DNA of 64,000 bases. It comes from Candidatus Altimarinota bacterium (lineage in GTDB: Bacteria; Patescibacteriota; Gracilibacteria; JBDHUY01). Below the pieces are notes generated by a model. The model made no database searches and was not told where the DNA came from. It saw nothing but the letters and a program-made list of their open reading frames with translations. The translations under genes and the position numbers were made by a program. The stretch spans positions 2,132 through 66,131 of the forward strand of contig JBDHUY010000011.1 of the NCBI GenBank assembly GCA_039809385.1, in the 5' to 3' direction. This document shows, piece by piece, positions 1 through 64,000 of this stretch. How positions within the stretch are numbered: position 1 is the stretch's first letter; each line of letters opens with the position of its first letter.

Positions 1-2523
1 GAAAAACAACATATTCGTTTCATCTGCAAAAAATATATCCGATATGCCCGATAAATTCGGACCGTATTGAGGAACATCCACTTTGAGAGATATGTTGTGA
101 AGATCATAGGTTCCGTTTATTTGGGGAATTTTGAGAAAAAACTGTTCGATGAAATTAAAATGCGGAGAAAACGGTAATCCGGAAGTATACCCCCGTGTTG
201 CCGGTATCCATAGATTGTTCTCTGTATCAATAAAAAATTGCTGCGCAAGGGTTGTTTTGGACAGATCATACGGCAGCGTAGGATCATCAAAAAAGAGGTC
301 TCCTACGAGATGGGGGTTCTCCGGATTGGAAACAATGCTGATATGACTGGCAGGTACCCCGGACACATACTGGGTATCGCCCAGCAATAACAATACATCA
401 TCTCCGGTCAGTAATGACCCGGACCCGCTGAGCGTACTGCCGGATCCGGTAAAAAGCGCGGATTGAAAACCTCTCGCTTGGAAATTATTAGATGGGTAGT
501 AATCTGGGAATAATGATTGATCAACCTGAACCTGAAATGGAATTTCCTGAATTCCACCCTGAGCATCCAGCGTCAGGAGTTGACGATGATCAGTGCTGTT
601 CGCGTCATAAAAATAGTTCTGGACATCATACAACGTACGTCCTTTCCGGGCCAGTAAGGCAAAGGTAAAACCATTTTTAGAAACATCAACCTGATCCGTC
701 GGATCGGCCGTGGGCACGACGCGGAGGGAAGATCCGTGTTCAAAAAAGAGCGAGTTGCCGTCGGAGTATAACAAACGATCGTTATAGGGAATATTGGACG
801 CCATTTTATACGTAGGAATCGAAATTTCATGAACCTGATCGTACGCTCCGGATTGCGAGTAATCGTAGGTCTGTAATATCTCCGGGGCTACACCGTCATA
901 GTGACCTGTCACAACGTCGCCTATCTGTACTTCCAAGATATTATTATCTACGGAAAAAGTCCCTTCGGAAACCGGGATCTGGCCAAAGAAATTCGATCCG
1001 CCTCCGCCGGTTAACGTAAGATGCTCCTGGTCTGAAGAAGAGGTTGCCAATGTCACAACCGGATTTTCCCCCTGATCCAGGTTCGGATCGGTAAGCTGAA
1101 TATACAGTGTCTGCGGTGGAGCCAGATTCGAAATCGGAACGGTATGTCCGGGATCGGAAAAATAGCGGATGGTCGCCGGCTGAACGTTGATCTGGACGGT
1201 ATCTTCGGCAAAAACAGTCGGATTATAGTAATCCGACACACGGAACTTCAGTACATACACTCCGTTTACATCAGGGGTAAAAGCGGCATTTTCCTGACTG
1301 GCATTGCTAATATCGGCGTCGGTACGGGTACTGCCGGCGGGAACAGTGACAAAAGACCAGCTTTGCTGCGTATAATATCCGTTCGGATTCGTAATCGTTC
1401 CTGTAAGGGAAACTGGACTAGCGCTTAGAATCTCCTGGTTTGGTCCGGCATTTACCATAAACGGAGGATCGATCACCTCCAGAATAACCGTATCTTCGCG
1501 GGTAATACCTTCGGACGTATTGGTGGCAGTCAGTTTCAGTTCGTATGTTCCGACAACATCTGTCACAAAGATCGCCTGAGCCTGATTGCTGTTTTGCAGC
1601 TGAGGATGACTGCCGCCGGGAGAAGTAACAATTTCCCACAAAATAGATACCGGATCCCCCGAAGCAAGGGAAACTTGCCCTTGCAGGTCGTAAGGTACCT
1701 GAACAGCCACATTGGCATCCGGACCGGCATTGACGACCGGCACACGCGGATCAGGCGGGATAAACAAAATCGCATGTTCGGGGGTCAAATACTGACCGTA
1801 CTGATAATTGAGATCATTCGCTCCTATGTAATAATAATTGATCCCGTTGTAAAAATTCAGATACGAAAAAAGGTAAGCATTGAGCCCCGGATCAGGATTG
1901 TTGTGAAACTGAAGGAGAACATTCCCATCCGGACTTAGAATAATCTGGTAAGAATAGGAAAGATCGTGGGTATTATAGCTGCTATCGTAGGCACTCATCA
2001 TGACCTGATCGAACTCGACGATGAAGCGGTCATTGTCGGCATCGAACCAGTAATAAACAGTTTGCGGCTGGCCGATGACACTCTCCCATCCCGTGGCGAA
2101 AATGGCATTATTGGGAAAAGGAGGATAGGTCGGAGTATCGTCGAAAAGGACATACCCGTTGGCCCCGATTTTTATCGAAGTTTTAGATTCGCCAAAAAAA
2201 GGGAATGAAAAGCCCAGCGGTACGGATGGAGATAGATCGACCGAATAATAATCCGTACGATTGAGCACCAGTGCCGTTGCGGACGGATTCGCATTCAGTT
2301 CGACCCACTGGGGAACCGGGGGCTCGGGGGGGAGACCATCACTGGGTTCCTGGGAATCGATAACCGTATACCCCCCCGTTGCCCCTGCCGGGTTCGGATC
2401 ACCACCGTACAACGCCTCGACTTTGGGAACGGTGGCCACGATCAGATTGGCGCAGGCGATTTGCAAGAAAAAAAGCCCGATCGTAAAACCGGAAACGGCT
2501 TTCTTATACATTCCCATCCACAT
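1..2523 (-). CDS. Large secreted/cell-surface protein with PKD/Ig-like repeats; N-terminus in window, C-terminus beyond left edge (partial, 841 codons visible)
   Basis: Hand translation of the minus strand from ATG 2523..2521 stays open to position 1. It reads MWMGMYKKAVSGFTIGLFFLQIACANLIVA..., then two 'VNAGP[DN]...G[TV]Y.LK...D..V..V' PKD-like repeats. It is not in the supplied ORF track because it has no stop inside the window. Confidence 0.8.
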   Translation of the reverse strand, partial: MWMGMYKKAVSGFTIGLFFLQIACANLIVATVPKVEALYGGDPNPAGATGGYTVIDSQEPSDGLPPEPPVPQWVELNANPSATALVLNRTDYYSVDLSPSVPLGFSFPFFGESKTSIKIGANGYVLFDDTPTYPPFPNNAIFATGWESVIGQPQTVYYWFDADNDRFIVEFDQVMMSAYDSSYNTHDLSYSYQIILSPDGNVLLQFHNNPDPGLNAYLFSYLNFYNGINYYYIGANDLNYQYGQYLTPEHAILFIPPDPRVPVVNAGPDANVAVQVPYDLQGQVSLASGDPVSILWEIVTSPGGSHPQLQNSNQAQAIFVTDVVGTYELKLTATNTSEGITREDTVILEVIDPPFMVNAGPNQEILSASPVSLTGTITNPNGYYTQQSWSFVTVPAGSTRTDADISNASQENAAFTPDVNGVYVLKFRVSDYYNPTVFAEDTVQINVQPATIRYFSDPGHTVPISNLAPPQTLYIQLTDPNLDQGENPVVTLATSSSDQEHLTLTGGGGSNFFGQIPVSEGTFSVDNNILEVQIGDVVTGHYDGVAPEILQTYDYSQSGAYDQVHEISIPTYKMASNIPYNDRLLYSDGNSLFFEHGSSLRVVPTADPTDQVDVSKNGFTFALLARKGRTLYDVQNYFYDANSTDHRQLLTLDAQGGIQEIPFQVQVDQSLFPDYYPSNNFQARGFQSALFTGSGSTLSGSGSLLTGDDVLLLLGDTQYVSGVPASHISIVSNPENPHLVGDLFFDDPTLPYDLSKTTLAQQFFIDTENNLWIPATRGYTSGLPFSPHFNFIEQFFLKIPQINGTYDLHNISLKVDVPQYGPNLSGISDIFFADETNMLFF

Positions 2524-2637
2524 AGTTTGTATTTTTATTTGATAAATTTCGAGTTTTTTTGAAGTTCTCACATCTTATTATAGAATATTTCATACGAAAA
2601 ATAAACATTTTATCGTCTTTAAAACCTCAAGACTACA

Positions 2638-3534
2638 ATGACAAGTTTCAGCATTCTGATCTGCGCATATAACGAAGAGAGAAACATCGTCGCGCTCATC
2701 CGGTCGATCTTTCGCCAAAGTCTTTCTATCGGAATTTTGTTCGATTCTCTGGTTATCGTGGCGGACGGTTGTACCGATCTGACCGAAACACTCATACGTC
2801 GAGAAACTGAGGCAAATGATAAAATTCGCCTTGTTTGTCATAAAATCCGGTTGGGAAAAGCATTGGCGTTTAACCAAGGCAAACAACAAATACACAGCGA
2901 TTTTCTTCTCTCATTGGACGGAGATATTCTTCTGCCGGACGACAATATATTCGATCGGGTACTGACCAAGGCAATTAGGGAAAAGATCGACCTGGCAGCG
3001 GTAGAAAACCGGCCGGTTACGATAGAAACGGGGATATACAATATCGGGTATCAGGCGAGCCGCGGGAAACATGCCATCCGGAAGATCTTGCAGGACAGTA
3101 AGGACGTCACAAACAACCTCTACTGCGCTACCGGCAGATTGATGCTCCTTTCAAAAAAATTATATACCCCGCTGACACTCCCCGACGAACCTGGCACAGA
3201 TCTGAATATGTATCTGTTTTGCCGGAAGAACGATCTATCGTTTCAGTATTTCTCCGACATTTTTGTATACTTCCGGCTTCCGGCAACCATGCGGGACTAT
3301 ATCTGGCAGTATATACGCACCAGGACTGTATTGACCAGATCGGAAACGAAAAAGCAAACGAATCATCCTCGCATAAACTCTTCCGTACTGGTGAAAGCTT
3401 TACAAGCCGATCCGGCAGGATTCTTATGTTTTTTGTTGCTGGCATTTCCGGCGGAGCTGGCATTTTTATACGCACGCTATATATCAAAAAAAGCCCAACA
3501 ATCACGCTGGGTATACCTGGATTCGACCAAGTAA
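2638..3534 (+). CDS. Glycosyltransferase family 2
   Basis: N-terminal 'SILICAYNEERNI' and 'SLDGDILLPDD' (DxD-like) motifs typical of GT2. Confidence 0.8.
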   Translation: MTSFSILICAYNEERNIVALIRSIFRQSLSIGILFDSLVIVADGCTDLTETLIRRETEANDKIRLVCHKIRLGKALAFNQGKQQIHSDFLLSLDGDILLPDDNIFDRVLTKAIREKIDLAAVENRPVTIETGIYNIGYQASRGKHAIRKILQDSKDVTNNLYCATGRLMLLSKKLYTPLTLPDEPGTDLNMYLFCRKNDLSFQYFSDIFVYFRLPATMRDYIWQYIRTRTVLTRSETKKQTNHPRINSSVLVKALQADPAGFLCFLLLAFPAELAFLYARYISKKAQQSRWVYLDSTK

Positions 3535-3540
3535 TGTCCG

Positions 3541-6141
3541 CTATTTCCTGGCCGGTTTCTTGACCGGTTCTTCTTTTTCCTGTCCCATACTTTCGGCCCA
3601 GCGACGGATTTTATCTTCGACGATCTCACGACTCTTTCCGTAGCGCTCCCTGGATACTTTTTGGACCTTGTCTTTTTGCAGATCGGCATTTTCTACTTTC
3701 ATCGGCGGAAACGTATTGGCAGAAAAGGTGTTTGTGGGCATGTTATCGACCAGCATTTTCAGATACACGAAACCGCGGGGAAGCTGGAGCAAATCCTTGG
3801 GCAGGATCTCCTCGTTAAACTGGCTTTGCAGATATTCGGCATCGTCAAAACCAACCTGAAACGAGACCATCGAACCGACATTGCCAAAGACCGCGTCGCG
3901 TACCTCTTCAGGCATCTGAGCGATATATTGGTTCGCAATAACCAGGTTTAAACGATACTTGCGGGCTTCGGACAGGATTGTGGCGAAAGCGTTGGTGGCA
4001 AAATTCTGAAACTCGTCCACGTACAGGTAAAAATCGTTACGGTCCTTTTCGGCCATATCGGCCCGGCTCATGGCATCCAGCTGAAAGCGCGTGACAAACA
4101 TCGAGCCCAGCAAGGCGCTGTTATCTTCGCCGATCTTGCCTTTGGACAAGTTTACGATGACGATCTTCTTGTTATCCATCGCCCAACGGATCTGAAAAGC
4201 TGATTTGGGTTGTCCCAGAATATTACGGATGATCGAACTGGATAAAAACTGTCCGACCTTGTTCTGGATCGGAGAAATCGCTTCGATTCGCTGTTTATCG
4301 GACATTTTATTATACTCGCTCACCCAGAAATTCTTAACCAGAGGATCGCTCACCTTGGCCACCACCTTTTCGCGGAAATCGTCGTCAGTGAGTATTCGCA
4401 TGATTGCCAGCATGGTCGAATTGGGATATTCGAGCAAGGACAGGATAGTGTTACGCAAAATATATTCCAGGCGCGGGCCCCACGAATCGGCATACAGTTT
4501 TTTAAAGACGCCAACCAGTCCCGACGCCACCAGATTGCGCTGCTCTGGACTGACTTGCTCGATCATATTGAACGCCAGCGGGTACTGCACGTCGGACGGA
4601 TCGAAGACGATCACATCGTTGGTACGTTTCGCCGGCACGAAACTCATCGCCTTCTCGGCCAGATCGCCGTGGGGATCGATCACCGCCAGACCATTGCCGT
4701 TTTGAATATCGGCATAGATCATATTCTCCAACAAAGTCGACTTTCCCATACCGGTTTTACCAATGATATACAGATGCCGGCGGCGATCTTCGCGTTTCAT
4801 ACCAAAAGGTTTACGCTGATCGCGGAAATTGCTTTCGCCTAACGGCGTGACTTCCGGATTGCCGGCCGTTAGAAGCGGAACCTTCTGGGGAGGCGCCAGA
4901 GTCTTAGAGGTGATAACGGCAATATTGTGAACTTCGATCGTACTGATCGGCAGATGAAAGACCGAGGCCAGTTCCTCTGCATTCAGAATAAAGGCCGGGT
5001 CCATTGCCCGGTTCAGGGCAGCGCTCAGAATAAGCTGCCGGTTGCGATTGGTGGAAACGATTTTGAACCCGTTCAGGTGCGGCAAATTAAATTGCTTGAA
5101 ACTTCCGGCGATTTCCCGCACTTTCGATTCGGCGGCACGCATATCGGCGTTATCGGTCGCATAAACGATCCGGATCGCTACTTTAAAGCCAAGCTTGGCG
5201 ATTTTGCCCAGCATCGAATTTTTGATCGTATCGTCCCGAATCTCTTCACCGCGCTGAATTTTCTCCAGTTCGTCCAAAGCCGAAGAGTCTTTGGGCAGAA
5301 AAGCACGAATGACGTTCCGCAAGATGGCGAAAGGGAAGAGCAGGATAGTTATACCTTTGAGCAGAAGCTCATTCTGCATGCTCCATTGTAAAAACGCCAG
5401 ACGCATCTTGGATGCGAAAGACGAAGCGTTCGAAGCTAATTGAATATGCCGTAAACCGGCTTTGTGCCAATTGTCCGCCAAGGGCGAAAAAATGATCTGT
5501 ACTACCGCCTTGTCTTCGGCCTGATGAAGTTTGGAAAGAGAAGAGACGATTCCGGAGAGCGAATCATAGGTTTTCTTGGCGATCGCATCCTCAAACTGCC
5601 GGTACTTTTTGATCGGATAAACATACGGCTCCTGAAGGGATAATTTAGCGCTGATAAGGGATTTTTTCTGTGTCAGCGTTTCTCCGTAATCTTTGCGTTC
5701 GTAAATTTCGATATCCGGATACTGGGCATACAGTTGGCTTTCAAACAACTCTTTCAGATCGGAACGGATCCATACGTAAAATCGTATTAAATCGCCGAAA
5801 TTGGCTATTTCGATACTGATACGCGGCTGCACGTCGCCAAACCAGCGGCTGACAGAATTTCTTTTCTGATAGATACTGTGCAGACTGGAGAAGACCTGTT
5901 CGGCCGCCAAAGGGCCGCGTTGCTCTTCTTCGCTGTTTTTGGAAACGATAATTTCCAGCAGAATATGATCATGTGCCAGTTCCTCACCCCGTTTCAGACG
6001 TTGCCGCTGAAAAAGCGATGTAAGCCCCAAAACTACCACAATTCCATAGATACTAAGCAGAAGCCACACTATTGCCATACATACATTACAAGATACGGTA
6101 ATTTGGGGAGAATTTACAACCCAAGGACTATTATCCGGCAA
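3541..6141 (-). CDS. Membrane-anchored P-loop ATPase of the FtsK/HerA superfamily, TraG/TraD/VirD4 (T4SS coupling-protein)-like
   Basis: N-terminal TM (MAIVWLLLSIYGIVVVLGLTSLF). Walker A 'IIGKTGMGKSTLLENM', Walker B 'FYLYVDEFQNF', and 'EARKYRLNLVIANQ' arginine/Q motif. Confidence 0.7.
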   Translation of the reverse strand: MPDNSPWVVNSPQITVSCNVCMAIVWLLLSIYGIVVVLGLTSLFQRQRLKRGEELAHDHILLEIIVSKNSEEEQRGPLAAEQVFSSLHSIYQKRNSVSRWFGDVQPRISIEIANFGDLIRFYVWIRSDLKELFESQLYAQYPDIEIYERKDYGETLTQKKSLISAKLSLQEPYVYPIKKYRQFEDAIAKKTYDSLSGIVSSLSKLHQAEDKAVVQIIFSPLADNWHKAGLRHIQLASNASSFASKMRLAFLQWSMQNELLLKGITILLFPFAILRNVIRAFLPKDSSALDELEKIQRGEEIRDDTIKNSMLGKIAKLGFKVAIRIVYATDNADMRAAESKVREIAGSFKQFNLPHLNGFKIVSTNRNRQLILSAALNRAMDPAFILNAEELASVFHLPISTIEVHNIAVITSKTLAPPQKVPLLTAGNPEVTPLGESNFRDQRKPFGMKREDRRRHLYIIGKTGMGKSTLLENMIYADIQNGNGLAVIDPHGDLAEKAMSFVPAKRTNDVIVFDPSDVQYPLAFNMIEQVSPEQRNLVASGLVGVFKKLYADSWGPRLEYILRNTILSLLEYPNSTMLAIMRILTDDDFREKVVAKVSDPLVKNFWVSEYNKMSDKQRIEAISPIQNKVGQFLSSSIIRNILGQPKSAFQIRWAMDNKKIVIVNLSKGKIGEDNSALLGSMFVTRFQLDAMSRADMAEKDRNDFYLYVDEFQNFATNAFATILSEARKYRLNLVIANQYIAQMPEEVRDAVFGNVGSMVSFQVGFDDAEYLQSQFNEEILPKDLLQLPRGFVYLKMLVDNMPTNTFSANTFPPMKVENADLQKDKVQKVSRERYGKSREIVEDKIRRWAESMGQEKEEPVKKPARK

Positions 6142-6184
6142 AGACTGATATTTTACAAAACGTTTTTATGAGGCGCGCGGAATA

Positions 6185-7480
6185 TCAGAACCATTTGTTG
6201 TTCGATGACCAGAAGTCGGTATGAAAAACATAAAGATGATCGCCTGCTTGAAAGATGAGCATAGTATGAGAAACATCGAACCATACGACCCGCACTGGCA
6301 GATCAAGGGAAAGGAAATCGGAACAGATCGCATTAGCCGTATCGCATAAAACGATACGGTTTCCTGTGGATACAAACAACTGATGAGGAAAAGCACCAAA
6401 CGCAAGTCCGCTCACCGGATCTTTGAAGCGGGTAATCAAAACAGATTTATGGTCGCTGTTGTCATACTGATAAACACTATAGAGCGATGAATATGCTGTG
6501 ACACCGGTAGGATGAACTCCGGCATGCAGAATTCCCTCTTCTACGATTTTCCCATCGACATAGAGTCGTCCGTCGAAGAAAAGAGCATTGGATATTGTTA
6601 CTGGAGTGACACGTTCCAGAGGGCAAAAGTTCTCGGCGGTTTTGAGTATTCCGAGCGATCCTTCAGCTTGTAAACGACTGAGCAGAATCCGATAGGATTG
6701 CTGACTGGCAAGATTACAGTAGAGTAAAACGGTATCGATCAGCGCCGCCCCGGAGATACCGGACAGAATACGTTCCTTTTTTCCCGAAAGCAGCGATAAT
6801 TGAAATAAATTATGATCTTCGATAAAAAAGAGCGTGTCGGGGTTGCGCGAAGACAAAAATATCCGGCTTACTCTACTGGTATCCAGCCTGATCGGTTCCC
6901 ATTCCCGACTGGTCAGATTCAAATGGTATACCCCCGTAGAGGTCTCCAGGATGAGCTGCTGCGAAGTACGCGTCAGCAGGCTCTTTACCTCGCCGGAAAA
7001 CGGTAAATCCAAAAGATGTACTTCGTTACGTTCTTTATCCAGCAACCATCCGATATGCGCCGAATTGTTAACCAATAAGATAAAACTTTCATTCTCGATA
7101 CTTTGATCGGCCTGAAATCCCACGTATTCGAGAAATGGTAGGGGGTTTTGCGGTACCAGATAGAGATTTTTTAGAACGGCAGCATACTGTTCCTGGATTT
7201 CGATCGGCTTGGATAAAGGAACAAAACCGGGTTTGCGTATTTCCAGAAAATGCGTTCCCAGATCCAAATCGTCGACGATCACCGGCGTATGTTCTGCCAC
7301 AATGCGGCCGTCTAAAAATACACTGGCTGAACTGGGATACACCGAAATATCGGCTACACCGGTTTTTCGGATGGTATTTTCTTCAAAATCGAACCGATAT
7401 CCGGCCACATTAAACAGCGCATACATCGACAACAGCAAGAACAGAGTGACTTTGAGAACCAAATGCCGTACGTGATGCAT
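6185..7480 (-). CDS. PEGA domain-containing membrane-anchored protein
   Basis: N-terminal TM, then 'ISVYPSSASVFLDGRIVAEHTPVIVDDLDLGTHFLEIRKPGFVP', which fits the PEGA fold signature. The remainder looks beta-rich. Confidence 0.65.
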   Translation of the reverse strand: MHHVRHLVLKVTLFLLLSMYALFNVAGYRFDFEENTIRKTGVADISVYPSSASVFLDGRIVAEHTPVIVDDLDLGTHFLEIRKPGFVPLSKPIEIQEQYAAVLKNLYLVPQNPLPFLEYVGFQADQSIENESFILLVNNSAHIGWLLDKERNEVHLLDLPFSGEVKSLLTRTSQQLILETSTGVYHLNLTSREWEPIRLDTSRVSRIFLSSRNPDTLFFIEDHNLFQLSLLSGKKERILSGISGAALIDTVLLYCNLASQQSYRILLSRLQAEGSLGILKTAENFCPLERVTPVTISNALFFDGRLYVDGKIVEEGILHAGVHPTGVTAYSSLYSVYQYDNSDHKSVLITRFKDPVSGLAFGAFPHQLFVSTGNRIVLCDTANAICSDFLSLDLPVRVVWFDVSHTMLIFQAGDHLYVFHTDFWSSNNKWF

Positions 7481-7493
7481 AGAAAAACAAAAG

Positions 7494-7907
7494 CTAGATC
7501 AGTACCCCGGCAAACGTGAGACCTACTCCTAACGCAATCCCGACCAAAACTTCCAACGGGGTGTGTCCCAACGATTCGTTCAGTCGTTCGTTGCCCGAAG
7601 CATTTCTCAATTGGTTGAGCAGAGCAGCATGACGGCCGGCTTGAAAACGAATATTAAGCGCATCATAGACCACAATACTCCCAAAAATAAAACATGCTGC
7701 GAATAGAAACGAGTCAGTACCTTGCAAGTAGCCTGCCAACGTGGTCAGGGAAGCAACCGTAGCGCTGTGAACCGACGGCATCCCCCCGGTGGTAAACAGA
7801 TAGCGTCGATCATATTTTCGTCCGATCAGGCGAATCACTACCTTAAGCGACTGGCAGAGAAACCATACGATCGCCGGGAGAAGTAACGGATGGTGTGTCA
7901 AAATCAT
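7494..7907 (-). CDS. Divergent PAP2 family (DUF212, acid phosphatase/haloperoxidase-related) membrane protein
   Basis: 'TTGGMPSVHSATVASL' and 'RFQAGRH' motifs; 137 aa polytopic. Confidence 0.75.
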   Translation of the reverse strand: MILTHHPLLLPAIVWFLCQSLKVVIRLIGRKYDRRYLFTTGGMPSVHSATVASLTTLAGYLQGTDSFLFAACFIFGSIVVYDALNIRFQAGRHAALLNQLRNASGNERLNESLGHTPLEVLVGIALGVGLTFAGVLI

Positions 7908-7989
7908 AGAAAATTCTTAATACCAAAATCCAAATGTCAAAAGAAATCCCAATATCAGAGTTCAAACAGATTCATAGCTATAGGTAGAC

Positions 7990-8050
7990 ATTTGAAATTT
8001 GAGTTTGGTATTTGAGATTGAGATTTGGCATTTTTATTTTGAGCTTTGAC
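7990..8050. repeat. TTTGA-word block (approx. 7-nt periodic)
   Basis: atttgaa|atttgag|tttggta|tttgaga|ttgagat|ttggcat|...|ttgagct|ttgacgt. Confidence 0.6.
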
Positions 8051-8224
8051 GTTTTTCCGAACTACATGGTTGCAACACTCGTATTGGGTAATGGTATTAT
8101 TCCTATGACGAAGCAGTATCACTATACCTATTTTGAAACGAAACACCAGATAAGCGTATATACGAAAAAAGCCCAAAGAGTTTGTCGAGAAAGAAGCGTG
8201 AATAAGGATGAATTATCACGATAA

Positions 8225-8725
8225 TTATTTCACTTCAACGATTTTATACTCGAATATTCCTGCCGGTACTTTTACTTTGACCGTATCGCCTTTTTTCTTA
8301 TCCAAAATAGTATTGCCGATCGGAGATTCGTTAGAGATGCGACCGTTTAACGGATCAGCTTCCATGGAACCGACGATCGTATAGGTTTCGGGCGGATCTT
8401 TTTCGGTCAGGTTTTGTAACGTAACGGTGGAACCGATTTGTACGACGCTTCCGGAAGTTCCGGCATGCGCCGCCTCTTGTACCACGTCTTCGATCATCTC
8501 GACATTCTTCAGCTGCAATTCGAGTTCGACAATGCGGGCTTCCACCAAAGCTTGTTCTTCTTTAGCCTCCTGATATTCGGCATTTTCCGACAGATCGCCG
8601 AATTCCAGAGCGCGCTTCAGCTTGGCGGCAATCTCCGGACGGCGTACTTCCTTGAGATTCTGCAGCTCATTTGTCAATTGTTTGAGACCTTCCTGTGTCA
8701 GAAATACTGTTTTTTTGCGTTTCAT
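8225..8725 (-). CDS. greA: Transcription elongation factor GreA
   Basis: 'LTQEGLKQLTNELQNLK..RPEIAAKLKRALEFGDLSENAEYQEAKEEQ', the canonical GreA N-terminal coiled coil plus C-terminal domain. Confidence 0.95.
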   Translation of the reverse strand: MKRKKTVFLTQEGLKQLTNELQNLKEVRRPEIAAKLKRALEFGDLSENAEYQEAKEEQALVEARIVELELQLKNVEMIEDVVQEAAHAGTSGSVVQIGSTVTLQNLTEKDPPETYTIVGSMEADPLNGRISNESPIGNTILDKKKGDTVKVKVPAGIFEYKIVEVK

Positions 8726-8776
8726 GGGGGGACGGGTATTAGGTATAAAGTATTACGTATTATGTATGGGAACAGG
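8726..8776 (+). repeat. GTAT-heptad element, copy 1
   Basis: gtattag|gtataaa|gtattac|gtattat|gtatggg|aacagg, preceded by a G-run. Confidence 0.8.
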
Positions 8777-8865
8777 AAGAAATCTTATGATGAGGATGAA
8801 AAGCTCAATGACAACGATACAATAACACTTCTAGTCAAAATCTCTGATACGCACTCTATTAAAAT

Positions 8866-8914
8866 CTGTCCCTATACTTTATACATAATACTTCATACCT
8901 TATACTCCTGCCCC
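8866..8914 (-). repeat. GTAT-heptad element, copy 2 (inverted relative to copy 1)
   Basis: The reverse complement reads ggggcaggagtataag|gtatgaa|gtattat|gtataaa|gtatagg|gacag. Confidence 0.8.
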
Positions 8915-8918
8915 TATC

Positions 8919-10034
8919 CTACGACTTGATCTTGACACTCATCGGATGATCTTTGAGCTTCTGCAAAACCTTCGCTTCGATCTGGCGGATGCGTTCGCGG
9001 GTGACTCCGAAATCGCGGCCTACTTCTTCCAACGTATGCGGCATACCGTCGAGCAATCCAAACCGCATGATAATAATCTTTTTTTCGCGGGGAGAGAGAT
9101 ACTGCAGCATATCGTGAATGTTTTCACGCAAAATCTGCAGATGCGTTGATTCGTCCGGAGTGGTATTTTCATCGTCCTGGATAAAGTCTTTCAGGACACT
9201 GTCGTCTTCGGCTCCAACCGGGGCTTCCAAGGATACGATATCCTGGGATATCTTCATGATATGGTCGACCTTCTTCACGTCCATGCCCATTTCGGCAGCG
9301 ATCTCTTCGGGCAACGGTTCTCGTCCCAATTCCTGCACCAGACGGCGCTGGGTATGGGTAAACTTGTTGATGGTCTCGACCATGTGTACCGGAATCCGGA
9401 TCGTCCGGGCCTGGTCGGCAATTGCCCGGGTAATAGCCTGACGGATCCACCAGGTAGCATACGTGGAAAACTTGAATCCGCGCTCGGGATCGAATTTTTC
9501 TACGGCACGAAACAGACCGATATTTCCCTCCTGGATAAGATCGAGAAATGAGAGTCCGCGGCCGATATATTTCTTGGCGATACTGACAACAAGACGCAAA
9601 TTAGCCTCAACTAATTTACGTTTAGCATCTTTGTCGCCTTTGGCAATGGCGCGCCCCAGCGTCACTTCCTGTTCGGCATTCAACAGCGGAACATTACCGA
9701 TTTCACTCAAGTACATCCGTACCGAGTCGTCGGAAATGTCCTGCAAATCGATCTCTTTTCGAGGATCCTCTTCTTCTTCTTTGGCACTTTTCTTGTCGTT
9801 GGTAAAAATAGCGTCTTTCGTATCGATGATCTCTATGTTGAGATCCAGAAAGAGCGTATAGATATCGTCCAGCAAGATGAGATTGTCCTCGGCCTCGGGC
9901 ATCGCCTTCAAAAGTTCCTGGTAGGTGATGAATCCCTGTTTTCGCCCTTTTTGAACCAGCGGTTTCAGCTGTTCGGGAACAAGCGCGAGCTGATCGTCCT
10001 GAAAAGAACTGATGCTTTTCTTGGCCTTACCCAT
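8919..10034 (-). CDS. rpoD: RNA polymerase sigma factor RpoD (sigma-70)
   Basis: Regions 1.2-4.2 are recognisable ('[30 protein letters not shown]', '[20 protein letters not shown]'). Confidence 0.95.
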
Positions 10035-10129
10035 GAGGGGAACGAGTTACAAAGTAGAAACCGGACGACTGGAACGAAAAACCGTATGCGACTACCGGAG
10101 GCGGACACGATTTTGCTCGAAATTTTCAT

Positions 10130-11869
10130 TTATACCCCCGATGCCAAAAAATCCTTATAGAGAGCATAATAATCTTCGTACTCGGGAGAATTCTCTTTTT
10201 CCAACTGTCTTAGCTTGGCAAGATATTCCTTTTTCTTACGCTGGAAAAGCGTTTTTTTATAATGTTCCACCAGTTTTTCAAAGGCAAGACGCATTTTTTC
10301 GAGATCCTGATTCCCGTATTCCTGCTCGATCAACAGAGTAAGTATTTTTAGTTTTTCTCTTTCTTCAGCCAAAATATCAACATCTTCGATCGAGACACTA
10401 CCTTTGCTATTATACTCACGAACCAGAATTGTGTAAATGCTATTTAAAAAATCGGTGACAAACTGCGGTTGACGCACTTTAGAATTGAGGATTGGTATAA
10501 ATTCAGGATAGAGAGCGACAAGACCGACAATATAATGGTCGACTTCGAACGCCCGCTTTCGAGGTGCATCCGGGGGAGATTCGGATCGGGAAGAGTGGTA
10601 GTCTTTCTGATGAAGCATATCGTTCCGGACTGCTTGAGGAGGAACTCCCAACAGCTGGCTCACCTTTTGAATATACAGATCCTGTTCTACTTGGAGCGGT
10701 ATGGCTTTGAGCAGCGGCAGTAATTCCTGCATAAACGAGCGACGGCCAGCGACAGAAGCGATATCGTATTTTTTGGACAATTCCCCGAGCAGGTATTCCA
10801 TGAAGTCCTGGGGCAGTTCGATCAATGATGTAAATTCCCCTGGCTCGTTCCTGATATATTCGTCGGGATCTTTATATTTGGTGAGCGGAATAGCTTTCAA
10901 GATCATTTGCTGGCGCAGGGCGGGAAGGGCATTGCGCTTCATGGCTTCGATGCCCGCGGCATCGCCGTCGAAGCAAAAATAGATATTGGAAGTGTAGCGT
11001 TTGATCTTTTTGATCTGTTCGTCGGTGAGAGCCGTGCCGCAGACGGCGACAACGTTCTTTATGCCGGCACAGTAGGGCGTGATGGCGTCCATATAGCCTT
11101 CCACGAGTAACACGAAATCTTTTTCGCGGATAGATTCTTTGGCCCGATGGAGGTTATACAATACCGAACCTTTGTGATACAGCTGGGTTTCGGGCGAATT
11201 CAGATATTTGGGCAGGCTATCGTCCATGACTCTGCCGGCAAAAGCGACCGCCTCGCCTTCCAGATTGTGGACCGGAAAGATGATACGATTGCGAAATCTG
11301 TCGTACACAGAGCTTTCCGAAAAATCCTTTTGCGTCACCAGACCAGCTTGTAAAAGCTCTTTTACAGAGAAGTCTTTTTGAACTATTTTTTTATACAGAT
11401 TATCGAAAGAATCGAGTGCATAGCCGAGGTTAAAATCGGCAATATGCGCATCGCTTAATCCGCGTTTGGCAAGATAGTCCATCGCTTGTTTTCCTGAACT
11501 GCCACGCAGGTTCTCTTCAAACGACTTCAAGGCTATCTCGTTGAGTTCCAGCAAACGGGCACGCTGGGATTTAGCTTCGGGACGGACTCGTTCGATTTCC
11601 ACGCCGGCACGTTTAGCAAGACTGCGCAGGGCTTCGCCGAAATCCACATTTTCGACCTCCATGTAAAATTTAAAAATATCGCCCCCTTTATGACAGCCGA
11701 AGCAGTAGGCGATCTGTTTGTCGGGACTGACCATGAACGAGGGCGTTTTTTCATTATGAAACGGACAGAGCGCCTTGTAGTTGCGTCCGGCTTTTTTAGG
11801 CTGGGTATACTGGGAAACCAGATCCAGAATATCTATTTTGGAGCGAATCTCTTCGAGCTGGTCGGGCAT
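10130..11869 (-). CDS. dnaG: DNA primase DnaG
   Basis: Zinc-finger 'CPFHNEKTPSFMVSPDKQIAYCFGC' and TOPRIM 'LVEGYMD'. Start moved to MPDQLEEIRSKIDILD (ATG 11869); the ORF track start at 11923 adds 18 unlikely residues. Confidence 0.9.
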   Translation of the reverse strand: MPDQLEEIRSKIDILDLVSQYTQPKKAGRNYKALCPFHNEKTPSFMVSPDKQIAYCFGCHKGGDIFKFYMEVENVDFGEALRSLAKRAGVEIERVRPEAKSQRARLLELNEIALKSFEENLRGSSGKQAMDYLAKRGLSDAHIADFNLGYALDSFDNLYKKIVQKDFSVKELLQAGLVTQKDFSESSVYDRFRNRIIFPVHNLEGEAVAFAGRVMDDSLPKYLNSPETQLYHKGSVLYNLHRAKESIREKDFVLLVEGYMDAITPYCAGIKNVVAVCGTALTDEQIKKIKRYTSNIYFCFDGDAAGIEAMKRNALPALRQQMILKAIPLTKYKDPDEYIRNEPGEFTSLIELPQDFMEYLLGELSKKYDIASVAGRRSFMQELLPLLKAIPLQVEQDLYIQKVSQLLGVPPQAVRNDMLHQKDYHSSRSESPPDAPRKRAFEVDHYIVGLVALYPEFIPILNSKVRQPQFVTDFLNSIYTILVREYNSKGSVSIEDVDILAEEREKLKILTLLIEQEYGNQDLEKMRLAFEKLVEHYKKTLFQRKKKEYLAKLRQLEKENSPEYEDYYALYKDFLASGV

Positions 11870-12036
11870 AGGGGTTGAGCAAAAAGCAGAGCGTAGTATA
11901 CGCGTTCCAAAAGAATTTAACAAAAAAGAAACGCAAAAAAACTGTCAGCTTAACTTTCATACATTCGCAGAATTCTATTTTATCACGAGGCTCCTTCTGT
12001 TAGACTGCACAGCGTTCCTTTACCTCTTTTCTTTAC

Positions 12037-12390
12037 ATGAAAGAATCCCTTGTATCTATTGCGCAAAAACGCAGAATCTCTCACATAAAACGTCACATCT
12101 TTTTGTGCGCCGACCAGACCGACCCGAAATGCTGCCAAAAGGAAACAGGTCTGCAATCCTGGGAATTCTTGAAAAAAAGACTTGGCGAACTGGGACTGTC
12201 GGACCAGGGAGATATCTACCGCAGCAAAGTCAATTGCCTGAGAATATGTCAGGACGGCCCCATAGCCGTAGTCTACCCCGAAGGTGTCTGGTACTACTCC
12301 TGCACCCCCGAGGTGCTCGAAATCATTATCCAGGAGCATCTGATCAATGGCCGCATCGTAGAACAGTATCGCCTCACTGAATCTGAGTGA
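12037..12390 (+). CDS. Thioredoxin-like [2Fe-2S] ferredoxin domain protein
   Basis: Cys pattern C-x8-CC ... C-x3-C ('[22 protein letters not shown]'). Confidence 0.6.
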
Positions 12391-12469
12391 TAACGAAGAG
12401 GAACAACCGTTGCCTAAACACCGTATTTCACCTAGAATCATCAGTGTTGTTTTTATTTTGTATCCTTTT

Positions 12470-14191
12470 ATGAAAGAACTCCTTACTCCCCTCGTGGAAC
12501 AAGCGTTAGTAAAGCTCGACCTCCCCAACCAGACTGTCAGCGTGACGCCCTCTACAAACCGCGGATTCGGCGACTATGCTACGAACATTGCCCTGCAACT
12601 GGCTAAGAACCAAGGGAAAAACCCTATGGATATCGCGCAGGAAGTCATTGAGAACCTTCCCGAAAACAACCTAGTCAAAAAGGCCGAAGCGGTAGCTCCG
12701 GGGTTCATTAACTTTACGGTAAAAGATTCCGAGTTGATCAACTATTTTATACAAGAAAGGCAACTCGAACCCGATTTCGGCAAAGGCAAAACGGTCGTGA
12801 CGGATACCTCGCACCCCAATATTGCCAAACCCATGGGGATACACCATATCCTTTCGACAATCATCGGTGGGAGTATCAACAATTTGCTGAAATACTCGGG
12901 ATTTACCGTGATCCGCGACAATTTTTTGGGAGATGTCGGAACCCAGTTCGGCAAACTGATCTATGCCTATAAAACCTGGGGAAACAAAGCAGAAATTGAG
13001 AAAAATCCGATTCCCGAGCTCCTCAAACTCTATGTCGAGTTTCATACAAAAGCCGAGCAGGATCCGTCCTTGGAAGATTATGGCCGGGCCGAATTTAAAA
13101 AACTCGAAGACGGCGACCCGGAAAACCGGGCTCTATGGCAATGGATGAAGGATCTCAGCCTGGTAGAATTCATGAAAACGTACAAACGTCTCCATGTGGA
13201 ATTCGATCTGATGAATGGTGAAAGTTTTTACGAAGACAAAATGGACGCAATTCTGGAACTCGGGAAAAAAACCGGTGTATTTACCGAAGGAGAAAAAGGA
13301 GCTCTTGTGTGCAATTTTCCTGAAGAGTTGAAACTCCCGACGTGCGTGATCCAAAAATCCGACGGAGCAACGATCTATCATACTCGCGATCTGGCTCGCA
13401 AAAAATATATCGAAGATACCTATCACGCGCATGTAGTGATTGTTGTAGTCGATATGGCGCAGGAGCTTTATTTTAAGCAATTATTTGCGATGTTACGGAT
13501 GCTTAACTTAAGCACGGCCGAACTGGTGCATGTTTCGTTCGGTCGCATGCAGTTTAAAGACCGCAAAATGAGTACAAGAAAAGGAAACATCTTGTACCTG
13601 GAACAGGTTTTAGATGAGGCAATCAAGGCTACGCAAGAACTTCTCAAAGAGAAAGAAGTCGATTTTCCGGAAGAAGAGCTCAAACAGCTTACCGAAACTA
13701 TTGCGATTGGTGCAGTGAAATATGGTATCCTTTCGCAAAACAGAAGTACCAATATCGTTTTTGACTGGGATAAGATCATTTCGCTGGACGGCAACAGCGG
13801 TCCATATTTACAATACACCTATGCCCGCGGAAAAAGTATTTTAAAAAAGGCAGCCCAGGAAGCATCATTACCCAATGATAGTAATGTTGTAGTGGCAGAA
13901 AATCATTCCTCCCAACCGGACACCCTGGAACCCGAGGAAAAAGAATTGATCCTTCATCTGATCGCTTTCACCGACGCGGTCAAAGACGCCACCATCCAAT
14001 ACAAACCCAATCTGCTAGCTAATTACCTGTACGAGCTTGCCCAGATATTTAATAGTTTTTATAATAAGGTTCCGGTTATTAAAGCTACTGAACCAATCCG
14101 AAATTTCCGGTTGAAATTGATTCAACGCTCCTGTACAATCCTCCAAGTCGGTCTGACGATCCTTGGCATCGATGTTCCGGAAAGAATGTAA
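12470..14191 (+). CDS. argS: Arginine--tRNA ligase
   Basis: 'SHPNIAKPMGIHHI' (HIGH-like) and 'MSTRKG' (KMSK-like), plus a C-terminal anticodon-binding domain. Start taken at MKELLTPL (12470). Confidence 0.9.
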   Translation: MKELLTPLVEQALVKLDLPNQTVSVTPSTNRGFGDYATNIALQLAKNQGKNPMDIAQEVIENLPENNLVKKAEAVAPGFINFTVKDSELINYFIQERQLEPDFGKGKTVVTDTSHPNIAKPMGIHHILSTIIGGSINNLLKYSGFTVIRDNFLGDVGTQFGKLIYAYKTWGNKAEIEKNPIPELLKLYVEFHTKAEQDPSLEDYGRAEFKKLEDGDPENRALWQWMKDLSLVEFMKTYKRLHVEFDLMNGESFYEDKMDAILELGKKTGVFTEGEKGALVCNFPEELKLPTCVIQKSDGATIYHTRDLARKKYIEDTYHAHVVIVVVDMAQELYFKQLFAMLRMLNLSTAELVHVSFGRMQFKDRKMSTRKGNILYLEQVLDEAIKATQELLKEKEVDFPEEELKQLTETIAIGAVKYGILSQNRSTNIVFDWDKIISLDGNSGPYLQYTYARGKSILKKAAQEASLPNDSNVVVAENHSSQPDTLEPEEKELILHLIAFTDAVKDATIQYKPNLLANYLYELAQIFNSFYNKVPVIKATEPIRNFRLKLIQRSCTILQVGLTILGIDVPERM

Positions 14192-14212
14192 GAACGTGAT
14201 ATTGCATTGTAC

Positions 14213-14240
14213 GTAGAGACGCAATGCATTGCGTCTCTAC
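14213..14240 (+). terminator. Perfect 28-nt palindrome downstream of argS (possible terminator/processing hairpin before tRNA-Glu)
   Basis: GTAGAGACGCAATG|CATTGCGTCTCTAC. No T-run follows, so the terminator role is uncertain. Confidence 0.4.
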
Positions 14241-14246
14241 GAATCT

Positions 14247-14323
14247 GCCGCGTTCGTCTAGTGGTCCAGGACATCTGGTTCTCATCCAGAAGATCAGGGG
14301 TTCGACTCCCCTACGCGGTACCA
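14247..14323 (+). tRNA. tRNA-Glu(CUC), CCA encoded
   Basis: Cloverleaf folded by hand: GCCGCGT/ACGCGGT acceptor, 'GTCTAGTGGTCCAGGAC' Glu-type D arm, anticodon loop TTCTCAT, T arm AGGGG-TTCGACT-CCCCT. Confidence 0.9.
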
Positions 14324-14431
14324 TTCTTTGCAAGATGGGAAAAATACCATTCGTAGCTTTAACAAAGCAGGGCTTACTCTTTCCAGAAAGCAACTTTCAT
14401 AGATACTTCGAATGGCACAGCCTTGAAGGCA
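14321..14431 (+). repeat. tRNA-trailer repeat, copy 1 (111 nt)
   Basis: Gapless alignment with 14547..14657: 88/111 identical by hand count. Both copies start at the CCA end of a tRNA. Confidence 0.8.
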
Positions 14432-14472
14432 TAAATTTTGAACTTTGACATTTGGATTTTGATATTTTTTAA

Positions 14473-14549
14473 GGGTGATTAGCTCAGTTGGCTAGAGCGT
14501 TCGCTTGACGTGCGAAAGGTCACAGGTTCGAGTCCTGTATCACCCACCA
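14473..14549 (+). tRNA. tRNA-Val(GAC), CCA encoded
   Basis: GGGTGAT/ATCACCC acceptor, anticodon loop TTGACGT, T arm ACAGG-TTCGAGT-CCTGT. Confidence 0.9.
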
Positions 14550-14657
14550 TTCTTCGCAAAATGCGAAGAATGCCCTTCGAAGCTTTAGCGAAGAAGGGCT
14601 CACGCTTTACAGAACATACTTGCCATAGATGCTTCGAATGGCACAGCCATAAAGGCA
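14547..14657 (+). repeat. tRNA-trailer repeat, copy 2
   Basis: See copy 1. Confidence 0.8.
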
Positions 14658-14681
14658 CGTATCGTCAATGTTCCATAGGTT

Positions 14682-14736
14682 CAGGAAGGGCTCACTCTAC
14701 AGAGATAGTTTAAATAGATGTTTCAAGGAGCCATAC
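14682..14736 (+). repeat. tRNA-trailer repeat, partial copy 3, directly upstream of the GIY-YIG pseudogene
   Basis: 'caggaagggctcactctacagagatag..atagatgtttcaaggagcc' aligns with 'cgaagaagggctcacgctttacagaacat..atagatgcttcgaatggcacagcc'. Confidence 0.6.
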
Positions 14737-14755
14737 TATCGTTACGACCAGTGAT

Positions 14756-14997
14756 ATGTATTACGTATATATTCTACAAAGCCTTGTGGATAATAAAGAA
14801 ATTTATAAAGGCTTTAGTACGGATTTAAAAGACAGAATACAACATCACAACTCAGGAGCGTCAAAGCATACGGCAAGTATAAACCGTGGAAATTGAGATT
14901 TTACGCAGGATTTGAAGAGAAGAGTACCGCATTAGAATTTGAAAAATATCTAAAAACAGCTTCCGGCATTGCGTTCTTAAGAAAACGACTACTATAA
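14756..14997 (+). pseudogene. GIY-YIG nuclease family gene, frameshifted
   Basis: Frame 1 reads MYYVYILQSLVDNKEIYKGFSTDLKDRIQHHNSGASKHTAS.. and stops at 14894..14896. The family continues in another frame from about 14875 (KYKPWKLRFYAGFEEKSTALEFEKYLKTASGIAFLRKRLL*, stop 14995..14997). Confidence 0.75.
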
Positions 14998-15023
14998 TCA
15001 AACGCAAACTCGCATCATATCTT

Positions 15024-15099
15024 GGGGTCGTAGCTCAATGGCTAGAGCACTTCCATGGCATGGAAGGGGTTGAGGGTTCGAGTCCCTTCGACTCCACCA
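15024..15099 (+). tRNA. tRNA-Ala(GGC), CCA encoded
   Basis: Acceptor GGGGTCG/CGACTCC with the G3:U70 Ala identity pair; anticodon loop ATGGCAT. Confidence 0.9.
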
Positions 15100-15153
15100 A
15101 GAAGCACAAGTAAGAAAGCGGGGAAAAATATTTCCTCGTTTTTCTCTGTGGTC

Positions 15154-15208
15154 GGGGAAGGTATAAAGTATAAAGTATGAAGTATTATGTATTACGTATG
15201 GAGACAGG
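15154..15208 (+). repeat. GTAT-heptad element, copy 3
   Basis: ggggaag|gtataaa|gtataaa|gtatgaa|gtattat|gtattac|gtatgga|gacagg. Confidence 0.85.
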
Positions 15209-15223
15209 TCAGTTAAGGATATT

Positions 15224-15349
15224 GACTTTGGACTTTGGACTTTGGACTTTGGACTTTGGACTTTGGACTTTGGACTTTGGACTTTGGACTTTGGACTTTG
15301 GACTTTGGACTTTGGACTTTGGACTTTGGACTTTGGACTTTGGACTTTG
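15224..15349 (+). repeat. Perfect heptanucleotide tandem repeat (GACTTTG)x18
   Basis: 126 nt, 18 identical units, counted directly. It ends 75 nt upstream of the eno ATG. Confidence 0.98.
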
Positions 15350-15389
15350 AACTTCTGTCACAATCTCTTTTCAGCAAGCTGAATTTCAG

Positions 15390-15395
15390 TATAAT
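15390..15395 (+). promoter_or_regulatory. Candidate -10 box (TATAAT) for eno
   Basis: Exact TATAAT 29 nt upstream of the ATG at 15424. No convincing -35. Confidence 0.3.
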
Positions 15396-15423
15396 CGTTT
15401 CGTATTAAAAATTTACCTTTTTT

Positions 15424-16761
15424 ATGGAACTCATCAAAAAAGTACTGGCTCGCGAAATACTCGACTCTCGAGGCAACCCTACCTTGGAAGTTGAATTGGA
15501 AACCGAACATGTGATCGGCCGGGCCTGTGTGCCCAGCGGCGCTTCGACCGGTATTCACGAAGCTCTGGAACTAAGAGATCAGGATCCGAACCGCTATAAA
15601 GGAAAAGGCGTTCTACAGGCAGCTGAGAATGTTAATACCATTATCCGTAACGAACTGATGCGCAAAGACGTACATGTACTCTCTCAGTACGCGCTTGACC
15701 AGCTTTTGATCAAGCTCGACGGCACGCCGAACAAGAGCAAGCTGGGAGCCAATGCGATTCTGGGAGTATCTCTGGCCTTTGCAAAAGCCAAAGCTTTTTG
15801 CGAAAACATTTCTTTATACAAATATTTTCAAAGTCTGATGCTGGATATCCAGTCGCCTTTGGCCAAGGGGAAATATGTCTTGCCGGTTCCGCTGGTCAAT
15901 GTCATCAACGGAGGACTCCACGCCGATTCGGGTCTGGATTTTCAGGAATTTATGCTGGTTCCAACCGGATTTGATACTTGCAGCGAAGCGATTCGCTGTT
16001 CTTGCGAGATTTTTCATACGCTGAAAGATCTGATCAAAAAGATGGGACTCTCCACGGCCGTGGGAGACGAAGGCGGGTTTGCCCCTCAGGTAGGAACAAA
16101 TGAAGATGCGTTAAAATTGCTCGTCATTGCGATTGAAAAGGCCGGCTACAAACCCGGCGAAAATGTATTTTTGGGACTGGACGTGGCAGCATCGAGTTTT
16201 TACGATACGGAGAGTTACGAGTATGTCCTGAAAAGCGGACAAAAAGAGTTACGTCTGATTTCAGCCGAAATGAAAAAATACTACGAATACCTGATCGAAA
16301 AATATCCGCTTATTACGATCGAAGATCCGTTCGCCGAAGACGACTGGGAAGGTTTTAACGATTTTACCCAAGCGGTAGGACACAAAGTACAGATCGTAGG
16401 AGACGATCTGTTTGTTACCAATCCGCAACGTATTAAGACAGGCATCGAACATAAAAGCGCCAACTCGGTGCTGATCAAACTCAACCAGATTGGTACGGTT
16501 TCGGAAACGATCCAGGCCATCTCGGATTCCATGCAGAACAACTGGACCACGATCATATCGCACCGCAGCGGCGAGACTGAAGATACGACCATTGCCGACT
16601 TGGCAGTGGGTGTCAGTAACGGCCAGATCAAAACCGGTTCAATGTCGCGTTCCGAACGGATCGCCAAATATAATCAATTGATTCGCATTGAAGAACGGGA
16701 AGGAGTAAACTGCGAGTATCTGGGACGAAACGTATTTTACAATCTCGAACAGTCCTCATGA
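15424..16761 (+). CDS. eno: Enolase (phosphopyruvate hydratase)
   Basis: 'AREILDSRGNPTLEVE', 'SHRSGETEDTTIADLAV', 'IKTGSMSRSERIAKYNQLIRIEE'. Confidence 0.97.
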   Translation: MELIKKVLAREILDSRGNPTLEVELETEHVIGRACVPSGASTGIHEALELRDQDPNRYKGKGVLQAAENVNTIIRNELMRKDVHVLSQYALDQLLIKLDGTPNKSKLGANAILGVSLAFAKAKAFCENISLYKYFQSLMLDIQSPLAKGKYVLPVPLVNVINGGLHADSGLDFQEFMLVPTGFDTCSEAIRCSCEIFHTLKDLIKKMGLSTAVGDEGGFAPQVGTNEDALKLLVIAIEKAGYKPGENVFLGLDVAASSFYDTESYEYVLKSGQKELRLISAEMKKYYEYLIEKYPLITIEDPFAEDDWEGFNDFTQAVGHKVQIVGDDLFVTNPQRIKTGIEHKSANSVLIKLNQIGTVSETIQAISDSMQNNWTTIISHRSGETEDTTIADLAVGVSNGQIKTGSMSRSERIAKYNQLIRIEEREGVNCEYLGRNVFYNLEQSS

Positions 16762-17054
16762 TCCGGCATGTCCAGCATGTCAGCTTGATCCTACTGATAC
16801 TCTGCGCATTTATCTTGTGTGCAGCAAAGCTTTTCGTCTATGCGGGTATATCTCCCATGTTTTGGAATATGGCGCTGGAAGGAGCGGTCTTGCCGCTGGG
16901 TTTTACCACGATCGTCTATTTGACATTGAGCGTTCACCTATTTACGGAAAAATTAACCGAGAACCGGACGGCGATATTAAGCCTTCTCTGGCTTACAGCC
17001 TTGCTTTTAATGGGATTTCTGGTATTTATCCGGCTTTTCTACCAACCCGTATGA
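16758..17054 (+). CDS. Small polytopic membrane protein (hypothetical)
   Basis: Three predicted hydrophobic helices. ATGA overlap with eno at its start and with the lipoprotein gene at its end. Confidence 0.55.
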   Translation: MIRHVQHVSLILLILCAFILCAAKLFVYAGISPMFWNMALEGAVLPLGFTTIVYLTLSVHLFTEKLTENRTAILSLLWLTALLLMGFLVFIRLFYQPV

Positions 17055-17614
17055 AACGACTCATTACGATGTTGTTGCTGGGAATCTCCTTGCTGACAGG
17101 CTGCGGAGGCGGGAACAGCGGCGATATCGGTAACGAAACGCAGACGATCAAAAAAGTACCGATACAGCTCAACGTTCCAAAAGCTTGGCGCGAAGTACGC
17201 CCCGAAGACCTCAAAAACCAGACCGGTGATATCGTTCTGTCGTATGCGGGACTCAACTATACCAACGGGTTTGCCAATAATATCACCGTGACCCGCGAAG
17301 TGCTGAAAGAAGATGTTACCTCTTTGCAATACGCCCAGGCAAATCTGGTAAATAGTGCCAAATTTTTGCAGGATTATCTCAAGCTGGACGATAAAGAAGT
17401 TATGATTCAAGATGTGGATAATAACAATATTCCTACCCGACTGCATACGTTCGAGGCACGGCTGGATCAAGTGGAGCGAAAACGAAAATACATTCAGCTC
17501 TATGCCAGCTACCAAAAAACCGGATATACCATCACGATCGCGGTTCCCTTGGACGAAACCGATCTAGGCAAATATGAAAATCTGATTCGATCGTTCAGGT
17601 TTGTCAAAGAGTAA
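17051..17614 (+). CDS. Lipoprotein (hypothetical)
   Basis: Start re-set to MKRLITMLLLGISLLTGCGGG (lipobox LLTGC). The ORF-track version (16817) overlaps the previous gene. Confidence 0.7.
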   Translation: MKRLITMLLLGISLLTGCGGGNSGDIGNETQTIKKVPIQLNVPKAWREVRPEDLKNQTGDIVLSYAGLNYTNGFANNITVTREVLKEDVTSLQYAQANLVNSAKFLQDYLKLDDKEVMIQDVDNNNIPTRLHTFEARLDQVERKRKYIQLYASYQKTGYTITIAVPLDETDLGKYENLIRSFRFVKE

Positions 17615-17626
17615 TTCCTGCCTTCT

Positions 17627-18070
17627 ATGATCTCTCTCGAACCTCCGGCAGGTTTTTCGTCGCGTTTCGATGTGGTGAGCTGTTTTATAGAACATGATGC
17701 TAAGATTCTATTGTTGCTACGTCAGGACCACAAGCCGCAACCCAATACATGGGGTATGCCGGCCGGGAAAGTGGAAACGGGAGAAAGTCTGGAAGAGGCG
17801 ATCCTACGCGAGATTGAAGAAGAAGTTGGCATACGGGTCTCACCATTGAAACTTATATATCTCCGCAAGCTCTATGTGCGCTATCCGGGATACGACTATG
17901 TCTATCATATCTATCGGCATACTGTTAAAAGGATGCCGCGTATTACGATGGATCAGCAAGCGCATAAAGAATATCGTTGGGTAGATCCCGAGGGAGCGCT
18001 AAAACTCGATCTGATCGAGGACGAGGATGTCTGTATCAAGCTGGTATACGATAAGGCTTTTTCTTTATAA
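17627..18070 (+). CDS. NUDIX hydrolase
   Basis: Nudix box 'GMPAGKVETGESLEEAILREIEEEVG'. Confidence 0.85.
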   Translation: MISLEPPAGFSSRFDVVSCFIEHDAKILLLLRQDHKPQPNTWGMPAGKVETGESLEEAILREIEEEVGIRVSPLKLIYLRKLYVRYPGYDYVYHIYRHTVKRMPRITMDQQAHKEYRWVDPEGALKLDLIEDEDVCIKLVYDKAFSL

Positions 18071-18305
18071 AAGCTAAGAGATTAAGCTCTTGCATCAAAT
18101 ACTCCCTTTTGCCTTTCGCTTTATCTCAATGAGGGAATATCTCAAACCGTTACCCCTTTTTCAAGGTGTACCTACTACGAAAATAAGTGAAAAATAAAAA
18201 TATGAAAGAAACGTTTTCTTTGGATCGTAGGTGTGATTGAAAGACTGATCACCTTTCACTCGGTACCGATCGATAAAGTCTCGTTTATCACCTTAATCGC
18301 ACACT

Positions 18306-18851
18306 ATGAAGACAAAACTTCTGGTCGCCGGCGCTTTGGCCGGGACGATGCTGGTTTCCTCCGGAGCCGTTCTGGTGGGAGCTCAGCAAAATAATCAGAA
18401 TCCGAATCCCACGGCTCAGAATCAAACGGTTCCCAACCGGGGAGAATGGATGAAGCAGCACATAGATCCCGCCAAACTGGCCGAAATGGAAGCCAAACGC
18501 GCAGCACTGGACAAGGCGATCGAGTCGGGGTACGACGCCTGGAAGAAATTTATGGAAGAGAACCCTCTGCCGAACGGGCAAAAAGATAGTAATCCCTTGC
18601 TGGAAAAAATCACGGCTGACAACTTTGCCCGTTTTGCCGAAATGCACCAGCTGCGTAAGGAAGCCGAGGAAAAGATGAAACAGGCCGATGCAATCGGCGA
18701 TGAGCTGGGATTGCCCCGTCCGCACCCCGGTATGGGCGGCCCGCATGAGGGTTTCGGTCCCGGAAAAGGCTTCCGGCATGGCCCGGGGATGCCCGGGATG
18801 CAGCAAATTCCCCAGGAACCAGCTACAGGCTCGGAAAATCTGCCTCAGTAG
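18306..18851 (+). CDS. Secreted protein with helical core and Gly/Pro/Met-rich tail (hypothetical)
   Basis: Signal peptide MKTKLLVAGALAGTMLVSSGAVLVGAQQ and a canonical terminator downstream. The antisense 172-aa ORF was rejected. Confidence 0.65.
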   Translation: MKTKLLVAGALAGTMLVSSGAVLVGAQQNNQNPNPTAQNQTVPNRGEWMKQHIDPAKLAEMEAKRAALDKAIESGYDAWKKFMEENPLPNGQKDSNPLLEKITADNFARFAEMHQLRKEAEEKMKQADAIGDELGLPRPHPGMGGPHEGFGPGKGFRHGPGMPGMQQIPQEPATGSENLPQ

Positions 18852-18883
18852 TCATTGATAGAGTTTTGTTCTACGTATCGTAA

Positions 18884-18916
18884 AAGCCCCCGGATAGAGT
18901 AGCGGGGGCTTTTTTA
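18884..18916 (+). terminator. Rho-independent terminator
   Basis: AAGCCCCCggatagagtagcGGGGGCTTTTTT. Confidence 0.85.
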
Positions 18917-19155
18917 AAAGCATAATGACACACTACGTTTCTGTTTGTGTGTCATTTATCAACGTTTCAATGGCATGCCCTATCTTTCTTAATTAACCGT
19001 TTTTAGCTCCGACAGAAAAGAATTCTTTTGCATTTTTGACACATTCTTATAATTACTCATAATTATTGGGCGATACAATGGTATAGAGATAGGACACAAA
19101 AAAAACCTATGTACTTTGTGAATATACAATTACCATGAAAAGCCCCTTTATAATG

Positions 19156-19587
19156 CTACTTCCAGAGCGAAAACTTTTTAGTGAGCGGTTTTAGTCTTTC
19201 GGTTTCTCCAAAAAGGCATACGCCAAAGTATTCCAGACCGGCTTCTTTCGTCTCTCTGGTTTTCTGCAGCTGCGCTTCGGAGGTTCCGACCGTCATGGTA
19301 TCCGTAAAATCGTTGTACCAGATTTCATGTTTGATCGCTTCTTCACGTACTTTCCGTATCTGCGATCCGTTATCCGCTTTCAGGACGATAAACGGGAAAT
19401 GCGAAATATAGGGATGTATCCCATTGTCGGCGTCGCGGTATTCTAGAAAGTACATTTCGTTATCCTTGTTTTTCTCTCCGGCCAGCCCCGCGGCCATATG
19501 GCCCAGCGCGTTCATGAGTTTGCCGACGGGTATTTTTTTGTTGAGAATGGCGACAAAGTGCTTGGTAGATTCGTCGGGAAGAACCAT
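19156..19587 (-). CDS. DUF2000-like small protein
   Basis: 'FVAILNKKIPVGKLMNALGHMAAGL' resembles my recollection of DUF2000. Not verifiable here. Confidence 0.45.
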   Translation of the reverse strand: MVLPDESTKHFVAILNKKIPVGKLMNALGHMAAGLAGEKNKDNEMYFLEYRDADNGIHPYISHFPFIVLKADNGSQIRKVREEAIKHEIWYNDFTDTMTVGTSEAQLQKTRETKEAGLEYFGVCLFGETERLKPLTKKFSLWK

Positions 19588-19619
19588 AATTCTGTAATTA
19601 TAAGAAAATAAAGTCGATG

Positions 19620-21080
19620 TTATCCCTGCCTGCTTCTCGCCTTGAGAAAGTCATAGAACGGCCCGCTTTTATCGGCGATATTGGCGGTGCAGACCATCCA
19701 TTGTTCGGTAGAAGCTGCTAACAGGTCAAGTTCTCGCGCCCGCTCCGGCAGAACCTGATATAAGGGAATCTCGGTCCCGGTAAGATAGTCGATTCCAGGT
19801 TTTACTTTAGGAATACGTTTGACAAAAACAACATACTGCGGCTTTCTTTGCTCATCCGCCATGACCAGAGCCTCCGACCTTCCGGGATACAACCGCAGAG
19901 AATAAAAATCTTCCGATGTACCAAAGCCTTCGGGGTCTTGCGGAAGTTCACCTTCTTTAAACAGACGACTCATCTCATCTGATATTTTTTCGGGGGTATT
20001 CCCAAAAAGCAGCGTATCTTTGGTAATAGCACCGCAATCAAGCAGAAAAGCCAAAACCTGACCTATATACATTTCCCGCTTCCAGAGCGCAGGATTAAGA
20101 TAAATAATACGATGCATCAGGATCCTCAACTTGAGAAACCGCACCAGACGCTCCGGGTTGTCAAACACCGGCCTCCACTTCCCCTGAATCGATTTAACGC
20201 TTATTTCCAAAATCAGATCGAATAAAACCGGATCCCGGGCCAGGATTTCCTGACAGTCTCGTATATCGGCAAAAACTTCCTTGAGTTTTTCCCCGGCAGC
20301 AGGCAAAACAAGCTTATACGCACCTATAAGCTCTGCCACATCCCGGGCGGTATAGGCCATCCGATCCGCAATATCCAATAATTCTCCGAGAAGACCCCGG
20401 TTGCATATCCATTCCTTCAGGAAATCTACCCCTATGCCAAACTTATGCGGAAGTTCTTGCTGAAAATCGGGATTTCTCGATAGGTAAAGCTCAAAGTTCA
20501 CTTCTTCCGACAGACCGGGAATCTCTTTTTTAGCAATATCTCCGAAAAGCGGCGTGGCAATATCGTGTAATAAACCGCAGAGAGTGGCAACCCGAACGGC
20601 TTCATTCCTAAAATTATTCGCGCGCAGGATTACTTCCATATTGAGCCCCGTATCGATGCTGTGCAAATGACGGGTATGGTGATGCATCACATACATCCCG
20701 TTGGCCTCCCCTCCTACCATCTGCAGGGAGCTGCCATACTGCTGGATACGGGAAAGTCGGGCCTGCCAACTGGGGATCTCGCTTCTGACAAATTCATACG
20801 GACTGAGTTGATCGGTTTTTTGTTCCAGAATCTGGACAGGAGAATACGTAGAAAACGGACGATCGAGAATATACAGAGGATTGAACCCGTCAAATTCGTT
20901 GAGATAGGCCATCAAAGCAGGTTCCAGCGAAATATCACCAGGAGTTTCCAAAAACGGAAGAACCGGGGCAACTCGGTAATATGGGCTATCCGGAAACTTT
21001 CTATGGGTGTTTCTTTCGGAATGTTCCGTTTGCTCCGGGCCTGTTTCCGGTTGAGAAATCCCACCAATAGGGCGATTCAT
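19620..21080 (-). CDS. HD-domain phosphohydrolase-like protein
   Basis: 'HHTRHLHSIDTG...VATLCGLLHDIATPLFGD' (H...HD signature). Confidence 0.6.
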   Translation of the reverse strand: MNRPIGGISQPETGPEQTEHSERNTHRKFPDSPYYRVAPVLPFLETPGDISLEPALMAYLNEFDGFNPLYILDRPFSTYSPVQILEQKTDQLSPYEFVRSEIPSWQARLSRIQQYGSSLQMVGGEANGMYVMHHHTRHLHSIDTGLNMEVILRANNFRNEAVRVATLCGLLHDIATPLFGDIAKKEIPGLSEEVNFELYLSRNPDFQQELPHKFGIGVDFLKEWICNRGLLGELLDIADRMAYTARDVAELIGAYKLVLPAAGEKLKEVFADIRDCQEILARDPVLFDLILEISVKSIQGKWRPVFDNPERLVRFLKLRILMHRIIYLNPALWKREMYIGQVLAFLLDCGAITKDTLLFGNTPEKISDEMSRLFKEGELPQDPEGFGTSEDFYSLRLYPGRSEALVMADEQRKPQYVVFVKRIPKVKPGIDYLTGTEIPLYQVLPERARELDLLAASTEQWMVCTANIADKSGPFYDFLKARSRQG

Positions 21081-21343
21081 ATAATACTATAGATCAAAAA
21101 CTGATAGCCTACTGTAGCCTATCAGAAAAGGATGTCAAACGAAATAAGCCTAAACTATGTAGACAAACAATCTATCAAGTCCACAAGGATGGTGCCGAGA
21201 GCCGGGATTGGGTTGGGACAGAAAGATCTTCAGTTGGGTCAAAAATGGTCCTGATTGAATCTTCCCAGAATTTGGTAAATTTCCAATGGCTATTTCCTCG
21301 GTACATAGTAAGATTTGTATAGTCTTTTACAATCATCTTTCGT

Positions 21344-22219
21344 ATGAACAAAGAAAATTCGATCATTATTTTCAATCAAAAAAACGTGCGGAGACATTGG
21401 GATGCAGATAAGGAACTTTGGTATTTTTCGGTTATCGATGTGATTGAGGTATTAACCGATTCAGCGGCACCAAGGCGGTATTGGAGTGATCTAAAAATCA
21501 AGTTGAAAAATGAAGGAAGTGAAGTGTACGAAAAAATCGTACAGTTGAAATTGACCGCTTCTGATGGGAAAAAACGAGAGACGGACTGTTTCTCGACCGA
21601 AGATCTATTTCGACTCGTTCAATCCATTCCTTCTCCAAAAGCAGAGCCCTTCAAGGTTTGGTTAGCAAAAGCGGGATATGAGCGTGTTGAAGAAACTGAA
21701 AATCCCGAACTATCCATTGATCGAGCTATGAAGACCTATTTGCAAAAAGGATATTCAAAGGAATGGATCAATCAACGGCTGAAAAGCATCGAGGTTCGCA
21801 AAGATTTGACGGATGAATGGCAGGAAAGAGGTGTACAGGAAGGACAGGAATACGCTATTTTGACCGACGAAATTACACGTGCCTGGGCTGGTTTTAGTGT
21901 CAAGGAATATAAAGAGTTTAAGAGCCTCGAAAAACAGAATTTGCGGGATAATATGACCAATCTCGAGCTGGTTTTGAATATGCTTGCCGAAGCCACAACT
22001 ACGGAAATTTCCAAGAAAAAACAACCCACAGGTTTTCATGAGAGTCGTATTGTAGCAAGAGAGGGCGGCGAAATAGCAGGTACTGCACGAAAGGGAATTG
22101 AACAGAAAACCGAGGAGAAAGTTGTCTCAAGGAAGAATGCTAAAGATCTGCTCATAAGAATTAAAGCACAAAAACAGTTGTCCAAAAAATTGAAGGACGG
22201 TAAAGAGAAAGAAGATTGA
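21344..22219 (+). CDS. Bro-N/antirepressor-like (DinD/RhuM-type) DNA-binding protein
   Basis: 'IFNQKNVRRHWDADKELWYFSVIDVIEVLTDS..PRRYWSDLK' is a Bro-N-like N-terminus. The C-terminus is charged and helical. Confidence 0.6.
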   Translation: MNKENSIIIFNQKNVRRHWDADKELWYFSVIDVIEVLTDSAAPRRYWSDLKIKLKNEGSEVYEKIVQLKLTASDGKKRETDCFSTEDLFRLVQSIPSPKAEPFKVWLAKAGYERVEETENPELSIDRAMKTYLQKGYSKEWINQRLKSIEVRKDLTDEWQERGVQEGQEYAILTDEITRAWAGFSVKEYKEFKSLEKQNLRDNMTNLELVLNMLAEATTTEISKKKQPTGFHESRIVAREGGEIAGTARKGIEQKTEEKVVSRKNAKDLLIRIKAQKQLSKKLKDGKEKED

Positions 22220-22240
22220 GAGTGAGCTCAAGTGAAAGTA

Positions 22241-22287
22241 GCGCCGAGGGCCCCGCTTGGGCGCGACGACACAAGGATTTTCAGTGC
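22241..22287 (-). repeat. Degenerate copy of the tRNA-Phe 3' half (anticodon arm + acceptor 3' strand, T arm replaced)
   Basis: The reverse complement has ACTGAAAATCCTTGTGTCG (19/19 identical to the tRNA) and CCCTCGGC (8/8). The T arm is replaced by TCGCGCCCAAGCGGGG. Confidence 0.8.
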
Positions 22288-22294
22288 ATTAAAC

Positions 22295-22369
<75 letters not shown>

Positions 22370-22393
22370 AATAGTTTTTTGATCCTTACGAGT

Positions 22394-22444
22394 AACGACA
22401 CAAGGATTTTCAGTCCTCTGTCCGCTGCGACGGACTACCTCGGG
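22394..22444 (-). repeat. Degenerate copy of the tRNA-Phe 5' half (acceptor 5' strand + anticodon arm, D arm replaced)
   Basis: The reverse complement reads CCGAGGTAG + GTCCGtcgcagCGGAC (a new 5-bp hairpin in place of the D arm) + AGAGGACTGAAAATCCTTGTGTCG (24/24 identical). Confidence 0.8.
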
Positions 22445-22521
22445 AGGAACAGTTTACGTTGGAGATTCAAGTTCGGTCAGATCTTTCTCTGCCGAACACT
22501 TTTTCCAGCAAGAAACACTCT

Positions 22522-22541
22522 TCCCCCCTAAACAGGGGGGA
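22522..22541 (-). terminator. Hairpin downstream of pnp (terminator-like)
   Basis: TCCCCCCtaaacaGGGGGGA. On the minus strand it is followed by a moderately T-rich tract. Confidence 0.5.
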
Positions 22542-22584
22542 GAATGTAAAACGCTTTCAAATTATAAGGAATCCAAGAGCCAAA

Positions 22585-24702
22585 TCAAGCTCTCGTTTCA
22601 AATTCCTTGTGCGACAGCGCAATTTTTCCCTGCTCATCGATACCGATGACTTTGACCTTCATCATATCGCCGATATTCACCTTACCTTCAATCCGTTCGA
22701 CCCGGTACGGGAACAAGTTGGAAATATGCACTAGCCCGTCTTTGCCGCCGTTGATATTCACAAAGACGCCAAACGCGGCGATACGCACTACTTTGCCCGT
22801 CAGCTCGTCCCCTATTTTGGGAATATAGACGATACCTTCGATCCACTTGCGGGCCTTGTCTCCACTTTCCTGATCCGGCGCGGTAATCGATACGAAGCCG
22901 TCGTCCTCGATATCTATTTTGACACCCGTCTCTTTGATAATTTCGTTAATGATTTTACCGCCGGTTCCGATGACGTCGCGGATCTGATCAGGATTGATCT
23001 GCATGGTAATAATCTTGGGCGCATACGGAGACAGAGACGATCGCGGAGTCGGCAAAGCTTTTAACATCTCGTCCAGAATAAACATGCGTCCTTCATGCGC
23101 CTGCATCAAAGCCTCACGCATCATATTCATGGTAAGCCCTTTGACCTTGATATCCATCTGGAGCGCGGTAACACCGTCTTTGGTTCCGGCAACTTTAAAG
23201 TCCATATCTCCGGTAAAATCCTCCATTCCCTGAATATCCGAAAGGATTTTATATTTACCCGTTTCGTCGTCGCTCACCATGCCCATCGCGATACCCGATA
23301 CGGGCGATTTTAGCGGCACGCCCGCATCCATCAGAGATAGCGTTGAGCCGCAAGTCGAAGCCATAGACGTGGAACCGTTACTAGCCACTACTTCGGAGAC
23401 GACACGAATCGTATAGGGAAAATCTTTTTCATCAGGCAATACGGCAAGAATTGCACGTTCGGCCAGGTAGCCGTGCCCGATCTCGCGGCGTCCGGTTCCG
23501 CGCAAGGGTTTGGCTTCGCCGGTCGAATAGGGCGGCATATTGTAATGATGCATATAGCGGCGCTCATACTCGGCGCTTTCCATTTCATCAACGGTCTGGG
23601 CATCCCCGGGAGCTCCCAGAGTGACGACGCTCAAGGCTTGCGTATCGCCGCGCTTAAAGATAGCCGATCCGTGGGGTCGAGGCAAAACACCGACCATACA
23701 ACTTATGGGCCGTATTTCGTTGAGTTTGCGACCGTCAAGACGTTCTTCTTTTTCCAGAATATTCTTGCGAACATATTTTTTCTGTACTTTAAACAGAGCC
23801 GCATTCACCATTGTCATAGTCCAGTGAGGTTCGTTTTCGTCTTCGATCTTGGAGGCGAAATGTGTTTTAACTTTCTCGTCAATGGCAGCCTGAGCTTCGT
23901 TCAGCTCGCGTTTGGTTTTAACATACAAAGTCTTCCCCAAATCTTCTGTTTGCATAAAATCATGGATCGCCTGAATAACCGATTCATCCGGCAGATTAAA
24001 GGAAGGAATCAACGGCTTGATGTCGAATTTGGCGATAAACTCTTTTTGTAGAGCACATACCTGTTTGATAAATTCGTGAGCCATTTCCATTCCCTTAATC
24101 AGGGTTTCTTCGGAAACGACCGAAGCGCCGGCTTCCACCATCAAAATCGCGTCGGACGTTCCTGCTACGACCAAATCAAGCTGTCCGGTTTTTTCCTGCT
24201 CGTTGGTAGGATTAAGCATCAGCTCGCCGTTGATCATCCCGATACGAGCGGCTGCGACCGGAGCTTCGAACGGAATACCAGCTTTTAAAATCGCCGCGGA
24301 GGCGGCAATGATGGAAAGTGCGCCCAGATCCGTTTGCGCATCGACGGATAAGGGCGTAACAATAATTTGTACTTCATTGATCATGCCGCTCGGGAAGAGC
24401 GGTCGCAAAGGCCGGTCTGTCAGACGGCTGTTTAACACGGCGTTATCCGAAGGTCTTCCTTCACGCTTCATGAAGCGACCACCGGGAATTTTGCCGGTAG
24501 CATAAAAGCGTTCCTGGTATTCGACCGTCAGCGGAAAGAAATCGATATCCGGTTTGGTAGTTCTACTCATGACCGCAGTAGCCAGGAGCAAGTTATCGCC
24601 CCAGCGTACTGTTACTGCGCCGTCGGCCAGGTTGGCGAGCATACCGGACTCGAGGATAAACGGCTTTCCCAAAAGTTCGGTTTCGATTTTGGTACTGTGC
24701 AT
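22585..24702 (-). CDS. pnp: Polyribonucleotide nucleotidyltransferase (PNPase)
   Basis: Two RNase PH domains, a KH domain ('IRDVIGTGGKIINEI') and an S1 domain ('GKVVRIAAFGVFVNI'). Confidence 0.97.
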   Translation of the reverse strand: MHSTKIETELLGKPFILESGMLANLADGAVTVRWGDNLLLATAVMSRTTKPDIDFFPLTVEYQERFYATGKIPGGRFMKREGRPSDNAVLNSRLTDRPLRPLFPSGMINEVQIIVTPLSVDAQTDLGALSIIAASAAILKAGIPFEAPVAAARIGMINGELMLNPTNEQEKTGQLDLVVAGTSDAILMVEAGASVVSEETLIKGMEMAHEFIKQVCALQKEFIAKFDIKPLIPSFNLPDESVIQAIHDFMQTEDLGKTLYVKTKRELNEAQAAIDEKVKTHFASKIEDENEPHWTMTMVNAALFKVQKKYVRKNILEKEERLDGRKLNEIRPISCMVGVLPRPHGSAIFKRGDTQALSVVTLGAPGDAQTVDEMESAEYERRYMHHYNMPPYSTGEAKPLRGTGRREIGHGYLAERAILAVLPDEKDFPYTIRVVSEVVASNGSTSMASTCGSTLSLMDAGVPLKSPVSGIAMGMVSDDETGKYKILSDIQGMEDFTGDMDFKVAGTKDGVTALQMDIKVKGLTMNMMREALMQAHEGRMFILDEMLKALPTPRSSLSPYAPKIITMQINPDQIRDVIGTGGKIINEIIKETGVKIDIEDDGFVSITAPDQESGDKARKWIEGIVYIPKIGDELTGKVVRIAAFGVFVNINGGKDGLVHISNLFPYRVERIEGKVNIGDMMKVKVIGIDEQGKIALSHKEFETRA

Positions 24703-24771
24703 AGAAAATAAGAATAAAAAGAGATAAAGTCTCCATCTTTATTCTTCATAAGAGGAACGGGAGGGTCAGGC

Positions 24772-24834
24772 TCTTACAGATAAGCGGTTAGCGGCTAGTG
24801 GTCAGCGATTAGCAAACCAAATGCCTATCTGTAA
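24772..24834 (+). repeat. AGCGGTN heptad block bracketed by TTACAGATA/TATCTGTAA inverted repeat, in the rpsO-pnp spacer
   Basis: agcggtt|agcggct|agtggtc|agcgatt|agcaaac. Confidence 0.75.
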
Positions 24835-24846
24835 AAACCTGAGATT

Positions 24847-24870
24847 CGTGACCCGGGGAATCGGGTCACG
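24847..24870 (-). promoter_or_regulatory. 9-bp stem hairpin in rpsO-pnp intergenic leader
   Basis: CGTGACCCGgggaatCGGGTCACG. Its position is analogous to the rpsO terminator / pnp leader processing hairpins of other bacteria. Confidence 0.45.
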
Positions 24871-24937
24871 CCGTTTCTGTGAAAAATAAAGAAAGAAAAA
24901 TATTAAAAATCTAAATACAAAATCTATTGTATCTAGT

Positions 24938-24992
24938 GGATTTTTGAGATTTGAGATTCATTTGGCATTGGGATTTTGAGATTTGAGATTCC
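24938..24992 (+). repeat. Direct repeat of GATTTTGAGATTTGAGATTC (2 copies, 33-nt spacing)
   Basis: ggatttttgagatttgagattc atttggcattgg gattttgagatttgagattcc. Confidence 0.85.
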
Positions 24993-25007
24993 TGGCAACG
25001 GCAGGCT

Positions 25008-25271
25008 TTATTTCCGGAGATCTAATTCGGCTATGATTTTATTATAGTTCTCGGCGTCGTTGTTTTTCAAGTAGTGCAGAAGTTTGCGGCGTTTACCGAC
25101 CATTTTGAAAAGTCCCTGACGGCTATGGTTGTCTTTTTTATGCAGCTTGAGATGTTCGGTCAGTTCGTTGATACGGGTGGAGAGGATGGCTATCTGAACC
25201 TGGGGGGATCCGGTGTCGGTATCGTGAGTTTGGTGCTTTTTGATGAGCTGCTTTTTATCGTCGTGTTTCAT
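25008..25271 (-). CDS. rpsO: 30S ribosomal protein S15
   Basis: '[49 protein letters not shown]'. Confidence 0.97.
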
Positions 25272-25277
25272 AGTAAG

Positions 25278-25299
25278 GTTGGTATAAATAAAGTATGAA
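25278..25299 (+). repeat. GTAT-heptad element, short copy immediately upstream of rpsO start
   Basis: ggttggtataaataaagtatgaa. Confidence 0.5.
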
Positions 25300-25897
25300 T
25301 TTTTTTACTTCTGTACTCTAACACAAACCCGGCGTAGAGAGCAATAAAATCTTTTATGCTCCGCTGGTCTATCCTGCATGGGAGTATCGAGAACGGATAT
25401 CGGATATTATGGGCAATTAACTCGACTTACGAAAGGCATTTCTGTTTAAGAGAAACATACATTTTCGTCATCCCCTGGCGCGGGTTCAGGTTTTTGAAAA
25501 ATCTGAACCACCCATTTTCTTAATCCTACCGGACGTATTTTTCAGAAAAAAACAAAAAAGACGTGTCGTGGAAATTGAGAAAACACAAGAAGCATGTTTT
25601 GAAAACATGCTCCCACGGGGAGGCTGCTCCCGGGGGCAGTTCTTAATGTCCCATTTGATAAATGATAAAAATGTTTTGACAAATAACTTTGTCAGTATTA
25701 AAGTACTTTCTTCTTGAGGAATAAAGCAAGAAAAGTGACTGATCTTTGAAAAAATGGCAATCTTGACAGGTACCCTTCTGTATTTTACAGAAACTTGATA
25801 GGCAGAGTCTGCCACTAAAAAAGCAGTGCTCCCGCTTTTAGTTTTTGGATCAAATACAGATCCTGCCTATCAAGAAAATATTGAAAGGAAAAGACCA

Positions 25898-26362
25898 ATG
25901 AAAAAAATAGCAGTTTTAGCAACAATACTATTATCAATTCTATTGACCACACAAAGCACATTAGCTCAAAATAAGAATAGGAATTCGGCTCCTACAGCTA
26001 TTAGCAAAGAGGAGTTGAGAGGATTTATTGTAGAATTTTTAGAAAAAACGGATAGCAAACGGGTTAAAAAAATAACCAAAGATACAGACGGAATTAGATT
26101 TGAGATTGAGGCAGGTAAAGACACTCTGGTCATTATCTATAGCAATAACTACTTCAAGTTAACCTATTCTGGAAAGGTTGATTATATCTCCATAGAGGAT
26201 AAGGGAGTTGACGGGATAATTGATGATTCTACACATTTGGTATCTAGTATCCCCCTATTCCATGGAGCAATAAAAGAAGATGGCGATAGTGTTGAAGAGC
26301 TTTATATTTCAGCTTTTTACAGAAATATCATCAGAAGTCTTCCAGTAATACTTTCACAGTAA
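25898..26362 (+). CDS. Secreted hypothetical protein
   Basis: Start re-set to MKKIAVLATILLSILLTTQSTLAQ (signal peptide). This is one of the few genes with a purine-rich tract (gaaaggaaaag) before the ATG. Confidence 0.6.
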   Translation: MKKIAVLATILLSILLTTQSTLAQNKNRNSAPTAISKEELRGFIVEFLEKTDSKRVKKITKDTDGIRFEIEAGKDTLVIIYSNNYFKLTYSGKVDYISIEDKGVDGIIDDSTHLVSSIPLFHGAIKEDGDSVEELYISAFYRNIIRSLPVILSQ

Positions 26363-26385
26363 GTATTTAAATAGGCAGGAAACAC

Positions 26386-26457
26386 GGACGGCAGTAGTAA
26401 GATTTTTTTATTACTGTCGTCCACAACCCTTATCGTGGTAGTGATAAGGTTTTTTTG
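26386..26457 (+). terminator. Tandem hairpins; the second is a canonical Rho-independent terminator
   Basis: First a 15-bp stem, GGACGGCAGTAGTAA/TTATTACTGTCGTCC (2 G:U pairs). Then CCTTATCgtggtagtGATAAGG + TTTTTTT. Confidence 0.8.
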
Positions 26458-26533
26458 GTTTTGCTGAAAAACGCTTTGTTTGACATACGCATGACAAAAG
26501 CATAGCATACAGATACTTTTAATTTTTCTCCTT

Positions 26534-26863
26534 ATGACCACCCAATACATCTCCTCCCGCCAGCTCCTCAGAGAATACAAAAGCATCAAACGACAACAGA
26601 AAATCACCATTGTTATGGAGAGATCCCAGCCAAAAACTATCCTCGTCCCCTTCTCCGAGGAAGCGCTTCAAATCCTGGAGAAACAAATGCAAAAATCAGA
26701 GAAGAATCCCTACCGGAAAGACATAGAGATCCTTGAAAAACATATTAAAATTCACAAAAACTACGATCCCATTCTAGACACAGTACTGGAAAGACTGAAG
26801 AAACCCGGAAAACCTATTCCCTTTGATGAAGTACTGAAATCCATAGAAGCCCTTCCTGAATAA
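26534..26863 (+). CDS. Type II antitoxin (Phd/YefM-like)
   Basis: Small acidic protein 2 nt upstream of a RelE/ParE toxin gene. 'ITIVMERSQPKTILVPFSE' looks like an antitoxin N-terminus. Confidence 0.6.
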   Translation: MTTQYISSRQLLREYKSIKRQQKITIVMERSQPKTILVPFSEEALQILEKQMQKSEKNPYRKDIEILEKHIKIHKNYDPILDTVLERLKKPGKPIPFDEVLKSIEALPE

Positions 26864-26865
26864 AA

Positions 26866-27153
26866 ATGTACAGCATACTCTTTGATCCCTTAGCAGATCA
26901 GGATTTAAAAAAATTGGAAAAGCATCAGGCTTTACGTATTTTGCATACTATCGATAAAAAGCTAAAAGTCGCTCCCCACGAATATGAAAAACCTCTCATA
27001 GGAGTTTTGAAAGGATGGAGGTCTTTAAAAATAAATTCTTATCGAGTCGTCTATCAAGTACAAGAAAACATAATTCAGGTTTTAATATTAGCTATTGGTC
27101 AGAGAAAAGATGACATTATCTATGCAGAAGCAACCAGACGGATAAAAAAATAA
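26866..27153 (+). CDS. Type II toxin, RelE/ParE family
   Basis: 'DQDLKKLEKH...LKGWRSLKINSYRVVYQVQENIIQVLILAIGQRKDDIY'. Confidence 0.8.
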   Translation: MYSILFDPLADQDLKKLEKHQALRILHTIDKKLKVAPHEYEKPLIGVLKGWRSLKINSYRVVYQVQENIIQVLILAIGQRKDDIIYAEATRRIKK

Positions 27154-27192
27154 TACCTATTCTCGCTTTATCATTTTCCTCTTATCTTTGCC

Positions 27193-28500
27193 ATGGACTA
27201 TACCAATCTACAAACTGCGGATCCCGAAATATTCGCCATGTTGCGAGGCGAGATGAAACGCCAAACCGAAGGCATGGAATTGATCGCCTCGGAAAACTAT
27301 GTATCCCCTGCCGTATTGGAGGCCTTGGGATCGATCTTCACCAACAAATATTCGGAAGGCTATCCCGGAAAACGCTACTACGGCGGCCAAGAATTTACCG
27401 ATCAGGTAGAGACGATTGCCATAGAGAGAGCAAAAAAGTTATTCAATTCCGATCACGCCAATGTCCAACCACTTTCCGGCGCAGCCGCCAACGTGGCCAC
27501 TTATTTTGCATGGCTCGACCCCGGCGACACGATCATGGGTATGGAACTTTCTCACGGCGGACACCTCACCCACGGCGCGCCAGTGACCTACATGACCAAA
27601 CTCTATAAATTCGTCCGGTATAAAATGAAAAACGCAGAAACCGGCGAAATAGACTATGACGGGATGCTGGAAATCGCCAGACAGGAAAAACCCAAGATCA
27701 TCCTGGCCGGATTTTCCGGATATCCGCGCGAATACGACTATGACAAAATCAAATCGATCGCCGATCAGGTCGGAGCCGTGGCCATGGCCGACATGGCCCA
27801 TATCGCCGGATTGATCGCGGGAGGAGTTTTGAAAAATCCGCTCTCCGCCGGCTTCCAGATCATGACTACGACCACCCACAAAAGTCTGCGGGGCCCCCGC
27901 GGCGCCATGATCCTTTCTCGGGGAACGGTAAGCAATCCCCTCAAAGCTCCCGAGAAAACAGTAGAAAATCTCCCCACCCTGATCGATCGCTCAGTTTTTC
28001 CCGGATTTCAGGGCGGACCGCACATGCACCAGGTCGCCGCGATCGCCGTAGCATTAGGCGAAGCGATAAAACCCGATTTTGCTATGTATGCTCAGCAGAT
28101 TGTAAAAAACGCCAAAACGCTTTCTCTCGAACTCATGAACAAGGGATGTAAACTCGTCACAAACGGGACCGATAACCACCTGATGATTATCGACTGTATG
28201 ACCTCGTTCGGTTATACCGGTAAAGTCCTCCAGGAAGCTCTCGACAAGGTAGGCATAAGTCTGAATAAAAACGCTATTCCGGATGACCAGAATCCGCCGT
28301 TCAATCCGAGCGGTGCGCGTCTGGGCACACCAGCCATAACCACCCGGGGTATGAAAGAAGATGAAATGAAGCAGATTGCCGGCTGGATCGTGGATGTGGC
28401 GAAAAATGTTCAAAACGAGGAACACCTTCAAAAAATTAAAAAGGAAGTTACAGAGATATGCTTACAATTCCCGGTTCCGGGCATCGGGCAGGATTTTTAA
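27193..28500 (+). CDS. glyA: Serine hydroxymethyltransferase
   Basis: 'LIASENYVSPAVLEA', 'TTTTHKSLRGPRG' (PLP lysine motif). Confidence 0.97.
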   Translation: MDYTNLQTADPEIFAMLRGEMKRQTEGMELIASENYVSPAVLEALGSIFTNKYSEGYPGKRYYGGQEFTDQVETIAIERAKKLFNSDHANVQPLSGAAANVATYFAWLDPGDTIMGMELSHGGHLTHGAPVTYMTKLYKFVRYKMKNAETGEIDYDGMLEIARQEKPKIILAGFSGYPREYDYDKIKSIADQVGAVAMADMAHIAGLIAGGVLKNPLSAGFQIMTTTTHKSLRGPRGAMILSRGTVSNPLKAPEKTVENLPTLIDRSVFPGFQGGPHMHQVAAIAVALGEAIKPDFAMYAQQIVKNAKTLSLELMNKGCKLVTNGTDNHLMIIDCMTSFGYTGKVLQEALDKVGISLNKNAIPDDQNPPFNPSGARLGTPAITTRGMKEDEMKQIAGWIVDVAKNVQNEEHLQKIKKEVTEICLQFPVPGIGQDF

Positions 28501-28737
28501 AAAACACCTTGTTCAAAAAATAATTTACGATACAGTGCGTGTACTTTTAGTTTTTTGATACGTTACTTAGTCATAAACGAAGTGTTTTTTTGAGGAAAAA
28601 CAAACAATATTGCCTGTTACGAGTAAGAAATATCGACTACGACGAACCGAATATATGCTTTTTTAAAAACTTTCCGTAGCGATGGAAAATTTATCTCATC
28701 TTATTTTTCTTTTTCGCAGATTGCTAAAGTACCAATT

Positions 28738-29370
28738 ATGTCCAATGAGAAAGCCATTCTGCATAGTCTGAAGAAACACTATGCTAACGCCCGAATGATG
28801 CTCAAGTACAGCAACGACTGGGAATTATTGGTGGCGGTCATTCTGTCGGCTCAATGTACTGATATAATGGTCAATCGGGTGACTGAAAAATTGTTTAAAA
28901 AATATAAAACGCTGGAAGACTACATCCGAGCCGTTCCGGAAGAATTCGAACAGGATATCAAATCAACCGGTTTTTATCGCAATAAAGCGAAGAACATCTT
29001 GGCGAGTGCCAAGATACTGAAAGAACGTTTCGGCGGAAAACTCCCCAAAACGATGCAAGAGATGCTAGAACTCAACGGAGTGGCTCGCAAAACCGCCAAT
29101 GTGGTTTTGGGAAATGCCCACGGCGTGGTAGAGGGCATCGCCGTTGACACACACGTAACGCGTTTGGCACAACGACTTGGACTAACGAAACATACGGATC
29201 CAAAACGGATCGAACAGGATCTGATGAACATTGTCCCGAAAAAAGACTGGTTTCACCTCACCTACTGGCTGATAGAACACGGCCGGCAAGTTTGCAAAGC
29301 CAGGCATCCGCTTTGTGCAAATTGCATCGTACAAACAAAATGTCCGTCAGCTTTTCTCAAGACACAATGA
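28738..29370 (+). CDS. nth: Endonuclease III
   Basis: HhH-GPD 'LNGVARKTANVVLGNA' and the [4Fe-4S] cluster loop 'CKARHPLCANCIVQTKC'. Confidence 0.93.
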   Translation: MSNEKAILHSLKKHYANARMMLKYSNDWELLVAVILSAQCTDIMVNRVTEKLFKKYKTLEDYIRAVPEEFEQDIKSTGFYRNKAKNILASAKILKERFGGKLPKTMQEMLELNGVARKTANVVLGNAHGVVEGIAVDTHVTRLAQRLGLTKHTDPKRIEQDLMNIVPKKDWFHLTYWLIEHGRQVCKARHPLCANCIVQTKCPSAFLKTQ

Positions 29371-30518
29371 CACCCGAGAATACGGAAATTGAGGGGATCA
29401 TTCAGCTGGCACAAAATTTGATTTATGAACGCAAAATTCCGGACAGTCGGGAAGAAGACACCGCTATAAAAGAAAGAGACGTGGAGATGTGGCGCCAACT
29501 CATTAATATCCTTGAAAAGTCACTCAGCGGAATTTTAACCAAAAACGGAATTATTTTCAGCCATACTAGTCGGCCAACGACGAGTGAGTTTGGGGTAGCC
29601 CTATCTCCGATTAACGCCGGAGATTGTATTAAAGACACAATCCGGACAGCTCAATTTATGCTAGGTGTAGATACTGCCATGCAATCCGTAATAGCAAGAA
29701 AACGGGCGCAGAATCAAGAGGCAAATGTTAAGATCCTCTATGCCGGATGTGGTCCATATGCGCCATTGGTCTTACCGCTCATTCCTCGATATAGTGATCA
29801 GAATATCGAAATACACCTTCTTGATATACATCTCGAATCTATCGAGGCAGTACAAGCTCTCTGTCTGAAACTGGATTTTTTTCCTCAATACAATATCCAC
29901 TTTCATTGTAAAGATGCAACAAAAATAGATCTGAAAAAGGAACAATGCCCTGATTTTGATATTGTCCTATCCGAAACCATGGATGCAGGGTTAAGAAGTG
30001 AACCGCAAGCGGCGATTCTCTATAATGTAGCGAAACAAGTGAAAGAAGACTGCATTTTTCTGCCGGAATCCATCCAGCTGTCTGTTGCAGTCAAAAGTTT
30101 GAATGAGTATCTTTCAACTCTAAGACGTATTCATACTATAAATCCTGAATATTTTAACTTTAGAGAAACCGCAGACAAGCTGAGGACCTGGCATATCCTG
30201 ATGAATGGAGGAGAGGGCAGTCAGTTTTCTTCTAAAAATGAGAGTCGTGGTGATTATATAATTCGTGAACTTACGCTACGAGATGCAAAAAATATCGAGA
30301 AATCTCTCGAAGATTTCCTACGAACCGTAGCTCGACTTGAAATCCCGGCATCTCTAGATGAAACGCAGCTCATCATTTTAGAAACACGAATAAATGTATT
30401 CAAAAATATCAGCATCGATCCAGGCGATTCACACATTACCAGACCTTTACTTATTGGATTAACAAACAGACAGGAGTTAACCAACCTGGCGATCAATTAT
30501 ATTTTAGGCAGAAACTGA
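29367..30518 (+). CDS. Class I SAM-dependent methyltransferase-like protein (unknown substrate)
   Basis: Motif I-like 'KILYAGCGPYAPL' and post-I 'HLLDIH'. Start set at the ATGA overlap with the nth stop (29367); the ORF-track start at 29292 lies inside nth. Confidence 0.5.
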   Translation: MTPENTEIEGIIQLAQNLIYERKIPDSREEDTAIKERDVEMWRQLINILEKSLSGILTKNGIIFSHTSRPTTSEFGVALSPINAGDCIKDTIRTAQFMLGVDTAMQSVIARKRAQNQEANVKILYAGCGPYAPLVLPLIPRYSDQNIEIHLLDIHLESIEAVQALCLKLDFFPQYNIHFHCKDATKIDLKKEQCPDFDIVLSETMDAGLRSEPQAAILYNVAKQVKEDCIFLPESIQLSVAVKSLNEYLSTLRRIHTINPEYFNFRETADKLRTWHILMNGGEGSQFSSKNESRGDYIIRELTLRDAKNIEKSLEDFLRTVARLEIPASLDETQLIILETRINVFKNISIDPGDSHITRPLLIGLTNRQELTNLAINYILGRN

Positions 30519-30577
30519 AGATCATCCGACTAGGTAACCACAACAGGAAAATTACCAATCAACACCTCTGAGCAAAC

Positions 30578-31171
30578 ATGAACATTGTCAAACCCGCAGT
30601 AACTGTCATAAACACGGAAATAAATGATGCTGCTAATATGCAAGTCACTAAAGATTCCCAACTCCTCCTGTCTATCTTTGGCGAAGGATATCCGATTACA
30701 CAATCAGAACTGACAAATGTCTGTCAGCGTTTCCTCATGGGAGAACGGAAAATCGCTCCCAGAACGACTCAAGATACCATTGACCACATTCTTTCTCTCT
30801 TGCGAGGACAAAGAATTTCGGAAACGATCTGGGAACGTGAGATTCTGCCTTTTTGGTCTGGTCCAGAGCCTGATTACATAAATTACGTTACCCCCTATCA
30901 GAGACTGGCAGAAATTTTGGAGATCCAATTAAGCGAAGAACAGATATCCCAGATTCAAAGAATAGACCGTCATATTGCCGCAGACCTGCTCTCGATGCTT
31001 TCATACTTGCATGAGGAGCATAATAATCCGAGAGAAGTGCCCCATCACCCGCCTTTTTTCAGGAACCACACCAGTATCACCTTGGACAAGGGATTTCCCT
31101 GGAATAAACTCGTAGCATGGATCAAAAAACGTATCCACGAGATTGTCATTTCTTTGACTTTTGATCGCTGA
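30578..31171 (+). CDS. Hypothetical protein
   Basis: 197-aa ORF with no motif I recognise. Confidence 0.45.
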   Translation: MNIVKPAVTVINTEINDAANMQVTKDSQLLLSIFGEGYPITQSELTNVCQRFLMGERKIAPRTTQDTIDHILSLLRGQRISETIWEREILPFWSGPEPDYINYVTPYQRLAEILEIQLSEEQISQIQRIDRHIAADLLSMLSYLHEEHNNPREVPHHPPFFRNHTSITLDKGFPWNKLVAWIKKRIHEIVISLTFDR

Positions 31172-31296
31172 TCGATATCCTGAACATGTACATCATTTCC
31201 GTGAGACTGCCTGTACGAGGACGGATATTACGGGATTGAACTGCATTCAAAAAATCACACTTCATCATTCATACCTCATAATTCATCAATTATTGT

Positions 31297-31866
31297 ATGG
31301 CCGAATCCATCACCGATCTCAAAGTCGGACGCATTGTCAAAATCGGAAAAGATCCCTGTCTGATCGTCGCCTCCCAATTCTTGCGCAAACAGCAACGCAA
31401 ACCGGTTATGAAAACCAAGCTGAAAAATTTGATCACGAACGGCACGATCGAAAAAAACTTTCTAGCCGGCGAAGCGTTCGAGCTGGTAGAAATTGAAACC
31501 AAGAAATGCCAATATCTGTATAAAGACGAGTCCAAAGGGTATTTTATGGATACCGAATCGTACGAACAGTTCGAGATTCCAGTTGAAACGATCGAAGAAC
31601 AGCTGAAATTCATGCTGGACGGCACCGAAGTCTATGTCTCGTTTTATGACGGCAAACCAATCGGAGTGCAGTTACCGTTTAAGGTCGATCTGAAAGTCGT
31701 GGAAACGCCCCCCGGCGTACGCGGCGATACAGCCACGGGCGGAGGCAAACCCGCTACGCTCGAAACCGGGCTCGTAGTAACCGTTCCGTTTTTTATCGAA
31801 AATGGCGATATCATCCGGGTCAATACCGAAGAATACGAATATGTCGAACGGGTTCAGAAACAGTAG
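31297..31866 (+). CDS. efp: Elongation factor P
   Basis: 'DLKVGRIVKI...KPVMKTKLKNLITNGTIEKNF', 'VETPPGVRGDTATGGGKPATLETG'. Confidence 0.95.
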   Translation: MAESITDLKVGRIVKIGKDPCLIVASQFLRKQQRKPVMKTKLKNLITNGTIEKNFLAGEAFELVEIETKKCQYLYKDESKGYFMDTESYEQFEIPVETIEEQLKFMLDGTEVYVSFYDGKPIGVQLPFKVDLKVVETPPGVRGDTATGGGKPATLETGLVVTVPFFIENGDIIRVNTEEYEYVERVQKQ

Positions 31867-31893
31867 GAAGACAAGTCGACAGACTGTTTACGT

Positions 31894-32292
31894 TTAGGAT
31901 AACGATTTGAGCCATCTCTCTACCAATGTCGTATACGGAATCGATTCCCCGATACTTTGACAGAAAGACGCTACGTTAAGATCCTTTTCGGTGAGAAATT
32001 CGAGACCTTCCAGGGCTATACCGAGGTACCGGGCCAGCAAGACCAGCGCCAGTTTTTCACGAGCCTCAACGCCCTTTTCTAAATCTTTTCTGATACTATT
32101 TTCCAGATCACTTTTGGAAAGCGATCTCCGTTCTTCAACGTAGCGAAGAAGCATTTTTTTTATTTCGAACCAGTACGCTTCCTCGGTTGGATTGCTGCAA
32201 AGAGCTGCAAGACCATTAAGAGTTCGGTGTAAATCGCCCAGATCGATTGTTTCCGGATCTTCATCCGGATATAAAGAAGCATTGAGACTCAT
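31894..32292 (-). CDS. Hypothetical protein
   Basis: 132-aa helical ORF, no recognised motif. Confidence 0.4.
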   Translation of the reverse strand: MSLNASLYPDEDPETIDLGDLHRTLNGLAALCSNPTEEAYWFEIKKMLLRYVEERRSLSKSDLENSIRKDLEKGVEAREKLALVLLARYLGIALEGLEFLTEKDLNVASFCQSIGESIPYTTLVERWLKSLS

Positions 32293-32382
32293 TGTAGAGG
32301 GATATATAAAGATAAGCTTTCTTACTAGTATAGCAAAAAAGCACTAAGCGGAATACACGTAAGATACAAATAAAAGATCTAC

Positions 32383-33159
32383 CTATATCTGAGATGTAGC
32401 ATTCTGTATAGCTGGGACAAAAAACGTTGCAGCTGCACTATGAATTTTTTCGATGAGAGAATCGCTTCGCTCATCTACAACCGTATTTTCGGCCAGCATC
32501 ACCCGGTCAATCAACCATTCCGGATACGGATCGCAGCCGTCCCGTCGGGTTTGATCAAAAATGCGGGTAATATTTTGCTCTCGACTGACGGGAAATTCCG
32601 TTCCCTGAGAAATACGAATTTCGGTCAACAACGCATCATCTCCAAAAGGATTGGCAATCGCATGAATATATCCGGGTGGAATCAACAATTGATCGTTCTG
32701 GTGAAGATTCAGTATCATGAGATTTTCCTCATAATATGCGCTGGAACGTAAATCTTTAATGGACGTATCTACCACATTCGTTTTGGAAAGGATCACTCGC
32801 AAAGGCGTCTGAGCGTGCCATAATTCGGCATGCCCGGCATGTTGAGGCGTGCCATGAAACTGTAAACTGAGAAGAGTACCGGGTTTCACATGTAATATTT
32901 TCTGATCGTATGAGGATCGTATCTCAGCAGGAAAACCATGCTTATCAAGCAGGTAGTCCCGTAGTCCCAAGGTATTATGACGCGATCCAAAAAAATCCTC
33001 TCCTTGCTCAAGCAAGTACCAACCGCCCCACGGACGGTTCGGATCACTGTCTAGCGGAGTTACAGTTCCTAACTGCATTAAAAGCTGTTGGACTGCCGGA
33101 TGATAGTCAGATGCGCCAAGATTTTCAGACATAATACTGTAGCCTGATAAGACGCGCAT
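32383..33159 (-). CDS. Cupin-fold protein, type II mannose-6-phosphate isomerase-like
   Basis: 'RPWGGWYLL' and 'LSLQFHGTPQHAGHAELWH...LIPPGYIHAIANP' cupin motifs. Confidence 0.6.
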   Translation of the reverse strand: MRVLSGYSIMSENLGASDYHPAVQQLLMQLGTVTPLDSDPNRPWGGWYLLEQGEDFFGSRHNTLGLRDYLLDKHGFPAEIRSSYDQKILHVKPGTLLSLQFHGTPQHAGHAELWHAQTPLRVILSKTNVVDTSIKDLRSSAYYEENLMILNLHQNDQLLIPPGYIHAIANPFGDDALLTEIRISQGTEFPVSREQNITRIFDQTRRDGCDPYPEWLIDRVMLAENTVVDERSDSLIEKIHSAAATFFVPAIQNATSQI

Positions 33160-33177
33160 ATCATAGAAGAAAGCCCC

Positions 33178-34374
33178 CTAGGATACAATACTTTTTGCAA
33201 GAAAAAAACCGACGCCGCTGCCGACCAGCAACATAACGAAGAGCAACGCCGCAAAACTGAGCCGCAATGTCATGCGATCAAACCCTTCTACTAAGCCTGC
33301 TATTTCGGCCTCAGTAGTCGATCCCAGCGCGCAAAAAAGAGCAAACCCCGTCAGCGGAATATATAGAAAGATCTGAGATTGAGCCATATTCTGCCAAAAA
33401 ATAGCTGCCAAAATCAATCCCAGCAATCCGCCGACGAGCCCAAATCCGGCATTGCGAAGAAAAATAAATACCAGCTCTTTTATACCGCTGAAAGATCGCA
33501 GACGTACGACGAAATTGCCGTCGCTGCTTACCGTTGAACCTAGCAACAAGCCTAGTAACAGAAAAACGATAGGCGCTTCGGTACTCCCCTGCCCTGTGAG
33601 ATTTACCAGGAAACGTCCGATCATCAAAAAGAGATACCCGCCCGCGAACGTGACCAGGAGGGTCCGCAAGAAATGATAGAGTTTTTTCATACGTACATTA
33701 GGTAAAAAAGTTTCGATTTTGAAGTTTAAATCCATACCGACAAAGAAACCGATCACGGCTCCGGAGAGCAATCCGCCCAGATTTTTCCAGCTCGTCCAGA
33801 GAGCCGAATTTTGAAGAAACTCGTTCCACAACTCACCGCTTTTTTTCAGATTTTGGAAAGAAAAGCCTGTTTTGGCCCAGAGCAGAATGTCAGAAAGCAA
33901 GAGTATCCCGTATCCGATCACCAGACTGCACACGGTCAGCGTCACAATCCGCGTAACGGCAGCCACGATCAATTGCCGGCGATAATGAGCGATATCCTTC
34001 GAAAATGAAGAAGCAGCAGCTGTAGCAGTGGACTTTTCAGAGGAAGTTCCAGATGAAGACGGCGAAGATGTTGTATTGGGAGATGAAGAACTCCGGGCAG
34101 ACTGAAAATGGTCGCTGTTGATATGGGTCGCATGGCGCACACGATCATAAATTTTGCGCTCTTCTTCGTTGCCCAAGACCTGAAACGCTTCGTTGATCTG
34201 CTTGAACTTTTCCGCCGCACCAACTTCGTGGTTAACATCCGGATGGTATAATTTGGCCAGATGAAAAAACGTTTTCTTGATTTCGTCGTGCGAAGCGCTT
34301 TCGGATACTCCCAAGGCGGCGTAATAGTCTTTGGTTTTGTATTGAAAGAGAGACATACGGAAAGAATAGCTCAA
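33178..34374 (-). CDS. J-domain (DnaJ-like) polytopic membrane protein
   Basis: 'DYYAALGVSESASHDEIKKTFFHLAKLYHPDVN' (HPD), a Ser-rich linker, then about 8 hydrophobic helices. Confidence 0.75.
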   Translation of the reverse strand: MSYSFRMSLFQYKTKDYYAALGVSESASHDEIKKTFFHLAKLYHPDVNHEVGAAEKFKQINEAFQVLGNEEERKIYDRVRHATHINSDHFQSARSSSSPNTTSSPSSSGTSSEKSTATAAASSFSKDIAHYRRQLIVAAVTRIVTLTVCSLVIGYGILLLSDILLWAKTGFSFQNLKKSGELWNEFLQNSALWTSWKNLGGLLSGAVIGFFVGMDLNFKIETFLPNVRMKKLYHFLRTLLVTFAGGYLFLMIGRFLVNLTGQGSTEAPIVFLLLGLLLGSTVSSDGNFVVRLRSFSGIKELVFIFLRNAGFGLVGGLLGLILAAIFWQNMAQSQIFLYIPLTGFALFCALGSTTEAEIAGLVEGFDRMTLRLSFAALLFVMLLVGSGVGFFLAKSIVS

Positions 34375-34564
34375 AAATCAAAGGTCAATCCGCCGTGGCG
34401 GATCAAAGGGGATCTTTTTTACAAGGTTGAATCATGCGGAACATATTCCCAAGGTTCTTATAAGCATAACATCTTAGGCACACTTGCGTAAAGGGTAGAT
34501 TCTCTTGGTCAGCTTACCGGGTTTGTTTATAATCGGAGTAATTCTACTTCCTACCTATCCTCAC

Positions 34565-35707
34565 ATGAAGAAAGGTGTATCTGTATTATTGATGGCAACC
34601 CTCCTCGTGTCGGCCTGCCAGATTACTCAGAAATCTCCCAGTGACAAAACGCTGACGTTCCAAGAACCCGCACTGGAACAATCGGCAATGCTTATTTTGC
34701 AACTACAAAACGGAAGCGCTTTTGAACACAAACTTGCGGACGCCGCAGATATGATCGTTTCTCTGCAAAGCCCGGAAATGCAGACCGGCGTGCGCACCAA
34801 TTTGGATCTGGCTCTACAACAGCTCAAGAATATCAAATCCGCCCGGATGGTCATACGTACTCCGGACAATATACCGCAATTTAACGACATATCCCGACTC
34901 GATGCGTCGGAATTCGAACAATTTAAAAGCAAGTTCGTCATACAACTAGCGTCTCTCTTTCAAAGGACTTGTGCATACGGATCGGTCATACTCGACCAAT
35001 TATCGGATCCGCTCAGACAGACCCTCTCGGCCCAGGAAATGATCTCGGTGGATGACAATGGAATATATGTACGAAGTCCCGGGTGTATCGACAAAGGGAT
35101 CAAGACAATGGACGACATCAAAGAAGCCTTAGATACATTGCCGGTACTGAGCGATGCGAGTATGCGTATTGTTACACGCGGAGCACCAGTCCGGGCGATC
35201 CTGGCTCCCTACCTTATTCTATTTGAACGGGGATACCATTTCGGTGTAATCAATTCGGACACAAAAGGCGCCAATCCGCTGCGGCAAAAAATAGCTCTCG
35301 GGGTCTTGGATTTTATCAAAGACTTGAATATCAGCAGCTTGTATAACCAGTACACGTATATGATCAGTACGATTACACTGGAAGACACGAAAATCACCTT
35401 CGTGCATGAACTGGAAACCGATTCGGCTCCGTTGACCAAACTTTTTATCGAGAGTCAGGAAGGCAGAGCTAAAGCCGGACAATTGTTACTCAGTAACAAG
35501 GTACATCTGCTAACTTCGACCAATCTGGATCAAAACAAAGGGATTATCCGCATCATCTATGAAAACCCGGACCTGTCTCTGCTTTTGGGAGATTATGCTT
35601 CGATCAGTTCGATCGCTACGGTTGCTCTCCTGAGCACCGTGGGGTTTGTGAGCTACCAGGGGTATATGCGTGATGTACGGCCATATGAGCAGCAAGGAAG
35701 CTTGTAG
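34565..35707 (+). CDS. Lipoprotein (hypothetical)
   Basis: Start re-set to MKKGVSVLLMATLLVSACQ (lipobox LVSAC). The ORF-track start at 34505 is a TTG. Confidence 0.65.
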   Translation: MKKGVSVLLMATLLVSACQITQKSPSDKTLTFQEPALEQSAMLILQLQNGSAFEHKLADAADMIVSLQSPEMQTGVRTNLDLALQQLKNIKSARMVIRTPDNIPQFNDISRLDASEFEQFKSKFVIQLASLFQRTCAYGSVILDQLSDPLRQTLSAQEMISVDDNGIYVRSPGCIDKGIKTMDDIKEALDTLPVLSDASMRIVTRGAPVRAILAPYLILFERGYHFGVINSDTKGANPLRQKIALGVLDFIKDLNISSLYNQYTYMISTITLEDTKITFVHELETDSAPLTKLFIESQEGRAKAGQLLLSNKVHLLTSTNLDQNKGIIRIIYENPDLSLLLGDYASISSIATVALLSTVGFVSYQGYMRDVRPYEQQGSL

Positions 35708-35782
35708 TGGTTTACAAAAGGTTTCACCTTAAAGAAAATTGCTTCTCGGTAAACAGTATTTTTTATTACTCTTCGCTCTATT

Positions 35783-36070
35783 ATGAGTACTGTTATTATC
35801 ATAAAAACCGATCCCAAAATCAAAAAAGAAGCCCAGAAGATTCTCAAAGAGTTTGGACTCTCCCTAAGCGGGGTATTGAACGGGTACCTACGTCAAATTG
35901 TGCGTAACAAAAAAGTAGAATTTCAGCTTGTGACCGAAAACGGTTTTACCGTAGAAGAAGAACAGGCCATGTTGCAGGATATCGAGGAAACCATGCAAGG
36001 TTACAAAAGTGGGAGAGTAAAGGCCTACAAGAGTGCAAAGGATTTACATGATGATATTTTTTCCGAATGA
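35783..36070 (+). CDS. Type II antitoxin, RelB/DinJ family
   Basis: 'IIIKTDPKIKKEAQKILKEFGLSLSGVLNGYLRQIVRNKKVEF' fits the DinJ ribbon-helix-helix pattern. Confidence 0.75.
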   Translation: MSTVIIIKTDPKIKKEAQKILKEFGLSLSGVLNGYLRQIVRNKKVEFQLVTENGFTVEEEQAMLQDIEETMQGYKSGRVKAYKSAKDLHDDIFSE

Positions 36071-36203
36071 AGGTTACCTCACTGTACAGTATCGGAGGGA
36101 CATCAAACGATTCACACACGATCTAAACGTATTGAATGAACCCCCTAACGGTTTGCGCAGGAAGCGTCATTGCGAAGAAGCTTCTTGTTGGCAGTTTCTA
36201 TAA
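36048..36203 (+). pseudogene. Probable truncated YafQ/RelE-type toxin remnant
   Basis: A 51-codon ORF overlapping the antitoxin end: MMIFFPNEGYLTVQYRRDIKRFTHDLNVLNEPPNGL.. ('YRRDIKRF' resembles the F-K-[RK]-D-[IL]-K-[KR] toxin N-terminus). It then runs into the inverted-repeat element and stops. Confidence 0.35.
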
Positions 36204-36315
36204 ATATCTGCTAGACGCAGCAATCTTGGATGCATACCGGCCAGGTGAACATAGATTGCTTCGTCTAGAGCGATTCTTACTTTCAAGGAATGTTAGTGCT
36301 TCCTCGCAATGACGG
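36164..36315. repeat. Nested inverted repeat (MITE-like / long hairpin)
   Basis: Outer arms GCGTCATTGCGAAGAAGC (36164..36181) and GCTTCCTCGCAATGACGG (36298..36315), 16/18 complementary. Inner arms CTAGACGCAGCAATCT (36211..36226) and AGATTGCTTCGTCTAG (36253..36268), 15/16 complementary. Confidence 0.8.
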
Positions 36316-36425
36316 AATCTTTCGCATAGTATGAAGTAAGGAATCCTGATCCTTATACGTTGGTACGAGTAGGTTCTCGTGCCAACGTATTTGGTCTATA
36401 AGATGCATCCGAAAACACCAAGAAC

Positions 36426-36806
36426 TCAGACCTCATCGACCCATGAATATAAAAGCTCGCGGGATACTTTTTCCGGCAGCCAATGTGTAAGGACTTCCGG
36501 GGAACAGATAAGCTGATATTGATCTTCGTAGAAAGGAGTATCGATGTCTGGCAAGACATAAACCCAGAGTTCACCCTGAATTACCGAAATATGCCAGTCG
36601 AATAATCCGGATTCCAGATATTTCTTCCATCCCTGTTTCTTCCAGAACGAGATCGCGCCTGGAAAGTCCTGTCCCCGCCGGGGCAACCACGAACCGTCGG
36701 GTTTGTGATTTCTGCGCGGATCATCGCGAGGGCAGAACTCGTCGACTGCCTGATAGAGACCAAGACACTTTCCCTTATTTTTGACGATAAACCGTACCAG
36801 CGCCAT
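36426..36806 (-). CDS. Hypothetical protein (Trp-rich, soluble)
   Basis: 126-aa ORF, last gene of the co-directional cluster. Confidence 0.45.
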   Translation of the reverse strand: MALVRFIVKNKGKCLGLYQAVDEFCPRDDPRRNHKPDGSWLPRRGQDFPGAISFWKKQGWKKYLESGLFDWHISVIQGELWVYVLPDIDTPFYEDQYQLICSPEVLTHWLPEKVSRELLYSWVDEV

Positions 36807-36818
36807 GAGGAGAGGCAG

Positions 36819-37730
36819 TTAAGCAGACTGTATCTTCTGTATCAAAATTTTATACAGTAATTGTCGGAAAAAACCGAAAGGAACGCGATCCTGACCACTC
36901 ACAGTATCCAGCACCAGATTAAGTACTTCCCCATGTTCAATGACTCCTGCGGCCAGCTGGGTCAAACTGTGATCATCAAGAAGAGTTTTATTAGTAGATT
37001 TCATGATCAGTAAGATTTCTTGGTACCTTCCTTTGGCAAGACACAAGGACCATAGAAGAGACCAAACATAGTCGGGAGCGTTGATTTCTCTGCAAACTTT
37101 AATTACACCCGAAAAATCATCTTTGGAAAAGTCCCGCTGCTTAAAAGTGGTATCTATCAGATGTGAAAATTCGTGCTGGGGTAAAGAAGTGGCGACAGCA
37201 ATTGAAAAAGCGATAACGTAATCTCTATTCTCCAGAAATCTATCTGCTAGACCAACCGCCATTGGCTGTGAAAAGCCGGCCGGCTGCACGATACGCAAGA
37301 TATCAGAAGTATTGAAAATAGAGCAGGGACTAATATTTTTGTGATTTGCATACGCAAAATAGAGATCGAAGATTTCCATATATTTTTCTTCTTGGTATTG
37401 TCGTTCTTTGGCAATATGGAGTAGTGTCTCAATAGAAACAAGGTCCTTTTTTTGTAACATATAGTACCAGACCAGGTCGAGGTCATTGGTAGACACAGGG
37501 CCTAATTCTTGTAACTCTTCCAGAGAAAAATGAGAAGTTTTACGGTTCCTCAAATAGCTGATCAAATCAGCCGATGCGTTTTTTTCCGCATCTTTCATTC
37601 TCTGCATTTTTGGAGAATATTTATTTTCATAGGGCTCTCTTCTATCCGGCTGTTCTGGATTTGTCATAAGAAAACTGGTTATATACTCAATAGTTCTATT
37701 AATCCCGGGAAGTTTCGACAAACGACTCAT
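36819..37730 (-). CDS. Hypothetical helical protein
   Basis: 303-aa ORF, visibly AT-rich, no TM, no recognised motif. Confidence 0.5.
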   Translation of the reverse strand: MSRLSKLPGINRTIEYITSFLMTNPEQPDRREPYENKYSPKMQRMKDAEKNASADLISYLRNRKTSHFSLEELQELGPVSTNDLDLVWYYMLQKKDLVSIETLLHIAKERQYQEEKYMEIFDLYFAYANHKNISPCSIFNTSDILRIVQPAGFSQPMAVGLADRFLENRDYVIAFSIAVATSLPQHEFSHLIDTTFKQRDFSKDDFSGVIKVCREINAPDYVWSLLWSLCLAKGRYQEILLIMKSTNKTLLDDHSLTQLAAGVIEHGEVLNLVLDTVSGQDRVPFGFFRQLLYKILIQKIQSA

Positions 37731-37852
37731 CCAACTGTATCTGACTGTTAAAGGAATTCACACAGGTTTTTTAGGGCCTATATGAGAATTCATTGAGAAC
37801 CAAAATAAACTACACAGAACAGTGATAATAACTCATGAAAAACAAGAAATCA

Positions 37853-38491
37853 TTATTGAGTAGCCAATAATTTCATTTTTGTTCTGATTGTCTCTGCAGC
37901 GGTTTGATCTGGGAGATCAACAACAAGTTCTAAAACATCTTTCATATCTTGAGGAGATACCGTTTTTTTTACCATTGCCGTAACAATCATATCGTACTCT
38001 ATTGCGCTATCAGGATCCCACGGGTGGTAGGTATTAAAAAATTTCTTTAATTCTGGAATCGAACCGATCTTATGATCAAGCACAAATTTCAGTGCTTGTC
38101 TTACGAGGACAGTACAAGCTGGATTCTCACTAAACTGATAGTCCCAGTATTCACCAAGAGCAGTTTTAAACGTTTCAATAGAACTTACATCCTTGAGAAA
38201 TTTTTCGCCTAAAAACATCAAAGCCTCGGGAGCAAGATGTACTTTAGCGAAAAGGTTTAAATGTAGTTTATCTTGAGAAGACAAAGCTTTCAGTAGAGCT
38301 AATTGTGTGGCACTATCTGGAGGACAAAAGCGAAGAAAAGCAGTTAATAAGTCATTAGATGAGAATGTTGATAATTTATCTAGAGACATTTCACCTGCAA
38401 AGAGAGCAAGTGCTGTTGGGTTTCCAAATAAGTTGCTGACGTTTTCAAATTTTGTATCAAGAATAGTTGTTTGAATATCGGTTCCTTCCAT
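37853..38491 (-). CDS. Hypothetical helical protein
   Basis: 212-aa ORF, AT-rich, 24 nt downstream of the PKD gene. Confidence 0.5.
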   Translation of the reverse strand: MEGTDIQTTILDTKFENVSNLFGNPTALALFAGEMSLDKLSTFSSNDLLTAFLRFCPPDSATQLALLKALSSQDKLHLNLFAKVHLAPEALMFLGEKFLKDVSSIETFKTALGEYWDYQFSENPACTVLVRQALKFVLDHKIGSIPELKKFFNTYHPWDPDSAIEYDMIVTAMVKKTVSPQDMKDVLELVVDLPDQTAAETIRTKMKLLATQ

Positions 38492-38515
38492 AAAAACGAA
38501 TAAAAAAATGAGATT

Positions 38516-40813
38516 TCATTCTACCCCTACCTGCTCACTAAACTGACTACTGATATTATCCTTACTCGTAATCGTCAGTACCACCATGTACGTTCCAGGA
38601 GTCGTAAAAACATGCGTCGGCTTACGGTCGGTAGAAACCGTACCGTCGCCAAAATCCCAGAAGTATTTAGCGATAGGACCATTCGACTCGGTCGGATCAA
38701 ACACCACGCTCAGCGGCGCCGCTCCGGTTTTTACATTGGTTTTAAAGCGAGCCACCACCGGAACCTCGGAGACAACGATATCCTGCGTGGCGGTCTCTTT
38801 TTTGGCATCGTTGGTAAAAACGGTGAGCTGTACTTTATAAACCCCTACCTGCGCAAAGGTATACTGTATCTGCGCCCCGTAGATCTTGGGCGGCGTTCCG
38901 TCGTCAAAATCCCACTGATACTGCGTAATCGTCCCGCCGTTATAGCGCGAAGCCGAAGCGTCAAAAAGAACAGTTAACGGCGCCGCTCCCGAAAGAGGGC
39001 TGGCTTTGATAATCGCCTCCAGAGGTTTGGCTTTGGTTTTAATCAAAATAGTCTGGGACACCTCGTTTTGCTGCGCATCCACAACTTTGAGCGTAACGGT
39101 GCGCTCCCCTTCCTCATAAAAAGTCTGCACGTCAGGCTTGGCGCCCCTGGTCTCGAAATTGCCATCGCCGTCAAAGTCCCACTGATAATCCACGATATCG
39201 TTATCCTTGTCGGTCGAGGCCGAAGCGTCAAACGTCACCGCTAAGGGCACGCTGCCTTCGATCACGGCTCCGCTTGCCCCCTGCTTGAAACTCGGCGTGG
39301 TTTTCAGCTGAATCACCGGCGACGAAGTTTTGCCCTTTACTATGATATCGACCGAAGACGATCCCTGATTGGATTTGTCGTCGGTAAGGGCGAGATTTAC
39401 TTTATAGGTACCCGGTTTTTTAAACGTATGGGTCGCGGTCACCGTCTTCTCCCGCAGAGTATTATCGCCAAAATCCCATTCGTATTTAACGATTTTACCT
39501 GCCGGACTGCGCGATTCGGAGGCATCGAAATTTACAGTCAGCGGGGCATCCCCTTCCATCGGAACTGCCAGAATTGAGGCTTTGACAGTATCGTCGCGTA
39601 CGCCGGTGATCGTAATGACTTTTTCGGCTGTATTGTACTTTTTATCGCGATTTTCAACCCGTAAACGCACCGTATAGGTTCCGATTGTCTCGAACGTATA
39701 GGTAAGCTTGGGCGTTGTACCCTCGTTAAAACGGTTATCGCCGTCGATCTCCCAGGCATACGTGACATCTTTAGGGTCCTGGCTGTTGGGATCGTAAGAC
39801 TCTGAGGCGTCTAATGTTACTGTCAGAGGTGCCTCGCCCTTGTCTTTATCGACGTTGATGACGGCTACCGGCAACAAATAGGCAATCGATATGTTCTTTT
39901 TGAATTGTTGCGTTTTTTCTTCTCCTTTGTTATCAACGGCGGTAATCGTGAGGGTAACCGGATAATTCCCGGCTTTAAATGTTTTGTCGTAATTCCAGCG
40001 CTCTTCCTTGCCGCCGATCCGGTCGCTCTTGCCGTCGCCGGTAAAATCCCAGTCGTACTTTACGATCTCGTAACCGCGGGTAAGTTTATTTTCCAGATTG
40101 GAGGCGTCAAAAATGAGTTCGATGGGCGCGGTGAGACCGGTCGTGACAGCGAGAGGTTCACGCGTTTGCGCATTATAGACCACGATATCCCCTTGAATAG
40201 CCGAATTGCCATCCACCCGTACCTGTCCGATACTGAAAAACGCAAACACCCAGATAACGATATCGACCAGCAGAATCAGGGTTGTAATAAAAATGGCAAT
40301 CGTGGTTTTTCGTTTTCCGGCCTTGTCGTCCTTGTGGGTCAGAATACGACGAAAAATATTGACCACGACAGCGATCAGCAGCAGCATCGAAAAGAATCCG
40401 AAGCTGATATTGACCAGGCTGCTCAGCAGATTTTTGACTGCGGCCGGATCCAGGCCGAGCTGTTTAAAGAAAGGATTGTTCGGATCGCCGTTAAACGCGA
40501 ACACCGAGAGTAAAACGAACAAAACGAAGAGAAAAGCGAATAATCCGAAACAGCCCAAAAAGAAACCGGCTCCGATCTTCTTGCCCTTGACCACTTTTTT
40601 CCCGGCAGGCCTGGTCTGGTTTGGCGCAGCTTGAGTTGCCGGAGTTTCTGTCATAGGCTGAGTCGGTTGAGAAGAAGCAGCATTGGTAACAGGAACAGAT
40701 GTATTAACCTGAATATCCTCTGCCAACGGACCGATATTGTTGGTACCGGGAACGGTATCACCAGAAGCAGGCTCTGGATTTTGAGGCGGAGGATTGGGAG
40801 TAGGCGTATCCAT
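38516..40813 (-). CDS. PKD-repeat membrane protein (disordered N-tail, 3 TM, six PKD domains)
   Basis: Six 'Y.W[DE][FI][DGT]' PKD cores: YDWDFTGDG, YAWEIDGDN, YEWDFGDNT, YQWDFDGDG, YQWDFDDGT, YFWDFGDGT. Pro/Thr/Gln-rich N-terminus. TM segments GFFLGCFGLFAFLFVLFVLLSVFAF and others. Confidence 0.85.
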   Translation of the reverse strand: MDTPTPNPPPQNPEPASGDTVPGTNNIGPLAEDIQVNTSVPVTNAASSQPTQPMTETPATQAAPNQTRPAGKKVVKGKKIGAGFFLGCFGLFAFLFVLFVLLSVFAFNGDPNNPFFKQLGLDPAAVKNLLSSLVNISFGFFSMLLLIAVVVNIFRRILTHKDDKAGKRKTTIAIFITTLILLVDIVIWVFAFFSIGQVRVDGNSAIQGDIVVYNAQTREPLAVTTGLTAPIELIFDASNLENKLTRGYEIVKYDWDFTGDGKSDRIGGKEERWNYDKTFKAGNYPVTLTITAVDNKGEEKTQQFKKNISIAYLLPVAVINVDKDKGEAPLTVTLDASESYDPNSQDPKDVTYAWEIDGDNRFNEGTTPKLTYTFETIGTYTVRLRVENRDKKYNTAEKVITITGVRDDTVKASILAVPMEGDAPLTVNFDASESRSPAGKIVKYEWDFGDNTLREKTVTATHTFKKPGTYKVNLALTDDKSNQGSSSVDIIVKGKTSSPVIQLKTTPSFKQGASGAVIEGSVPLAVTFDASASTDKDNDIVDYQWDFDGDGNFETRGAKPDVQTFYEEGERTVTLKVVDAQQNEVSQTILIKTKAKPLEAIIKASPLSGAAPLTVLFDASASRYNGGTITQYQWDFDDGTPPKIYGAQIQYTFAQVGVYKVQLTVFTNDAKKETATQDIVVSEVPVVARFKTNVKTGAAPLSVVFDPTESNGPIAKYFWDFGDGTVSTDRKPTHVFTTPGTYMVVLTITSKDNISSQFSEQVGVE

Positions 40814-40940
40814 AACAGGGAGAAAATAATGTAGAATCAGGAAGTTAGAATCAAGAATCTAAAAGCATGGCAGAATAATAAGAGAAATTCATGGAAATTG
40901 ATGGAAATTGGTAAAAATGTGTTGCAGGTAATCGTACTTT

Positions 40941-41115
40941 GGGCTGTCAGCGGCCAGTGATCAGCGGTCAGTGGCGGGCCATTAGCATTCATACATCATA
41001 CATCTGTTCTCTTAACTCCTGTCTTGCTGTTGTCAGTCGTCTGTAGGCTGTAAGCTGTCAACGTCAATCATATTCCCTACTCCTAACTCCGTTCTCCCAA
41101 CTCCTGTCTTGCTCC
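40941..41115. repeat. Continuous heptad-register spacer (about 24 units)
   Basis: tcagcgg|ccagtga|tcagcgg|tcagtgg|cgggcca|ttagcat|tcataca|tcataca|tctgttc|tcttaac|tcctgtc|ttgctgt|tgtcagt|cgtctgt|aggctgt|aagctgt|caacgtc|aatcata|ttcccta|ctcctaa|ctccgtt|ctcccaa|ctcctgt|cttgctc. Confidence 0.85.
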
Positions 41116-41119
41116 CCGA

Positions 41120-44100
41120 TCACTCCGAGTGAAGCGAAGAGTCTGTCTCCTGCCCATGCTTATTGGGCCCATTATACGGCAAATTCGGTTTCTTTTGAAA
41201 GGGCTTTGCACCGAACTTTTTATAGGGAGGAGTTGGGCGAGTAAACGGCCGTTGAGAGGAAGAAAGCTGTTTCGTATTGTTATTATTCCCGGGCGGCAGT
41301 TCGGGGAAATTTTGTCCGGGCGGCAGTTCCTGCTCGGCGAAGCGTCCTTTGATTTCGGGAGTATTGAAGTTCGGTTTCGGCGGAAACTTTTTAGGATAGG
41401 GTTTATACGGTTTTTTTTGAAATGGCTTTTTTGACTTCCACGGTTGCGAGGATGTTGGTTTCGACACAGGTTTTTGCGCTTCGGGGGAAGATGGCACCTC
41501 AGGCAAAGTAGTCTCGGAAACCGGGGGGAGATTTGCATCTACGACAGGTGCAGGAGGAGGCAGGGCATCCGGTGTACCTGCAGTACCGGTCGGCTGGTCT
41601 GCACTGTCTGCAACAAGAGGTTCAAACGGAGACGTGGCAATGCCGGAAGTAGGCGGCAGGGAATCGGAGTTGAGAGATCGATCTGGAACAGATGACGCCG
41701 GTTCAGTAGGCGTCAAAAAATCAGGTATGGCGGCATCGGCCGGTTGAGAGACTGGCAGAGGTGTAGGAGGAAATATGCCAAAAGGATCGTCGTTAACAGT
41801 AGGAAAGGAAGAACCGGCAACGGCAGGCGAATCTGAGAAGGAGGGCATGGCCGGAGTTTGAGCAGATGTTGGAGATACTACCCCAGCGAAAGGATCTGGG
41901 GTTGTCGAAGAAGAGGACGTCGAGGCTGCAGGTTGATCTCCGAAAATATCGATATCAAACGGAGAGGCCGGAACACTCGGATTAGACGGGGCAGGATCTA
42001 AGAAAGAGGGAGTAACCGCGGCTGAGGTGGCAAAAGGATCGACGGCTTGCGGAGGAGATGCCGGAGGGTTCTGATTTTTATCGGTACTTCCGAAAATATC
42101 AATATCAAAGGGCGATGGAGATGGAGGCGCGGGAGTATCAAGAAACGTAGAGGGTGTTGGCGGCAACGCCGAACCGAACGGATCGGATGCAGAAATAGAC
42201 TGCGGATCACTCGCACTCGGTCCGGATGAAAAGATATCGGTGTCGAAAGGAGAAGCAGGGCTTGCGGAAGACGTCGGATTCGGGACAGATGTATTCAGAA
42301 AATCAGGCTGGGGCGAAGCAGCAGCTCCAAATGAGCCGGTTTGCTGGTTGGAAGAACCGAAAATATCAATATCAAAGGGCGAAGGTGTTTGCGAAGGGTT
42401 TCCTGTCGCTGCGGATAGTGAAGGTGAAGGTGATGGTGTTGACGCAGCAAATGGATCGCCCGGTGCAGAAGGCTGCGAATTATTTCCCGGTCCGCTTTGA
42501 GAAAAAATATCCGTATCGAAAGGAGAAGAGGCGCTGATTCCGGGAGTAGGCGCATCCCCAAAAGGAGTTGCTCCGGAGGCGACAGGTGGATCTAAAAAGG
42601 AAGGCAAGCTTGCGGAATCGTCGGGAGACGTGCCGGGAGACGGCGGGGAGAAATCCAGAAAAGACGCTGTAGGCGGCGTGCCAGACTCTGGGGAAACAAC
42701 AGGATTTGCAGCAGGCGGAACTGTCCCTTCACTCGAATCAGTCGCTCCTATCTGAAGCCAATCGGGCATCTGGCCTGCCGAAGCCTGAGGAGGTTCGGCA
42801 GGGGTCGCGGGAGCTGGAGGCTCGGCAACTGGTTCGAAGTTCCCATCGGGAGAAGGAATCGGTGTAACGTCGATGACCGAAGGTGGGGTACTCTTGGGAG
42901 GTTCGGGCTTCGAAGATGCCTGAGCTTGGTCGCCTTCGTCTTTTTTACCTGGCCTGAATCGAGAGATCCAACCGGTTACCATACCCCGCAAATCCAGAAT
43001 AAACTCTTCAAAATCGAGATCTTCCCGGTTGGTAATACGTTTATACGCTATAAACGAAACAAACAGCACGATTCCCAGAAACAGGAAAATGCCGATAATC
43101 CAAAGCGCGAACTGCAAAATACCGAAGAGAAAGGACAAAAACAGATTTTCCCCTGCCGGTGCGGGTGATGAAGGGCCTTCTGCTGCTGCTCCGTTTTGAT
43201 TCTCGTTGGTAACAGTGCCCGGTTCCGCATTAAGATTGTCATTGGTATTGGCAGTTTCGGGAGCATTGAGGTTTAGATTAGCATCGCCGTTCTGATTAGA
43301 ATTAGCCGTAAGCACGGGAGTCAGAGAGTCGGCAATCACCAAAAGTACGTTACCTACTTGCTGTTTGGCATCGTCAGGTAATTTCTGACTTTCGGCAACA
43401 GCCGTGCGAGTCTCGTCCAAAGCCTGGGAAACCGCGGCAGCATCGATTCCGTAATTCGACTTAAGCGATATCAGCGCTTTATTGACTTTTATTTTGGTCA
43501 AAGGTTCGGCCTCGGCAATAATATTTTTGATACGCTGAATCGAAGAATCGATATCGATAAACGATTCTTTCAGGTCTAAAATGTTCTGGATATTACCGAC
43601 CAGACGGTCTCTTTGTTCTTGAGTAAGCTGTTCTGCGCGCAGGACCAGCTCCTTGGCCTGTGTCAGTGCGTCCTTGTCACCGCGGGATAGGAGTTCGCGG
43701 ATCTGGTTCTGTAGCTCCTGGGACAGAGAACTCTGCGAGATGGCCGTAACAGCATCGTCGAGATTTTTATTGATAATTTCGGTTTTGGAAGGCTGCGGAT
43801 TAGCATTGAGATTGGCATTTTCGGGCAGGACGACCGCGTCGTCGAAAATAATGGGAACCGTTACCTGATCCATGATATTGTTATCGCCGACAACGGTAAG
43901 CTGTACCTCGATCGGCTGAGGCAAAAAGGTATACGATATGCCCGAACCATTGGTAAAAGAAAGGGTATTTTTATTGTCGATATCGTTATTTTTGATACCG
44001 TCTCCGTCGCTATCCTGAAAAACATTGCGATCGATGCGGTATTCGCGGATTTTACCGATCGAATAACCGCCAAAGAACGTTACCTTGTTTTTTTCACGGG

Positions 44101-47100
44101 TGAGGTGAATCTTCCGGTCAAGTTCATTTACTTCGGGGACGGTAATCAATACAGCCTGTAACGATTTAGACGGATCAAGTTGGACATTCTTAGGCAACTG
44201 CCCTTTGACCAGCGTAACGGTTCGAACTACGTTGTCTTTTATTCCTCCTTTGCCCGTGACGTCGAGTCGCACCTGATAGCTGCCATAGTCGTTAAACGTA
44301 AATTGAGGATTTTCCTCCTGGCTGTCTTTGTCATTTTGAGCGCTGCCATCACCGTCGCTGTCACGCGAAAGATCGAAGTCCCAAGTATAAGAAAGAGGGG
44401 CAGGGCCGCTGGAATTATTGAGAAACAGAACAGTTTTATCGACCTGAGTAAACAGAAAAGCGGCAGTGGCAATACTTTCGGAACGGGGGTTAATCAATAC
44501 CGAAACGTTGCCCTTGTTGCTCAATCCTTGATATTCGACCCGGGCAGTCACATTGTAATTTCCCGGAGTATCGTACACTCGCGTGACATAAGCCCCCGAC
44601 GTCGTATCTTCGAAAGTTCCGTTCCCGTCAAAGTCCCAGGAAATCCGGGCATCGGGAACCGGTTCGCCTTTCGCGTTCCGACCGATCGCGGTAAACTGAA
44701 CCGCTTCGCCAGCCTTGACGCTGGTTTTATTAACGCTGACCTCTACCTGCAGGGGCTCGTTAGCACGGTTTGTTACGGTCAATACTCCGGTATTTTCGCC
44801 CAGCACATCATCGCTCCGCACAACCGCCCCCTCGTTATCGGTCATTTCGACGACAAAACGATAGGTAACGCTCTGACCGCCAAAACCGCGCGTAGGAATA
44901 TTAAACGTGGTAGAAGGAGTGGTAGTAGTACGCACGCTCAGATTTTCTTCGGTACCGTTTTCGACATAAAACCATTTATACGAAACGATTTTGCCGTCAC
45001 GGTCGGTTGCCCCCACGGCACGCACGGCGACTTGCACCGGAGTCAATAGCGACGCAGGCGCGTCCAATACCAGATCGGTGAGCTGAGGAGGCCGGTTGCG
45101 TACAGCGACCAGAAGGGGCGAAGCACTGGCAGTTTTACCCGAATCTCTGTCGGTAATCGTAAGTTGTACCGAAAAACAAGTATTGCCGGACACGTCGTTA
45201 AAACGGTGCGTAATCGTTTTTTTGGTACTGACGGTTCCGTCGCCGAAATTCCAGGAATATTCCAGAAAGCGGCTGGAGCCGTCACGGTTGATAGCACGCG
45301 AAGCGTCAAAACTGGGATTATCGTTACGGGAAATCAGGAGCCCCGGCCCGCCGTTACACAAATTAGGCGTAAGCGGTAACATTTCACCGTTCAAACTATA
45401 GTCGATCAAGGCTACGGGGCTGTCGGCTTCTCCGACATACACATTGGTCGTGGTCGTAGTATCGTTATTATCTTTGTCAAAAACGGTAACTTTGACAGGG
45501 TAAACCCCGGCTGTCTTGAAACGATAGGTATATTGCGTTTTATCCGTCTGCTCTTTCTGTTCACCGAAATCGTAAAGATAAAAGATGGCACCGGGAGCAT
45601 TGACTTTGACGGTAACGTCTTTGCCAACCTGAGTGACCGGCGGATCGATCGTGACATCGGCGCTGAGTACTGATGTAATCGAGACAGTCTGCTCCCGCTC
45701 CACGAAATTTTGCGAAGAATCGGTCACGCGTAATTTTACACGGTATTCTTTGGCTGCCGGAAAACGATATTCTCCCCGGCTGCCGGCCTCGTTCGTATTT
45801 TCCAGCGTAACCGGTGTACCATCTACCAGCCAGGTAAACGAGAGCGTTTCATTTTGATCGGGATCATAAGAATTAGTCGCGTCAAAGACAAACTGATTTG
45901 GATGTCCGACATCTTTCTGTTTGAGAGACAAAGTAACAACCGGCGGCTTGGAAGTCACTTTGACTTGACGAGTATCCTGAACGGTTTTGCCGTCATTATC
46001 CGTGACTTGGAGCAAAGCCGTATAGACACCCGGCGTCTCGAATTTGTAAGTAAAGCTTTCTTCTTTCGTCTCGCGCAGAACTTCACCCGCTCCGGTCGTG
46101 ATTTTCCAGCTGAGCGAATTGACTCCGCTGGGGATCTTTGACGTATTGGCGGCAAAACGGAACGTCGTATCGGTAGTACCTTCTTGGGGGGTAATTGTGG
46201 CCGAGGCGATCGCATCGGCCACCTCGACCGTTATACTTTTGACGATCTTTTGATTTCCGGTATCCGTGAACTGGACCGCAACCTGGTAACGACCGACTTT
46301 GTTATATTTATGCGTTATCGAAACCGGCGTTCCGTTAAAACTCTGACGATTACTGCCATCGCCAAATTCCCAGTCGGTTTTGGCGATATCGAGTCCCACG
46401 GTCGAGCTGGTGCCGGCAGGATCGAAGAGCAGCCCGTCCTGAGCTTCTTTGAGGGTTACTTTGACGAGATCTTCTTGGGTAACATCGACTTGATTGATTT
46501 TTAGCTGAACTGTCGCCAGGGGTGCTTCGGCTTTGACGCTGATGGTAGCATCCCCGGGCAAAACGACACTGTCGCCGCTGGCACTCTTGACTTCCAGATG
46601 CACCACATACGTATTAGGAACCCGAAAGGTTTCCGAGACGTTGGCACCGTTTCCTAAGTCGCGGCGCTGCCCGCTGGAATCGAGATACCACCAGCTGTAA
46701 TTGTTCGTAGGAATCGTATTGTTGGTCGGATCGGAAGAAGAGGCTCCGTTAAAGAGAACAGTGAGCGGAATTGGCCCGGAGCTTTTACTGGCATTGATTA
46801 CCGCACGCATCTGAGGCAGTTTGACTACCTGCTGCTTGAGAGTCTCGATTTTGGTTTGAATGTCACGACCGGTCGAAGAAGAAGGACTTTGCTGGTAAGT
46901 CTGCAGTGCGTCGTCCAGTTCCTGAGCAGCTTGTCCTGCCTGAGAGGTAGGAGGTAATTGTTGAATGATCGGCTGAAGTTGCTCACGATAACGGTCGATA
47001 ATTGTTTTGGATTCGCTTTGGGGACGAGAGCGTAACTCTTGCAACAACTGGCTCAAAATCCGATCCAAATCCTGGGCGGTATTACCGGTAGCGCTGGTAA

Positions 47101-47986
47101 CTCCCCCACTCGAGGAAGTTCCCTGACCGGCATTTAACAATTGTTCCAGTGCGTTCAAAGCTTTTTTCAGATCGTCACTATTTTGAGGACTGGGATTGGT
47201 CTTGAATTTGTCGAGCGCCTGTAAAACCGCCTGTAACTGCTGGGCCGACGCATTCTGGAGCGACGAATCAAGTTGCTTTATGGTAGTCTGTAACTGAGTT
47301 TTAAGTGCGTCGATTTCGCGTTCGAGAGTACCGGTATCGGCGGGCGGATTATTGACGGTGTTATAAATATTATTAATCGTGGGTGCGGCCGGATTGCTGC
47401 CAGTACCGCTACTGCTCCCCGAGGAGCTGGAAGAAGAAGACGATCCGCTTCCCGAAGAACCTGAAGAAGAGCTCGAGGCATTTGAGCCCGAAGAAGAGCT
47501 TGAACTGCTGGTGTTGGTAGAAGTGCTACTACCGGATGGCGGACCGTCGATAACATTGACGAAAAAATTGACGATAGCATAGGAGATCAGAATAATCACG
47601 ATGCCGACGCCGGTAAACACGATCGTCTTTTGAGATTTCTTGACCTCGCCGTCGTTGCCGGCAAAGGCTACCATGCGGAACCCGGCGTAGATTACGATAA
47701 CGACCGCCAACAGCCCCAGAAATGTCAGAAAATAGTTGATGATCGTGGTGACGGCTTTGCGAATCTCGTCGTTTTTTCCCTGTTCGCAAATCGTCGGAAA
47801 TTTCACGCAATCTTCTTCTTCAAGGCCGGGCCCGGTCGGAACACCGTTAAACTGAGCGGAAGCATGCGGAATATGCAAAACAAAGAGCGTTCCAGCCATC
47901 AGCACTAAAAATAATACTCCCTGCAGGCGCCGAAAAAGCGAGGAAAAACGATTCGACAAGTACTGTGAGTTATAATCAAACGACAT
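41120..47986 (-). CDS. Giant (2288 aa) surface protein: signal peptide, pilin-like hairpin module, Ser-rich linker, coiled coil, about 10 PKD/Ig-like domains, membrane anchor, long disordered Pro/Ser-rich tail
   Basis: Single uninterrupted ORF. N-terminal 'AVTTIINYFLTFLGLLAVVIVIYAGFRMVAFAGNDGEVKKSQKTIVFTGVGIVIILISYAIVNFFVNVI'. PKD cores (DWEFGDGS, YSWNFGDGT, ISWDFDGNG, YTWDFDLS...). TM 'FLSFLFGILQFALWIIGIFLFLGIVLFVSFIAYKRI'. Confidence 0.9.
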   Translation of the reverse strand: MSFDYNSQYLSNRFSSLFRRLQGVLFLVLMAGTLFVLHIPHASAQFNGVPTGPGLEEEDCVKFPTICEQGKNDEIRKAVTTIINYFLTFLGLLAVVIVIYAGFRMVAFAGNDGEVKKSQKTIVFTGVGIVIILISYAIVNFFVNVIDGPPSGSSTSTNTSSSSSSSGSNASSSSSGSSGSGSSSSSSSSGSSSGTGSNPAAPTINNIYNTVNNPPADTGTLEREIDALKTQLQTTIKQLDSSLQNASAQQLQAVLQALDKFKTNPSPQNSDDLKKALNALEQLLNAGQGTSSSGGVTSATGNTAQDLDRILSQLLQELRSRPQSESKTIIDRYREQLQPIIQQLPPTSQAGQAAQELDDALQTYQQSPSSSTGRDIQTKIETLKQQVVKLPQMRAVINASKSSGPIPLTVLFNGASSSDPTNNTIPTNNYSWWYLDSSGQRRDLGNGANVSETFRVPNTYVVHLEVKSASGDSVVLPGDATISVKAEAPLATVQLKINQVDVTQEDLVKVTLKEAQDGLLFDPAGTSSTVGLDIAKTDWEFGDGSNRQSFNGTPVSITHKYNKVGRYQVAVQFTDTGNQKIVKSITVEVADAIASATITPQEGTTDTTFRFAANTSKIPSGVNSLSWKITTGAGEVLRETKEESFTYKFETPGVYTALLQVTDNDGKTVQDTRQVKVTSKPPVVTLSLKQKDVGHPNQFVFDATNSYDPDQNETLSFTWLVDGTPVTLENTNEAGSRGEYRFPAAKEYRVKLRVTDSSQNFVEREQTVSITSVLSADVTIDPPVTQVGKDVTVKVNAPGAIFYLYDFGEQKEQTDKTQYTYRFKTAGVYPVKVTVFDKDNNDTTTTTNVYVGEADSPVALIDYSLNGEMLPLTPNLCNGGPGLLISRNDNPSFDASRAINRDGSSRFLEYSWNFGDGTVSTKKTITHRFNDVSGNTCFSVQLTITDRDSGKTASASPLLVAVRNRPPQLTDLVLDAPASLLTPVQVAVRAVGATDRDGKIVSYKWFYVENGTEENLSVRTTTTPSTTFNIPTRGFGGQSVTYRFVVEMTDNEGAVVRSDDVLGENTGVLTVTNRANEPLQVEVSVNKTSVKAGEAVQFTAIGRNAKGEPVPDARISWDFDGNGTFEDTTSGAYVTRVYDTPGNYNVTARVEYQGLSNKGNVSVLINPRSESIATAAFLFTQVDKTVLFLNNSSGPAPLSYTWDFDLSRDSDGDGSAQNDKDSQEENPQFTFNDYGSYQVRLDVTGKGGIKDNVVRTVTLVKGQLPKNVQLDPSKSLQAVLITVPEVNELDRKIHLTREKNKVTFFGGYSIGKIREYRIDRNVFQDSDGDGIKNNDIDNKNTLSFTNGSGISYTFLPQPIEVQLTVVGDNNIMDQVTVPIIFDDAVVLPENANLNANPQPSKTEIINKNLDDAVTAISQSSLSQELQNQIRELLSRGDKDALTQAKELVLRAEQLTQEQRDRLVGNIQNILDLKESFIDIDSSIQRIKNIIAEAEPLTKIKVNKALISLKSNYGIDAAAVSQALDETRTAVAESQKLPDDAKQQVGNVLLVIADSLTPVLTANSNQNGDANLNLNAPETANTNDNLNAEPGTVTNENQNGAAAEGPSSPAPAGENLFLSFLFGILQFALWIIGIFLFLGIVLFVSFIAYKRITNREDLDFEEFILDLRGMVTGWISRFRPGKKDEGDQAQASSKPEPPKSTPPSVIDVTPIPSPDGNFEPVAEPPAPATPAEPPQASAGQMPDWLQIGATDSSEGTVPPAANPVVSPESGTPPTASFLDFSPPSPGTSPDDSASLPSFLDPPVASGATPFGDAPTPGISASSPFDTDIFSQSGPGNNSQPSAPGDPFAASTPSPSPSLSAATGNPSQTPSPFDIDIFGSSNQQTGSFGAAASPQPDFLNTSVPNPTSSASPASPFDTDIFSSGPSASDPQSISASDPFGSALPPTPSTFLDTPAPPSPSPFDIDIFGSTDKNQNPPASPPQAVDPFATSAAVTPSFLDPAPSNPSVPASPFDIDIFGDQPAASTSSSSTTPDPFAGVVSPTSAQTPAMPSFSDSPAVAGSSFPTVNDDPFGIFPPTPLPVSQPADAAIPDFLTPTEPASSVPDRSLNSDSLPPTSGIATSPFEPLVADSADQPTGTAGTPDALPPPAPVVDANLPPVSETTLPEVPSSPEAQKPVSKPTSSQPWKSKKPFQKKPYKPYPKKFPPKPNFNTPEIKGRFAEQELPPGQNFPELPPGNNNNTKQLSSSQRPFTRPTPPYKKFGAKPFQKKPNLPYNGPNKHGQETDSSLHSE

Positions 47987-48007
47987 ATGCGAAAAGCAAA
48001 ATAAAAG

Positions 48008-48457
48008 TTATCCCCGTACCGCATTGATCACGGTAGTGACCAGAGCATACGCTATCAGAATAATGATAATACCGGTTAGAATGGCGATGATCAGTTTTGT
48101 CGCTTTTTGGCGATTACCTTCATTATTAAACGATGTGATATACAAAACGCCGGCATAAATAATACCTACTACCGCAATTAGGAAAATGAATCCCAGACCA
48201 AACTGAATCCATCCGAAAATCAACGCGCGGGCATTGGTTGTAGTTGAGACATTTCCCGACAACTCGTTCTTCGTCGCATCGATTCCGGGCTGGATACCGC
48301 ATTCGTCTCCCTGGCAATAGGGATTTTTACTATCGAAAGCCGTATCGGTATTGGAAAAATCCGTATTCTGGGCATGCACGTTCAGTGGTACATGTATCGT
48401 CGACAGCATGCTCCATATAAAGATCATTGCTCCTATGTGAATAATCTTTTTATTCAT
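48008..48457 (-). CDS. T4SS-pilin-like (TrbC/VirB2-like) protein, single module
   Basis: Signal peptide, then 'LIFGWIQFGLGFIFLIAVVGIIYAGVLYITSFNNEGNRQKATKLIIAILTGIIIILIAYALVTTVINAV'. Confidence 0.7.
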   Translation of the reverse strand: MNKKIIHIGAMIFIWSMLSTIHVPLNVHAQNTDFSNTDTAFDSKNPYCQGDECGIQPGIDATKNELSGNVSTTTNARALIFGWIQFGLGFIFLIAVVGIIYAGVLYITSFNNEGNRQKATKLIIAILTGIIIILIAYALVTTVINAVRG

Positions 48458-48524
48458 TTTGATCGAGTATAAACGCCAAATTATTCAGAAAATTATACCA
48501 TATACATCCTCTTCTATACAACGA

Positions 48525-49433
48525 CTATCCCGAATTTAACAACGGTGCGGCAAAAAAGGTGACGATAGTATAGGCGCTGACCAGCAATGCCAGTCCCAAT
48601 ACTACCCACAGGATGGTTTTGCGCGCCTTTTGAACTTTTTGATCGTTCCCAAAATTCACGATCATGTTGATGGCGGCATAGAGCAGCATCAATATTCCCG
48701 AAATCGCGCTGAAACCGAGGATATAATTGACGACTTGCAATACCAGACTAATCGCGCCGGACGGATTGGGATTAACCGAAGTTTCACCGTAGAAATTCTG
48801 AATGAGCGGGCGCGCTATCAAAATCACAATCAGACCGAATGTCGTTGGAATAAATACCCGTTGTAATTTTTTGATCCGGGCCTCGTCGCCCAGGGCCGTG
48901 ATCATGCGTACCCCGCTGATAATGATCACAAAAACGGCGGTGATTGCCAGAAAACTGAGGAAAAAACTCAGGAGCGGATTGACTATCCGTTCGCGAATGT
49001 CGTCCGGAAAATCGCGGATATCGTTGACGGAACGTCCGCTTGGCGTAAAGAAGATTGAGACGATGACCTCAGCTACTTGCATGAGGATCAGACCGAACAG
49101 CAAAATAAAAATACCGGTCAAACTTTTTTTATTCGCATCGGCATTACCGCCGGCGGTCACCATCCGCAATCCCGATATGATGATGAGCAACACGGCTATT
49201 ACCGCGATAAAACTTTTTACCACTCCGGCATAGTAGATCAGAATATCCCGAAGTCCCTGGGCGCCTTCGGTGCTGACCGGAGCATTAAAGGCTTGATCGG
49301 GAGTACCTAAAAGAAAATCAAAAACACTACGCGGATCTTGCTGGGCATAGGTCGCCGGGAGAGCCACACAGCAAAATGCCAATCCTGCCAAAACAAGCGC
49401 TACTGCCAATGGAAAAGAAAAACGCTGTTTCAT
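48525..49433 (-). CDS. Membrane protein with three tandem pilin-like hairpin modules
   Basis: Signal peptide plus 3 units. Examples: VVKSFIAVIAVLLIIISGLRMVTAGGNADANKKSLTGIFILLFGLILMQV and VVNYILGFSAISGILMLLYAAINMIVNFGNDQKVQKARKTILWVVLGLALLVSAY. Confidence 0.7.
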   Translation of the reverse strand: MKQRFSFPLAVALVLAGLAFCCVALPATYAQQDPRSVFDFLLGTPDQAFNAPVSTEGAQGLRDILIYYAGVVKSFIAVIAVLLIIISGLRMVTAGGNADANKKSLTGIFILLFGLILMQVAEVIVSIFFTPSGRSVNDIRDFPDDIRERIVNPLLSFFLSFLAITAVFVIIISGVRMITALGDEARIKKLQRVFIPTTFGLIVILIARPLIQNFYGETSVNPNPSGAISLVLQVVNYILGFSAISGILMLLYAAINMIVNFGNDQKVQKARKTILWVVLGLALLVSAYTIVTFFAAPLLNSG

Positions 49434-50392
49434 AATATTATAGGTGCGGCAAATTTCAGAACTTCGGTAACTACCGTATAGGCAGAATAGATGATCACCA
49501 TAGCAATCAGCGTTCCCTGGACTATTTTGATCCCTTTCGTGCGCAGGGAATCGTTCGCTCCCGAAAAGATAAAATAAAATCCGCCCAGGATTAGTCCGGC
49601 AAATCCGATCGGGACAACAAAAAGAAGCATTAAACGCAGCAGGGATCCGATCACCCCGTGACCTCGTTCGACATCGCCTTCGAAAGCGATACGCTGGAAT
49701 TCTCCGGCCAGGGCAATCACGATCAACCCCAGAATACTCCAGAGTATTTGGCGACGGTACTTCGCGGCAGCATCATCGGCACCGCTGGCACTACTGATCA
49801 CGATTTGGTATCCGCTGATAATAATCGATACGATCGCGACGGTCCCGGCAATGCCCCTCAACGCCGTGATAACGATGCTGATAATATTTTTCCAGTCGAA
49901 CAAACTGGGTTCGTTGAGGCCGGCGCGGGGGACAAACGAGGCGAAAAAGAACTCTCCGACATTCAGGAAGATAAACCCGACCACGGCGTACAAAAGTCCC
50001 AAACGCGCTTTTTTACTGGCTTCGTCGTTAGCGGAAAAGACCATCCGGATACCGAAAAAAAGTATATAAAAAACCGCAACTCCCTGAAACAATATCCGGG
50101 TTGTCGGCAAGGCTTGATTGCGTACAAAATCGTTAAACGTATTATTCCCGTTCGTCGAATTTAATTCCGGTAAACTGGTACCCGGCAGATCAAAAGCTGC
50201 CTGGGTGAGAAAGGGGATCGTAAAAATTCCCGCAATAAAGAGAAAAACCGCTAGGACAAAGAATATGTTCTGCGCTGATCTGGCATTTTTTTCCGAAAGA
50301 AAAGCAGCAAATCGATTTCCCGGAGATCGTAAAACGAAATTCTTCGGAACATGTACGGGTTGGCGACTATGTTTTTGGTATGTGTATTGCAT
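49430..50392 (-). CDS. Membrane protein with three tandem pilin-like hairpin modules
   Basis: 3 units. Examples: VAVFYILFFGIRMVFSANDEASKKARLGLLYAVVGFIFL and FAGLILGGFYFIFSGANDSLRTKGIKIVQGTLIAMVIIYSAY. ATGA overlap with the next gene. Confidence 0.7.
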   Translation of the reverse strand: MQYTYQKHSRQPVHVPKNFVLRSPGNRFAAFLSEKNARSAQNIFFVLAVFLFIAGIFTIPFLTQAAFDLPGTSLPELNSTNGNNTFNDFVRNQALPTTRILFQGVAVFYILFFGIRMVFSANDEASKKARLGLLYAVVGFIFLNVGEFFFASFVPRAGLNEPSLFDWKNIISIVITALRGIAGTVAIVSIIISGYQIVISSASGADDAAAKYRRQILWSILGLIVIALAGEFQRIAFEGDVERGHGVIGSLLRLMLLFVVPIGFAGLILGGFYFIFSGANDSLRTKGIKIVQGTLIAMVIIYSAYTVVTEVLKFAAPIIL

Positions 50393-50449
50393 TTATATAT
50401 AATCCGTTTATTGTAGCACAAGATATTTTTTTTATCAAAGCCGGGAACT

Positions 50450-51526
50450 ATGTTGCTTACTGAATTTGACTACGATTTACCGCCCGAACTCATCGCCCAG
50501 ACGCCCCTGGCCAAAAGAGACGAATCGCGTTTACTGGTTCTTTCCCGTTCGACGGGAGCGATTGAACACTATCATTTTTACGATTTACCCGACATTCTGT
50601 CTTCTGATACGGTTATCGTTTTGAATAATACCAAAGTATTTCGGGCCCGCCTGTTCGGACATTTTTACGAAGGCGAAAAAAGCTCCGAGGTATTTTTGCT
50701 GAAAAAAGTGGGAATCGATCTGTGGCAGTGTCTGTGCCACCCAGGTCGCAAATTTTTTCCGGGAAAAACGATCCGCTTTCTTCCCAATACAAACAATACG
50801 TCTGCGCATAGAACCTTACATGAAAAAGCCGATCGAAAACTGACCGGTACGGTAAAAAGTATTCTGGAAGACGGGAGCCGGGTGATCCAGTTTGATCAAG
50901 ATGTCAGTCCTTTACTAGAATATTACGGCCATACTCCTCTGCCCCCCTATATAAAAACCGAGAGTTCTCTGGAGCGCTACCAAACAGTGTACGCCAAGGA
51001 AAGCGGATCGGTCGCGGCTCCCACCGCAGGTCTTCACTTTACCAGGGAAGTTCTGGAAAAACTAGGGAAAAAGGGCGTTGAAAAGGCGGAAATAACGCTG
51101 CATGTCGGCGCCGGCACGTTTCAGCCAGTAAAGGTAGAAGAAGTAGAAAAACATGTGATGCACTATGAAAACTATACCTTCTCTCCCGAAACTGCCGAAA
51201 AACTGAACCGTTCAAAACAAACCGGCAAAAAGATTCTGGCGGTCGGAACGACCAGTACGCGGGTTCTGGAAAGCTGCGTATCGCTTGACGCGAGAAGCAA
51301 AATTTCTTTTCATGCCCAGTCGGGCCATACCAATCTCTTTATCTATCCCGGATATACCTTTACAGCGGTAGATCACCTTCTGACCAATTTTCATCTGCCC
51401 AAAAGCACGCTGCTCATGCTCGTTTCGGCCTTTGCCGGAAAAGAGCTGATCATGAAAGCTTACGACGAAGCTATAAAGAAGCAATACCGGTTCTTCAGTT
51501 TCGGGGATGCGATGTTGATTTTGTAG
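50450..51526 (+). CDS. queA: S-adenosylmethionine:tRNA ribosyltransferase-isomerase
   Basis: 'FDYDLPPELIAQTPLAKRDESRLLVL', 'AAPTAGLHFT', 'VGTTSTRVLES'. Confidence 0.95.
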   Translation: MLLTEFDYDLPPELIAQTPLAKRDESRLLVLSRSTGAIEHYHFYDLPDILSSDTVIVLNNTKVFRARLFGHFYEGEKSSEVFLLKKVGIDLWQCLCHPGRKFFPGKTIRFLPNTNNTSAHRTLHEKADRKLTGTVKSILEDGSRVIQFDQDVSPLLEYYGHTPLPPYIKTESSLERYQTVYAKESGSVAAPTAGLHFTREVLEKLGKKGVEKAEITLHVGAGTFQPVKVEEVEKHVMHYENYTFSPETAEKLNRSKQTGKKILAVGTTSTRVLESCVSLDARSKISFHAQSGHTNLFIYPGYTFTAVDHLLTNFHLPKSTLLMLVSAFAGKELIMKAYDEAIKKQYRFFSFGDAMLIL

Positions 51527-51578
51527 AAGGGGAAAGCAGGTATAAAGTATGACGTAGCACGTATAATGTATGGGACAG
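51527..51578 (+). repeat. GTAT-heptad element, copy 4 (directly after queA stop)
   Basis: aaggggaaagcag|gtataaa|gtatgac|gtagcac|gtataat|gtatggg|acag. Confidence 0.8.
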
Positions 51579-51606
51579 CTCATTACTGAACCTTAACCGC
51601 TTCTCA

Positions 51607-52248
51607 ATGCTTCGCGATCTTTTTAAACAATACGGAATTTCGGCCAGTGAAAAACAAATTGCCTGTTTCGAGCGTTTTTTAGAGACTTTTATCGCTAAAA
51701 ACAGCGTCATAAACCTTTCCGCAATCAGAGCACCAAAGGATATTATTCTCAAGCACTTTATCGATTCTTTGCAGGTTCTCAATCTCAAAGAATATCAGCA
51801 AGCAAAAACAGTGATCGACGTGGGCACGGGTGGCGGTTTTCCGGGTTTACCATTGGCCATCATGTCGCCGGACAAACAGTTTACGTTGCTCGATTCGATC
51901 CATAAAAAAATCCTGTGTGTCCAAGAGTTTGCGCAGATTTTACAGCTCGGGAATGTTCATACGGCAGTAGGACGGGCCGAAGAAGTATCGATCCGTCCGG
52001 AATTTCATAAAAGTTTCGACGTGTGCGTGTCGCGTTCGGTTGCATATTTGCCAAAGTTGCTTACCTTCACGATTCCGTTTATCAAACGCAATGGTACTTG
52101 TCTATTCTATAAACAAGAGAGTGCGGATGAATTTGATGCCGCAGTTCCGGCACTGAAAAAACTACAGATGATCGCCGAGGTATTCCCCTATCAGATCGAA
52201 GACATGCGACGTATAATTATTCAGAACAGAAGAACAGGCGTATACTAA
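51607..52248 (+). CDS. rsmG: 16S rRNA (guanine527-N7)-methyltransferase
   Basis: 'ILKHFIDSL', 'VIDVGTGGGFPGLPLAI'. Confidence 0.9.
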   Translation: MLRDLFKQYGISASEKQIACFERFLETFIAKNSVINLSAIRAPKDIILKHFIDSLQVLNLKEYQQAKTVIDVGTGGGFPGLPLAIMSPDKQFTLLDSIHKKILCVQEFAQILQLGNVHTAVGRAEEVSIRPEFHKSFDVCVSRSVAYLPKLLTFTIPFIKRNGTCLFYKQESADEFDAAVPALKKLQMIAEVFPYQIEDMRRIIIQNRRTGVY

Positions 52249-52250
52249 TC

Positions 52251-53024
52251 TTAATGCTGACGTAGTTCCGTTAGTATCATTTTTGCTCTGTCTGCTAATG
52301 ATAAACTCAAAACGGAAGAGATTCTTTCATATGTAGTACGAAAAGCTTCCCAGGGAAGATCACGTCTTATATCCAGCGGATTTATATTGAGTTCAGGATG
52401 ATGTCTTACTAATTTACGCAAATTTTTATACAACATTCTTCTACGCATTGCTAGTTCTCCAGACTTTCCTTGGAAAACGTTGGCAATAATACCCATTATT
52501 ACGTCACAAAAATATATAAGCCAATCATCCGTGAGCTGTAAAGCGTTATTAATATTATGCAGTGCGGACTGGTCGCCCAACCAAAGAGAATTTTCATACT
52601 CATCCTGTGTCACCTTCCCATTTAATGCAAAATAGACAATTTGCTCTTCTATTCTTTTCAGGTATTTTTTACACATACCTCTATTGACGGCTAAATTGTA
52701 TAGAGACCGTATGTCTGGATCTCTATTATAGGAAAGTGTTTTTCTCAAGCTTATAGCATTCTTATTTTCTAGTGTACAACTAAGATCGTTAAGTTGCTCT
52801 TTAAAACGAAAATACAATTGAGAAAGTGCTTCCTGTTGTTTTAGATAATTCTCCGGATCAACCGGCGTATTAAGGAAACACTGAATGTCATTTTTGAGAC
52901 CGATACATTCTCTACACAGATCTAAAAGCTGTACTTCAGTGGGTAGAGCCCGAGGTGCTTCGAGAGAATGAGTTCTATCATTGGTAGAAATAATAGAACG
53001 CCCTTCCGATGAAACCGTATTCAT
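52251..53024 (-). CDS. Hypothetical protein (AT-rich)
   Basis: Start re-set to MNTVSSEGRS (ATG 53024). The longer ORF-track version overlaps the MTHFS gene by about 190 nt. Confidence 0.45.
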   Translation of the reverse strand: MNTVSSEGRSIISTNDRTHSLEAPRALPTEVQLLDLCRECIGLKNDIQCFLNTPVDPENYLKQQEALSQLYFRFKEQLNDLSCTLENKNAISLRKTLSYNRDPDIRSLYNLAVNRGMCKKYLKRIEEQIVYFALNGKVTQDEYENSLWLGDQSALHNINNALQLTDDWLIYFCDVIMGIIANVFQGKSGELAMRRRMLYKNLRKLVRHHPELNINPLDIRRDLPWEAFRTTYERISSVLSLSLADRAKMILTELRQH

Positions 53025-53091
53025 ATAAAAGAAAAATAAAACATAAGCCGATTTTAATCCGCATTTTTTACTTTTCAAGAGATTTTTGATT

Positions 53092-53634
53092 ATGACAACA
53101 ATGACGAAACAGGAATTACGAAACGCTATGAAAAAGAAAGTTATTGTTCGTCGCGACGATCGAAGTATAAACATACTGAAGCGACTTTTGGAACATCCGC
53201 GTTTTTTGTCTGCCTCATCGATACTGTTATACGCTTCGCTCCCGCATGAAGTAGATACCGGTAAGTTAGTGACCATATGCCTGAAAACAAAAACCGTGGT
53301 GGCATTGCCAAAAGTCGATTCCGGACAGCAAGAGCTTAGACTATATCAAGTTCGATCGCTACAGGATTTGTCTCCGGGTGCTTTCGGCATAACCGAACCT
53401 CTCCCGGAGCGTGAAGTTTTATTGGAAGATATAGACCTGGCAATCATTCCCGGGATAGCATTTACCCGCAGCGGACAACGGCTGGGGCGGGGAAAAGGCT
53501 ACTACGATAAACTCCTGGCCGGTCGCAAGGGCGAGAACCCCTATACCGTCGGTTTGGCATTTGAGGAGCAAATCGTAGAAAACCTGCCACGCATGCCTCA
53601 CGATGTCGATCTGGACCTGATCATTACCGGCTGA
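53092..53634 (+). CDS. 5-formyltetrahydrofolate cyclo-ligase
   Basis: 'KQELRNAMKKK', 'IIPGIAFTRSGQRLGRGKGYYDKLL'. Confidence 0.88.
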   Translation: MTTMTKQELRNAMKKKVIVRRDDRSINILKRLLEHPRFLSASSILLYASLPHEVDTGKLVTICLKTKTVVALPKVDSGQQELRLYQVRSLQDLSPGAFGITEPLPEREVLLEDIDLAIIPGIAFTRSGQRLGRGKGYYDKLLAGRKGENPYTVGLAFEEQIVENLPRMPHDVDLDLIITG

Positions 53635-53710
53635 AAATCGGCTTCCGCAAGAATTGACATTTACCCCCGAAGATCTATTATGGAAGCTCGGGTATTTTAT
53701 AAAGCAATCT

Positions 53711-54283
53711 ATGAAAATACCGCCCTTCAAACTCGCGCACCTGTTGCATGGACATATGAGCGAAAAAGAATCTTTTGACCTCATAACTGTAAACGTCGAA
53801 GAGGTTCAAGACGACGATCCACAGATCGGCAAACCTTTATCTTTCGGTGTCGAATTCTTACGTCTCGCCGACCGGGTCCATGCAAACTTTTCCGACATAG
53901 AAACCGAGGTAACTGTGGCCTGTAACCGCTGTTTGAAGCAGTTTTCGACTAAAATTTATAGCAAGGAAGCTTCGTACGATTATATGATAGAGACCGAAGA
54001 AAGCAGTGCGGAGGAGCGGGCCGATAATTTTATGGCGGATATGAAAAACAATATCGTAGACGTATCGGAGGCCCTGAGAAACGAAATCCTGCTTGCCTCT
54101 CCCGATTTCCCTTTATGCCAAGAAGATTGTCAGGGTATTTGTAGCATCTGCGGGAAAAACAAAAATGAAAAACCGGCTTGTACCTGCAATATTACAGTTA
54201 TTTCGGAAGAAAAGCAGGAAAACACCAAAGCCTTGGCAGGATTGAAAGATTTGGTAACCAAGACCACCAAATCAAAAAAGTAA
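53711..54283 (+). CDS. yceD: YceD/DUF177 family protein
   Basis: 'CNRCLKQF' ... 'CQEDCQGICSICGKNKNEKPACTC'. Start taken at MKIPPFKL. Confidence 0.8.
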   Translation: MKIPPFKLAHLLHGHMSEKESFDLITVNVEEVQDDDPQIGKPLSFGVEFLRLADRVHANFSDIETEVTVACNRCLKQFSTKIYSKEASYDYMIETEESSAEERADNFMADMKNNIVDVSEALRNEILLASPDFPLCQEDCQGICSICGKNKNEKPACTCNITVISEEKQENTKALAGLKDLVTKTTKSKK

Positions 54284-54357
54284 ACCTAACTTGACAAAAC
54301 ACACAGAGAAGACTATAACAAAAGCGGTCCGACATTACCCTTTTACCATACACGCCT

Positions 54358-55047
54358 ATGGAAGCACTAAAGGAGAACACCGGAACCAGCCCAGGGTACA
54401 TTCACAAGATACAAGAAGGTGAGACATTCAGAGAAGCTACTGATGCTCTCTCTAGAAAAGTAGTTGATTTCCAGAGTTTCAAAACAAGAAGGGCTTTGGA
54501 GGACGTAGTAAAAAATGCTCAAAGAGCCAACAAAATCAGCGATCAAATTGCTGTTGATAATAAGGATCTGCGCGCCAAAACTTTGGGGGACAACATCGGC
54601 GGCACATTCACCCCCGGAACTGAAGAAAAAGCATTCAACAAAGATCTTTTAACGATTCGAGAGGACGAAAGTCCGGAAGCGATCGAACAAAAAGGTATCA
54701 ATGCTGCCGCTGCAAAAGTCCACGAAGAAGTTCATCACGTTCTAGAAGAGGCGCTGGGCTGCAATCACAAACACGATTCAAACGGGAATGTGATATTCGT
54801 CGATTTTCCTGCCAGTAAATCGGCTGATAAACCCGTCATATTAACCCGTGAACAGAATGAAGGATTAACCCAAGCCATCACGGAAGAGCTTAACCCGGAC
54901 GTCGTTGGAACTGCGTATAAAAGTGAGGTAGCTGCAGAAAGATCAAGGTTTGGCGGAAAGCTGCAGGAAGTAGTTACTGCTGTAAAAAATAAAGATCTCA
55001 AAACAGTCAGAGAGGTTGTAGAAAACGTATATGCTAAAGCAGCATAA
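54358..55047 (+). CDS. Hypothetical protein with an HExxH motif
   Basis: 'AAAKVHEEVHHVLEE'. No signal peptide or TM seen. Confidence 0.45.
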   Translation: MEALKENTGTSPGYIHKIQEGETFREATDALSRKVVDFQSFKTRRALEDVVKNAQRANKISDQIAVDNKDLRAKTLGDNIGGTFTPGTEEKAFNKDLLTIREDESPEAIEQKGINAAAAKVHEEVHHVLEEALGCNHKHDSNGNVIFVDFPASKSADKPVILTREQNEGLTQAITEELNPDVVGTAYKSEVAAERSRFGGKLQEVVTAVKNKDLKTVREVVENVYAKAA

Positions 55048-55061
55048 GCTATTGTAGCACT

Positions 55062-55095
55062 ATTGCTGATCGCTGATCGCTGATCGCTGTTTGCT
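55062..55095 (+). repeat. (GCTGATC)x3.5 heptamer tandem repeat
   Basis: attgctgatcgctgatcgctgatcgctgtttgct. Confidence 0.85.
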
Positions 55096-55109
55096 ATAAA
55101 CTGTCCGCT

Positions 55110-55640
55110 CTACAATTGGAGCTTTCCATTTTCCAAATCCCGTTTGATTCTCAAAAAGATCAATCCTTTCCAGTCGTTTGCCAGTTCCCCTTCCAGGACC
55201 TTATTTTCGAGCTCTTCGAGAGACATCGAAACTACCGTCAGATCTTCGCCATGATCTTTGGCCAATGGAGCGTCTTCCAGCTGCGAGCATACAAACGCGT
55301 AATCGCGCAGAAAGCCGTGATTGCCGCCGCGGGAAGTAGCGTAGAGCTGGATATGCTTTGGCCGTACCCCCAGCTCTTCCTGACATTCCCGCAAAGCCGC
55401 CTCTTCAGGCGTTTCCTCCAAATCCACCAAACCCCCCGGGATCCGCAGACTATACTCATTTTGGGAATGTCGGAATTCGTTCACTAGCAAAATGCGTTTC
55501 TGTGCGTCAAATACGAAAAATTTCACATACGGCCCCTGATCGCACGCCTCAAACGTATGCCACGACCCGTCGGCAAATTGCAGCTCGTAGGTATACATCG
55601 TCATCCGTTTTCCTTCAAAATAAATCCGCTTGTTTTTCAT
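55110..55640 (-). CDS. NUDIX hydrolase
   Basis: Nudix box 'GGLVDLEETPEEAALRECQEELG'. Confidence 0.85.
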   Translation of the reverse strand: MKNKRIYFEGKRMTMYTYELQFADGSWHTFEACDQGPYVKFFVFDAQKRILLVNEFRHSQNEYSLRIPGGLVDLEETPEEAALRECQEELGVRPKHIQLYATSRGGNHGFLRDYAFVCSQLEDAPLAKDHGEDLTVVSMSLEELENKVLEGELANDWKGLIFLRIKRDLENGKLQL

Positions 55641-55864
55641 CAGGAAAGACAGTAAGTTTTGGTAGACAAGAGACCCATGTGTCTGCCCAGTAGAGTAAAT
55701 AATCGTTGGAATTCTTTTAGGACGACTTGATATAACATTTACAAGAGATTGATAAGCGTAAAGATTTCCGGACAGTATTTTATACCCCGTTCATCTCTCT
55801 TTCAATTCCTGCTCCTATGACTATGGACTAAGTACTTGGTACTACCTTTACCGAAATATCTGAC

Positions 55865-55909
55865 CCTGTACATATTACATTATACTTACTACTTTATACC
55901 AGCTCCCCC
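55865..55909 (-). repeat. GTAT-heptad element, copy 5 (abuts the ATG at 55910)
   Basis: The reverse complement reads gggggagctg|gtataaa|gtagtaa|gtataat|gtaatat|gtacagg. Confidence 0.8.
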
Positions 55910-56326
55910 ATGAATATCTATTTTTCCGGTTCCATCGCCGGCGGCCAGGACGATATCCTGATCTATAAAGACATGATCGAATACCTGGGCAAACACGGAA
56001 CTGTGCTAACCGAACATATCGGAGACGCTGAGAAAACATTGGCCGATTCGATGCGCGAACCCGAATTTATTTTTGAAAGGGACGTAGGCTGGGTTAACCA
56101 AGCCGATGTGATCGTCGCAGAAGTCACGCAACCAAGCCTGGGCGTAGGATACGAGCTCGGGTACGCCGATCTTAGCAACAAACAGGTTTTGTGCCTATTT
56201 CGCCCCAAAAGCGGAAAAAGACTCTCGGCGATGGTACGCGGGAACAAGCGCTTTCAAGTTTTCTTTTACGATACTCTGGAGGAGGCAAAAGCCATCTTCG
56301 ATGATTTTTTCACCCCGCTGTCATGA
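55910..56326 (+). CDS. 2'-deoxynucleoside 5'-phosphate N-hydrolase (DNPH1/Rcl)-like, nucleoside deoxyribosyltransferase fold
   Basis: 'MNIYFSGSIAGGQDD...GTVLTEHIGD...ADVIVAEVTQPSLGVGYELGYA'. Confidence 0.8.
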   Translation: MNIYFSGSIAGGQDDILIYKDMIEYLGKHGTVLTEHIGDAEKTLADSMREPEFIFERDVGWVNQADVIVAEVTQPSLGVGYELGYADLSNKQVLCLFRPKSGKRLSAMVRGNKRFQVFFYDTLEEAKAIFDDFFTPLS

Positions 56327-57597
56327 GGCGTTTCTGGCTGCCGGCTCTGTTCCTGCTTCTACCGTTTTCGAAAAAGATCCTGCTCTATCAGAGTCCTCTG
56401 AGTACGGTAAGCTCCGATTTTACAGCGCATTTCATGTTTCTGGCCGAACCGCTGCTGTGGCTGGCCGTTCTTTTTTTCTTCAAAAAAGCGCGTACCACCG
56501 CGGTTCCTTATGGTGAAATAGCGTTACAATGGTTTCTGGTAGTTATAGCTTTGTCGCTACCTTCCTTTTTTGTCGCCAATGATACGCTGCTCAGCGGAAT
56601 AACCTTGTTTCGCTTCATCGAAACAGCTGTGTTCAGTTATATGATCGCTCATGTAGATTTGCAGGAAACAAGAAATATCGCATTTTTCTTTGCTCTCGGT
56701 CTGGGAATACAAGGAGTAGTGGCGGCGAAGCAGTTTCTCTCCCAACACCCGCTCGGATTGAGCTGGCTGGGAGAGTCTCCCCTGCTATACGACAGTTTCA
56801 ACACAGCCACTTTGCAGAGTGGTACCGAAACTTTGCTAAGAAGCTACGGAACCTTGCTCCACCCCAATATTCTGGGTGGTTTTGGAGCGGTGGGGCTTAT
56901 TATATTTTTGGGCTCTTTTGCAAGAAACACTTCGCGAAAGTGGTTGAACATACTCTTAAGCGGATTGATGACACTCGGGGTCTTTTTTTCTTTTTCCAGA
57001 AGCGCGATCTTGGCTTTGTGCGGGGGATTGTTCATTCTATTTCTCTTTCAATGGAAAGACCGGTTTTTCTTATACAACGCACTGACCGTGTGCGGATTTC
57101 TGCTCGTTCTTTCGACGATGTTTCCCTATTTTTCCGCACGGTTTTACCAGGCACATACCGAGAATACCCAGCGAACCGATCAATACCAGCAAGTTTTGGC
57201 TCATACGCAGGAATATCCCTTGGGAGTGGGCTTAGGCAATAGCGTACTCTTTCAAGAAAAAAAGGGAACAACCGCCCCCTTTCTCTGGAATCTTCAGCCG
57301 ATCCATAATACTTTTCTGCACATCGGGTTCGAGACCGGAATTCCGGCATTCCTGCTCTTTGTTTTAGGATACATCTGGCTTTTCATAAAAAGTGTCGTAA
57401 CCAGACAAGGTCACAATATCGCGCTCCTTGCCTCGATAACGCCCCTGCTGCTTTTCGACCACTACCTTGTTACTTCGTTTCAGGGTATGATGCTCCTGGG
57501 ATTGGTGATCGGGATCGTTTTCCGCAATTTTTCGGTTCATCAGGAAACGCATCAATCTCATGACAGTATGCGGAAAAATCTTATACTTCCTTCCTAG
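56323..57597 (+). CDS. O-antigen ligase (Wzy_C) family polytopic membrane protein
   Basis: At least 10 TM helices and a 'FSFSRSAILAL' loop motif. ATGA overlap with the upstream gene. Confidence 0.65.
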   Translation: MRRFWLPALFLLLPFSKKILLYQSPLSTVSSDFTAHFMFLAEPLLWLAVLFFFKKARTTAVPYGEIALQWFLVVIALSLPSFFVANDTLLSGITLFRFIETAVFSYMIAHVDLQETRNIAFFFALGLGIQGVVAAKQFLSQHPLGLSWLGESPLLYDSFNTATLQSGTETLLRSYGTLLHPNILGGFGAVGLIIFLGSFARNTSRKWLNILLSGLMTLGVFFSFSRSAILALCGGLFILFLFQWKDRFFLYNALTVCGFLLVLSTMFPYFSARFYQAHTENTQRTDQYQQVLAHTQEYPLGVGLGNSVLFQEKKGTTAPFLWNLQPIHNTFLHIGFETGIPAFLLFVLGYIWLFIKSVVTRQGHNIALLASITPLLLFDHYLVTSFQGMMLLGLVIGIVFRNFSVHQETHQSHDSMRKNLILPS

Positions 57598-57629
57598 TGT
57601 TACGACAAATTAATTCTACAACCAACTAT

Positions 57630-57778
57630 CACAAATCGCTAAATCCTACTATCAAAATCCTAAACAAATTCGAAATACCATTACTCAAGTTACAAACCTT
57701 GCTCGCAGTTTAATATTTCTGATTTCGTATTTGTGATTTGTTTCGAATTTAGGGTTTAGTATTTCGGATTTTAGGTAT
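57630..57778. repeat. Strand-asymmetric word spacer: A/C-rich words then their reverse-complement T/G-rich words
   Basis: The left half has cacaaat, aaaatcctaaa, aaattcgaaa, cgaaatacc. The right half reads tttctga|tttcgta|tttgtga|tttgttt|cgaattt|agggttt|agtattt|cggattt. Confidence 0.7.
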
Positions 57779-57800
57779 ACGTTGACGAAGTACCGTGCCA

Positions 57801-57837
57801 CTTGATACTAGATACTTTATACTAGATTCCCTGCCCC
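57801..57837 (-). repeat. GTAT-heptad element, copy 6 (abuts the ATG at 57838)
   Basis: The reverse complement reads ggggcagggaatcta|gtataaa|gtatcta|gtatcaa|g. Confidence 0.7.
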
Positions 57838-58731
57838 ATGATCTCCCTCATCATTACGGCGTACAAAGAACCAGCCACGATCGGAGAATGTCTCGAAAGC
57901 ATTATCGATCCGGACAATCGGAACCTGCCCGAAGAACCCTATGAGATTCTTCTGATTTGCCCGGATGAAGAAACCAAAATTGCGGGACTTCAGGCAGCCG
58001 AAAAGTGGGACCACAAAGTGATTCACGTCAAAGACCCGCAAAAAGGCAAACCGCACGCGTTGAATCTGGCGTTCGACAAAGCCAAAGGAGAAATTTTGAT
58101 TTTGACCGACGGAGATGTTTTTCTGGATAAAAATGCTATACCGGCGTTGATCAAAAAGATCAGATCGAACGATAGAGTCGGTGGAGTTTCGGGACGCCCG
58201 GTCTCGGCAGATTCTAAGACGACCATGTTTGCCTATTTCGGCCACTTACTGGTGGAAGCGGCCCATCACAAAAGATCCAGGAGCGCTTTTTTCCCGATGA
58301 GCGGCTACCTCATGGCGATCAAAAAACCGGAGTTCTCCTTACCGGAAAAAATTCTGTCCGACGATGCGTTCATCTCCTACATGATTTTCAAGCTCGGTTC
58401 GGTAATAGTATATGAACCTGTTGCCCGGGTCTTTGTACGGTTCCCGCAGAATTTCCATGATTGGTACAACCAGAAAGCCCGGTCGGTGGGAGGCTACCTG
58501 CAGCTCCAGCAGCTTGACTTGATTCAAAAAAGCGAACAAAGCCGTTCGATCGGCAAAGAACTGGCTTACTTTTGGTTTCCGATCCGTTTTGCCAAAAATC
58601 CCCAAGAGCTATGGTGGAGCCTAATGCTCTACCCTATGAGATTTCTCTTGTGGCTAAGAATCTGGTGGGAGCGAAAAGTATTGAAAAAAGATTTTACCAA
58701 AACCTGGGTCCGGATCGAAAGCACAAAGTAG
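57838..58731 (+). CDS. Glycosyltransferase family 2
   Basis: 'ISLIITAYKEPATIGECLESI', 'ILILTDGDVFLD'. Confidence 0.8.
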   Translation: MISLIITAYKEPATIGECLESIIDPDNRNLPEEPYEILLICPDEETKIAGLQAAEKWDHKVIHVKDPQKGKPHALNLAFDKAKGEILILTDGDVFLDKNAIPALIKKIRSNDRVGGVSGRPVSADSKTTMFAYFGHLLVEAAHHKRSRSAFFPMSGYLMAIKKPEFSLPEKILSDDAFISYMIFKLGSVIVYEPVARVFVRFPQNFHDWYNQKARSVGGYLQLQQLDLIQKSEQSRSIGKELAYFWFPIRFAKNPQELWWSLMLYPMRFLLWLRIWWERKVLKKDFTKTWVRIESTK

Positions 58732-58734
58732 TAG

Positions 58735-58830
58735 AGAGAAGGGAGTTGGGACATGGCTTACAGTCGAGTGACAACAGCTTACAGCAAAACAGAAGTGAGG
58801 AGAACGGAGTGAGGAGAAGGGAAAAAACAC
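58735..58830 (+). repeat. Word-block element related (inverted, rearranged) to 41000..41115
   Basis: Blocks shared with the reverse complement of 41000..41115: ggagttggga; gagaacggagtNaggagNaggga (24/27); acagcttacagc; tgacaacagc. Confidence 0.75.
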
Positions 58831-58880
58831 CCCTGTCAGTCATTCCCAAGCAAGCATGTCATTCCTGCTAAAGCGAGAAT

Positions 58881-59633
58881 CTAGCGGAGAGCCTGTGTAA
58901 GAACCGGTTCCACTCCCGGAGCAAATGCAAACACTGCCCCTTCCTTTGTCCGTTTTACCTGTCCGCCGGCTTCTGTCAGAATCAATTCCCCGGCCTTCAG
59001 ATCCCATGGAGGCAGATCGGGCGCAATAAAGCCGTCGAAGAAACCACGGGCTACGTGTGACAGATTAAAGGCGGCGGAACCGAGTTTGCGGAAGTCGTAT
59101 ACTTTCGGACGAATCTTATTATAGAGATCGAGCATCTTTTGCTTTTTATCCGGATTCGGGCCGGTCGAAAAAACCATATAGAGCTGGTCTACAGTTTTAG
59201 TCGTAGGAACCAGTGGGTTAAGTTTTTTATCGTTCAGGTAGAGCCCTTCTCCCGGGAAAGCATGGAGCAGCTCGCCGGTCATGGGCAAACAGATAATGCC
59301 AAGGATGGTTTTTTCGCCATGCTGTAGCGCTACTGTATTGGCAAAGACGGGTACGTGCCGGATATAATTTTTGGTGCCGTCCAGCGGGTCGATGATCCAA
59401 GTGTATTCGCTCTTCTTATCAACTAATCCACGCTCTTCGGCGTGAATGTTATGGTTTGGAAACAATGTTTCGAGAATTCCGACGATCGTATTTTCGGCTT
59501 CGATATCGATCGCGGTCACCAGGTCGTCTACGCCTTTGGTCTGGTAGGAATGGTGTCTGGCGAAATTTTTACGCAGGATATCTCCGCCCATGAGCGCGGC
59601 TCGCTTGGCTAGAAGTAAGAATCGTTTGTCCAT
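58881..59633 (-). CDS. Inositol monophosphatase family protein (SuhB-like)
   Basis: 'WIIDPLDGTKNY', 'AAFNLSHVARG'. Confidence 0.85.
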   Translation of the reverse strand: MDKRFLLLAKRAALMGGDILRKNFARHHSYQTKGVDDLVTAIDIEAENTIVGILETLFPNHNIHAEERGLVDKKSEYTWIIDPLDGTKNYIRHVPVFANTVALQHGEKTILGIICLPMTGELLHAFPGEGLYLNDKKLNPLVPTTKTVDQLYMVFSTGPNPDKKQKMLDLYNKIRPKVYDFRKLGSAAFNLSHVARGFFDGFIAPDLPPWDLKAGELILTEAGGQVKRTKEGAVFAFAPGVEPVLTQALR

Positions 59634-59756
59634 GAATAGAAAGTTAGAGTAATCGTTTAAAAGTACAGCTTGTTGTTTATCGAACGTTATTTGCTATTTG
59701 ATGAAAAGTATCCCACTCCAAAAATGCACCGATGTAAACGCTACTATCAAAGACTT

Positions 59757-59942
59757 TCATACAGTATAAATAGTTTCATCGTATTCGTTCATCTTAGTCG
59801 GATTCTTATACTTTTCGGTTTTTTTAAGCAAATCTTTGATACGAATCCTTTGGCCTGCCTTAGGAGCAATTATTTTCCTGAGATAACCTTCCAGCAATAC
59901 CTTATTTTCTTTCCTCGAAATGAAAATGCGATTATGCTTCAT
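59757..59942 (-). CDS. Small basic ORF (61 aa); possibly a relic of a tyrosine-recombinase C-terminus
   Basis: MKHNRIFISRKENKVLLEGYLRKI...IRIKDLLKK...ETIYTV loosely parallels H.LRH..A..LLE.G....IQ.LLGH....T.IYTHV. There is an in-frame stop 10 codons upstream of the ATG. Confidence 0.25.
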   Translation of the reverse strand: MKHNRIFISRKENKVLLEGYLRKIIAPKAGQRIRIKDLLKKTEKYKNPTKMNEYDETIYTV

Positions 59943-60129
59943 ATTATGAACGCTAATAATGAGAATAGACCATCAGATAAGTCAGTTCTTACTCTAACAC
60001 AGATCGGATGGGTTGCAAAGAAAAGGGAGGACAAAGGTCGAATATCTTGAGCTAATTGACAAACATATATCTGTATGGATAATAGCTAAAAATTACCCCT
60101 ATACTATAAATAATCAATACTTTAATCCT

Positions 60130-61530
60130 ATGAGCGAATATATTGATAGGCCAAAAAGCTCTATAGAATGGCCCTTGGGCAGACTTCCTGAGAGGATACC
60201 CCTTACAAAAGAGAAAAGTACCGGTCTTAAAATAATCATCAAGTCAAAAAATTATGGGCAAGCCCGAGAATTTGCAGGTAAGTTTGCAACCGAAATCCTC
60301 GACAACACCAAAGATCTGAAAGGGAAAGAGCGTTTTGATACGTTCGTCCAGAAATATCTGGATGTCATGTACACACTGGATATCCTGAAAAAAGAAGCGA
60401 TAGGACTGGGTACTCCCACGGGTTTTACTAATATGATAGGCCACTTTATAGGTATTCAGCTTTTTTGGCAACTCTCTCCGGATGACTATGATCTACAAAA
60501 ACTCCAACGGCTGCACGAGCAAGTAAATCAGAGCACCGATGCTAGGATTCAGTGGTTTTCTCCAAAGATATTTTTTCTGATAGACAAATTGGCAGATTTT
60601 CAAGCAAGCAATAACTTGGTAAAATCCTGCCAGGTAATCACTCCTTTCGCAGAGCAAATAATTACTATGTTGCAAAAAGAGATTCCAGATATAGAAGCGT
60701 TGTTGCAGGATGCAGCTAAAGAACTTTTTTCATTACGACGCTATGGTATAAAAACTTCCATGTTCCAGGACGGAATACTCCACCCGCCTCAAGATGCATG
60801 GGTATTGGTTGATGGCTCCGATTTGGCTATTCCCGGTGAATATGATAAACCATTGGCCGGCATTATGCGAGGAAAGGCTTCATCCATTGAGATGGTCGAT
60901 GTCACGTATCACCAGTTAACAAGTGACCGTGTTCGTGATGAAAAGATGCAGGCGGCAAGAATCGAAGGAATGAATGCCGATTTCAGCTGGTCGATGAATC
61001 ATCAGGGCGAGCTCATGGTAGGTCTTTTTCCATTACATTCCATGCCTTTACGAGAGCTATTTGAACGGCAGAACAAGTTGTTATTTTACCTTTTGTTTCA
61101 GGCCAGTCATATTTTGAGGGTATGCGATTTGACCATACCTATAGAAACGGTTAAAAATCTTCCAAAACTACCAGAACAATCTACTAATTTTCTCATACGA
61201 TTTTTGAATAAAATTCGGAGCAATCCCTTGCGTCCAGACTTGATTATTCCTCGTATAAAAGCTCTTGAAAATCCTGAATTACCCGAACTACTAGAATCGG
61301 AAATTCAGCAGGCCGAGGAAGAGACGAAGAAACGTTCAAAAAGAAGCCATGACGTGGAAAAATATATCAGAAAATTGCCTCAGGGGTACAAGGCTTCCAA
61401 AGCAGCTCGGATAAGAGCAAAAGAAGAGATGGGCATTGATCTCCAAGAGGGTGAAACGTATATAAGAAAACATAAACGAGGTAAAGAGGAAGGAGGTCCA
61501 GGATTGACACACCGAGCCAAGAAAAGATAA
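60130..61530 (+). CDS. Hypothetical protein with strongly basic C-terminal tail
   Basis: Start taken at MSEYIDRPKSS. The C-terminus reads 'KKRSKRSHDVEKYIRKLPQGYKASKAARIRAKEEMGIDLQEGETYIRKHKRGKEEGGPGLTHRAKKR'. AT-rich. Confidence 0.5.
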   Translation: MSEYIDRPKSSIEWPLGRLPERIPLTKEKSTGLKIIIKSKNYGQAREFAGKFATEILDNTKDLKGKERFDTFVQKYLDVMYTLDILKKEAIGLGTPTGFTNMIGHFIGIQLFWQLSPDDYDLQKLQRLHEQVNQSTDARIQWFSPKIFFLIDKLADFQASNNLVKSCQVITPFAEQIITMLQKEIPDIEALLQDAAKELFSLRRYGIKTSMFQDGILHPPQDAWVLVDGSDLAIPGEYDKPLAGIMRGKASSIEMVDVTYHQLTSDRVRDEKMQAARIEGMNADFSWSMNHQGELMVGLFPLHSMPLRELFERQNKLLFYLLFQASHILRVCDLTIPIETVKNLPKLPEQSTNFLIRFLNKIRSNPLRPDLIIPRIKALENPELPELLESEIQQAEEETKKRSKRSHDVEKYIRKLPQGYKASKAARIRAKEEMGIDLQEGETYIRKHKRGKEEGGPGLTHRAKKR

Positions 61531-61556
61531 TGAAGACATTTCAACTTTTCTATCTT

Positions 61557-64000
61557 TTACAGAGAAGAAGGAGGTTTTGAATCATCCTTACGAATCCCCT
61601 GCTTCATCTCATGCAGCACATTCAGCGCCTCAAGCGGCGTCAGCTGATTGAGATCCAAGGAAGAAAGCTTCTTCTCAACCTCTGAATCCTGTTTCACGAT
61701 TTTGACAGTTTCGGTCACCTGCGGCTGTAAAAAAGAGAGTTGTGCGGAAGCCGCATTTTCCTGTTTTTTACGCGATTCCAAGCTTTCCAAAACAGTTGTA
61801 GCCCGCTGAATCACCGCCGCCGGCAATCCCGAAATCTTGGCCACTTCAATCCCATAACTTTTATCTACCCCGCCCGGCACCACTTTGCGCAAAAAGGTAA
61901 CCCCGTCAGCATGTTCGCTCACCGCCATCGAGAGGTTAAAAGCAGCGGGAAGCGATTCGGCCAACGCAACCAGCTCATGGTAGTGTGTGGCAAACAACAC
62001 CTTGGCCCCTGAGACATTATGGAGGTACTCGAAGATACCCCACGCCAGACTCAGACCGTCATACGTCGAAGTACCGCGCCCGATCTCGTCCAAAATCACA
62101 AAGCTTTTCGGCGTGGCGTTATTCAAGATATTGGCAGTTTCTTGCATTTCCACTAAAAAAGTCGACTGTCCGCGGGTCAGGATATCCGAAGCGCCGATAC
62201 GGGTAAAGATACGGTCGGTAATGCAAATACGGGCTTCTTTTGCCGGAACGAAAGAACCGATCTGTGCCATCAATACGATCAGCGCGTTCTGCCGCAAATA
62301 CGTAGATTTACCGGCCATATTCGGCCCCGTAATCAACCCTATCCTATATTGCTCTGAAAGATTAAGATCGTTATGAATAAACGGAACGTCCAAAAAACGC
62401 TCCACCACCGGATGACGCCCTTCCTGAATATGGCAGTATCCGTCTTCACACAGCTCGGGTTTGGCATAATGATGTTCGATAGCCACTTGGGCAAACGACT
62501 GTAGCACGTCCAGCCGGGCAGTCGTATCGGCAAACGCTTTGAGCGCAGCGACCCCGGCCAGAATCTGTTCCTGCAGTTCGAGTAATATTTTCTGTTCCAG
62601 CGCGATCAGACGCTCTTCGGCGTGCAATACCTTATGCTCATATTCTTTGAGTTCCTGAGTAATAAACCGCTCGGCATTCACTAAGGTCTGTTTACGCACA
62701 TAGTCTCCGGGAATTTTGGAGAGCTGCCCTTTGGAAACTTCTATGTAATAGCCGAAGACCTGGTTAAACGCGACTTTGAGGGTCGAAATACCGGTACGAG
62801 CCTGCTCTTGCTGCTGGTACTGGGCCATCCAGGTTTTGCCGTCCCGGGTAATCGAGCGCAGTTCGTCTACCTCAGCATGATAGCCGGCCCGGATAGCGTG
62901 TCCGGGATCGGTCATACCGGTAACTTCGGGATCGATCGATCGTCGGACCAGATCGATTATACGATCCAAAATTTCAGACTGCAAAGCTGTGGCAGCCTCA
63001 TCGATCAACGGTGCCTGCACAGAACGCAAGATTTGTTGGATCTCTTTTCCCTGTTCGAGCGTCTGGGCAATGGCCAGCAAGTCCCGCGGCAAACCTTTTT
63101 TCATGACCAGTTTGGCTACCAGACGTTCCAGGTCGAACATATTTTTGAGTTTTTGACGCAACGTATCGCGGGTTTCGTTATCCCGAACCAGCGCTTCAAC
63201 GGCGGTATGCCGCTCTGCGATCTCTGAAAGCACGAGCAGGGGGTGCAGCAGCCAGTCGTAGAGAAGCCGGGCACCGCTGCCGGTACAGGTTCGATCCAGC
63301 ACAAAAAGCAGCGAGCCTTCTTTTTTACCGTCGTAGCTGTTACGCACCAGTTCCAGATGCCGGATCACGGTTTCGTCCAGATACATGGCCTGCTCGAATC
63401 GGGAAGGCTGAAGTTTGAGAATATGCGACATGTCGGTACGCTGGTGGTCTTTGGCATAAGTCAGCAGGTAACCGGCCGAACGCACGGCGACTTTGAGATG
63501 ATCGACACCAAAGCCGGCGAGCGAATGGGTTTGAAAATGGCGAATAAGGATTTCATATGGATCTTCGACGTTGGCATACTGAGTGGTTTGGTCAGGAAAT
63601 CTGGATCGTACTTGCTCCAGGACATCGAGAGCAAAGAATTGGTTTTTGACAAAGATGATTTCGGAAGGCGTTAATTTATACAGCTCGTCAAAGAGCCGTG
63701 AAACGTTGTCGAGCTCGTAGACGAAAAAATCGCCGGTCGAAACGTCCAGTCCGGATACGCCGATGATATTATTTTTTTCGGTGAGACAGACCAGGTAGTT
63801 GTGCTGGGCACTGTCAAGCAGTTCTTCTTCGACGACAGTGCCGGGAGTGATGACTCGCACCACGTCGCGTTGGACGATGCCGGGTAACTTCGGATCGGAG
63901 AGCTGTTCGCAGAGCGCAATTTTATAGCCTTTTTTAGTAAGTTGAGCAATATATTTATTCACAGAATGATGTGGCACACCGGCCATCGGAATGCGATTCT
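61557..64000 (-). CDS. mutS: DNA mismatch repair protein MutS (N-terminus beyond right edge, partial)
   Basis: 'IPMAGVPHHSVNKYIAQL', Walker A 'ITGPNMAGKSTYLRQ', 'DEIGRGTSTYDGLSLA'. The frame stays open upstream of the ORF-track Met to position 64000 (..NRIP-MAGVPHH). Confidence 0.95.
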   Translation of the reverse strand, partial: NRIPMAGVPHHSVNKYIAQLTKKGYKIALCEQLSDPKLPGIVQRDVVRVITPGTVVEEELLDSAQHNYLVCLTEKNNIIGVSGLDVSTGDFFVYELDNVSRLFDELYKLTPSEIIFVKNQFFALDVLEQVRSRFPDQTTQYANVEDPYEILIRHFQTHSLAGFGVDHLKVAVRSAGYLLTYAKDHQRTDMSHILKLQPSRFEQAMYLDETVIRHLELVRNSYDGKKEGSLLFVLDRTCTGSGARLLYDWLLHPLLVLSEIAERHTAVEALVRDNETRDTLRQKLKNMFDLERLVAKLVMKKGLPRDLLAIAQTLEQGKEIQQILRSVQAPLIDEAATALQSEILDRIIDLVRRSIDPEVTGMTDPGHAIRAGYHAEVDELRSITRDGKTWMAQYQQQEQARTGISTLKVAFNQVFGYYIEVSKGQLSKIPGDYVRKQTLVNAERFITQELKEYEHKVLHAEERLIALEQKILLELQEQILAGVAALKAFADTTARLDVLQSFAQVAIEHHYAKPELCEDGYCHIQEGRHPVVERFLDVPFIHNDLNLSEQYRIGLITGPNMAGKSTYLRQNALIVLMAQIGSFVPAKEARICITDRIFTRIGASDILTRGQSTFLVEMQETANILNNATPKSFVILDEIGRGTSTYDGLSLAWGIFEYLHNVSGAKVLFATHYHELVALAESLPAAFNLSMAVSEHADGVTFLRKVVPGGVDKSYGIEVAKISGLPAAVIQRATTVLESLESRKKQENAASAQLSFLQPQVTETVKIVKQDSEVEKKLSSLDLNQLTPLEALNVLHEMKQGIRKDDSKPPSSL

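Follow-up and report, generated by a model that had tools for sequence, protein, structure and literature searches.

Patescibacteria (CPR) possibly account for a large share of bacterial diversity, and the cultivated ones live attached to host cells. Arrays of VirB2-like pilins are widespread among them (PMC12102498) and are essential in Southlakia, the one species tested (PMC10633639). The survey of Quinonero-Coronel et al. 2025 described arrays that comprise 2-11 genes and average 25% identity, reported no fusions and detected no adhesins (PMC12102498). Whether the Patescibacterial VirB2-like pilins form a pilus remains open (PMC12857230).

The window analysed here, a whole stretch of 64,000 nucleotides, holds a gene cluster that shares with these arrays the hairpin family, the Sec-type leader, the clustering of divergent pilins, the chromosomal location and the CPR genome. 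It differs from them, whose pilins have ~100-150 aa, because one hairpin carries an extension of ~2140 aa and two genes encode triple hairpins, because a second PKD protein probably bears a further hairpin, and because the cluster does not lie beside virB4. Pilin arrays of Patescibacteria are already known, and we found no description of a fusion of pilin, PKD array, anchor and tail such as the one discussed here. We think it somewhat more probable than the contrary that, in a CPR bacterium of the Peribacteria/Peregrinibacteria type, this reading frame (41120..47986, minus strand) specifies a VirB2-like pilin of a conserved, "modular" kind, co-assembly with its neighbours and an adhesin role included.

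The conjugative VirB2/TraA pilins resemble the N-terminal part of the protein: they too have a long leader that is cleaved off, and two helices that a basic loop joins into a hairpin. Since both termini of the mature VirB2/TraA pilin face outwards, a C-terminal graft would sit on the surface of the fibre. C-terminal epitope fusions to F-pilin are tolerated. In diderm conjugative systems the adhesin VirB5 is a separate tip protein, the pilin is small and the T-pilin is cyclised, whereas here the putative adhesin is fused to the hairpin. To our knowledge, there is no natural VirB2 fused to a giant adhesin.

Pilins with adhesin modules grafted to their C-terminus represent an established and widespread strategy in type IV pili, and the grafts vary (PMC8179133). 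As in the PilB and PilC pilins of Streptococcus sanguinis (Raynaud et al. 2021, PMC8179133), the pilin module of the window protein is small and N-terminal, and it is followed by a putative adhesin module, which a filament would display. Yet, modular type IV pilins have an unrelated fold, begin with a class III signal peptide, possess one helix at the N-terminus and are assembled by PilB/PilC-type systems, none of which occurs here: the leader is of Sec type, has 45 residues and lacks the class III motif (G, cleavage, F/M-T-L-x-E), and there is no type IV pilin family among the Pfam and NCBIfam matches of the 2288-aa protein. They also lack a second membrane anchor and a cytoplasmic tail, whereas the window protein has an anchor and a tail predicted to be cytoplasmic.

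Two other kinds of surface protein invite comparison. PrgB-type Gram-positive adhesins are large surface adhesins that accompany a monoderm T4SS-type system, and the window protein would fill the same functional slot. It has no sequence relationship to them, its anchoring would be by pilin hairpin and TM helix, and a search across its 2288 aa for an LPXTG sortase signal (LP.[TSA]G) found none. PamR offers a comparable concept: it is an Ig/FnIII-type protein associated with the Pam pilus of CPR cells, has a C-terminal TM helix, and has been proposed to stop the elongation of the filament and to tether it to the membrane (bioRxiv 10.64898/2026.03.03.709456). The Pam pilus is built by donor-strand exchange (chaperone-usher-like) and is devoid of VirB2-like hairpins, unlike the window cluster. 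We rejected a PamR or chaperone-usher-type CPR pilus as an identification, because the corresponding weak NCBIfam match (E 0.0037) reflects generic Ig-like similarity.

Architecture of the 2288-residue protein

The reading frame is intact, with 2288 codons from its ATG, and reads open in code 11, so that genetic code 25 was not needed; this agrees with an origin in Peribacteria/Peregrinibacteria rather than in Gracilibacteria proper. A first-pass annotation had outlined its layout from the sequence, and the coordinates given there were all matched by features of the reading frame. In order, the protein consists of a signal peptide, a VirB2-like T4SS_pilin hairpin, a Ser/Gly linker, a Gln/Leu-rich region, a PKD array, a helical stalk, a TM helix and a tail:

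47852..47986, minus strand: Sec-type signal peptide, aa 1-45 (RR n-region and hydrophobic core; sequence, hydropathy)
47759..47851, minus strand: short acidic N-terminal segment of the mature protein, predicted extracellular, aa 46-76 (sequence)
47549..47758, minus strand: VirB2-like T4SS_pilin hairpin, aa 77-146 (helix 1, basic loop RMVAFAGNDGEVKKSQK, helix 2)
47342..47548, minus strand: Ser/Gly-rich flexible linker, aa 147-215 (composition 46% Ser, 13% Gly, 11% Asn)
46787..47341, minus strand: Gln/Leu-rich region, aa 216-400 (composition 15% Gln, 12% Leu)
43787..46786, minus strand: PKD / Ig-like array, aa 401-1400 (Pfam, jackhmmer)
43298..43786, minus strand: membrane-proximal helical stalk domain of eight helices, aa 1401-1563 (AlphaFold2 single sequence, pLDDT 64-89)
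43151..43297, minus strand: disordered N/A/G/P-rich linker ahead of the anchor, aa 1564-1612 (pLDDT below 40; sequence)
43040..43150, minus strand: second membrane anchor, a long hydrophobic helix, aa 1613-1649 (hydropathy peak 2.88)
42947..43039, minus strand: juxtamembrane segment, aa 1650-1680 (KRITNR, then conserved helix DLDFEEFILDLRG)
41123..42946, minus strand: low-complexity tail, aa 1681-2288 (composition, motifs)

The poly-Ser/Gly linker of the first-pass annotation, its anchor followed by KRITNRED and its stretch of ~640 low-complexity residues (640 residues, with 20% Pro and 14% Ser) were all found where expected. What it called Gln/Leu-rich coiled-coil segments is indeed rich in these two residues; we read the region as helical, from composition only, and it is colinear with orthologues from aa ~307 on. 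The leader is likely cleaved at ASA/Q, and the free pilins of the T4SS_pilin family have a leader of the same kind, ending in AFA before the Q. The mature N-terminal segment has a C-x6-C pair (C60, C67), on the predicted outside, and the tail is without Cys.

The PKD array gave domain matches well above the cut-offs, with 188.7 bits for Pfam PKD_4 (cut-off 27, E 1.6e-56, eight stretches) and 135.8 bits for Pfam PKD (cut-off 23.5, E 4.9e-40, six stretches). A self-seeded jackhmmer search delimited eight units over aa 513-1258, of which the one at aa 983-1060 is marginal (domain score 3.9). About ten PKD/Ig-like domains had been proposed; at a spacing of ~90 aa, there is room for about ten units between aa 405 and 1400, of which eight were detected. 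AlphaFold2 places low-confidence beta structure at aa 1260-1400. Two DSDGDG motifs in the array, on the predicted outside, resemble Ca-binding sites.

The hairpin and its neighbours

The cluster comprises five genes, namely two for triple-hairpin proteins, one for a single pilin, the fusion and one for a second protein with hairpin and PKD domains. We compared it with related Peribacteria/Peregrinibacteria/Gracilibacteria loci, numbered L below (n=80 in the GTDB survey). The neighbours of the fusion are:

49430..50392, minus strand: 320-aa protein with three tandem pilin hairpins, first in the cluster (T4SS_pilin E 1.3e-10; orthologue L091:785-1723, 41%)
48525..49433, minus strand: 302-aa protein with three tandem pilin hairpins (T4SS_pilin E 1.2e-11; orthologues in L091, 42%, and L008, 42%)
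48008..48457, minus strand: 149-aa single-module VirB2-like pilin, immediately upstream of the fusion (orthologues L091:2669-3139, 42%, and L008:4090-4596, 35%)
38516..40813, minus strand: 765-aa PKD partner protein, downstream of the fusion (PKD_4 E 9.3e-77; three TM segments)

When the whole window was scanned in six frames with an HMM of the module, exactly eight modules emerged, all within 41120..50392(-): three in the 320-aa protein, three in the 302-aa protein, one in the 149-aa protein and one in the 2288-aa reading frame. This agrees with the eighth pilin-like copy, behind a signal peptide, that had been proposed. Homology of the hairpin to the neighbouring modules had been set beforehand as a test, and a profile built from the seven neighbouring modules alone, with the hairpin left out, matched the reading frame with 53 bits (E 1.4e-15). 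Its identity to proteins that carry the annotation PF18895 "pilin [Patescibacteria]" is 50-62%, and it keeps every invariant position of the PF18895 pilin alignment, a degree of constraint beyond what simple anchoring in the membrane would require. These comparisons place the hairpin in T4SS_pilin (PF18895), the VirB2/TrbC-type pilins. The term "pilin-like" of the first-pass annotation can be narrowed to this family, as the module is neither a generic nor a type IV pilin.

Single-sequence scores were lower. Taken alone, the 2288-aa protein reached 20.1 bits with Pfam T4SS_pilin, under the gathering score of 26.6, and 32.3 bits with NCBIfam NF045849 ("Mbov_0395 family pilin-like"), under the cut-off of 40; the hairpins of 12 pilin-PKD reading frames scanned from related loci scored 27.5-38.9 bits, above the Pfam T4SS_pilin threshold. 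The cleavable Sec leader, the two hydrophobic helices (aa ~77-103 and ~120-146, from sequence and hydropathy) and the short basic loop joining them are those of a VirB2-type pilin; the loop RMVAFAGNDGEVKKS corresponds to aa 104-118. AlphaFold2 models the hairpin as two helices in a helix-turn-helix (pLDDT 77). The small size typical of T4SS_pilin (~100-150 aa) is not shared: the free pilins in the alignment end 3-10 residues past helix 2, and here ~2140 residues follow it. A PDB sequence search with the pilin profile gave no meaningful match, and Foldseek of the hairpin model gave nothing at E <= 0.001 and no significant fold match to solved pilins; the Foldseek result is uninformative, because any helical hairpin matches a two-helix hairpin. 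Proteins matched by the module alignment in a protein index all had at most 148 aa and included none of the window proteins, the index being apparently length-bounded and fusions therefore beyond its reach. The full-length query against an index of 5.8 billion proteins returned itself and one weak PKD match among the matches listed; orthologues exist publicly, so the lack of further matches does not mean absence.

The paralogues within the window are 18-33% identical. The 765-aa protein has a disordered N-terminal tail of ~80 aa, a TM1, a hairpin formed by TM2, a basic loop and TM3, and six PKD domains. Comparison of this hairpin with the pilin modules by hhalign gave a probability of 92% (E 6e-7), and 1.9% with a reversed control, so that TM2-loop-TM3 is probably a divergent ninth pilin-like hairpin. 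VirB4, VirB6 and VirB3 genes were not found beside the cluster, which is flanked by housekeeping genes both in the window and in related loci. The sole T4SS-type ATPase of the window is VirD4/TraD-like (3541..6141, 866 aa), lies 35 kb off and scores far under the family cut-offs. T4SS components are dispersed or undetected in Gracilibacteria (PMC12102498). A promoter and terminator scan gave counts no higher than in shuffles; its one notable site is the promoter-like TTGATA-17-TACAAT at 50438..50410(-), upstream of the 320-aa gene, which is weak evidence.

Conservation of the cluster in relatives

The first-pass annotation had called the topology unusual. The architecture is, however, no one-off oddity: 14 of the 80 related GTDB loci encode a single-module pilin that is extended at its C-terminus by 300 aa or more. 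T4SS_pilin and PKD matches were both present in 12/12 of the pilin-plus-extension reading frames scanned, and also in protein P0154, and the nearest neighbour of a fusion hairpin is another fusion hairpin in 12/15 cases. Polypeptides with several hairpins in tandem, up to 17 modules long, are frequent in the family. A metagenome scan with an alignment of the anchor found nothing, and a degenerate DNA pattern for the tail motif LDFEEFILD then located L091. The orthologue in this locus is 45% identical over ~1400 residues, has a C-x6-C pair at the matching place and stands in the same order of five genes. The L008 orthologue is 34% identical over 1745 aa (44% in the hairpin). Every window paralogue has a one-to-one orthologue in L091 with 41-49% identity; since the paralogues are much less alike among themselves, each hairpin protein would have its own conserved role. 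The 765-aa orthologue directly follows the fusion gene in L091, L008, L056, L074, L079 and L059 (35-49% identity), and the partner gene abuts or overlaps the stop codon of the fusion in six loci.

The C-terminal half is less constant. Anchor and tail are missing or very short in L059, L079 and L056, which suggests that they are not essential to the core function of the family, and there is no second anchor in L059, L024, L005 and L039. In the latter three, the pilin-PKD half and the PKD-anchor-tail half are separate adjacent genes. Because stalk, anchor and tail are thus a separate gene in some relatives, the window protein is a natural fusion of two proteins, which would work together. The architecture defines a conserved family whose operon is conserved too; its second anchor and tail are add-ons that vary between members.

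The tail

The anchor is conserved in L091 and L008, and AlphaFold2 places a juxtamembrane helix at aa 1659-1677. Farther along, the tails are mostly unalignable; nevertheless, two short islands persist whether the gene is fused or split. The first, LDFEEFILD, reads the same in the window, L008 and L091, with a related [S/L/T]F.E[F/I/L][I/L/V][D/E] in four more anchor-tail modules, and PDWL (aa 1741-1744, 42755..42766) recurs as PDWL or PSWL in 7/7 related tails. An acidic part follows (aa ~1776-2075, 41762..42661) with five SPFD[I/T]DIF, five DPF[A/G] and four FLD motifs at a spacing of ~46 aa, and the C-terminal ~160 aa (41123..41602) form a basic stretch rich in Lys and Pro. Tandem Repeats Finder found no DNA-level tandem repeat behind these peptide repeats. 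The DIFG and DPFA motifs of the window protein recur in L008 only, and the DIFG/DPF repeats are not conserved in the closest orthologue, L091. We considered whether the DPF/FDxDxF repeats are eukaryotic AP-2-type endocytic motifs and rejected this, as the spacing is not that of FxDxF, the tail is predicted cytoplasmic and the repeats are absent from the closest orthologue.

Possible assembly and alternative explanations

In the mechanism that we propose, the leader would be cleaved and the hairpin would insert with both ends outside and the basic loop inside, as in VirB2/TraA propilins, leaving the PKD array extracellular and the tail cytoplasmic. The hairpin would co-assemble with the other eight into a VirB2-type fibre, or into a membrane platform at its base, and in either case the PKD array would be displayed as the host-binding adhesin of the assembly. 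Since the second anchor would tether this subunit, its place would be at or near the base, or it would serve as the leash of a short fibre. The conserved short motifs of the tail may recruit a cytoplasmic partner, thereby linking host contact outside to the cell interior. The first-pass annotation had suggested a fibre-tip or fibre-integrated adhesin, a role that it may indeed have; a second anchor and a partner with a tethered hairpin would suit a membrane-proximal role (base or platform) at least as well as one at the tip. The extra TMs, namely the second anchor and the N-terminal TM of the partner, would hinder the extraction of these hairpins into a long fibre.

Could the reading frame be an artefact, in which an assembly chimera or a frameshift joined a pilin-PKD gene to a separate PKD-anchor-tail gene? 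The adjacent halves in L024, L005 and L039 give this idea some substance, because a lost stop codon could mimic a fusion, but we find it hardly credible. The fused form with a C-terminal anchor is present in six independent assemblies (window, L091, L008, L074, L079 and L056), and the alignments with L091 and L008 stay colinear through the region of the junction (aa ~1260-1400). Moreover, the second gene of the split type opens with its own signal peptide, whereas there is none inside the window reading frame. The orthologues looked for in related genomes therefore speak against an assembly chimera. It is also quite improbable that the tail is extracellular, with the hydrophobic segment a re-entrant hairpin or the whole topology inverted, and the tail an extension that spans the wall or is directed at a host. 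With ~37 residues the hydrophobic stretch is unusually long, the DPF-type motifs and the basic end of the tail might conceivably address a host, and low-complexity segments rich in Pro, Ser and Thr are typical of the parts with which surface proteins of monoderms span the wall. Yet, AlphaFold2 models the anchor as one uninterrupted helix of 40 residues (aa 1613-1652, pLDDT ~90) with no hairpin, and its counterparts in L008 and L091 have R or K in their first third, which looks like an interfacial helix ahead of an ordinary TM of 21-23 residues. Two or three K/R residues come right after the anchor in 7/7 related anchor-tail modules and none just before its core. After a cleaved leader and two hairpin helices, a PKD array lying outside needs an odd number of further spans. 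The cytoplasmic tail of the first-pass annotation is thus also our prediction.

A weightier objection, though one that we still judge unlikely, is that the hairpins never leave the membrane: the nine would form a channel lining, a lipid scaffold or an anchor, and the 2288-aa protein would be a doubly anchored coat adhesin whose PKD array arches over the surface, with no pilus at all. Both PKD-bearing hairpin proteins have an additional tethering TM, and the tandem proteins might be plain polytopic membrane proteins. The NCBIfam family that matches best groups pilin-like conjugation proteins from ICEs of the wall-less Mycoplasma, elements for which we know of no described pilus. Monoderm T4SSs are generally without pili (PMC12102498), and neither VirB4 nor VirB6 adjoins the cluster. 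However, the family-invariant loop and helix positions are kept along with the high identity to free pilins, members without the second anchor exist, and nine distinct hairpins conserved one-to-one suggest an ordered hetero-oligomer rather than simple anchors. The pilin arrays of Southlakia are moreover essential and lie inside a T4SS cluster (PMC10633639). Returning to the modular VirB2-like pilin, a bolder version would see the five-gene operon as a self-contained, new type of monoderm CPR organelle, with nine hairpins forming a short conjugative-type fibre or pore, two tethered PKD subunits, and the 2288-aa protein as base or leash coupling host contact, mechanically or by signalling, through LDFEEFILD and PDWL to a cytoplasmic partner such as the VirD4-like ATPase. 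This is speculative and we consider it distinctly improbable; if true, it would provide a link from outside to inside of a kind that no description of a T4SS pilus includes.

Implications

A pilin hairpin bearing a variable PKD array is a concrete candidate for the missing host-binding component of CPR pilin arrays, and its large ectodomain gives an experimental handle for antibodies or tags. Double anchoring would impose a testable geometric constraint: either the hairpin stays within reach of the membrane, as set by the ectodomain, or the assembly must be something other than a free fibre. In the tail, the conserved motifs point to a cytoplasmic partner, and the split and fused forms of the gene identify two proteins that are expected to interact.

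A pilin hairpin joined to a PKD array

The reading frame at 41120..47986(-) is open over 2288 codons from an ATG start and encodes a pilin hairpin of VirB2 type and a PKD array on one continuous chain. It begins 21 nt past the stop of the gene for a 149-aa protein, which is preceded on the same strand by genes for 302-aa and 320-aa proteins. The window is chromosomal (G+C ~45%) and carries dnaG, rpoD, greA, argS, eno, pnp, glyA, mutS, queA and a YceD-family gene. Every coordinate given in the first-pass annotation proved correct.

Layout of the 2288-aa protein
aa 1-45: predicted Sec-type leader, with RR and a likely ASA/Q cleavage site
aa 46-76: short acidic stretch with a C-x6-C pair
aa 77-146: pair of hydrophobic helices with RMVAFAGNDGEVKKSQK between them
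aa 147-215: linker (Ser 46%, Gly 13%)
aa 216-400: Gln/Leu-rich, helical on composition only
aa 401-1400: PKD/Ig array
aa 1401-1563: helical domain
aa 1564-1612: disordered linker
aa 1613-1649: long hydrophobic anchor helix
aa 1650-2288: KRITNREDLDFEEFILD, then tail (Pro 20%, Ser 14%)

All three upstream proteins match the Pfam family T4SS_pilin (PF18895; E 1.2e-11 for the 302-aa and 1.3e-10 for the 320-aa protein) and, weakly, TrbC/VirB2. The fusion itself stays below the curated cut-offs, both for T4SS_pilin (aa 79-142, 20.1 bits, threshold 26.6) and for the NCBIfam 'Mbov_0395 family pilin-like conjugal transfer protein' (32.3 bits, cut-off 40), and the homology of its hairpin was therefore tested independently. 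Against an HMM built from the seven neighbouring modules only, it scores 53 bits (E 1.4e-15). Scanned in six frames, the window as a whole holds exactly eight modules, all in the four-gene block (3 + 3 + 1 + 1), so that the fusion does carry the eighth copy proposed at first reading. Its hairpin shares 50-62% identity with PF18895-bearing proteins of 117-120 aa named 'pilin [Patescibacteria group bacterium]', retains all invariant positions of the alignment with these pilins, and is modelled from that alignment by AlphaFold2 as a helix-turn-helix (pLDDT 77). About 2140 residues follow helix 2, compared with 3-10 in free pilins.

In the ectodomain, Pfam detects PKD_4 in 8 stretches (E 1.6e-56) and PKD in 6 (E 4.9e-40), and self-seeded jackhmmer finds eight units at aa 513-1258. 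Of the roughly ten PKD/Ig domains first counted, eight are thus detected, and the spacing allows about ten at aa 405-1400. This part also holds two DSDGDG motifs, which we take to resemble Ca-binding sites. A single-sequence AlphaFold2 model of aa 1260-1700 shows beta structure of low confidence as far as aa 1400, then eight helices (aa 1401-1563, pLDDT 64-89) followed by the disordered linker, an anchor formed by one unbroken 40-residue helix (aa 1613-1652, pLDDT about 90) and a juxtamembrane helix at aa 1659-1677.

A conserved family

Related loci were sought across GTDB, each species represented by a single genome, using the hairpin aligned with the pilins nearest to it. The 80 best of 452 matches, to which all family frequencies refer, come nearly all from MAGs of Candidatus Peribacteria, Peregrinibacteria and Gracilibacteria. 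Among the 124 module-bearing ORFs in these 80 loci (hmmsearch on six-frame ORFs), 102 are single pilins, 8 have three modules, and 14 have one N-terminal module and extend C-terminally by 300 aa or more. All 12 extended ORFs scanned with Pfam combine T4SS_pilin with two to seven PKD stretches, as does the library protein P0154, and the pilin match exceeds the Pfam threshold in 12/12 scanned locus ORFs. The nearest neighbour of a fusion hairpin is another fusion hairpin in 12/15 cases.

Orthologues of the full-length protein were found, as the first-pass annotation had suggested looking for. The one in locus L008 (4547-11002, 2152 aa, Peribacteria MAG CAYOUH010000004.1) is 34% identical over 1745 residues (aa 317-1960) and 44% in the hairpin. 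That in locus L091 (3028-8361, on the 228-kb metagenome contig Ga0272448_1000021), located by matching degenerate DNA that encodes LDFEEFILD, is 45% identical over ~1400 residues. Both have the same anchor and long tail. Word-indexed protein search missed these 34-45%-identical orthologues, and its negatives are not evidence of absence. Because independent assemblies hold the same colinear protein, the possibility that 41120..47986 is an assembly chimera is rejected.

Two Gracilibacteria fusions (L053:9806-12499 and L046:9668-12475) insert Cys-rich DUF4215-type repeats (GECGNGILE...) between hairpin and PKD domains; the grafted ectodomain thus differs among lineages, as would be expected of a host-specificity determinant.

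The operon and its 765-aa partner

The fusion, conserved across a CPR clade, shares its operon with eight further hairpins (that of the partner being probable). Gene order in L091 is exactly that of the window, with one-to-one orthology.

Window genes and their L091 counterparts (protein identity)
320 aa, three hairpins: 313 aa, 41%
302 aa, three hairpins: 304 aa, 42%
149 aa, one hairpin: 157 aa, 42%
2288-aa fusion: fusion ORF, 45%
765-aa PKD protein: 754 aa, 49%
queA, upstream and divergent: queA, 60%

Orthologues of the five cluster genes are 41-49% identical, compared with just 18-33% among the paralogous modules inside the window, so that each hairpin paralogue is of old origin and has been kept in its own right. 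The paralogues would accordingly differ in structural role and not be interchangeable variants.

The 302- and 320-aa proteins (48525..50392(-)) are chains of three VirB2-like hairpins apiece. Such tandem 'polypilins' proved common in an exhaustive profile search (72,433 family representatives), the top matches having 2-17 modules; P0241 (1775 aa) has 17 module stretches and P0117 (820 aa) has eight. A survey of Patescibacteria type IV secretion systems tallies pilin genes in arrays and leaves covalently linked hairpins unmentioned (PMC12102498).

Downstream of the fusion gene lies the partner.

38516..40813(-): 765-aa protein with a ~80-aa disordered N-terminus, TM1, a TM2-RRILTHKDDKAGKRK-TM3 hairpin and six PKD domains

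In L008, L056, L074, L079, L059 and L091 its counterpart comes directly after the fusion gene, touching or overlapping the fusion stop codon; in the window the gap is 306 nt (40814..41119). A promoter-like TTCAAA-17-TATAAT occurs at 41199..41171(-), within the 3' end of the fusion ORF. Aligned locally with 23 pilin modules by hhalign, seven partner hairpins gave Prob 92% and E 6e-7 over 73 columns (controls: reversed 1.9%, column-shuffled at most 0.3%). The partner hairpin is therefore probably, though not provably, a divergent ninth pilin-like module, and an uncleaved N-terminal TM probably tethers the protein with its disordered head in the cytoplasm. If so, both PKD proteins of the operon would be hairpin-adhesin fusions, and in each a single additional TM helix, extended by a disordered stretch in the cytoplasm, would serve as tether.

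The 212-, 303- and 126-aa ORFs further downstream (36426..38491(-)) match no Pfam or NCBIfam family, have no counterpart in L091 or L008, and are apparently not part of the conserved operon.

A separable anchor and tail

In three loci (L024, L005 and L039) the pilin-PKD protein lacks the C-terminal anchor, and the next gene (L024:14046-16388, L005:13782-15989, L039:13618-16317) encodes the stalk, anchor and tail half, with its own signal peptide, PKD, the 'EYRIDR...DSDGDG' region of the window protein, a TM helix and a tail. Since its two halves are separate genes there, the window protein is a natural fusion, which implies that both act together; as a split and fused 'Rosetta stone' pair, the two proteins are predicted to interact physically. 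Elsewhere the module is reduced: the tail after the anchor has just 6-13 residues in L079 and L056, and L059 lacks the anchor.

Tail elements in the window
42947..43039(-): LDFEEFILD segment
42755..42766(-): PDWL island
41762..42661(-): five SPFD[I/T]DIF, five DPF[A/G] and four FLD motifs, spaced ~46 aa

We compared seven anchor-tail modules (window, L091, L008, L074 and the three split genes). All have 2-3 K/R residues straight after the anchor helix and a juxtamembrane [S/L/T]F.E[F/I/L][I/L/V][D/E] helix, with LDFEEFILD identical in three. All tails also carry the PDWL island (PSWL in L008; two PDWL copies in L024) within unalignable acidic Pro/Ser/Thr-rich surroundings. The island and the juxtamembrane helix are likely binding motifs for a cytoplasmic partner. 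The repeated tail motifs were not found as tandem repeats at the DNA level; related DDIFG and DPFA motifs are present in L008 and absent from L091, the closer orthologue. DPF resembles eukaryotic AP-2 appendage-binding motifs only superficially. The first ~480 tail residues have a net charge of -42 and the final ~160, Lys/Pro-rich, of +9, a basic end echoed by L091.

Topology and proposed working

With the leader cleaved, the two helices of the hairpin plus the later anchor helix put the PKD array on the outer side and leave the tail in the cell. This is supported by the positive-inside pattern in 7/7 anchor-tail modules, by the anchor being one continuous helix, by the Cys pair and DSDGDG falling outside with no Cys in the tail, and by the need for PKD domains to stay extracellular. 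The tail is thus very probably cytoplasmic, in line with the first reading.

On insertion, VirB2/TraA propilins have their two termini outside and a basic loop inside, and in assembled F- and T-pili both termini lie at the outer surface; a C-terminal graft would therefore be displayed. Type IV pili commonly include pilins onto which adhesin modules have been grafted (PMC8179133). VirB2-like pilin arrays are already known to be widespread in Patescibacteria and are essential in Southlakia, with no adhesin found and pilus formation only a possibility (PMC12102498, PMC10633639, PMC12857230). In full-text literature searches, neither the fusion of a VirB2-like pilin with an adhesin array nor the split or fused anchor-tail module nor the five-gene operon was found described, and family proteins stand in public databases under generic names or no name.

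We propose that the hairpin would dock the adhesin into a hairpin assembly, and that the PKD array, which varies among relatives and in some Gracilibacteria adds DUF4215 repeats, would bind the host surface. The second anchor may keep the fusion subunit at or near the base, or leash a short fibre, and the conserved tail motifs could recruit a cytoplasmic partner. In the main alternative, the hairpins all stay in the membrane, and the fusion is a surface adhesin with two anchors that docks to a complex there. Because both PKD proteins have extra tethers, multi-hairpin polypeptides abound and T4SS genes are absent next to the cluster, this alternative stays plausible, though less likely than the reading above.

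In the window and related loci, no VirB4 or VirB6 genes adjoin the cluster, which is flanked by housekeeping genes. The sole T4SS-type ATPase of the window (3541..6141(-), 866 aa, VirD4/TraD/CedD-like) lies 35 kb off and matches TrwB_AAD_bind, DUF87 and TraG-D_C weakly, all far under curated cut-offs. It adjoins a 431-aa PEGA-domain protein (6185..7480(-)), with no further recognisable T4SS genes beside it. Its orthologue in the related locus L057, 34% identical, is close to a pilin gene.

Follow-up and report, generated by a model that had tools for sequence, protein, structure and literature searches.

The 64-kb window analysed here, that is, the whole stretch of DNA under study, comes from an uncultured ultra-small CPR/Peregrinibacteria-like bacterium and contains a gene for a giant membrane protein whose C-terminal tail carries an evenly spaced array of short acidic-aromatic motifs. 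Comparisons at the sequence level show these motifs to be non-random and selected. The reading that we favour, giving it somewhat better than an even chance, is that the disordered cytoplasmic tail of a giant surface protein carries short linear motifs (SLiMs), putative docking motifs, as a multivalent array specific to its lineage. CPR/Patescibacteria are host-attached cells, and the way in which their T4SS-like pilin arrays and large surface proteins connect to the cell interior is, to our knowledge, not known. The selected 9-residue peptide could serve as bait for whatever a CPR surface machine binds in the cytoplasm, and the array would join the few bacterial examples of the tandem multivalent SLiM arrays by which eukaryotic membrane coats are organised. 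It is confined to two narrow lineages, and its function is one that we infer.

The chromosome is bacterial, with sigma-70, DnaG, ArgRS, enolase and PNPase encoded in the window, and one relative of the giant protein carries the annotation Candidatus Peregrinibacteria. The habitat is activated sludge (sewage), which is rich in protists. Contigs covering the tail from four sequencing runs have zero differences along it, and pieces of the tail are reproduced identically in contigs from the runs of three independent studies, indicating that the sequence is no assembly artefact. A search for RNA runs that might give evidence of transcription came back empty.

The giant protein is encoded by a single ORF. 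From the N to the C terminus it is predicted to comprise a signal peptide, a T4SS-pilin-like hairpin, a Ser-rich and coiled-coil region, about eight PKD domains, a helical stalk, a transmembrane (TM) helix and a disordered tail. Its features outside the motif array are the following, all on the minus strand:

41120..47986, minus strand: gene for the 2288-aa giant membrane protein, a single ORF
47561..47752, minus strand: T4SS-pilin-like two-helix hairpin (aa 79-142), two hydrophobic helices and a basic loop, kept in all relatives
43031..43153, minus strand: single C-terminal TM helix (aa 1612-1652), AlphaFold2 (AF2) helix with pLDDT 89-95, Kyte-Doolittle 2.88, K/R C-terminal of the helix
42956..43021, minus strand: juxtamembrane helix DLDFEEFILDLRG... 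(aa 1656-1677), AF2 helix, its DFEE..L core invariant in all relatives
42746..42766, minus strand: PDWLQIG motif (aa 1741-1747), W and L invariant, P[DSV]WL in every relative
41123..41491, minus strand: basic Lys/Pro/aromatic C-terminal block (aa 2166-2288), 22 K/R and 8 D/E

PKD and pilin-like domains are the only Pfam families in the protein (PKD_4, 1.6e-56; PKD, 4.9e-40). The hairpin scores below the profile cut-offs, with 20.1 bits for PF18895 (cut-off 26.6) and 32.3 bits for NF045849 (cut-off 40), and its region consists of a signal peptide and, after it, two hydrophobic helices with a short basic loop. The tail has no match in Pfam or NCBIfam, and there is no hit among PDB sequences.

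The C-terminal tail of about 600 aa is predicted to be cytoplasmic and intrinsically disordered. In the AF2 model, which was computed from the single sequence and only stands in for a disorder predictor, pLDDT stays below 50 from aa ~1690 to the end and the chain there has no secondary structure, consistent with the disorder supposed in the preliminary description; the TM and juxtamembrane helices are modelled with confidence. Four hydrophobic segments are present, namely the signal peptide, the two helices of the pilin hairpin and the C-terminal TM helix, which has K/R towards the tail. Hydropathy and the positive-inside rule concur on the cytoplasmic location already proposed for the tail, and the arrangement is alike in all relatives. 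Pro (21%), Ser (16%), Ala (10%) and Thr (8%) dominate its composition. An acidic block (aa 1690-2165) has 50 D/E and 4 K/R and is followed by the basic block at aa 2166-2288. The Lys/Pro-rich segment with which the tail had been said to end, KPFQKKPYKPYPKKFPPKP, is present at aa 2187-2205, but another 83 aa precede the end of the protein. Exact KPFQKKP occurs twice in the basic block, at 41408-41428 and 41186-41206, the second copy lying at aa 2261.

The array itself is built around SPFD[IT]DIF[GS], which occurs five times in frame, at aa 1821, 1869, 1912, 1958 and 2008. The successive spacings of 48, 43, 46 and 50 aa bear out the even periodicity first noticed. The elements of the array are:

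41618..42667, minus strand: full acidic-aromatic motif array (aa 1774-2123), containing 28 of the 29 Phe of the acidic block
42500..42526, minus strand: core 1, SPFDTDIFS (aa 1821-1829)
42356..42382, minus strand: core 2, SPFDIDIFG (aa 1869-1877)
42227..42253, minus strand: core 3, SPFDTDIFS (aa 1912-1920)
42089..42115, minus strand: core 4, SPFDIDIFG (aa 1958-1966)
41939..41965, minus strand: core 5, SPFDIDIFG (aa 2008-2016)
41777..42457, minus strand: span of the five DPF[AG] motifs, at 42446-42457, 42173-42184, 42029-42040, 41885-41896 and 41777-41788

The DPF[AG] motifs begin at aa 1844, 1935, 1983, 2031 and 2067, and xF[LS][DN] is found at aa 1776, 1797, 1896, 1948, 1995 and 2050. The interleaving of the three motif types is as initially described, but units 1 and 2 are incomplete: unit 1 lacks FLD, and in unit 2 SFG replaces DPF and FLN replaces FLD. 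Likewise, the interval 41900-42560 originally assigned to the motifs holds the cores, but the array is wider. The DNA consensus proposed for the cores fits the three Ile-type copies, while the two Thr-type copies use other codons. A degenerate DNA pattern, CCNTTYGAYAYNGAYATHTTY, has five matches in the window against 0.00 expected from 100 shuffles. Every Phe of the acidic block is beside or close to an acidic or small residue, and the Phe contexts in the array are few: [SDT]PF, DIF[GS], xF[LS][DNT] and SFG. Against 5000 composition-preserving shuffles of the acidic block, in which the observed counts were never attained, DPF occurs 5 times (0.51 expected), D[IL]F 5 times (0.17 expected) and F[LS]D 5 times (0.49 expected).

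A DNA scan for PFDIDIFG in 185,579 species-representative genomes gave 22 single matches, all out of frame or in folded unrelated proteins, a methionine-synthase-like protein and a membrane protein among them, and the same scan of viral contigs gave none. Within these collections, then, no other lineage has the exact motif array. Literature searches with the motif strings returned nothing relevant.

The units are not recent copies. Tandem Repeats Finder (TRF) detected nothing that repeats at the unit period of ~140 nt, nucleotide identity between linkers is 0.60 against 0.57 for shuffled linkers, and the cores, 76% identical to one another at the nucleotide level, differ by 40 synonymous and 12 non-synonymous codon changes. 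These results rule out a recent tandem duplication of DNA, which had been named as one of the observations that would overturn the proposal of motif conservation. Codon signatures mark units 1 and 3, and units 2 and 4, as duplicates. The view that motifs were kept while linkers drifted is upheld within the protein by these figures and also in a sister lineage, represented by the relative P0003 and its variants P0007 and P0008. Variable columns there number 5 of 72 in the motifs and 67 of 338 in the other tail positions (Fisher p=0.0096), a modest p value obtained with motif columns defined by the analysts from three close sequences that form one cluster at 90% identity. Per 100 columns, the tails of the three proteins have 10-34 variable ones, against 0-7 in most blocks of the ectodomain, and P0007 lacks exactly one DPFA unit.

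Relatives of the giant protein are few. In an exhaustive HMMER search, no more than 6 of 1.84 billion representatives matched, each of them a giant pilin-fused protein, and the search yielded only five clusters of relatives; full-length orthologues are P0003, with 34-37% identity, and P0004, with 31%. A metagenome scan with DFEE[FY][IV]Lx[LM] added three loci (L026-L028), which contain no F-motif array. Word-indexed protein searches gave no match for the tail, for the stalk plus TM helix or for the 6-sequence alignment; these negatives are uninformative, since low-complexity words probably saturated the candidate lists. The TM helix, P[DSV]WL and the juxtamembrane DFEE[FY][IV]L helix are common to all relatives, and the alignment shows the juxtamembrane residues D, F, E, E and L to be invariant. 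The family, defined by a pilin-like anchor, a huge variable ectodomain and the conserved TM/DFEE[FY][IV]L/P[DSV]WL module, appears to be undescribed.

The expectation that orthologues would carry periodic motifs largely fails. The evenly spaced cassette is present in none of the five clusters of relatives, and D[IL]F and DPF are missing altogether from four of the five lineages, so the array is a lineage-specific elaboration rather than a feature of the family, and any role that it has is dispensable for the core function of the family. The motif vocabulary recurs in the P0003 lineage alone. The P0003 tail contains three DDIFG, one TDIFG, one SPFDFDFG, three DDLF[AG] and four DPFA; the counts of D[ILF]F and DPF are 7 and 4, where 0.29 and 0.45 would be expected. 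These motifs are grouped by type, unlike the interleaved cassette of the window protein. The P0003 tail has no basic block, with 8 K/R in 407 aa; a basic end comparable to that of the window protein is present in P0002 and at L026.

The giant gene shares an operon with the following genes:

38516..40813, minus strand: 765-aa membrane protein with PKD domains (Pfam), downstream of the giant gene
48008..50392, minus strand: three T4SS_pilin genes (149, 302 and 320 aa), upstream in the same operon (PF18895, 45 and 41.6 bits, above the cut-off)

The 765-aa protein is 45-49% identical to the neighbour of the giant gene at L023 and L026, 38% identical at L024/L027 and 34% at L028; on this sequence evidence, the PKD membrane protein is a conserved operon partner of the giant protein. 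Homologues of the upstream T4SS_pilin genes are located upstream at L023, L024 and L026. The soluble 126-, 303- and 212-aa proteins at the end of the operon, which had been put forward as candidate binding partners of the tail, find no support in gene neighbourhood, as they have no homologue in the flank of any relative, the motif-sharing lineage included. The distant 866-aa ATPase, the other candidate put forward, is VirD4/TraD-like. The predicted fold of the 303-aa protein is a 17-helix solenoid of low confidence (pLDDT 63), with only weak generic Foldseek matches to TPR, PPR and designed-repeat proteins (E at least 0.0099, TM below 0.4). Such a modelled solenoid is compatible with a peptide-binding scaffold, without being evidence for one. 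The CPR Pam pilus (bioRxiv 10.64898/2026.03.03.709456) was considered and rejected; its PamR match (E 0.0037, 16 bits against a cut-off of 300 bits) was judged to be Ig/PKD-fold noise.

If the tail is a docking array, a cassette of SPFD[IT]DIF[GS], DPF[AG] about 20 aa further on and xF[LS]D about 10 aa beyond that would have been tandemly amplified long ago, with a double unit duplicated at one stage, as the codon signatures suggest, and purifying selection would afterwards have retained only the motifs. Each acidic-plus-Phe element may then fit into a hydrophobic, basic-rimmed pocket of a cytoplasmic partner. Individually the motifs would be weak and act multivalently, the array supplying avidity or cross-linking, and the tail would tether or cluster something below the membrane at the site of the giant adhesin. 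That the motifs bind at all, what they bind and how avidity would arise are points that we infer.

The motifs may instead be stickers in a block polyampholyte that associates with itself and has no dedicated folded partner, the aromatic-acidic stickers binding the basic-aromatic ends of neighbouring tails, or one another, to form an adhesin patch or condensate under the membrane. This is a possible but rather doubtful explanation. It is consistent with the succession of an acidic and a basic block in which KPFQKKP is repeated, with the recurrence of this order in P0002 and L026, with the regular spacing of stickers in a Pro/Ser/Thr/Ala matrix, and with an operon that offers no conserved candidate partner. 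However, P0003 has the same stickers and lacks the basic block, the exact 9-residue cores SPFDxDIF[GS] are conserved more tightly than generic stickers usually require, and the high net negative charge of the acidic block, together with 21% Pro, disfavours homotypic cohesion. We consider it improbable that the array is a functionless by-product, a repeat expansion left by slippage or by unequal recombination in a quickly evolving tail of low complexity, with the likeness of the motifs reflecting only the shared ancestry of the copies. The tail does evolve fastest within the protein, copy number varies (P0007 is one unit short), most relatives lack the array, and units 1/3 and 2/4 are duplicates; but the linkers are close to random and the core peptide has been preserved through 40 synonymous changes, TRF finds nothing at the ~140-nt period, and the motif types persist in P0003, at 34% identity, and are invariant among its variants.

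Two further explanations place the tail in other surroundings. Pro/Ser/Thr-rich segments are typical wall-spanning regions in Gram-positive surface proteins, and the tail resembles them in composition, so that, its cytoplasmic topology resting on prediction, it could be extracellular, wall-spanning or host-facing, with motifs touching envelope or host components. This is very unlikely: the chain is outside after the signal peptide and hairpin, as PKD domains normally are, one further TM helix brings it inside, and K/R flank that helix on the tail side in an arrangement identical in all relatives. Scarcely credible is mimicry of endocytic adaptors, in which D[IL]FG and DPF would engage AP2/clathrin of a protist host after a Tir-like insertion into its membrane. 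The vocabulary and composition match the disordered region of AP180 (PMC11246429) and the activated-sludge habitat is rich in protists, but this is a bacterial chromosome of CPR-like character, and cultivated CPR are known to have bacterial or archaeal hosts (PMC10633639). Moreover, the tail is predicted to stay inside the bacterium, in its cytoplasm, FxDxF does not occur at its exact spacing, relatives with the TM helix and juxtamembrane module are motif-free, and there is no sign of translocation.

Among known systems, the genomic setting is closest to the T4SS clusters of Patescibacteria, which contain arrays of 2-11 divergent pilin genes (PMC12102498). Like the members of such VirB2-like pilin arrays, the window gene is located in an array of T4SS_pilin genes and begins with a pilin-like domain. 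The described Patescibacteria pilins are, however, small, whereas that of the window protein is fused to an ectodomain of about 2100 aa, a second anchor and a disordered tail. PKD, giant or disordered proteins are not mentioned in the searched text of that paper (PMC12102498).

Individual motifs recall several bacterial docking peptides. The beta-clamp motif QL[SD]LF, the C-terminal DDDIPF of SSB and the C-terminal D[IV]PxF[LM][RK] of FtsZ are short acidic/hydrophobic peptides whose terminal Phe or Leu docks in a hydrophobic pocket, and each occurs once per protein, with no array. PSFLD of the window protein resembles the P-x-F-L core of FtsZ, and D-I-x-F resembles the tip of SSB, but the window motifs lack the leading Gln of the clamp motif, the C-terminal position of the SSB peptide and the basic residue that follows FL in FtsZ. 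With FG nucleoporins the tail shares regular Phe stickers (IFG, PFG and SFG) in long disordered spacers nearly devoid of basic residues. Only 7 of the 29 Phe in the acidic block are followed by Gly, short of the dominance of FG in nucleoporins, and the spacers differ: in FG nucleoporins they are rich in Asn, Gln, Gly, Ser and Thr and low in charge, while those of the window protein have 21% Pro and 50 D/E. Most window motifs also need flanking Asp, unlike those of FG nucleoporins, and the cellular context is not comparable.

In Mycoplasma pneumoniae, the proteins P65, HMW1, HMW3 and P200 contain cytoplasmic acidic Pro-rich (APR) disordered regions, with DPN(Q)AY repeated in P65, and they link surface adhesins to internal structure (PMC11940719). 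The resemblance to the window tail is functional and compositional only: an acidic Pro-rich disordered region with a short repeated motif, associated with an adhesin in a host-attached minimal-genome bacterium. No homology to P65, HMW1, HMW3 or the EAGR box was found in the search of 1.84 billion representatives or with Pfam and NCBIfam on the tail. No terminal organelle is known from CPR bacteria. The Mycoplasma proteins are soluble cytoskeletal components with another motif, whereas here it is the adhesin-like membrane protein itself that ends in the disordered region.

The motif vocabulary itself finds its nearest parallel in AP180/CALM, Eps15 and epsin, which like the window tail have long acidic disordered regions with many D-[LI]-F(G), DPF and Phe motifs. 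The disordered region of AP180 carries DIFGDLFD, DLFGDAF and DPF as weak, multivalent and partly promiscuous SLiMs (PMC11246429), and the five DPF and five DIF of the window protein (0.5 and 0.2 expected) lie in an acidic Pro/Ser/Thr/Ala-rich region of the AP180/Eps15 type. The FxDxF spacing is not reproduced, the window core being F-D-[IT]-D-I-F with Phe residues 5 apart instead of 4, and the likeness is by analogy only, with no sequence homology. In the eukaryotic proteins these regions are attached to ANTH, ENTH or EH domains in a cytosol with AP2 and clathrin, whereas the window tail is attached to the TM helix of a surface protein in a bacterium that has neither. By this analogy, the bacterium may have independently evolved the grammar of eukaryotic coat-assembly regions, with the tail cross-linking an oligomeric partner, or other tails, into a lattice or condensate at the site of contact between the CPR cell and its host. 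We regard this reading as decidedly doubtful; if it is true, contacts of the ectodomain outside the cell would be coupled to an assembly inside it.

The motifs lie in the product of a single open reading frame of 6,867 nt (41120–47986, minus strand), which encodes a giant protein of 2288 aa. Translation bears out the five SPFD[IT]DIF[GS] copies of the preliminary description, an observation that is real and was carefully made. The copies, numbered from the N to the C terminus, are spaced 48, 43, 46 and 50 aa apart:

Motifs in the tail of the giant protein, from translation
Core 1, aa 1821, 42500–42526, minus strand
Core 2, aa 1869, 42356–42382, minus strand
Core 3, aa 1912, 42227–42253, minus strand
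Core 4, aa 1958, 42089–42115, minus strand
Core 5, aa 2008, 41939–41965, minus strand
DPF[AG] motifs, aa 1844, 1935, 1983, 2031 and 2067, minus strand
xF[LS][DN] motifs, aa 1776, 1797, 1896, 1948, 1995 and 2050, minus strand

The back-translated core pattern has five matches in the window against 0.00 expected, and no frame of the window contains the core motif outside these sites. Within the acidic block of the tail (aa 1690–2165; 50 D/E, 4 K/R and 29 F), DPF, D[IL]F and F[LS]D were each observed five times, against 0.51, 0.17 and 0.49 expected, counts never reached in 5000 shuffles. All 29 Phe residues of this block occur in few contexts, namely [SDT]PF, DIF[GS], xF[LS][DNT] and SFG. The interleaved cassette ascribed to each unit holds except in unit 1, where FLD is missing, and unit 2, where SFG and FLN occur; the DNA consensus fits the three Ile-type cores and not the others, and the motif field is wider than first delimited (aa 1774–2123, 41618–42667). 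Several ORFs of 80–150 aa in other frames run across the tail (41083–41538 and 42295–42561, minus strand; 42226–42537 and 42240–42500, plus strand); they are by-products of biased composition and repeats, since it is the long frame that orthologues conserve.

About eight PKD domains were recognized in the giant protein by Pfam. The Pfam T4SS_pilin family is matched below threshold at aa 79–142, where an NCBIfam model for a pilin-like conjugal transfer protein also scores below its cut-off. Hydropathy analysis indicates a signal peptide, then two helices forming a hairpin around a basic loop, and a further transmembrane helix at aa ~1612–1652 with K/R residues C-terminal of it. The usual topology of VirB2, together with the positive-inside rule, predicts an external PKD region and a cytoplasmic location for the last ~640 aa. 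Single-sequence AlphaFold2 confidently predicts the transmembrane helix and a juxtamembrane helix (aa 1659–1677); after aa ~1690 pLDDT is below 50 and the model shows no secondary structure. Pro makes up 21% of the tail and Ser 16%. Immediately after the pilin-like hairpin comes a long Ser/Gly run (…SSSSSSSGSNASSSSSGSSGSGSSSSSSSSGSSSG…; 47400–47560, aa ~143–200), and repeated PSGG(I/V)(Y/F)TN(Q/A)P takes its position in the related protein P0003; this stretch appears to be a second, extracellular, fast-evolving linker.

The contig collection holds no record of the exact 2288-aa protein, and word-indexed protein searches returned no relatives. When 1.84 billion representatives were searched exhaustively with aa 1395–2288 (HMMER), six proteins only were recovered, the query and P0002–P0006. 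P0003 (2125 aa, 37% identity) and P0004 (1863 aa, 31% identity) are full-length orthologues, while P0005 (2910 aa) and P0006 (3672 aa) have different, non-PKD ectodomains and keep the pilin-like N terminus and the C-terminal module. A metagenome scan added the loci L026, L027 and L028, and the cluster of one relative includes a protein annotated as Candidatus Peregrinibacteria. Common to all relatives are the C-terminal transmembrane helix, the juxtamembrane helix, whose DFEE..L core is invariant, and, 40–110 aa C-terminal of this core, a P[DSV]WL motif, which in the window reads PDWLQIG (42746–42766; whole module 42746–43153). It is the elements of this module, not the SPFDIDIF array, that the family conserves on its cytoplasmic side. 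The pilin hairpin and this module co-occur even with an entirely different ectodomain (P0005, P0006), so within the membrane they may pack against each other, the basic loop of the hairpin lying opposite the acidic juxtamembrane helix.

The regular periodicity did not extend to the orthologues, none of which has the evenly spaced cassette; D[ILF]F and DPF are absent from the tails of P0002, P0004, P0005, P0006, L026 and L028. The tail of P0003, a sister lineage, contains three DDIFG, TDIFG, one SPFDFDFG, clearly a counterpart of SPFDIDIFG by its sequence, three DDLF[AG] and four DPFA, clustered by type without interleaving (D[ILF]F, 7 observed against 0.29 expected; DPF, 4 against 0.45). Two further members of its 90% cluster, P0007 and P0008, allowed a three-tail alignment, in which motifs are indeed kept while linkers drift: variable columns number 5 of 72 in motifs and 67 of 338 elsewhere (Fisher p=0.0096). 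Four of the five variable motif columns are due to P0007, which lacks exactly one 18-aa DPFA unit (tails at 5–7.7 kb of locus L023), so that motif copy number differs among close strains by unit-precise indels. Per 100 columns, 10–34 are variable in the tail of these three proteins against 0–7 in most ectodomain blocks. The shared motif types and the column variation indicate that the vocabulary predates the split of the two lineages and that selection maintains it, with number, order and spacing free, as is typical of short linear motif evolution. The array itself is a clade-specific elaboration.

A recent simple DNA duplication, the alternative raised in the preliminary description, is not seen, as Tandem Repeats Finder detects no repeat with the ~140-nt unit period. 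The nine-codon cores share 76% nucleotide identity, with 40 synonymous and 12 non-synonymous pairwise codon differences; linker identity is 0.60 against 0.57±0.009 in shuffled linkers. Units 1 and 3 share the codon signature TCT CCT TTC ... TTT TCN (SPFDTDIFS), and units 2 and 4 share TCG CCC TTT GAT ATT GAT ATT TTC GGN (SPFDIDIFG). This pairing (42089–42526) indicates that a two-unit (~91-aa) block was duplicated long ago, rather than that units were added one by one, and that all but the motifs then decayed. Pieces of the tail were recovered without a single difference in public activated-sludge/wastewater contigs from runs of three independent studies, which confirms that the sequence is real. 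No population polymorphism was found among the contigs covering the tail.

The gene is located downstream of three T4SS_pilin genes and upstream of a gene for a 765-aa PKD membrane protein (38516–40813, minus strand). This operon core of pilins, giant protein and ~750-aa PKD protein (34–49% identity) is conserved, and the queA flank is also common to the window and one relative. Residues 1–75 of the 765-aa protein form a Pro/Thr/Ser/Gln-rich low-complexity head preceding its transmembrane helices; the head is probably cytoplasmic and contains no Phe motifs. The remaining genes (sigma-70, DnaG, ArgRS, enolase, PNPase, SHMT, MutS, QueA and four tRNAs) are those of an ordinary bacterial chromosome. 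A gene with a BRO-N domain, usually found in phages and mobile elements, lies at 21344–22219 (plus strand) beside tRNA-Phe (22295–22369, minus strand); this site (21344–22369) may be an integrated-element remnant. Divergent VirB2-like pilin arrays are described for Patescibacteria in a T4SS survey (PMC12102498).

The 212-, 303- and 126-aa proteins encoded 3' of the PKD protein gene (36426–38491, minus strand) had been proposed as binding partners, as had the 866-aa ATPase. The comparison of loci does not favor the former, which have a homologue in no relative's flank: at L024 and L026 the operon ends right after the PKD protein, and the 316-aa gene that comes next downstream at the locus of P0003 has no relation to any of the three. 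None of the three matches a Pfam or NCBIfam family. A low-confidence prediction gives the 303-aa protein an all-alpha 17-helix solenoid with generic TPR/PPR-like fold matches only; such a fold could be compatible with peptide binding, but no link to the motifs was seen. The ATPase (3541–6141, minus strand) matches the coupling-protein families VirD4, TraD and TrwB, and HerA, below family thresholds and in its C-terminal half only, its N-terminal ~440 aa having no family match. The suggested partners are unsupported.

As far as sequence analysis reaches, the data support the short linear motif (SLiM) interpretation, with a periodicity specific to the lineage. The tail is somewhat more probably than otherwise a multivalent SLiM array, in which a hydrophobic pocket with a basic rim would weakly bind each acidic-plus-Phe element, and avidity or cross-linking would result from the tandem arrangement on the cytoplasmic side of a giant adhesin-like protein. 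The analysis shows that the motifs exist, are non-random and under selection, and lie in a tail predicted to be disordered and cytoplasmic; that they bind, what they bind and what they do is inferred. The main rival draws on the charge pattern of the tail, which is a block polyampholyte. The acidic block is followed by a Lys/Pro/Tyr/Phe-rich basic block (aa 2166–2288, 22 K/R; 41123–41491), with exact KPFQKKP twice, 74 aa apart (41408–41428 and 41186–41206), and the two could self-associate, acidic-aromatic with basic-aromatic, with no partner. However, although a similar basic stretch (GKKKRYYRPPYRNKNKNN) forms the C terminus of P0002 and L026, P0003 lacks one, which weakens this explanation and leaves it unlikely. 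Alternatively, the basic block could serve to bind acidic lipid or nucleic acid, or its positive charge could make it a C-terminal signal of the T4SS type. Still less likely is neutral repeat expansion, by which the units would have accumulated free of the selection suggested by the three-tail alignment; a wrong topology, contrary to the positive-inside rule, is very improbable, and host mimicry hardly to be expected.

The motif strings have no match in the literature searched. In the text searched of the T4SS survey and of a Tn-seq paper, neither such tails nor pilin fusions of giant-protein size were found; the words 'PKD', 'giant' and 'disordered' are absent from the former, and 'disordered' and 'surface protein' from the latter. 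The CPR protein family carrying the array is apparently undescribed. The tail shares single features with FG-nucleoporin domains, the clamp-binding motif, the SSB tip and the FtsZ C-terminal peptide, but misses their defining ones. Its nearest bacterial analogue is P65 of Mycoplasma pneumoniae, with related attachment-organelle proteins, in which DPN(Q)AY repeats occur within an acidic proline-rich region (PMC11940719); they have no homology to the giant protein. AP180, Eps15 and epsin, in their disordered assembly regions, come closest in motif grammar. AP180 has a 600-residue disordered region with many DLL/DLF motifs, DPF and FxDxF, whose DIFGDLFD and DLFGDAF are weak, promiscuous ligands of clathrin and AP2 (PMC11246429). 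Because homology, domain context, organism and exact FxDxF spacing all differ, this likeness is an analogy rather than membership.

Follow-up and report, generated by a model that had tools for sequence, protein, structure and literature searches.

Fused triple-hairpin proteins of the T4SS_pilin family in a conserved cassette of Peregrinibacteria

The window analysed here, that is, the whole stretch of 64,000 nucleotides, carries pilin modules in four consecutive genes on the minus strand, which have queA, gidB and genes for PKD proteins as neighbours. In the cassette the fused pilins come first, followed by the free pilin, the pilin-PKD protein and a further PKD protein. The first gene, p320 (49430..50392, minus strand; 320 aa), encodes an N-terminal anchor or long leader (a transmembrane helix at about residues 43-63, then TQAA/FD) followed by three pilin hairpins: m1 (residues 81-162; 49907..50152), m2 (residues 163-244; 49661..49906) and m3 (residues 245-320; 49433..49660). 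The second, p302 (48525..49433, minus strand; 302 aa), has a Sec signal peptide (ending ATYA/QQ) and likewise three hairpins: m1 (residues 53-135; 49029..49277), m2 (residues 136-219; 48777..49028) and m3 (residues 220-302; 48528..48776). The two genes share 4 nt, the ATGA at 49430..49433, in which the p302 start codon (ATG) overlaps the p320 stop codon (TGA). The third gene, p149 (48008..48457, minus strand; 149 aa), encodes a signal peptide (ending NVHA/QN), a spacer of about 40 aa and a single hairpin (residues 64-149; 48011..48268). The three minus-strand ORFs and their overlap are exactly as an earlier, sequence-only reading had described them, and all six loop sequences that it quoted are found in the translations.

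Downstream lies a gene for a giant pilin-PKD protein (41120..47986, minus strand; 2288 aa), with a signal peptide, one pilin hairpin (residues 65-153; 47528..47794) and seven PKD domains (PKD_4, 188.7 bits over seven stretches), together with serine-rich and coiled regions, a long transmembrane segment at residues 1613-1652 and a 636-aa proline/serine-rich tail. The last conserved gene of the cassette encodes a second PKD-repeat protein (38516..40813, minus strand; 765 aa; PKD_4, 253.6 bits over six stretches). Two promoter-like sites were noted on the minus strand. The first, which scored best (10/12, a consensus match only), is TTGATA-17-TACAAT with a TG extension at 50410..50438, directly 5' of the start codon of p320, in the intergenic region from which p320 and queA diverge. 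An extended -10-like element, TGgTATAAT, read from the sequence at 48492..48500, about 35 nt 5' of the p149 start, may be an internal promoter for p149.

By hydropathy, p302 and p320 each have a signal or anchor helix followed by six transmembrane helices, and p149 has two such helices after a signal peptide. An AlphaFold2 (AF2) model of p302 (pLDDT 75.7) contains three helical hairpins (H57-93/98-128, H142-179/184-215 and H224-259/264-300), separated by just 13 and 8 non-helical residues; its pTM is only 0.53 and the packing of the hairpins against each other is not fixed by the model. The p149 hairpin is also modelled (pLDDT 80). p302 and p320 are essentially hairpins only, with short, length-conserved and slightly acidic connectors: across 149 triple-hairpin proteins the connectors have median lengths of 19 and 18 aa (interquartile ranges 17-22 and 16-21) and a mean net charge of -1.6, and the C-terminal tail has a median length of 6 aa.

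All eight modules are true members of the T4SS_pilin family. With whole proteins as queries, PF18895 (T4SS_pilin; gathering score 26.6) is exceeded by p302 (45.0 bits) and p320 (41.6 bits), in three stretches each; p149 remains below threshold at 21.9 bits (at most 23.9 bits, module scan included), and the giant protein reaches 26.1 bits through its N-terminus in the whole-protein search and 27.5 with the module alone. When the modules are taken singly, PF18895 ranks first for seven of the eight and second for p302 m1; three exceed the gathering score (35.6, 33.6 and 27.5 bits) and the others score 15.6-24. Identity between modules is 17-35%. Because full-shuffle z-scores for module pairs overstate significance, shuffling also breaking the helix-loop-helix blocks, an independent HMM was relied upon instead, for which 693 modules were taken from proteins that do not belong to the two orthologue families of the window. 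This leave-family-out HMM gives every one of the eight a score of 40-64 bits (i-E 1e-12 to 1e-19), namely 40.9, 43.7 and 40.1 bits for p320 m1 to m3, 46.5, 61.5 and 63.5 bits for p302 m1 to m3, 57.3 bits for p149 and 64.5 bits for the giant-protein module. Among 388 targets it matched no other window ORF of at least 70 aa and no reversed decoy at E ≤ 10, and the matches are far beyond chance. The seven hairpins of the earlier reading, six of them fused as two triplets, are thereby borne out, and the further module that it placed in the giant protein is real. p320 and p302 are two old paralogous three-hairpin proteins, in which six VirB2-like hairpins are fused.

The description of these modules as VirB2/TrbC-like stands as regards the T4SS_pilin family. 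It is not matched by PF04956 (TrbC/VirB2) itself, the 27.9-bit threshold of which is missed by the window modules (best scores 22.5, 21.4 and 20.9), although relatives of like architecture pass it (34.6 bits for a 558-aa protein of L005, 51.2 bits for an eight-module protein of L009) and PF04956 is precomputed for most triple-hairpin homologues. The layout is that of VirB2, TrbC and TraA proteins (PF04956; cyclic T-pilin, RP4 TrbC, TrhA), namely a leader and a pair of hydrophobic helices around a short charged loop that has a conserved lysine, as seen in hydropathy, the AF2 models and the loop consensus. However, the known pilins are single hairpins of approximately 70-120 aa when mature, encoded beside the T4SS machinery of diderm bacteria, whereas p302 and p320 have three hairpins in one ORF. 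To our knowledge, all structurally known conjugative or T4SS pilins are single hairpins. The best NCBIfam match for all four pilin-module proteins is NF045849 (Mbov_0395; cut-off 40 bits), with scores of 45.9 for p302 (summed over three stretches), 38.0 for the giant-protein N-terminus, 28.7 for p149 and 26.9 for p320. The Mbov_0395 pilin-like conjugal transfer protein of Mycoplasma ICEs likewise represents the VirB2-like hairpin in a lineage that is wall-less or monoderm, but it has one module and belongs to a mobile element, while the proteins described here are chromosomal, multi-module and without ICE context. Sequence and fold searches did not link the modules to a solved pilin: Foldseek returned only weak 14-3-3-like helical-repeat matches for the p302 model against the PDB (best E 0.27, TM approximately 0.2) and generic helical hairpins, no pilin, for the p149 model (best E 1.5), and the module profile gave only chance transmembrane matches to PDB sequences (E ≥ 0.23).

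Fused modules are widespread. A survey of relatives for triple architectures found them in L001-L005, and an exhaustive search of 1.84 billion representatives gave at least 150 representative clusters with three or more modules, three being the commonest number and about 17 the highest; these homologues are labelled 'hypothetical', 'uncharacterized' or 'pilin' in public databases. A scan of genome contigs with the lone p302 sequence found nothing, whereas an alignment query found relatives. In Peregrinibacteria contigs the cassette is found again at identities as low as 24-28%. It is syntenic in L001/L002, L003 and L009, with giant-protein orthologues arranged in the same way, of 1738 aa in L001 and 2147 aa in L003, and a second PKD gene after the pilin-PKD gene in L001/L002 (750 aa) and L009 (718 aa). 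L004 and L005 have paired triple-hairpin genes with 24-28% identity, and in L009 one unbroken 820-aa ORF of eight modules takes the place of the pair. In Saccharibacteria (L006/L008), by contrast with Peregrinibacteria, the pilin genes are single and unfused; the eight single genes of L008 show no colinearity with the eight window modules, one or two of these genes being the best match for most modules.

Tandem single-module genes in relatives could raise the suspicion that the fusions are artefacts, with adjacent genes joined by miscalling, a frameshift or stop read-through, and some CPR lineages do use alternative genetic codes, which would favour such an error. This explanation is extremely improbable. 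The ORFs of the window are unbroken under code 11, as are those of L001-L005 and the eight-module ORF of L009, which effectively refutes a read-through origin, and the fused architecture is repeated in independent assemblies from NCBI, ENA, JGI and Logan. The fusions are genuine uninterrupted ORFs, conserved to approximately 24% identity.

No description of fused T4SS pilins was found in the literature, published work being confined to arrays of separate pilin genes. The sequence-only reading was likewise not aware of a description of head-to-tail triplets; they are nonetheless not rare in the databases, as the clusters counted above demonstrate. In Patescibacteria, arrays of 2-11 VirB2-like genes lie in tandem or with one non-pilin gene between them, and their pilins share 25% identity on average (Quinonero-Coronel et al., 2025; PMC12102498). 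An array of this kind, within the SEML1_0006-0019 T4SS cluster of Southlakia epibionticum ML1, is essential (PMC10633639). The four consecutive module-bearing genes of the window, with their divergent copies, correspond to an array as defined in PMC12102498, and share with the published arrays PF18895 membership, divergent hairpins side by side, a chromosomal location, signal peptides and a comparable range of identity. They differ in that covalent fusion unites six of the eight hairpins (3+3), a number that rises to eight in the verified L009 protein, and in that the cassette is not beside virB4 and is coupled to PKD proteins, one of which has its own hairpin. Surveys of Patescibacteria VirB2 proteins have tallied genes, not modules.

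Inner and last modules differ in a systematic way. Across 726 modules the loop signature G-[DN]-E-E-x3-K-A-K-K is kept at all positions, and inner modules also keep the glycine pattern. However, residue 19 is leucine in 75% of last modules and lysine or arginine in 52% of inner ones, and residue 68 is tyrosine or phenylalanine in 77% of last modules and mostly acidic or polar in inner ones. Free pilins are of the last-module type (L19/Y68), and p149 is a canonical example. The basic-19/acidic-68 pair of inner modules is a derived feature, and the last module retains the free-pilin signature. The 19/68 ion pair covaries (odds ratio 6.1, p approximately 1e-19, uncorrected for phylogeny), and R/K36 is present beside the K/R19-E/D68 pair in inner modules. 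A best-hit test of module position is trivially diagonal when close orthologues are included; with the leave-family-out HMM used instead, module 3 is specific to its position in comparisons between families (127/142 and 118/145). Inner modules are also slightly less hydrophobic (1.9 versus 2.1-2.2 for last modules) and have charged residues inside their predicted transmembrane helices, features that would also suit a permanent membrane-embedded bundle.

These features bear on how the fused proteins might work. The main rival to a filament is a membrane-embedded platform or pore, in which the triple hairpins would be pilin-derived polytopic components of the inner membrane (VirB6/VirB3-like or pilus-base-like) that nucleate or anchor an assembly of p149 and the pilin-PKD protein and are not themselves extruded. 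We regard this as a possible explanation, though one that has the odds against it. A covarying buried pair together with R/K36 is what would be expected of packing in a stable polytopic bundle; the free-pilin signature is kept only in the last module; a separate free pilin, with its putative own promoter, is always present in the cassette; and the wide range of module number (3 to approximately 17) would be easier to accommodate in a scaffold than in a helical lattice. In addition, some classes of Patescibacteria are reported to have few VirB6 homologues or none, 'suggesting extreme sequence divergence' (PMC12102498). VirB6/TrbL channel subunits are themselves multi-spanning proteins of the inner membrane with at least five to six transmembrane helices, as is also predicted for p302 and p320. 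Yet searches with p302 and p320 gave no match to VirB6/TrbL in Pfam or NCBIfam and none to VirB3 at E ≤ 1, and VirB6 proteins lack internal hairpin repeats and usually have large loops or domains, while extra-membrane loops and domains are almost absent here. The full loop signature and glycine pattern in every module, inner ones included, also argue against a platform.

It is unlikely that the triple proteins are polyproteins, cut in the connectors after insertion so as to free single pilins, with fusion serving only for equimolar synthesis. The occurrence of fused and unfused arrays in related lineages (Peregrinibacteria and Saccharibacteria L006/L008) would fit such a scheme, as would the known proteolytic maturation and cyclisation of VirB2-family pilins (PMC12037004). 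However, no A-x-A-type or other recurring cleavage motif is present in the connectors. In the model these have a length of no more than 8-13 non-helical residues and in part continue the helices of the membrane spans, and their conserved residues (P143, P153, F214-Y215-G216 and P222) differ between connector 1 and connector 2. Moreover, inner modules have diverged from free pilins, which would not be expected were they released as such.

The only recognisable T4SS-type motor in the window is a VirD4/VirB4-superfamily ATPase (3541..6141, minus strand; 866 aa) that matches DUF87 (41.3 bits), TrwB_AAD_bind (38.9 bits) and TrwB itself (1e9r; E 1.2e-6), with sub-threshold NCBIfam matches to TraD, VirD4, CedD and VirB4. 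It lies 42 kb from the pilin cassette, and Pfam and NCBIfam searches of the unannotated window ORFs identified no other T4SS parts. No motor stands beside the cassette in the window, L001, L005 or L009, whereas conjugative VirB2-type pilins are encoded together with virB4 and further genes for mating-pair formation. Since pilins lie near virB4 in only 1135 of 1948 assemblies (PMC12102498), a cassette without an adjacent virB4 is not unusual. The distance from the motor does speak against a filament, as does the fact that a pilus has not been seen for any Patescibacteria T4SS, reviews treating it as a possibility (PMC12857230).

The constant presence of PKD proteins in a cassette from which the motor is always missing, the SLH-domain protein that follows the paired triple-hairpin genes of L005, and the second membrane anchor of the giant protein (residues 1613-1652) might instead point to hairpin arrays that serve as a membrane raft or anchor for PKD surface proteins, independent of any secretion motor. 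This is distinctly unlikely, for the family lies within T4SS clusters of other Patescibacteria, where it is essential (PMC12102498; PMC10633639), the window also encodes a VirD4/VirB4-type ATPase, and eight hairpins far exceed what anchoring would need.

Pilins of the VirB2 type assemble into helical pili outside the cell, which usually contain phospholipid in stoichiometric amounts. Our preferred reading, to which we give about an even chance, is that the locus is a conserved Peregrinibacteria (CPR/Patescibacteria) cassette encoding pilins linked in advance into oligomers, which would build a T4SS-type surface filament that bears a PKD adhesin. p320 and p302 would be inserted by Sec/YidC with both N- and C-termini outside, all of the lysine-rich hairpin loops cytoplasmic and all of the connectors external, which would be the VirB2 topology three times over. 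They would then act as pre-linked pilin trimers, extracted and stacked by a T4SS-type motor, together with p149, into the wall of a pilus or stalk. As the connectors are short, linked hairpins would be forced to be immediate neighbours, and local order and stoichiometry would therefore be fixed. The giant protein would enter through its own hairpin and present its PKD domains for attachment to host cells; the fixed association with PKD proteins suggests that the filament would be an attachment device of these episymbionts. Against this reading, we know of no precedent for the extraction of a six-helix membrane protein into a filament, and the sequence and fold searches led to no solved pilin. 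In cyclic pilins the N- and C-termini are joined to each other and must hence lie close together (PMC12037004), and this proximity would be a geometric precondition for head-to-tail concatenation. Covalently linked subunits of surface fibres are known by analogy from the sortase-assembled pili of Gram-positive bacteria, but there the linkage is post-translational, made by sortase between globular Ig-like pilins, whereas here it is genetic and joins membrane hairpins, and the two are not homologous.

More tentatively, genetic concatenation might be a general and so far undescribed way in which CPR bacteria build T4SS-type filaments, with a grammar of n inner modules plus one terminal module (n being 2 here, 7 in L009 and possibly as many as about 16), in which a dedicated ion pair would lock the inner modules and the terminal one would keep the free-pilin interface. 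The signature that separates inner modules (K/R19-E/D68) from terminal ones (L19/Y68) is in any case a testable structural prediction, and a single tagged fused polypeptide would report on three subunits. Patescibacteria T4SS pilin arrays are essential for the epibiotic lifestyle, and natural fusions bring direct constraints on which of several divergent pilins would be neighbours, adjacency being written in the gene. Fusion also raises the mechanistic question of how a T4SS could extract a membrane protein of six or even sixteen helices. If such chains do enter a pilus, the T4SS must extract polytopic multi-hairpin substrates from the membrane, and the order of the subunits would be genetically hard-wired.

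The pilin ORFs lie side by side on the minus strand, at 49430..50392 (p320, 320 aa), 48525..49433 (p302, 302 aa) and 48008..48457 (p149, 149 aa), the ATG of p302 sharing the ATGA at 49430..49433 with the TGA of p320. The positions and the overlap are as the sequence-only reading had them, and all six of the loop sequences that it quoted were found. After a 21-nt gap downstream of p149 comes a giant pilin-PKD protein of 2288 aa (41120..47986, minus strand), followed by a 765-aa ORF (38516..40813, minus strand). Hydropathy gives p302 and p320 one N-terminal signal/anchor helix and six transmembrane helices each, and p149 two transmembrane helices after a signal peptide, in keeping with the layout first proposed; the N-terminus of the giant protein is organised like p149. 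A promoter-like sequence, TTGATA-17-TACAAT with a TG, is a good match just upstream of p320. Because an extended -10-like element (TGgTATAAT; 48492..48500, minus strand) sits ~35 nt upstream of the p149 start codon, this free pilin might be transcribed separately from the fused pilins, and more strongly.

The proposal that the hairpins are pilin-like modules, six of them fused as two triplets, is borne out by profile searches. With PF18895 (T4SS_pilin; gathering score 26.6 bits), p302 scores 45.0 bits and p320 41.6 bits, in three separate stretches each; p149 (21.9 bits) and the giant-protein N-terminus (26.1 bits) fall below the gathering score. The top NCBIfam family for all four proteins is NF045849 (Mbov_0395 pilin-like conjugal transfer protein; cut-off 40 bits), to which p302 scores 45.9 bits as a sum over three stretches, with the giant-protein N-terminus (38.0), p149 (28.7) and p320 (26.9) lower. 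When modules were searched singly, PF18895 ranked first for seven of the eight and second for the remaining one, three modules passing its threshold alone (35.6, 33.6 and 27.5 bits), and TrbC/VirB2 (PF04956) scored sub-threshold (at most 22.5 bits; threshold 27.9). Since transmembrane hairpins can look alike through composition, an independent HMM was built from 693 modules, with proteins of the window's two orthologue families left out, and was run against all window ORFs of at least 70 aa plus reversed decoys. It detected all eight modules (40-64 bits, i-E 1e-12 to 1e-19) and none of the other ORFs or decoys at E<=10; the window therefore contains exactly eight modules, 3 + 3 + 1 + 1.

In the AlphaFold2 model of p302 (52-sequence alignment; mean pLDDT 75.7, pTM 0.53), six long helices pair into three hairpins (57-93/98-128, 142-179/184-215 and 224-259/264-300) separated by only 13 and 8 non-helical residues, and the p149 module is modelled as a single hairpin (pLDDT 80). 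The connectors are short and vary little in length among 149 three-module proteins: medians are 19 and 18 aa between transmembrane ends (interquartile ranges 17-22 and 16-21 aa). They carry a slight negative charge (net -1.6 on average), and the median C-terminal tail is 6 aa. The loop consensus from 726 modules is G-[DN]-E-E-x3-K-A-K-K, with conserved glycines on both sides, in both helices. If the signal peptide is taken as cleaved, the sole consistent arrangement for p302 and p320 would be N-out, with loops in and connectors out, which is the VirB2 topology three times over. Linked hairpins would be held as direct neighbours because the connectors are short. The most likely reading, which we hold with moderate confidence, is that p302 and p320 are pre-linked pilin oligomers that would assemble together with p149 to form a T4SS-type filament or stalk, with the pilin-anchored PKD protein as adhesin. 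That the fused products are instead polyprotein precursors seems improbable.

Relatives belong to Candidatus Peribacteria, phylum Peregrinibacteriota, as placed from GTDB genomes. Orthologues of p302 are ~300 aa long with 38-45% identity, and those of p320 share 40-67%. Gene order identical to that of the window is found in L001, a 228-kb ENA contig, and in L002, a Logan contig: queA, two three-module genes (302 and 303 aa), a single-module gene (149 aa), pilin-PKD (1738 aa) and PKD (750 aa). L003 carries a three-module gene, a single-module gene and a 2147-aa pilin-PKD protein, and two adjacent three-module genes recur in L004 (323 + 384 aa) and L005 (317 + 558 aa), at an identity of only 24-28%. 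In L005, the most divergent locus with paired genes, a 361-aa unknown protein and a 530-aa SLH-domain protein (8090..10770) stand downstream of the pair where the free pilin and PKD proteins would be, and YidC (60KD_IMP) lies 2 kb upstream. Saccharibacteria loci L006 and L008 have 6-8 separate single-module genes instead of fusions. A profile search found 49 proteins. Almost all measure 260-330 aa and carry PF18895, in most cases together with PF04956; those with a name are called 'hypothetical protein [Candidatus Peregrinibacteria]' or 'pilin'. The fused genes are real and conserved. They encode T4SS_pilin family members concatenated covalently, and they share a conserved cassette with genes for a free pilin and for PKD surface proteins. 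A gene artefact as the origin of the fused ORFs is excluded for practical purposes.

An exhaustive search of 1.84 billion representatives with a single-module profile matched 42,896 proteins at E<=1e-3, and every one of the 150 best has at least three modules, so at least 150 representatives carry three or more. The observation of the sequence-only reading is confirmed and its interpretation supported. Three is the commonest number among these 150, which also include proteins with 4, 5, 6, 7, 8, 10, 11 and 17 modules (the 17 being the search tool's count), and our own HMM counts up to 11 in multi-module proteins. The top match lies in L009 (metagenome contig Ga0265297_10004127, cassette at 8001..14557), where the DNA shows one unbroken ORF of 820 aa under code 11; PF18895 matches it in eight stretches (223.5 bits), and TrbC scores 51.2 bits. 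Genes for a single-module pilin (155 aa), pilin-PKD (383 aa) and PKD (718 aa) come next, and the whole is the window cassette with the fused part enlarged, eight modules in place of 3 + 3. A seven-module protein carries the database title 'Uncharacterized protein [Candidatus Peregrinibacteria bacterium]'. The cluster around P0100 (1382 aa, 10-11 modules) includes P0203 (MCK4491598.1), labelled as from a Candidatus Altiarchaeales archaeon MAG, which reflects either the fused architecture in archaea too or a contaminated bin. Another protein, P0080 (1775 aa; NCBI source, protein record alone), has 17 stretches by the search and 11 clear ones by our HMM; read-through or mis-assembly may lie behind this extreme protein.

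HMMs for each module position, built from one paralogue family and scored on all other three-module proteins, recognised the third module in 127/142 and 118/145; at the level of sequence it is a distinct, inherited position, with weaker differentiation between modules 1 and 2. The p149 module and the third module of p302 are closest to the single-module pilin and final module of the eight-module protein, inner modules match inner modules best, and the module of the giant protein is nearest to that of the L009 pilin-PKD protein. In 202 multi-module proteins, position 19 is Leu in 75% of last modules and K/R in 52% of inner ones, position 36 is L/M in last modules and R/K in 60% of inner ones, and position 68 is Y/F in 77% of last modules and mostly acidic or polar in inner ones. 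Free single-module pilins (n=24, from the loci retrieved) resemble the last type, with L19 in 15/24, a basic residue at 19 in 0/24 and Y/F68 in 16/24. Positions 19 and 68 are equidistant from the loop on opposite helices, 68 is the best partner of 19 among all positions, and basic-19 with acidic-68 co-occur in inner modules (odds ratio 6.1, Fisher p ~1e-19, uncorrected for phylogeny). In the window the pair is K/E in p302_m1 and R/E in p320_m1 (the first modules), and L/Y in both third modules, p149 and the giant-protein module. The fused proteins thus follow an (inner)n + terminal pattern, and are not plain strings of equivalent pilins. The buried ion pairs of inner modules agree with the main rival, in which p302 and p320 stay permanently membrane-embedded as subunits of a pilin-derived platform or pore; this is possible, and less probable than the filament or stalk.

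The neighbouring window genes are housekeeping ones, among them queA, gidB, SHMT, EF-P, enolase, PNPase, MutS, sigma-70 and DnaG, and GC content shows no anomaly. The sole T4SS-type motor in the window is a lone VirD4/VirB4-superfamily ATPase of 866 aa (3541..6141, minus strand; DUF87, TrwB_AAD_bind; TrwB 1e9r at E 1e-6), 42 kb from the pilin cassette. It sits between genes for a GT2 glycosyltransferase and a PEGA-domain protein, with no further recognisable T4SS gene near it. A role for the fused pilins as T4SS-independent adhesin anchors seems improbable. In the giant protein, five copies of SPFD[TI]DIF[GS], ~45 residues apart (residues 1822-2015; 41942..42523, minus strand), lie in a P/S-rich tail beyond the C-terminal transmembrane helix and may serve for binding as a repeated short linear motif; a regex search of the orthologues in L001 and L003 did not find it. 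The PKD gene is followed on its own strand by ORFs of 212, 303 and 126 aa (36426..38491, minus strand); these three have no match in Pfam or NCBIfam and are not kept downstream of the cassette in L001. Elsewhere (21344..22369), a 291-aa plus-strand ORF with a BRO-N domain, typical of phage or mobile-element proteins, adjoins tRNA-Phe (22295..22369, minus strand).

The T4SS cluster of Southlakia epibionticum contains an essential series of predicted pilins (Wang et al., 2023, PMC10633639). VirB2-like pilins have been catalogued in 1,948 assemblies, with 441 arrays of 2-11 pilin genes, in a table that has one row per protein and no module counts (Quinonero-Coronel et al., 2025, PMC12102498), and a 2025 review regards a Patescibacteria pilus as an 'intriguing possibility' (PMC12857230). 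The sequence-only reading was not aware of published head-to-tail triplets, and our searches on PF18895, on fused, tandem or concatenated pilins and on Peregrinibacteria pilins likewise gave no description of multi-hairpin T4SS pilins, in literature whose coverage takes in few subscription journals. The fused architecture and its inner/terminal module pattern appear to be undescribed so far. The architecture is lineage-wide, and the window genes are ordinary examples of it, not a one-off.
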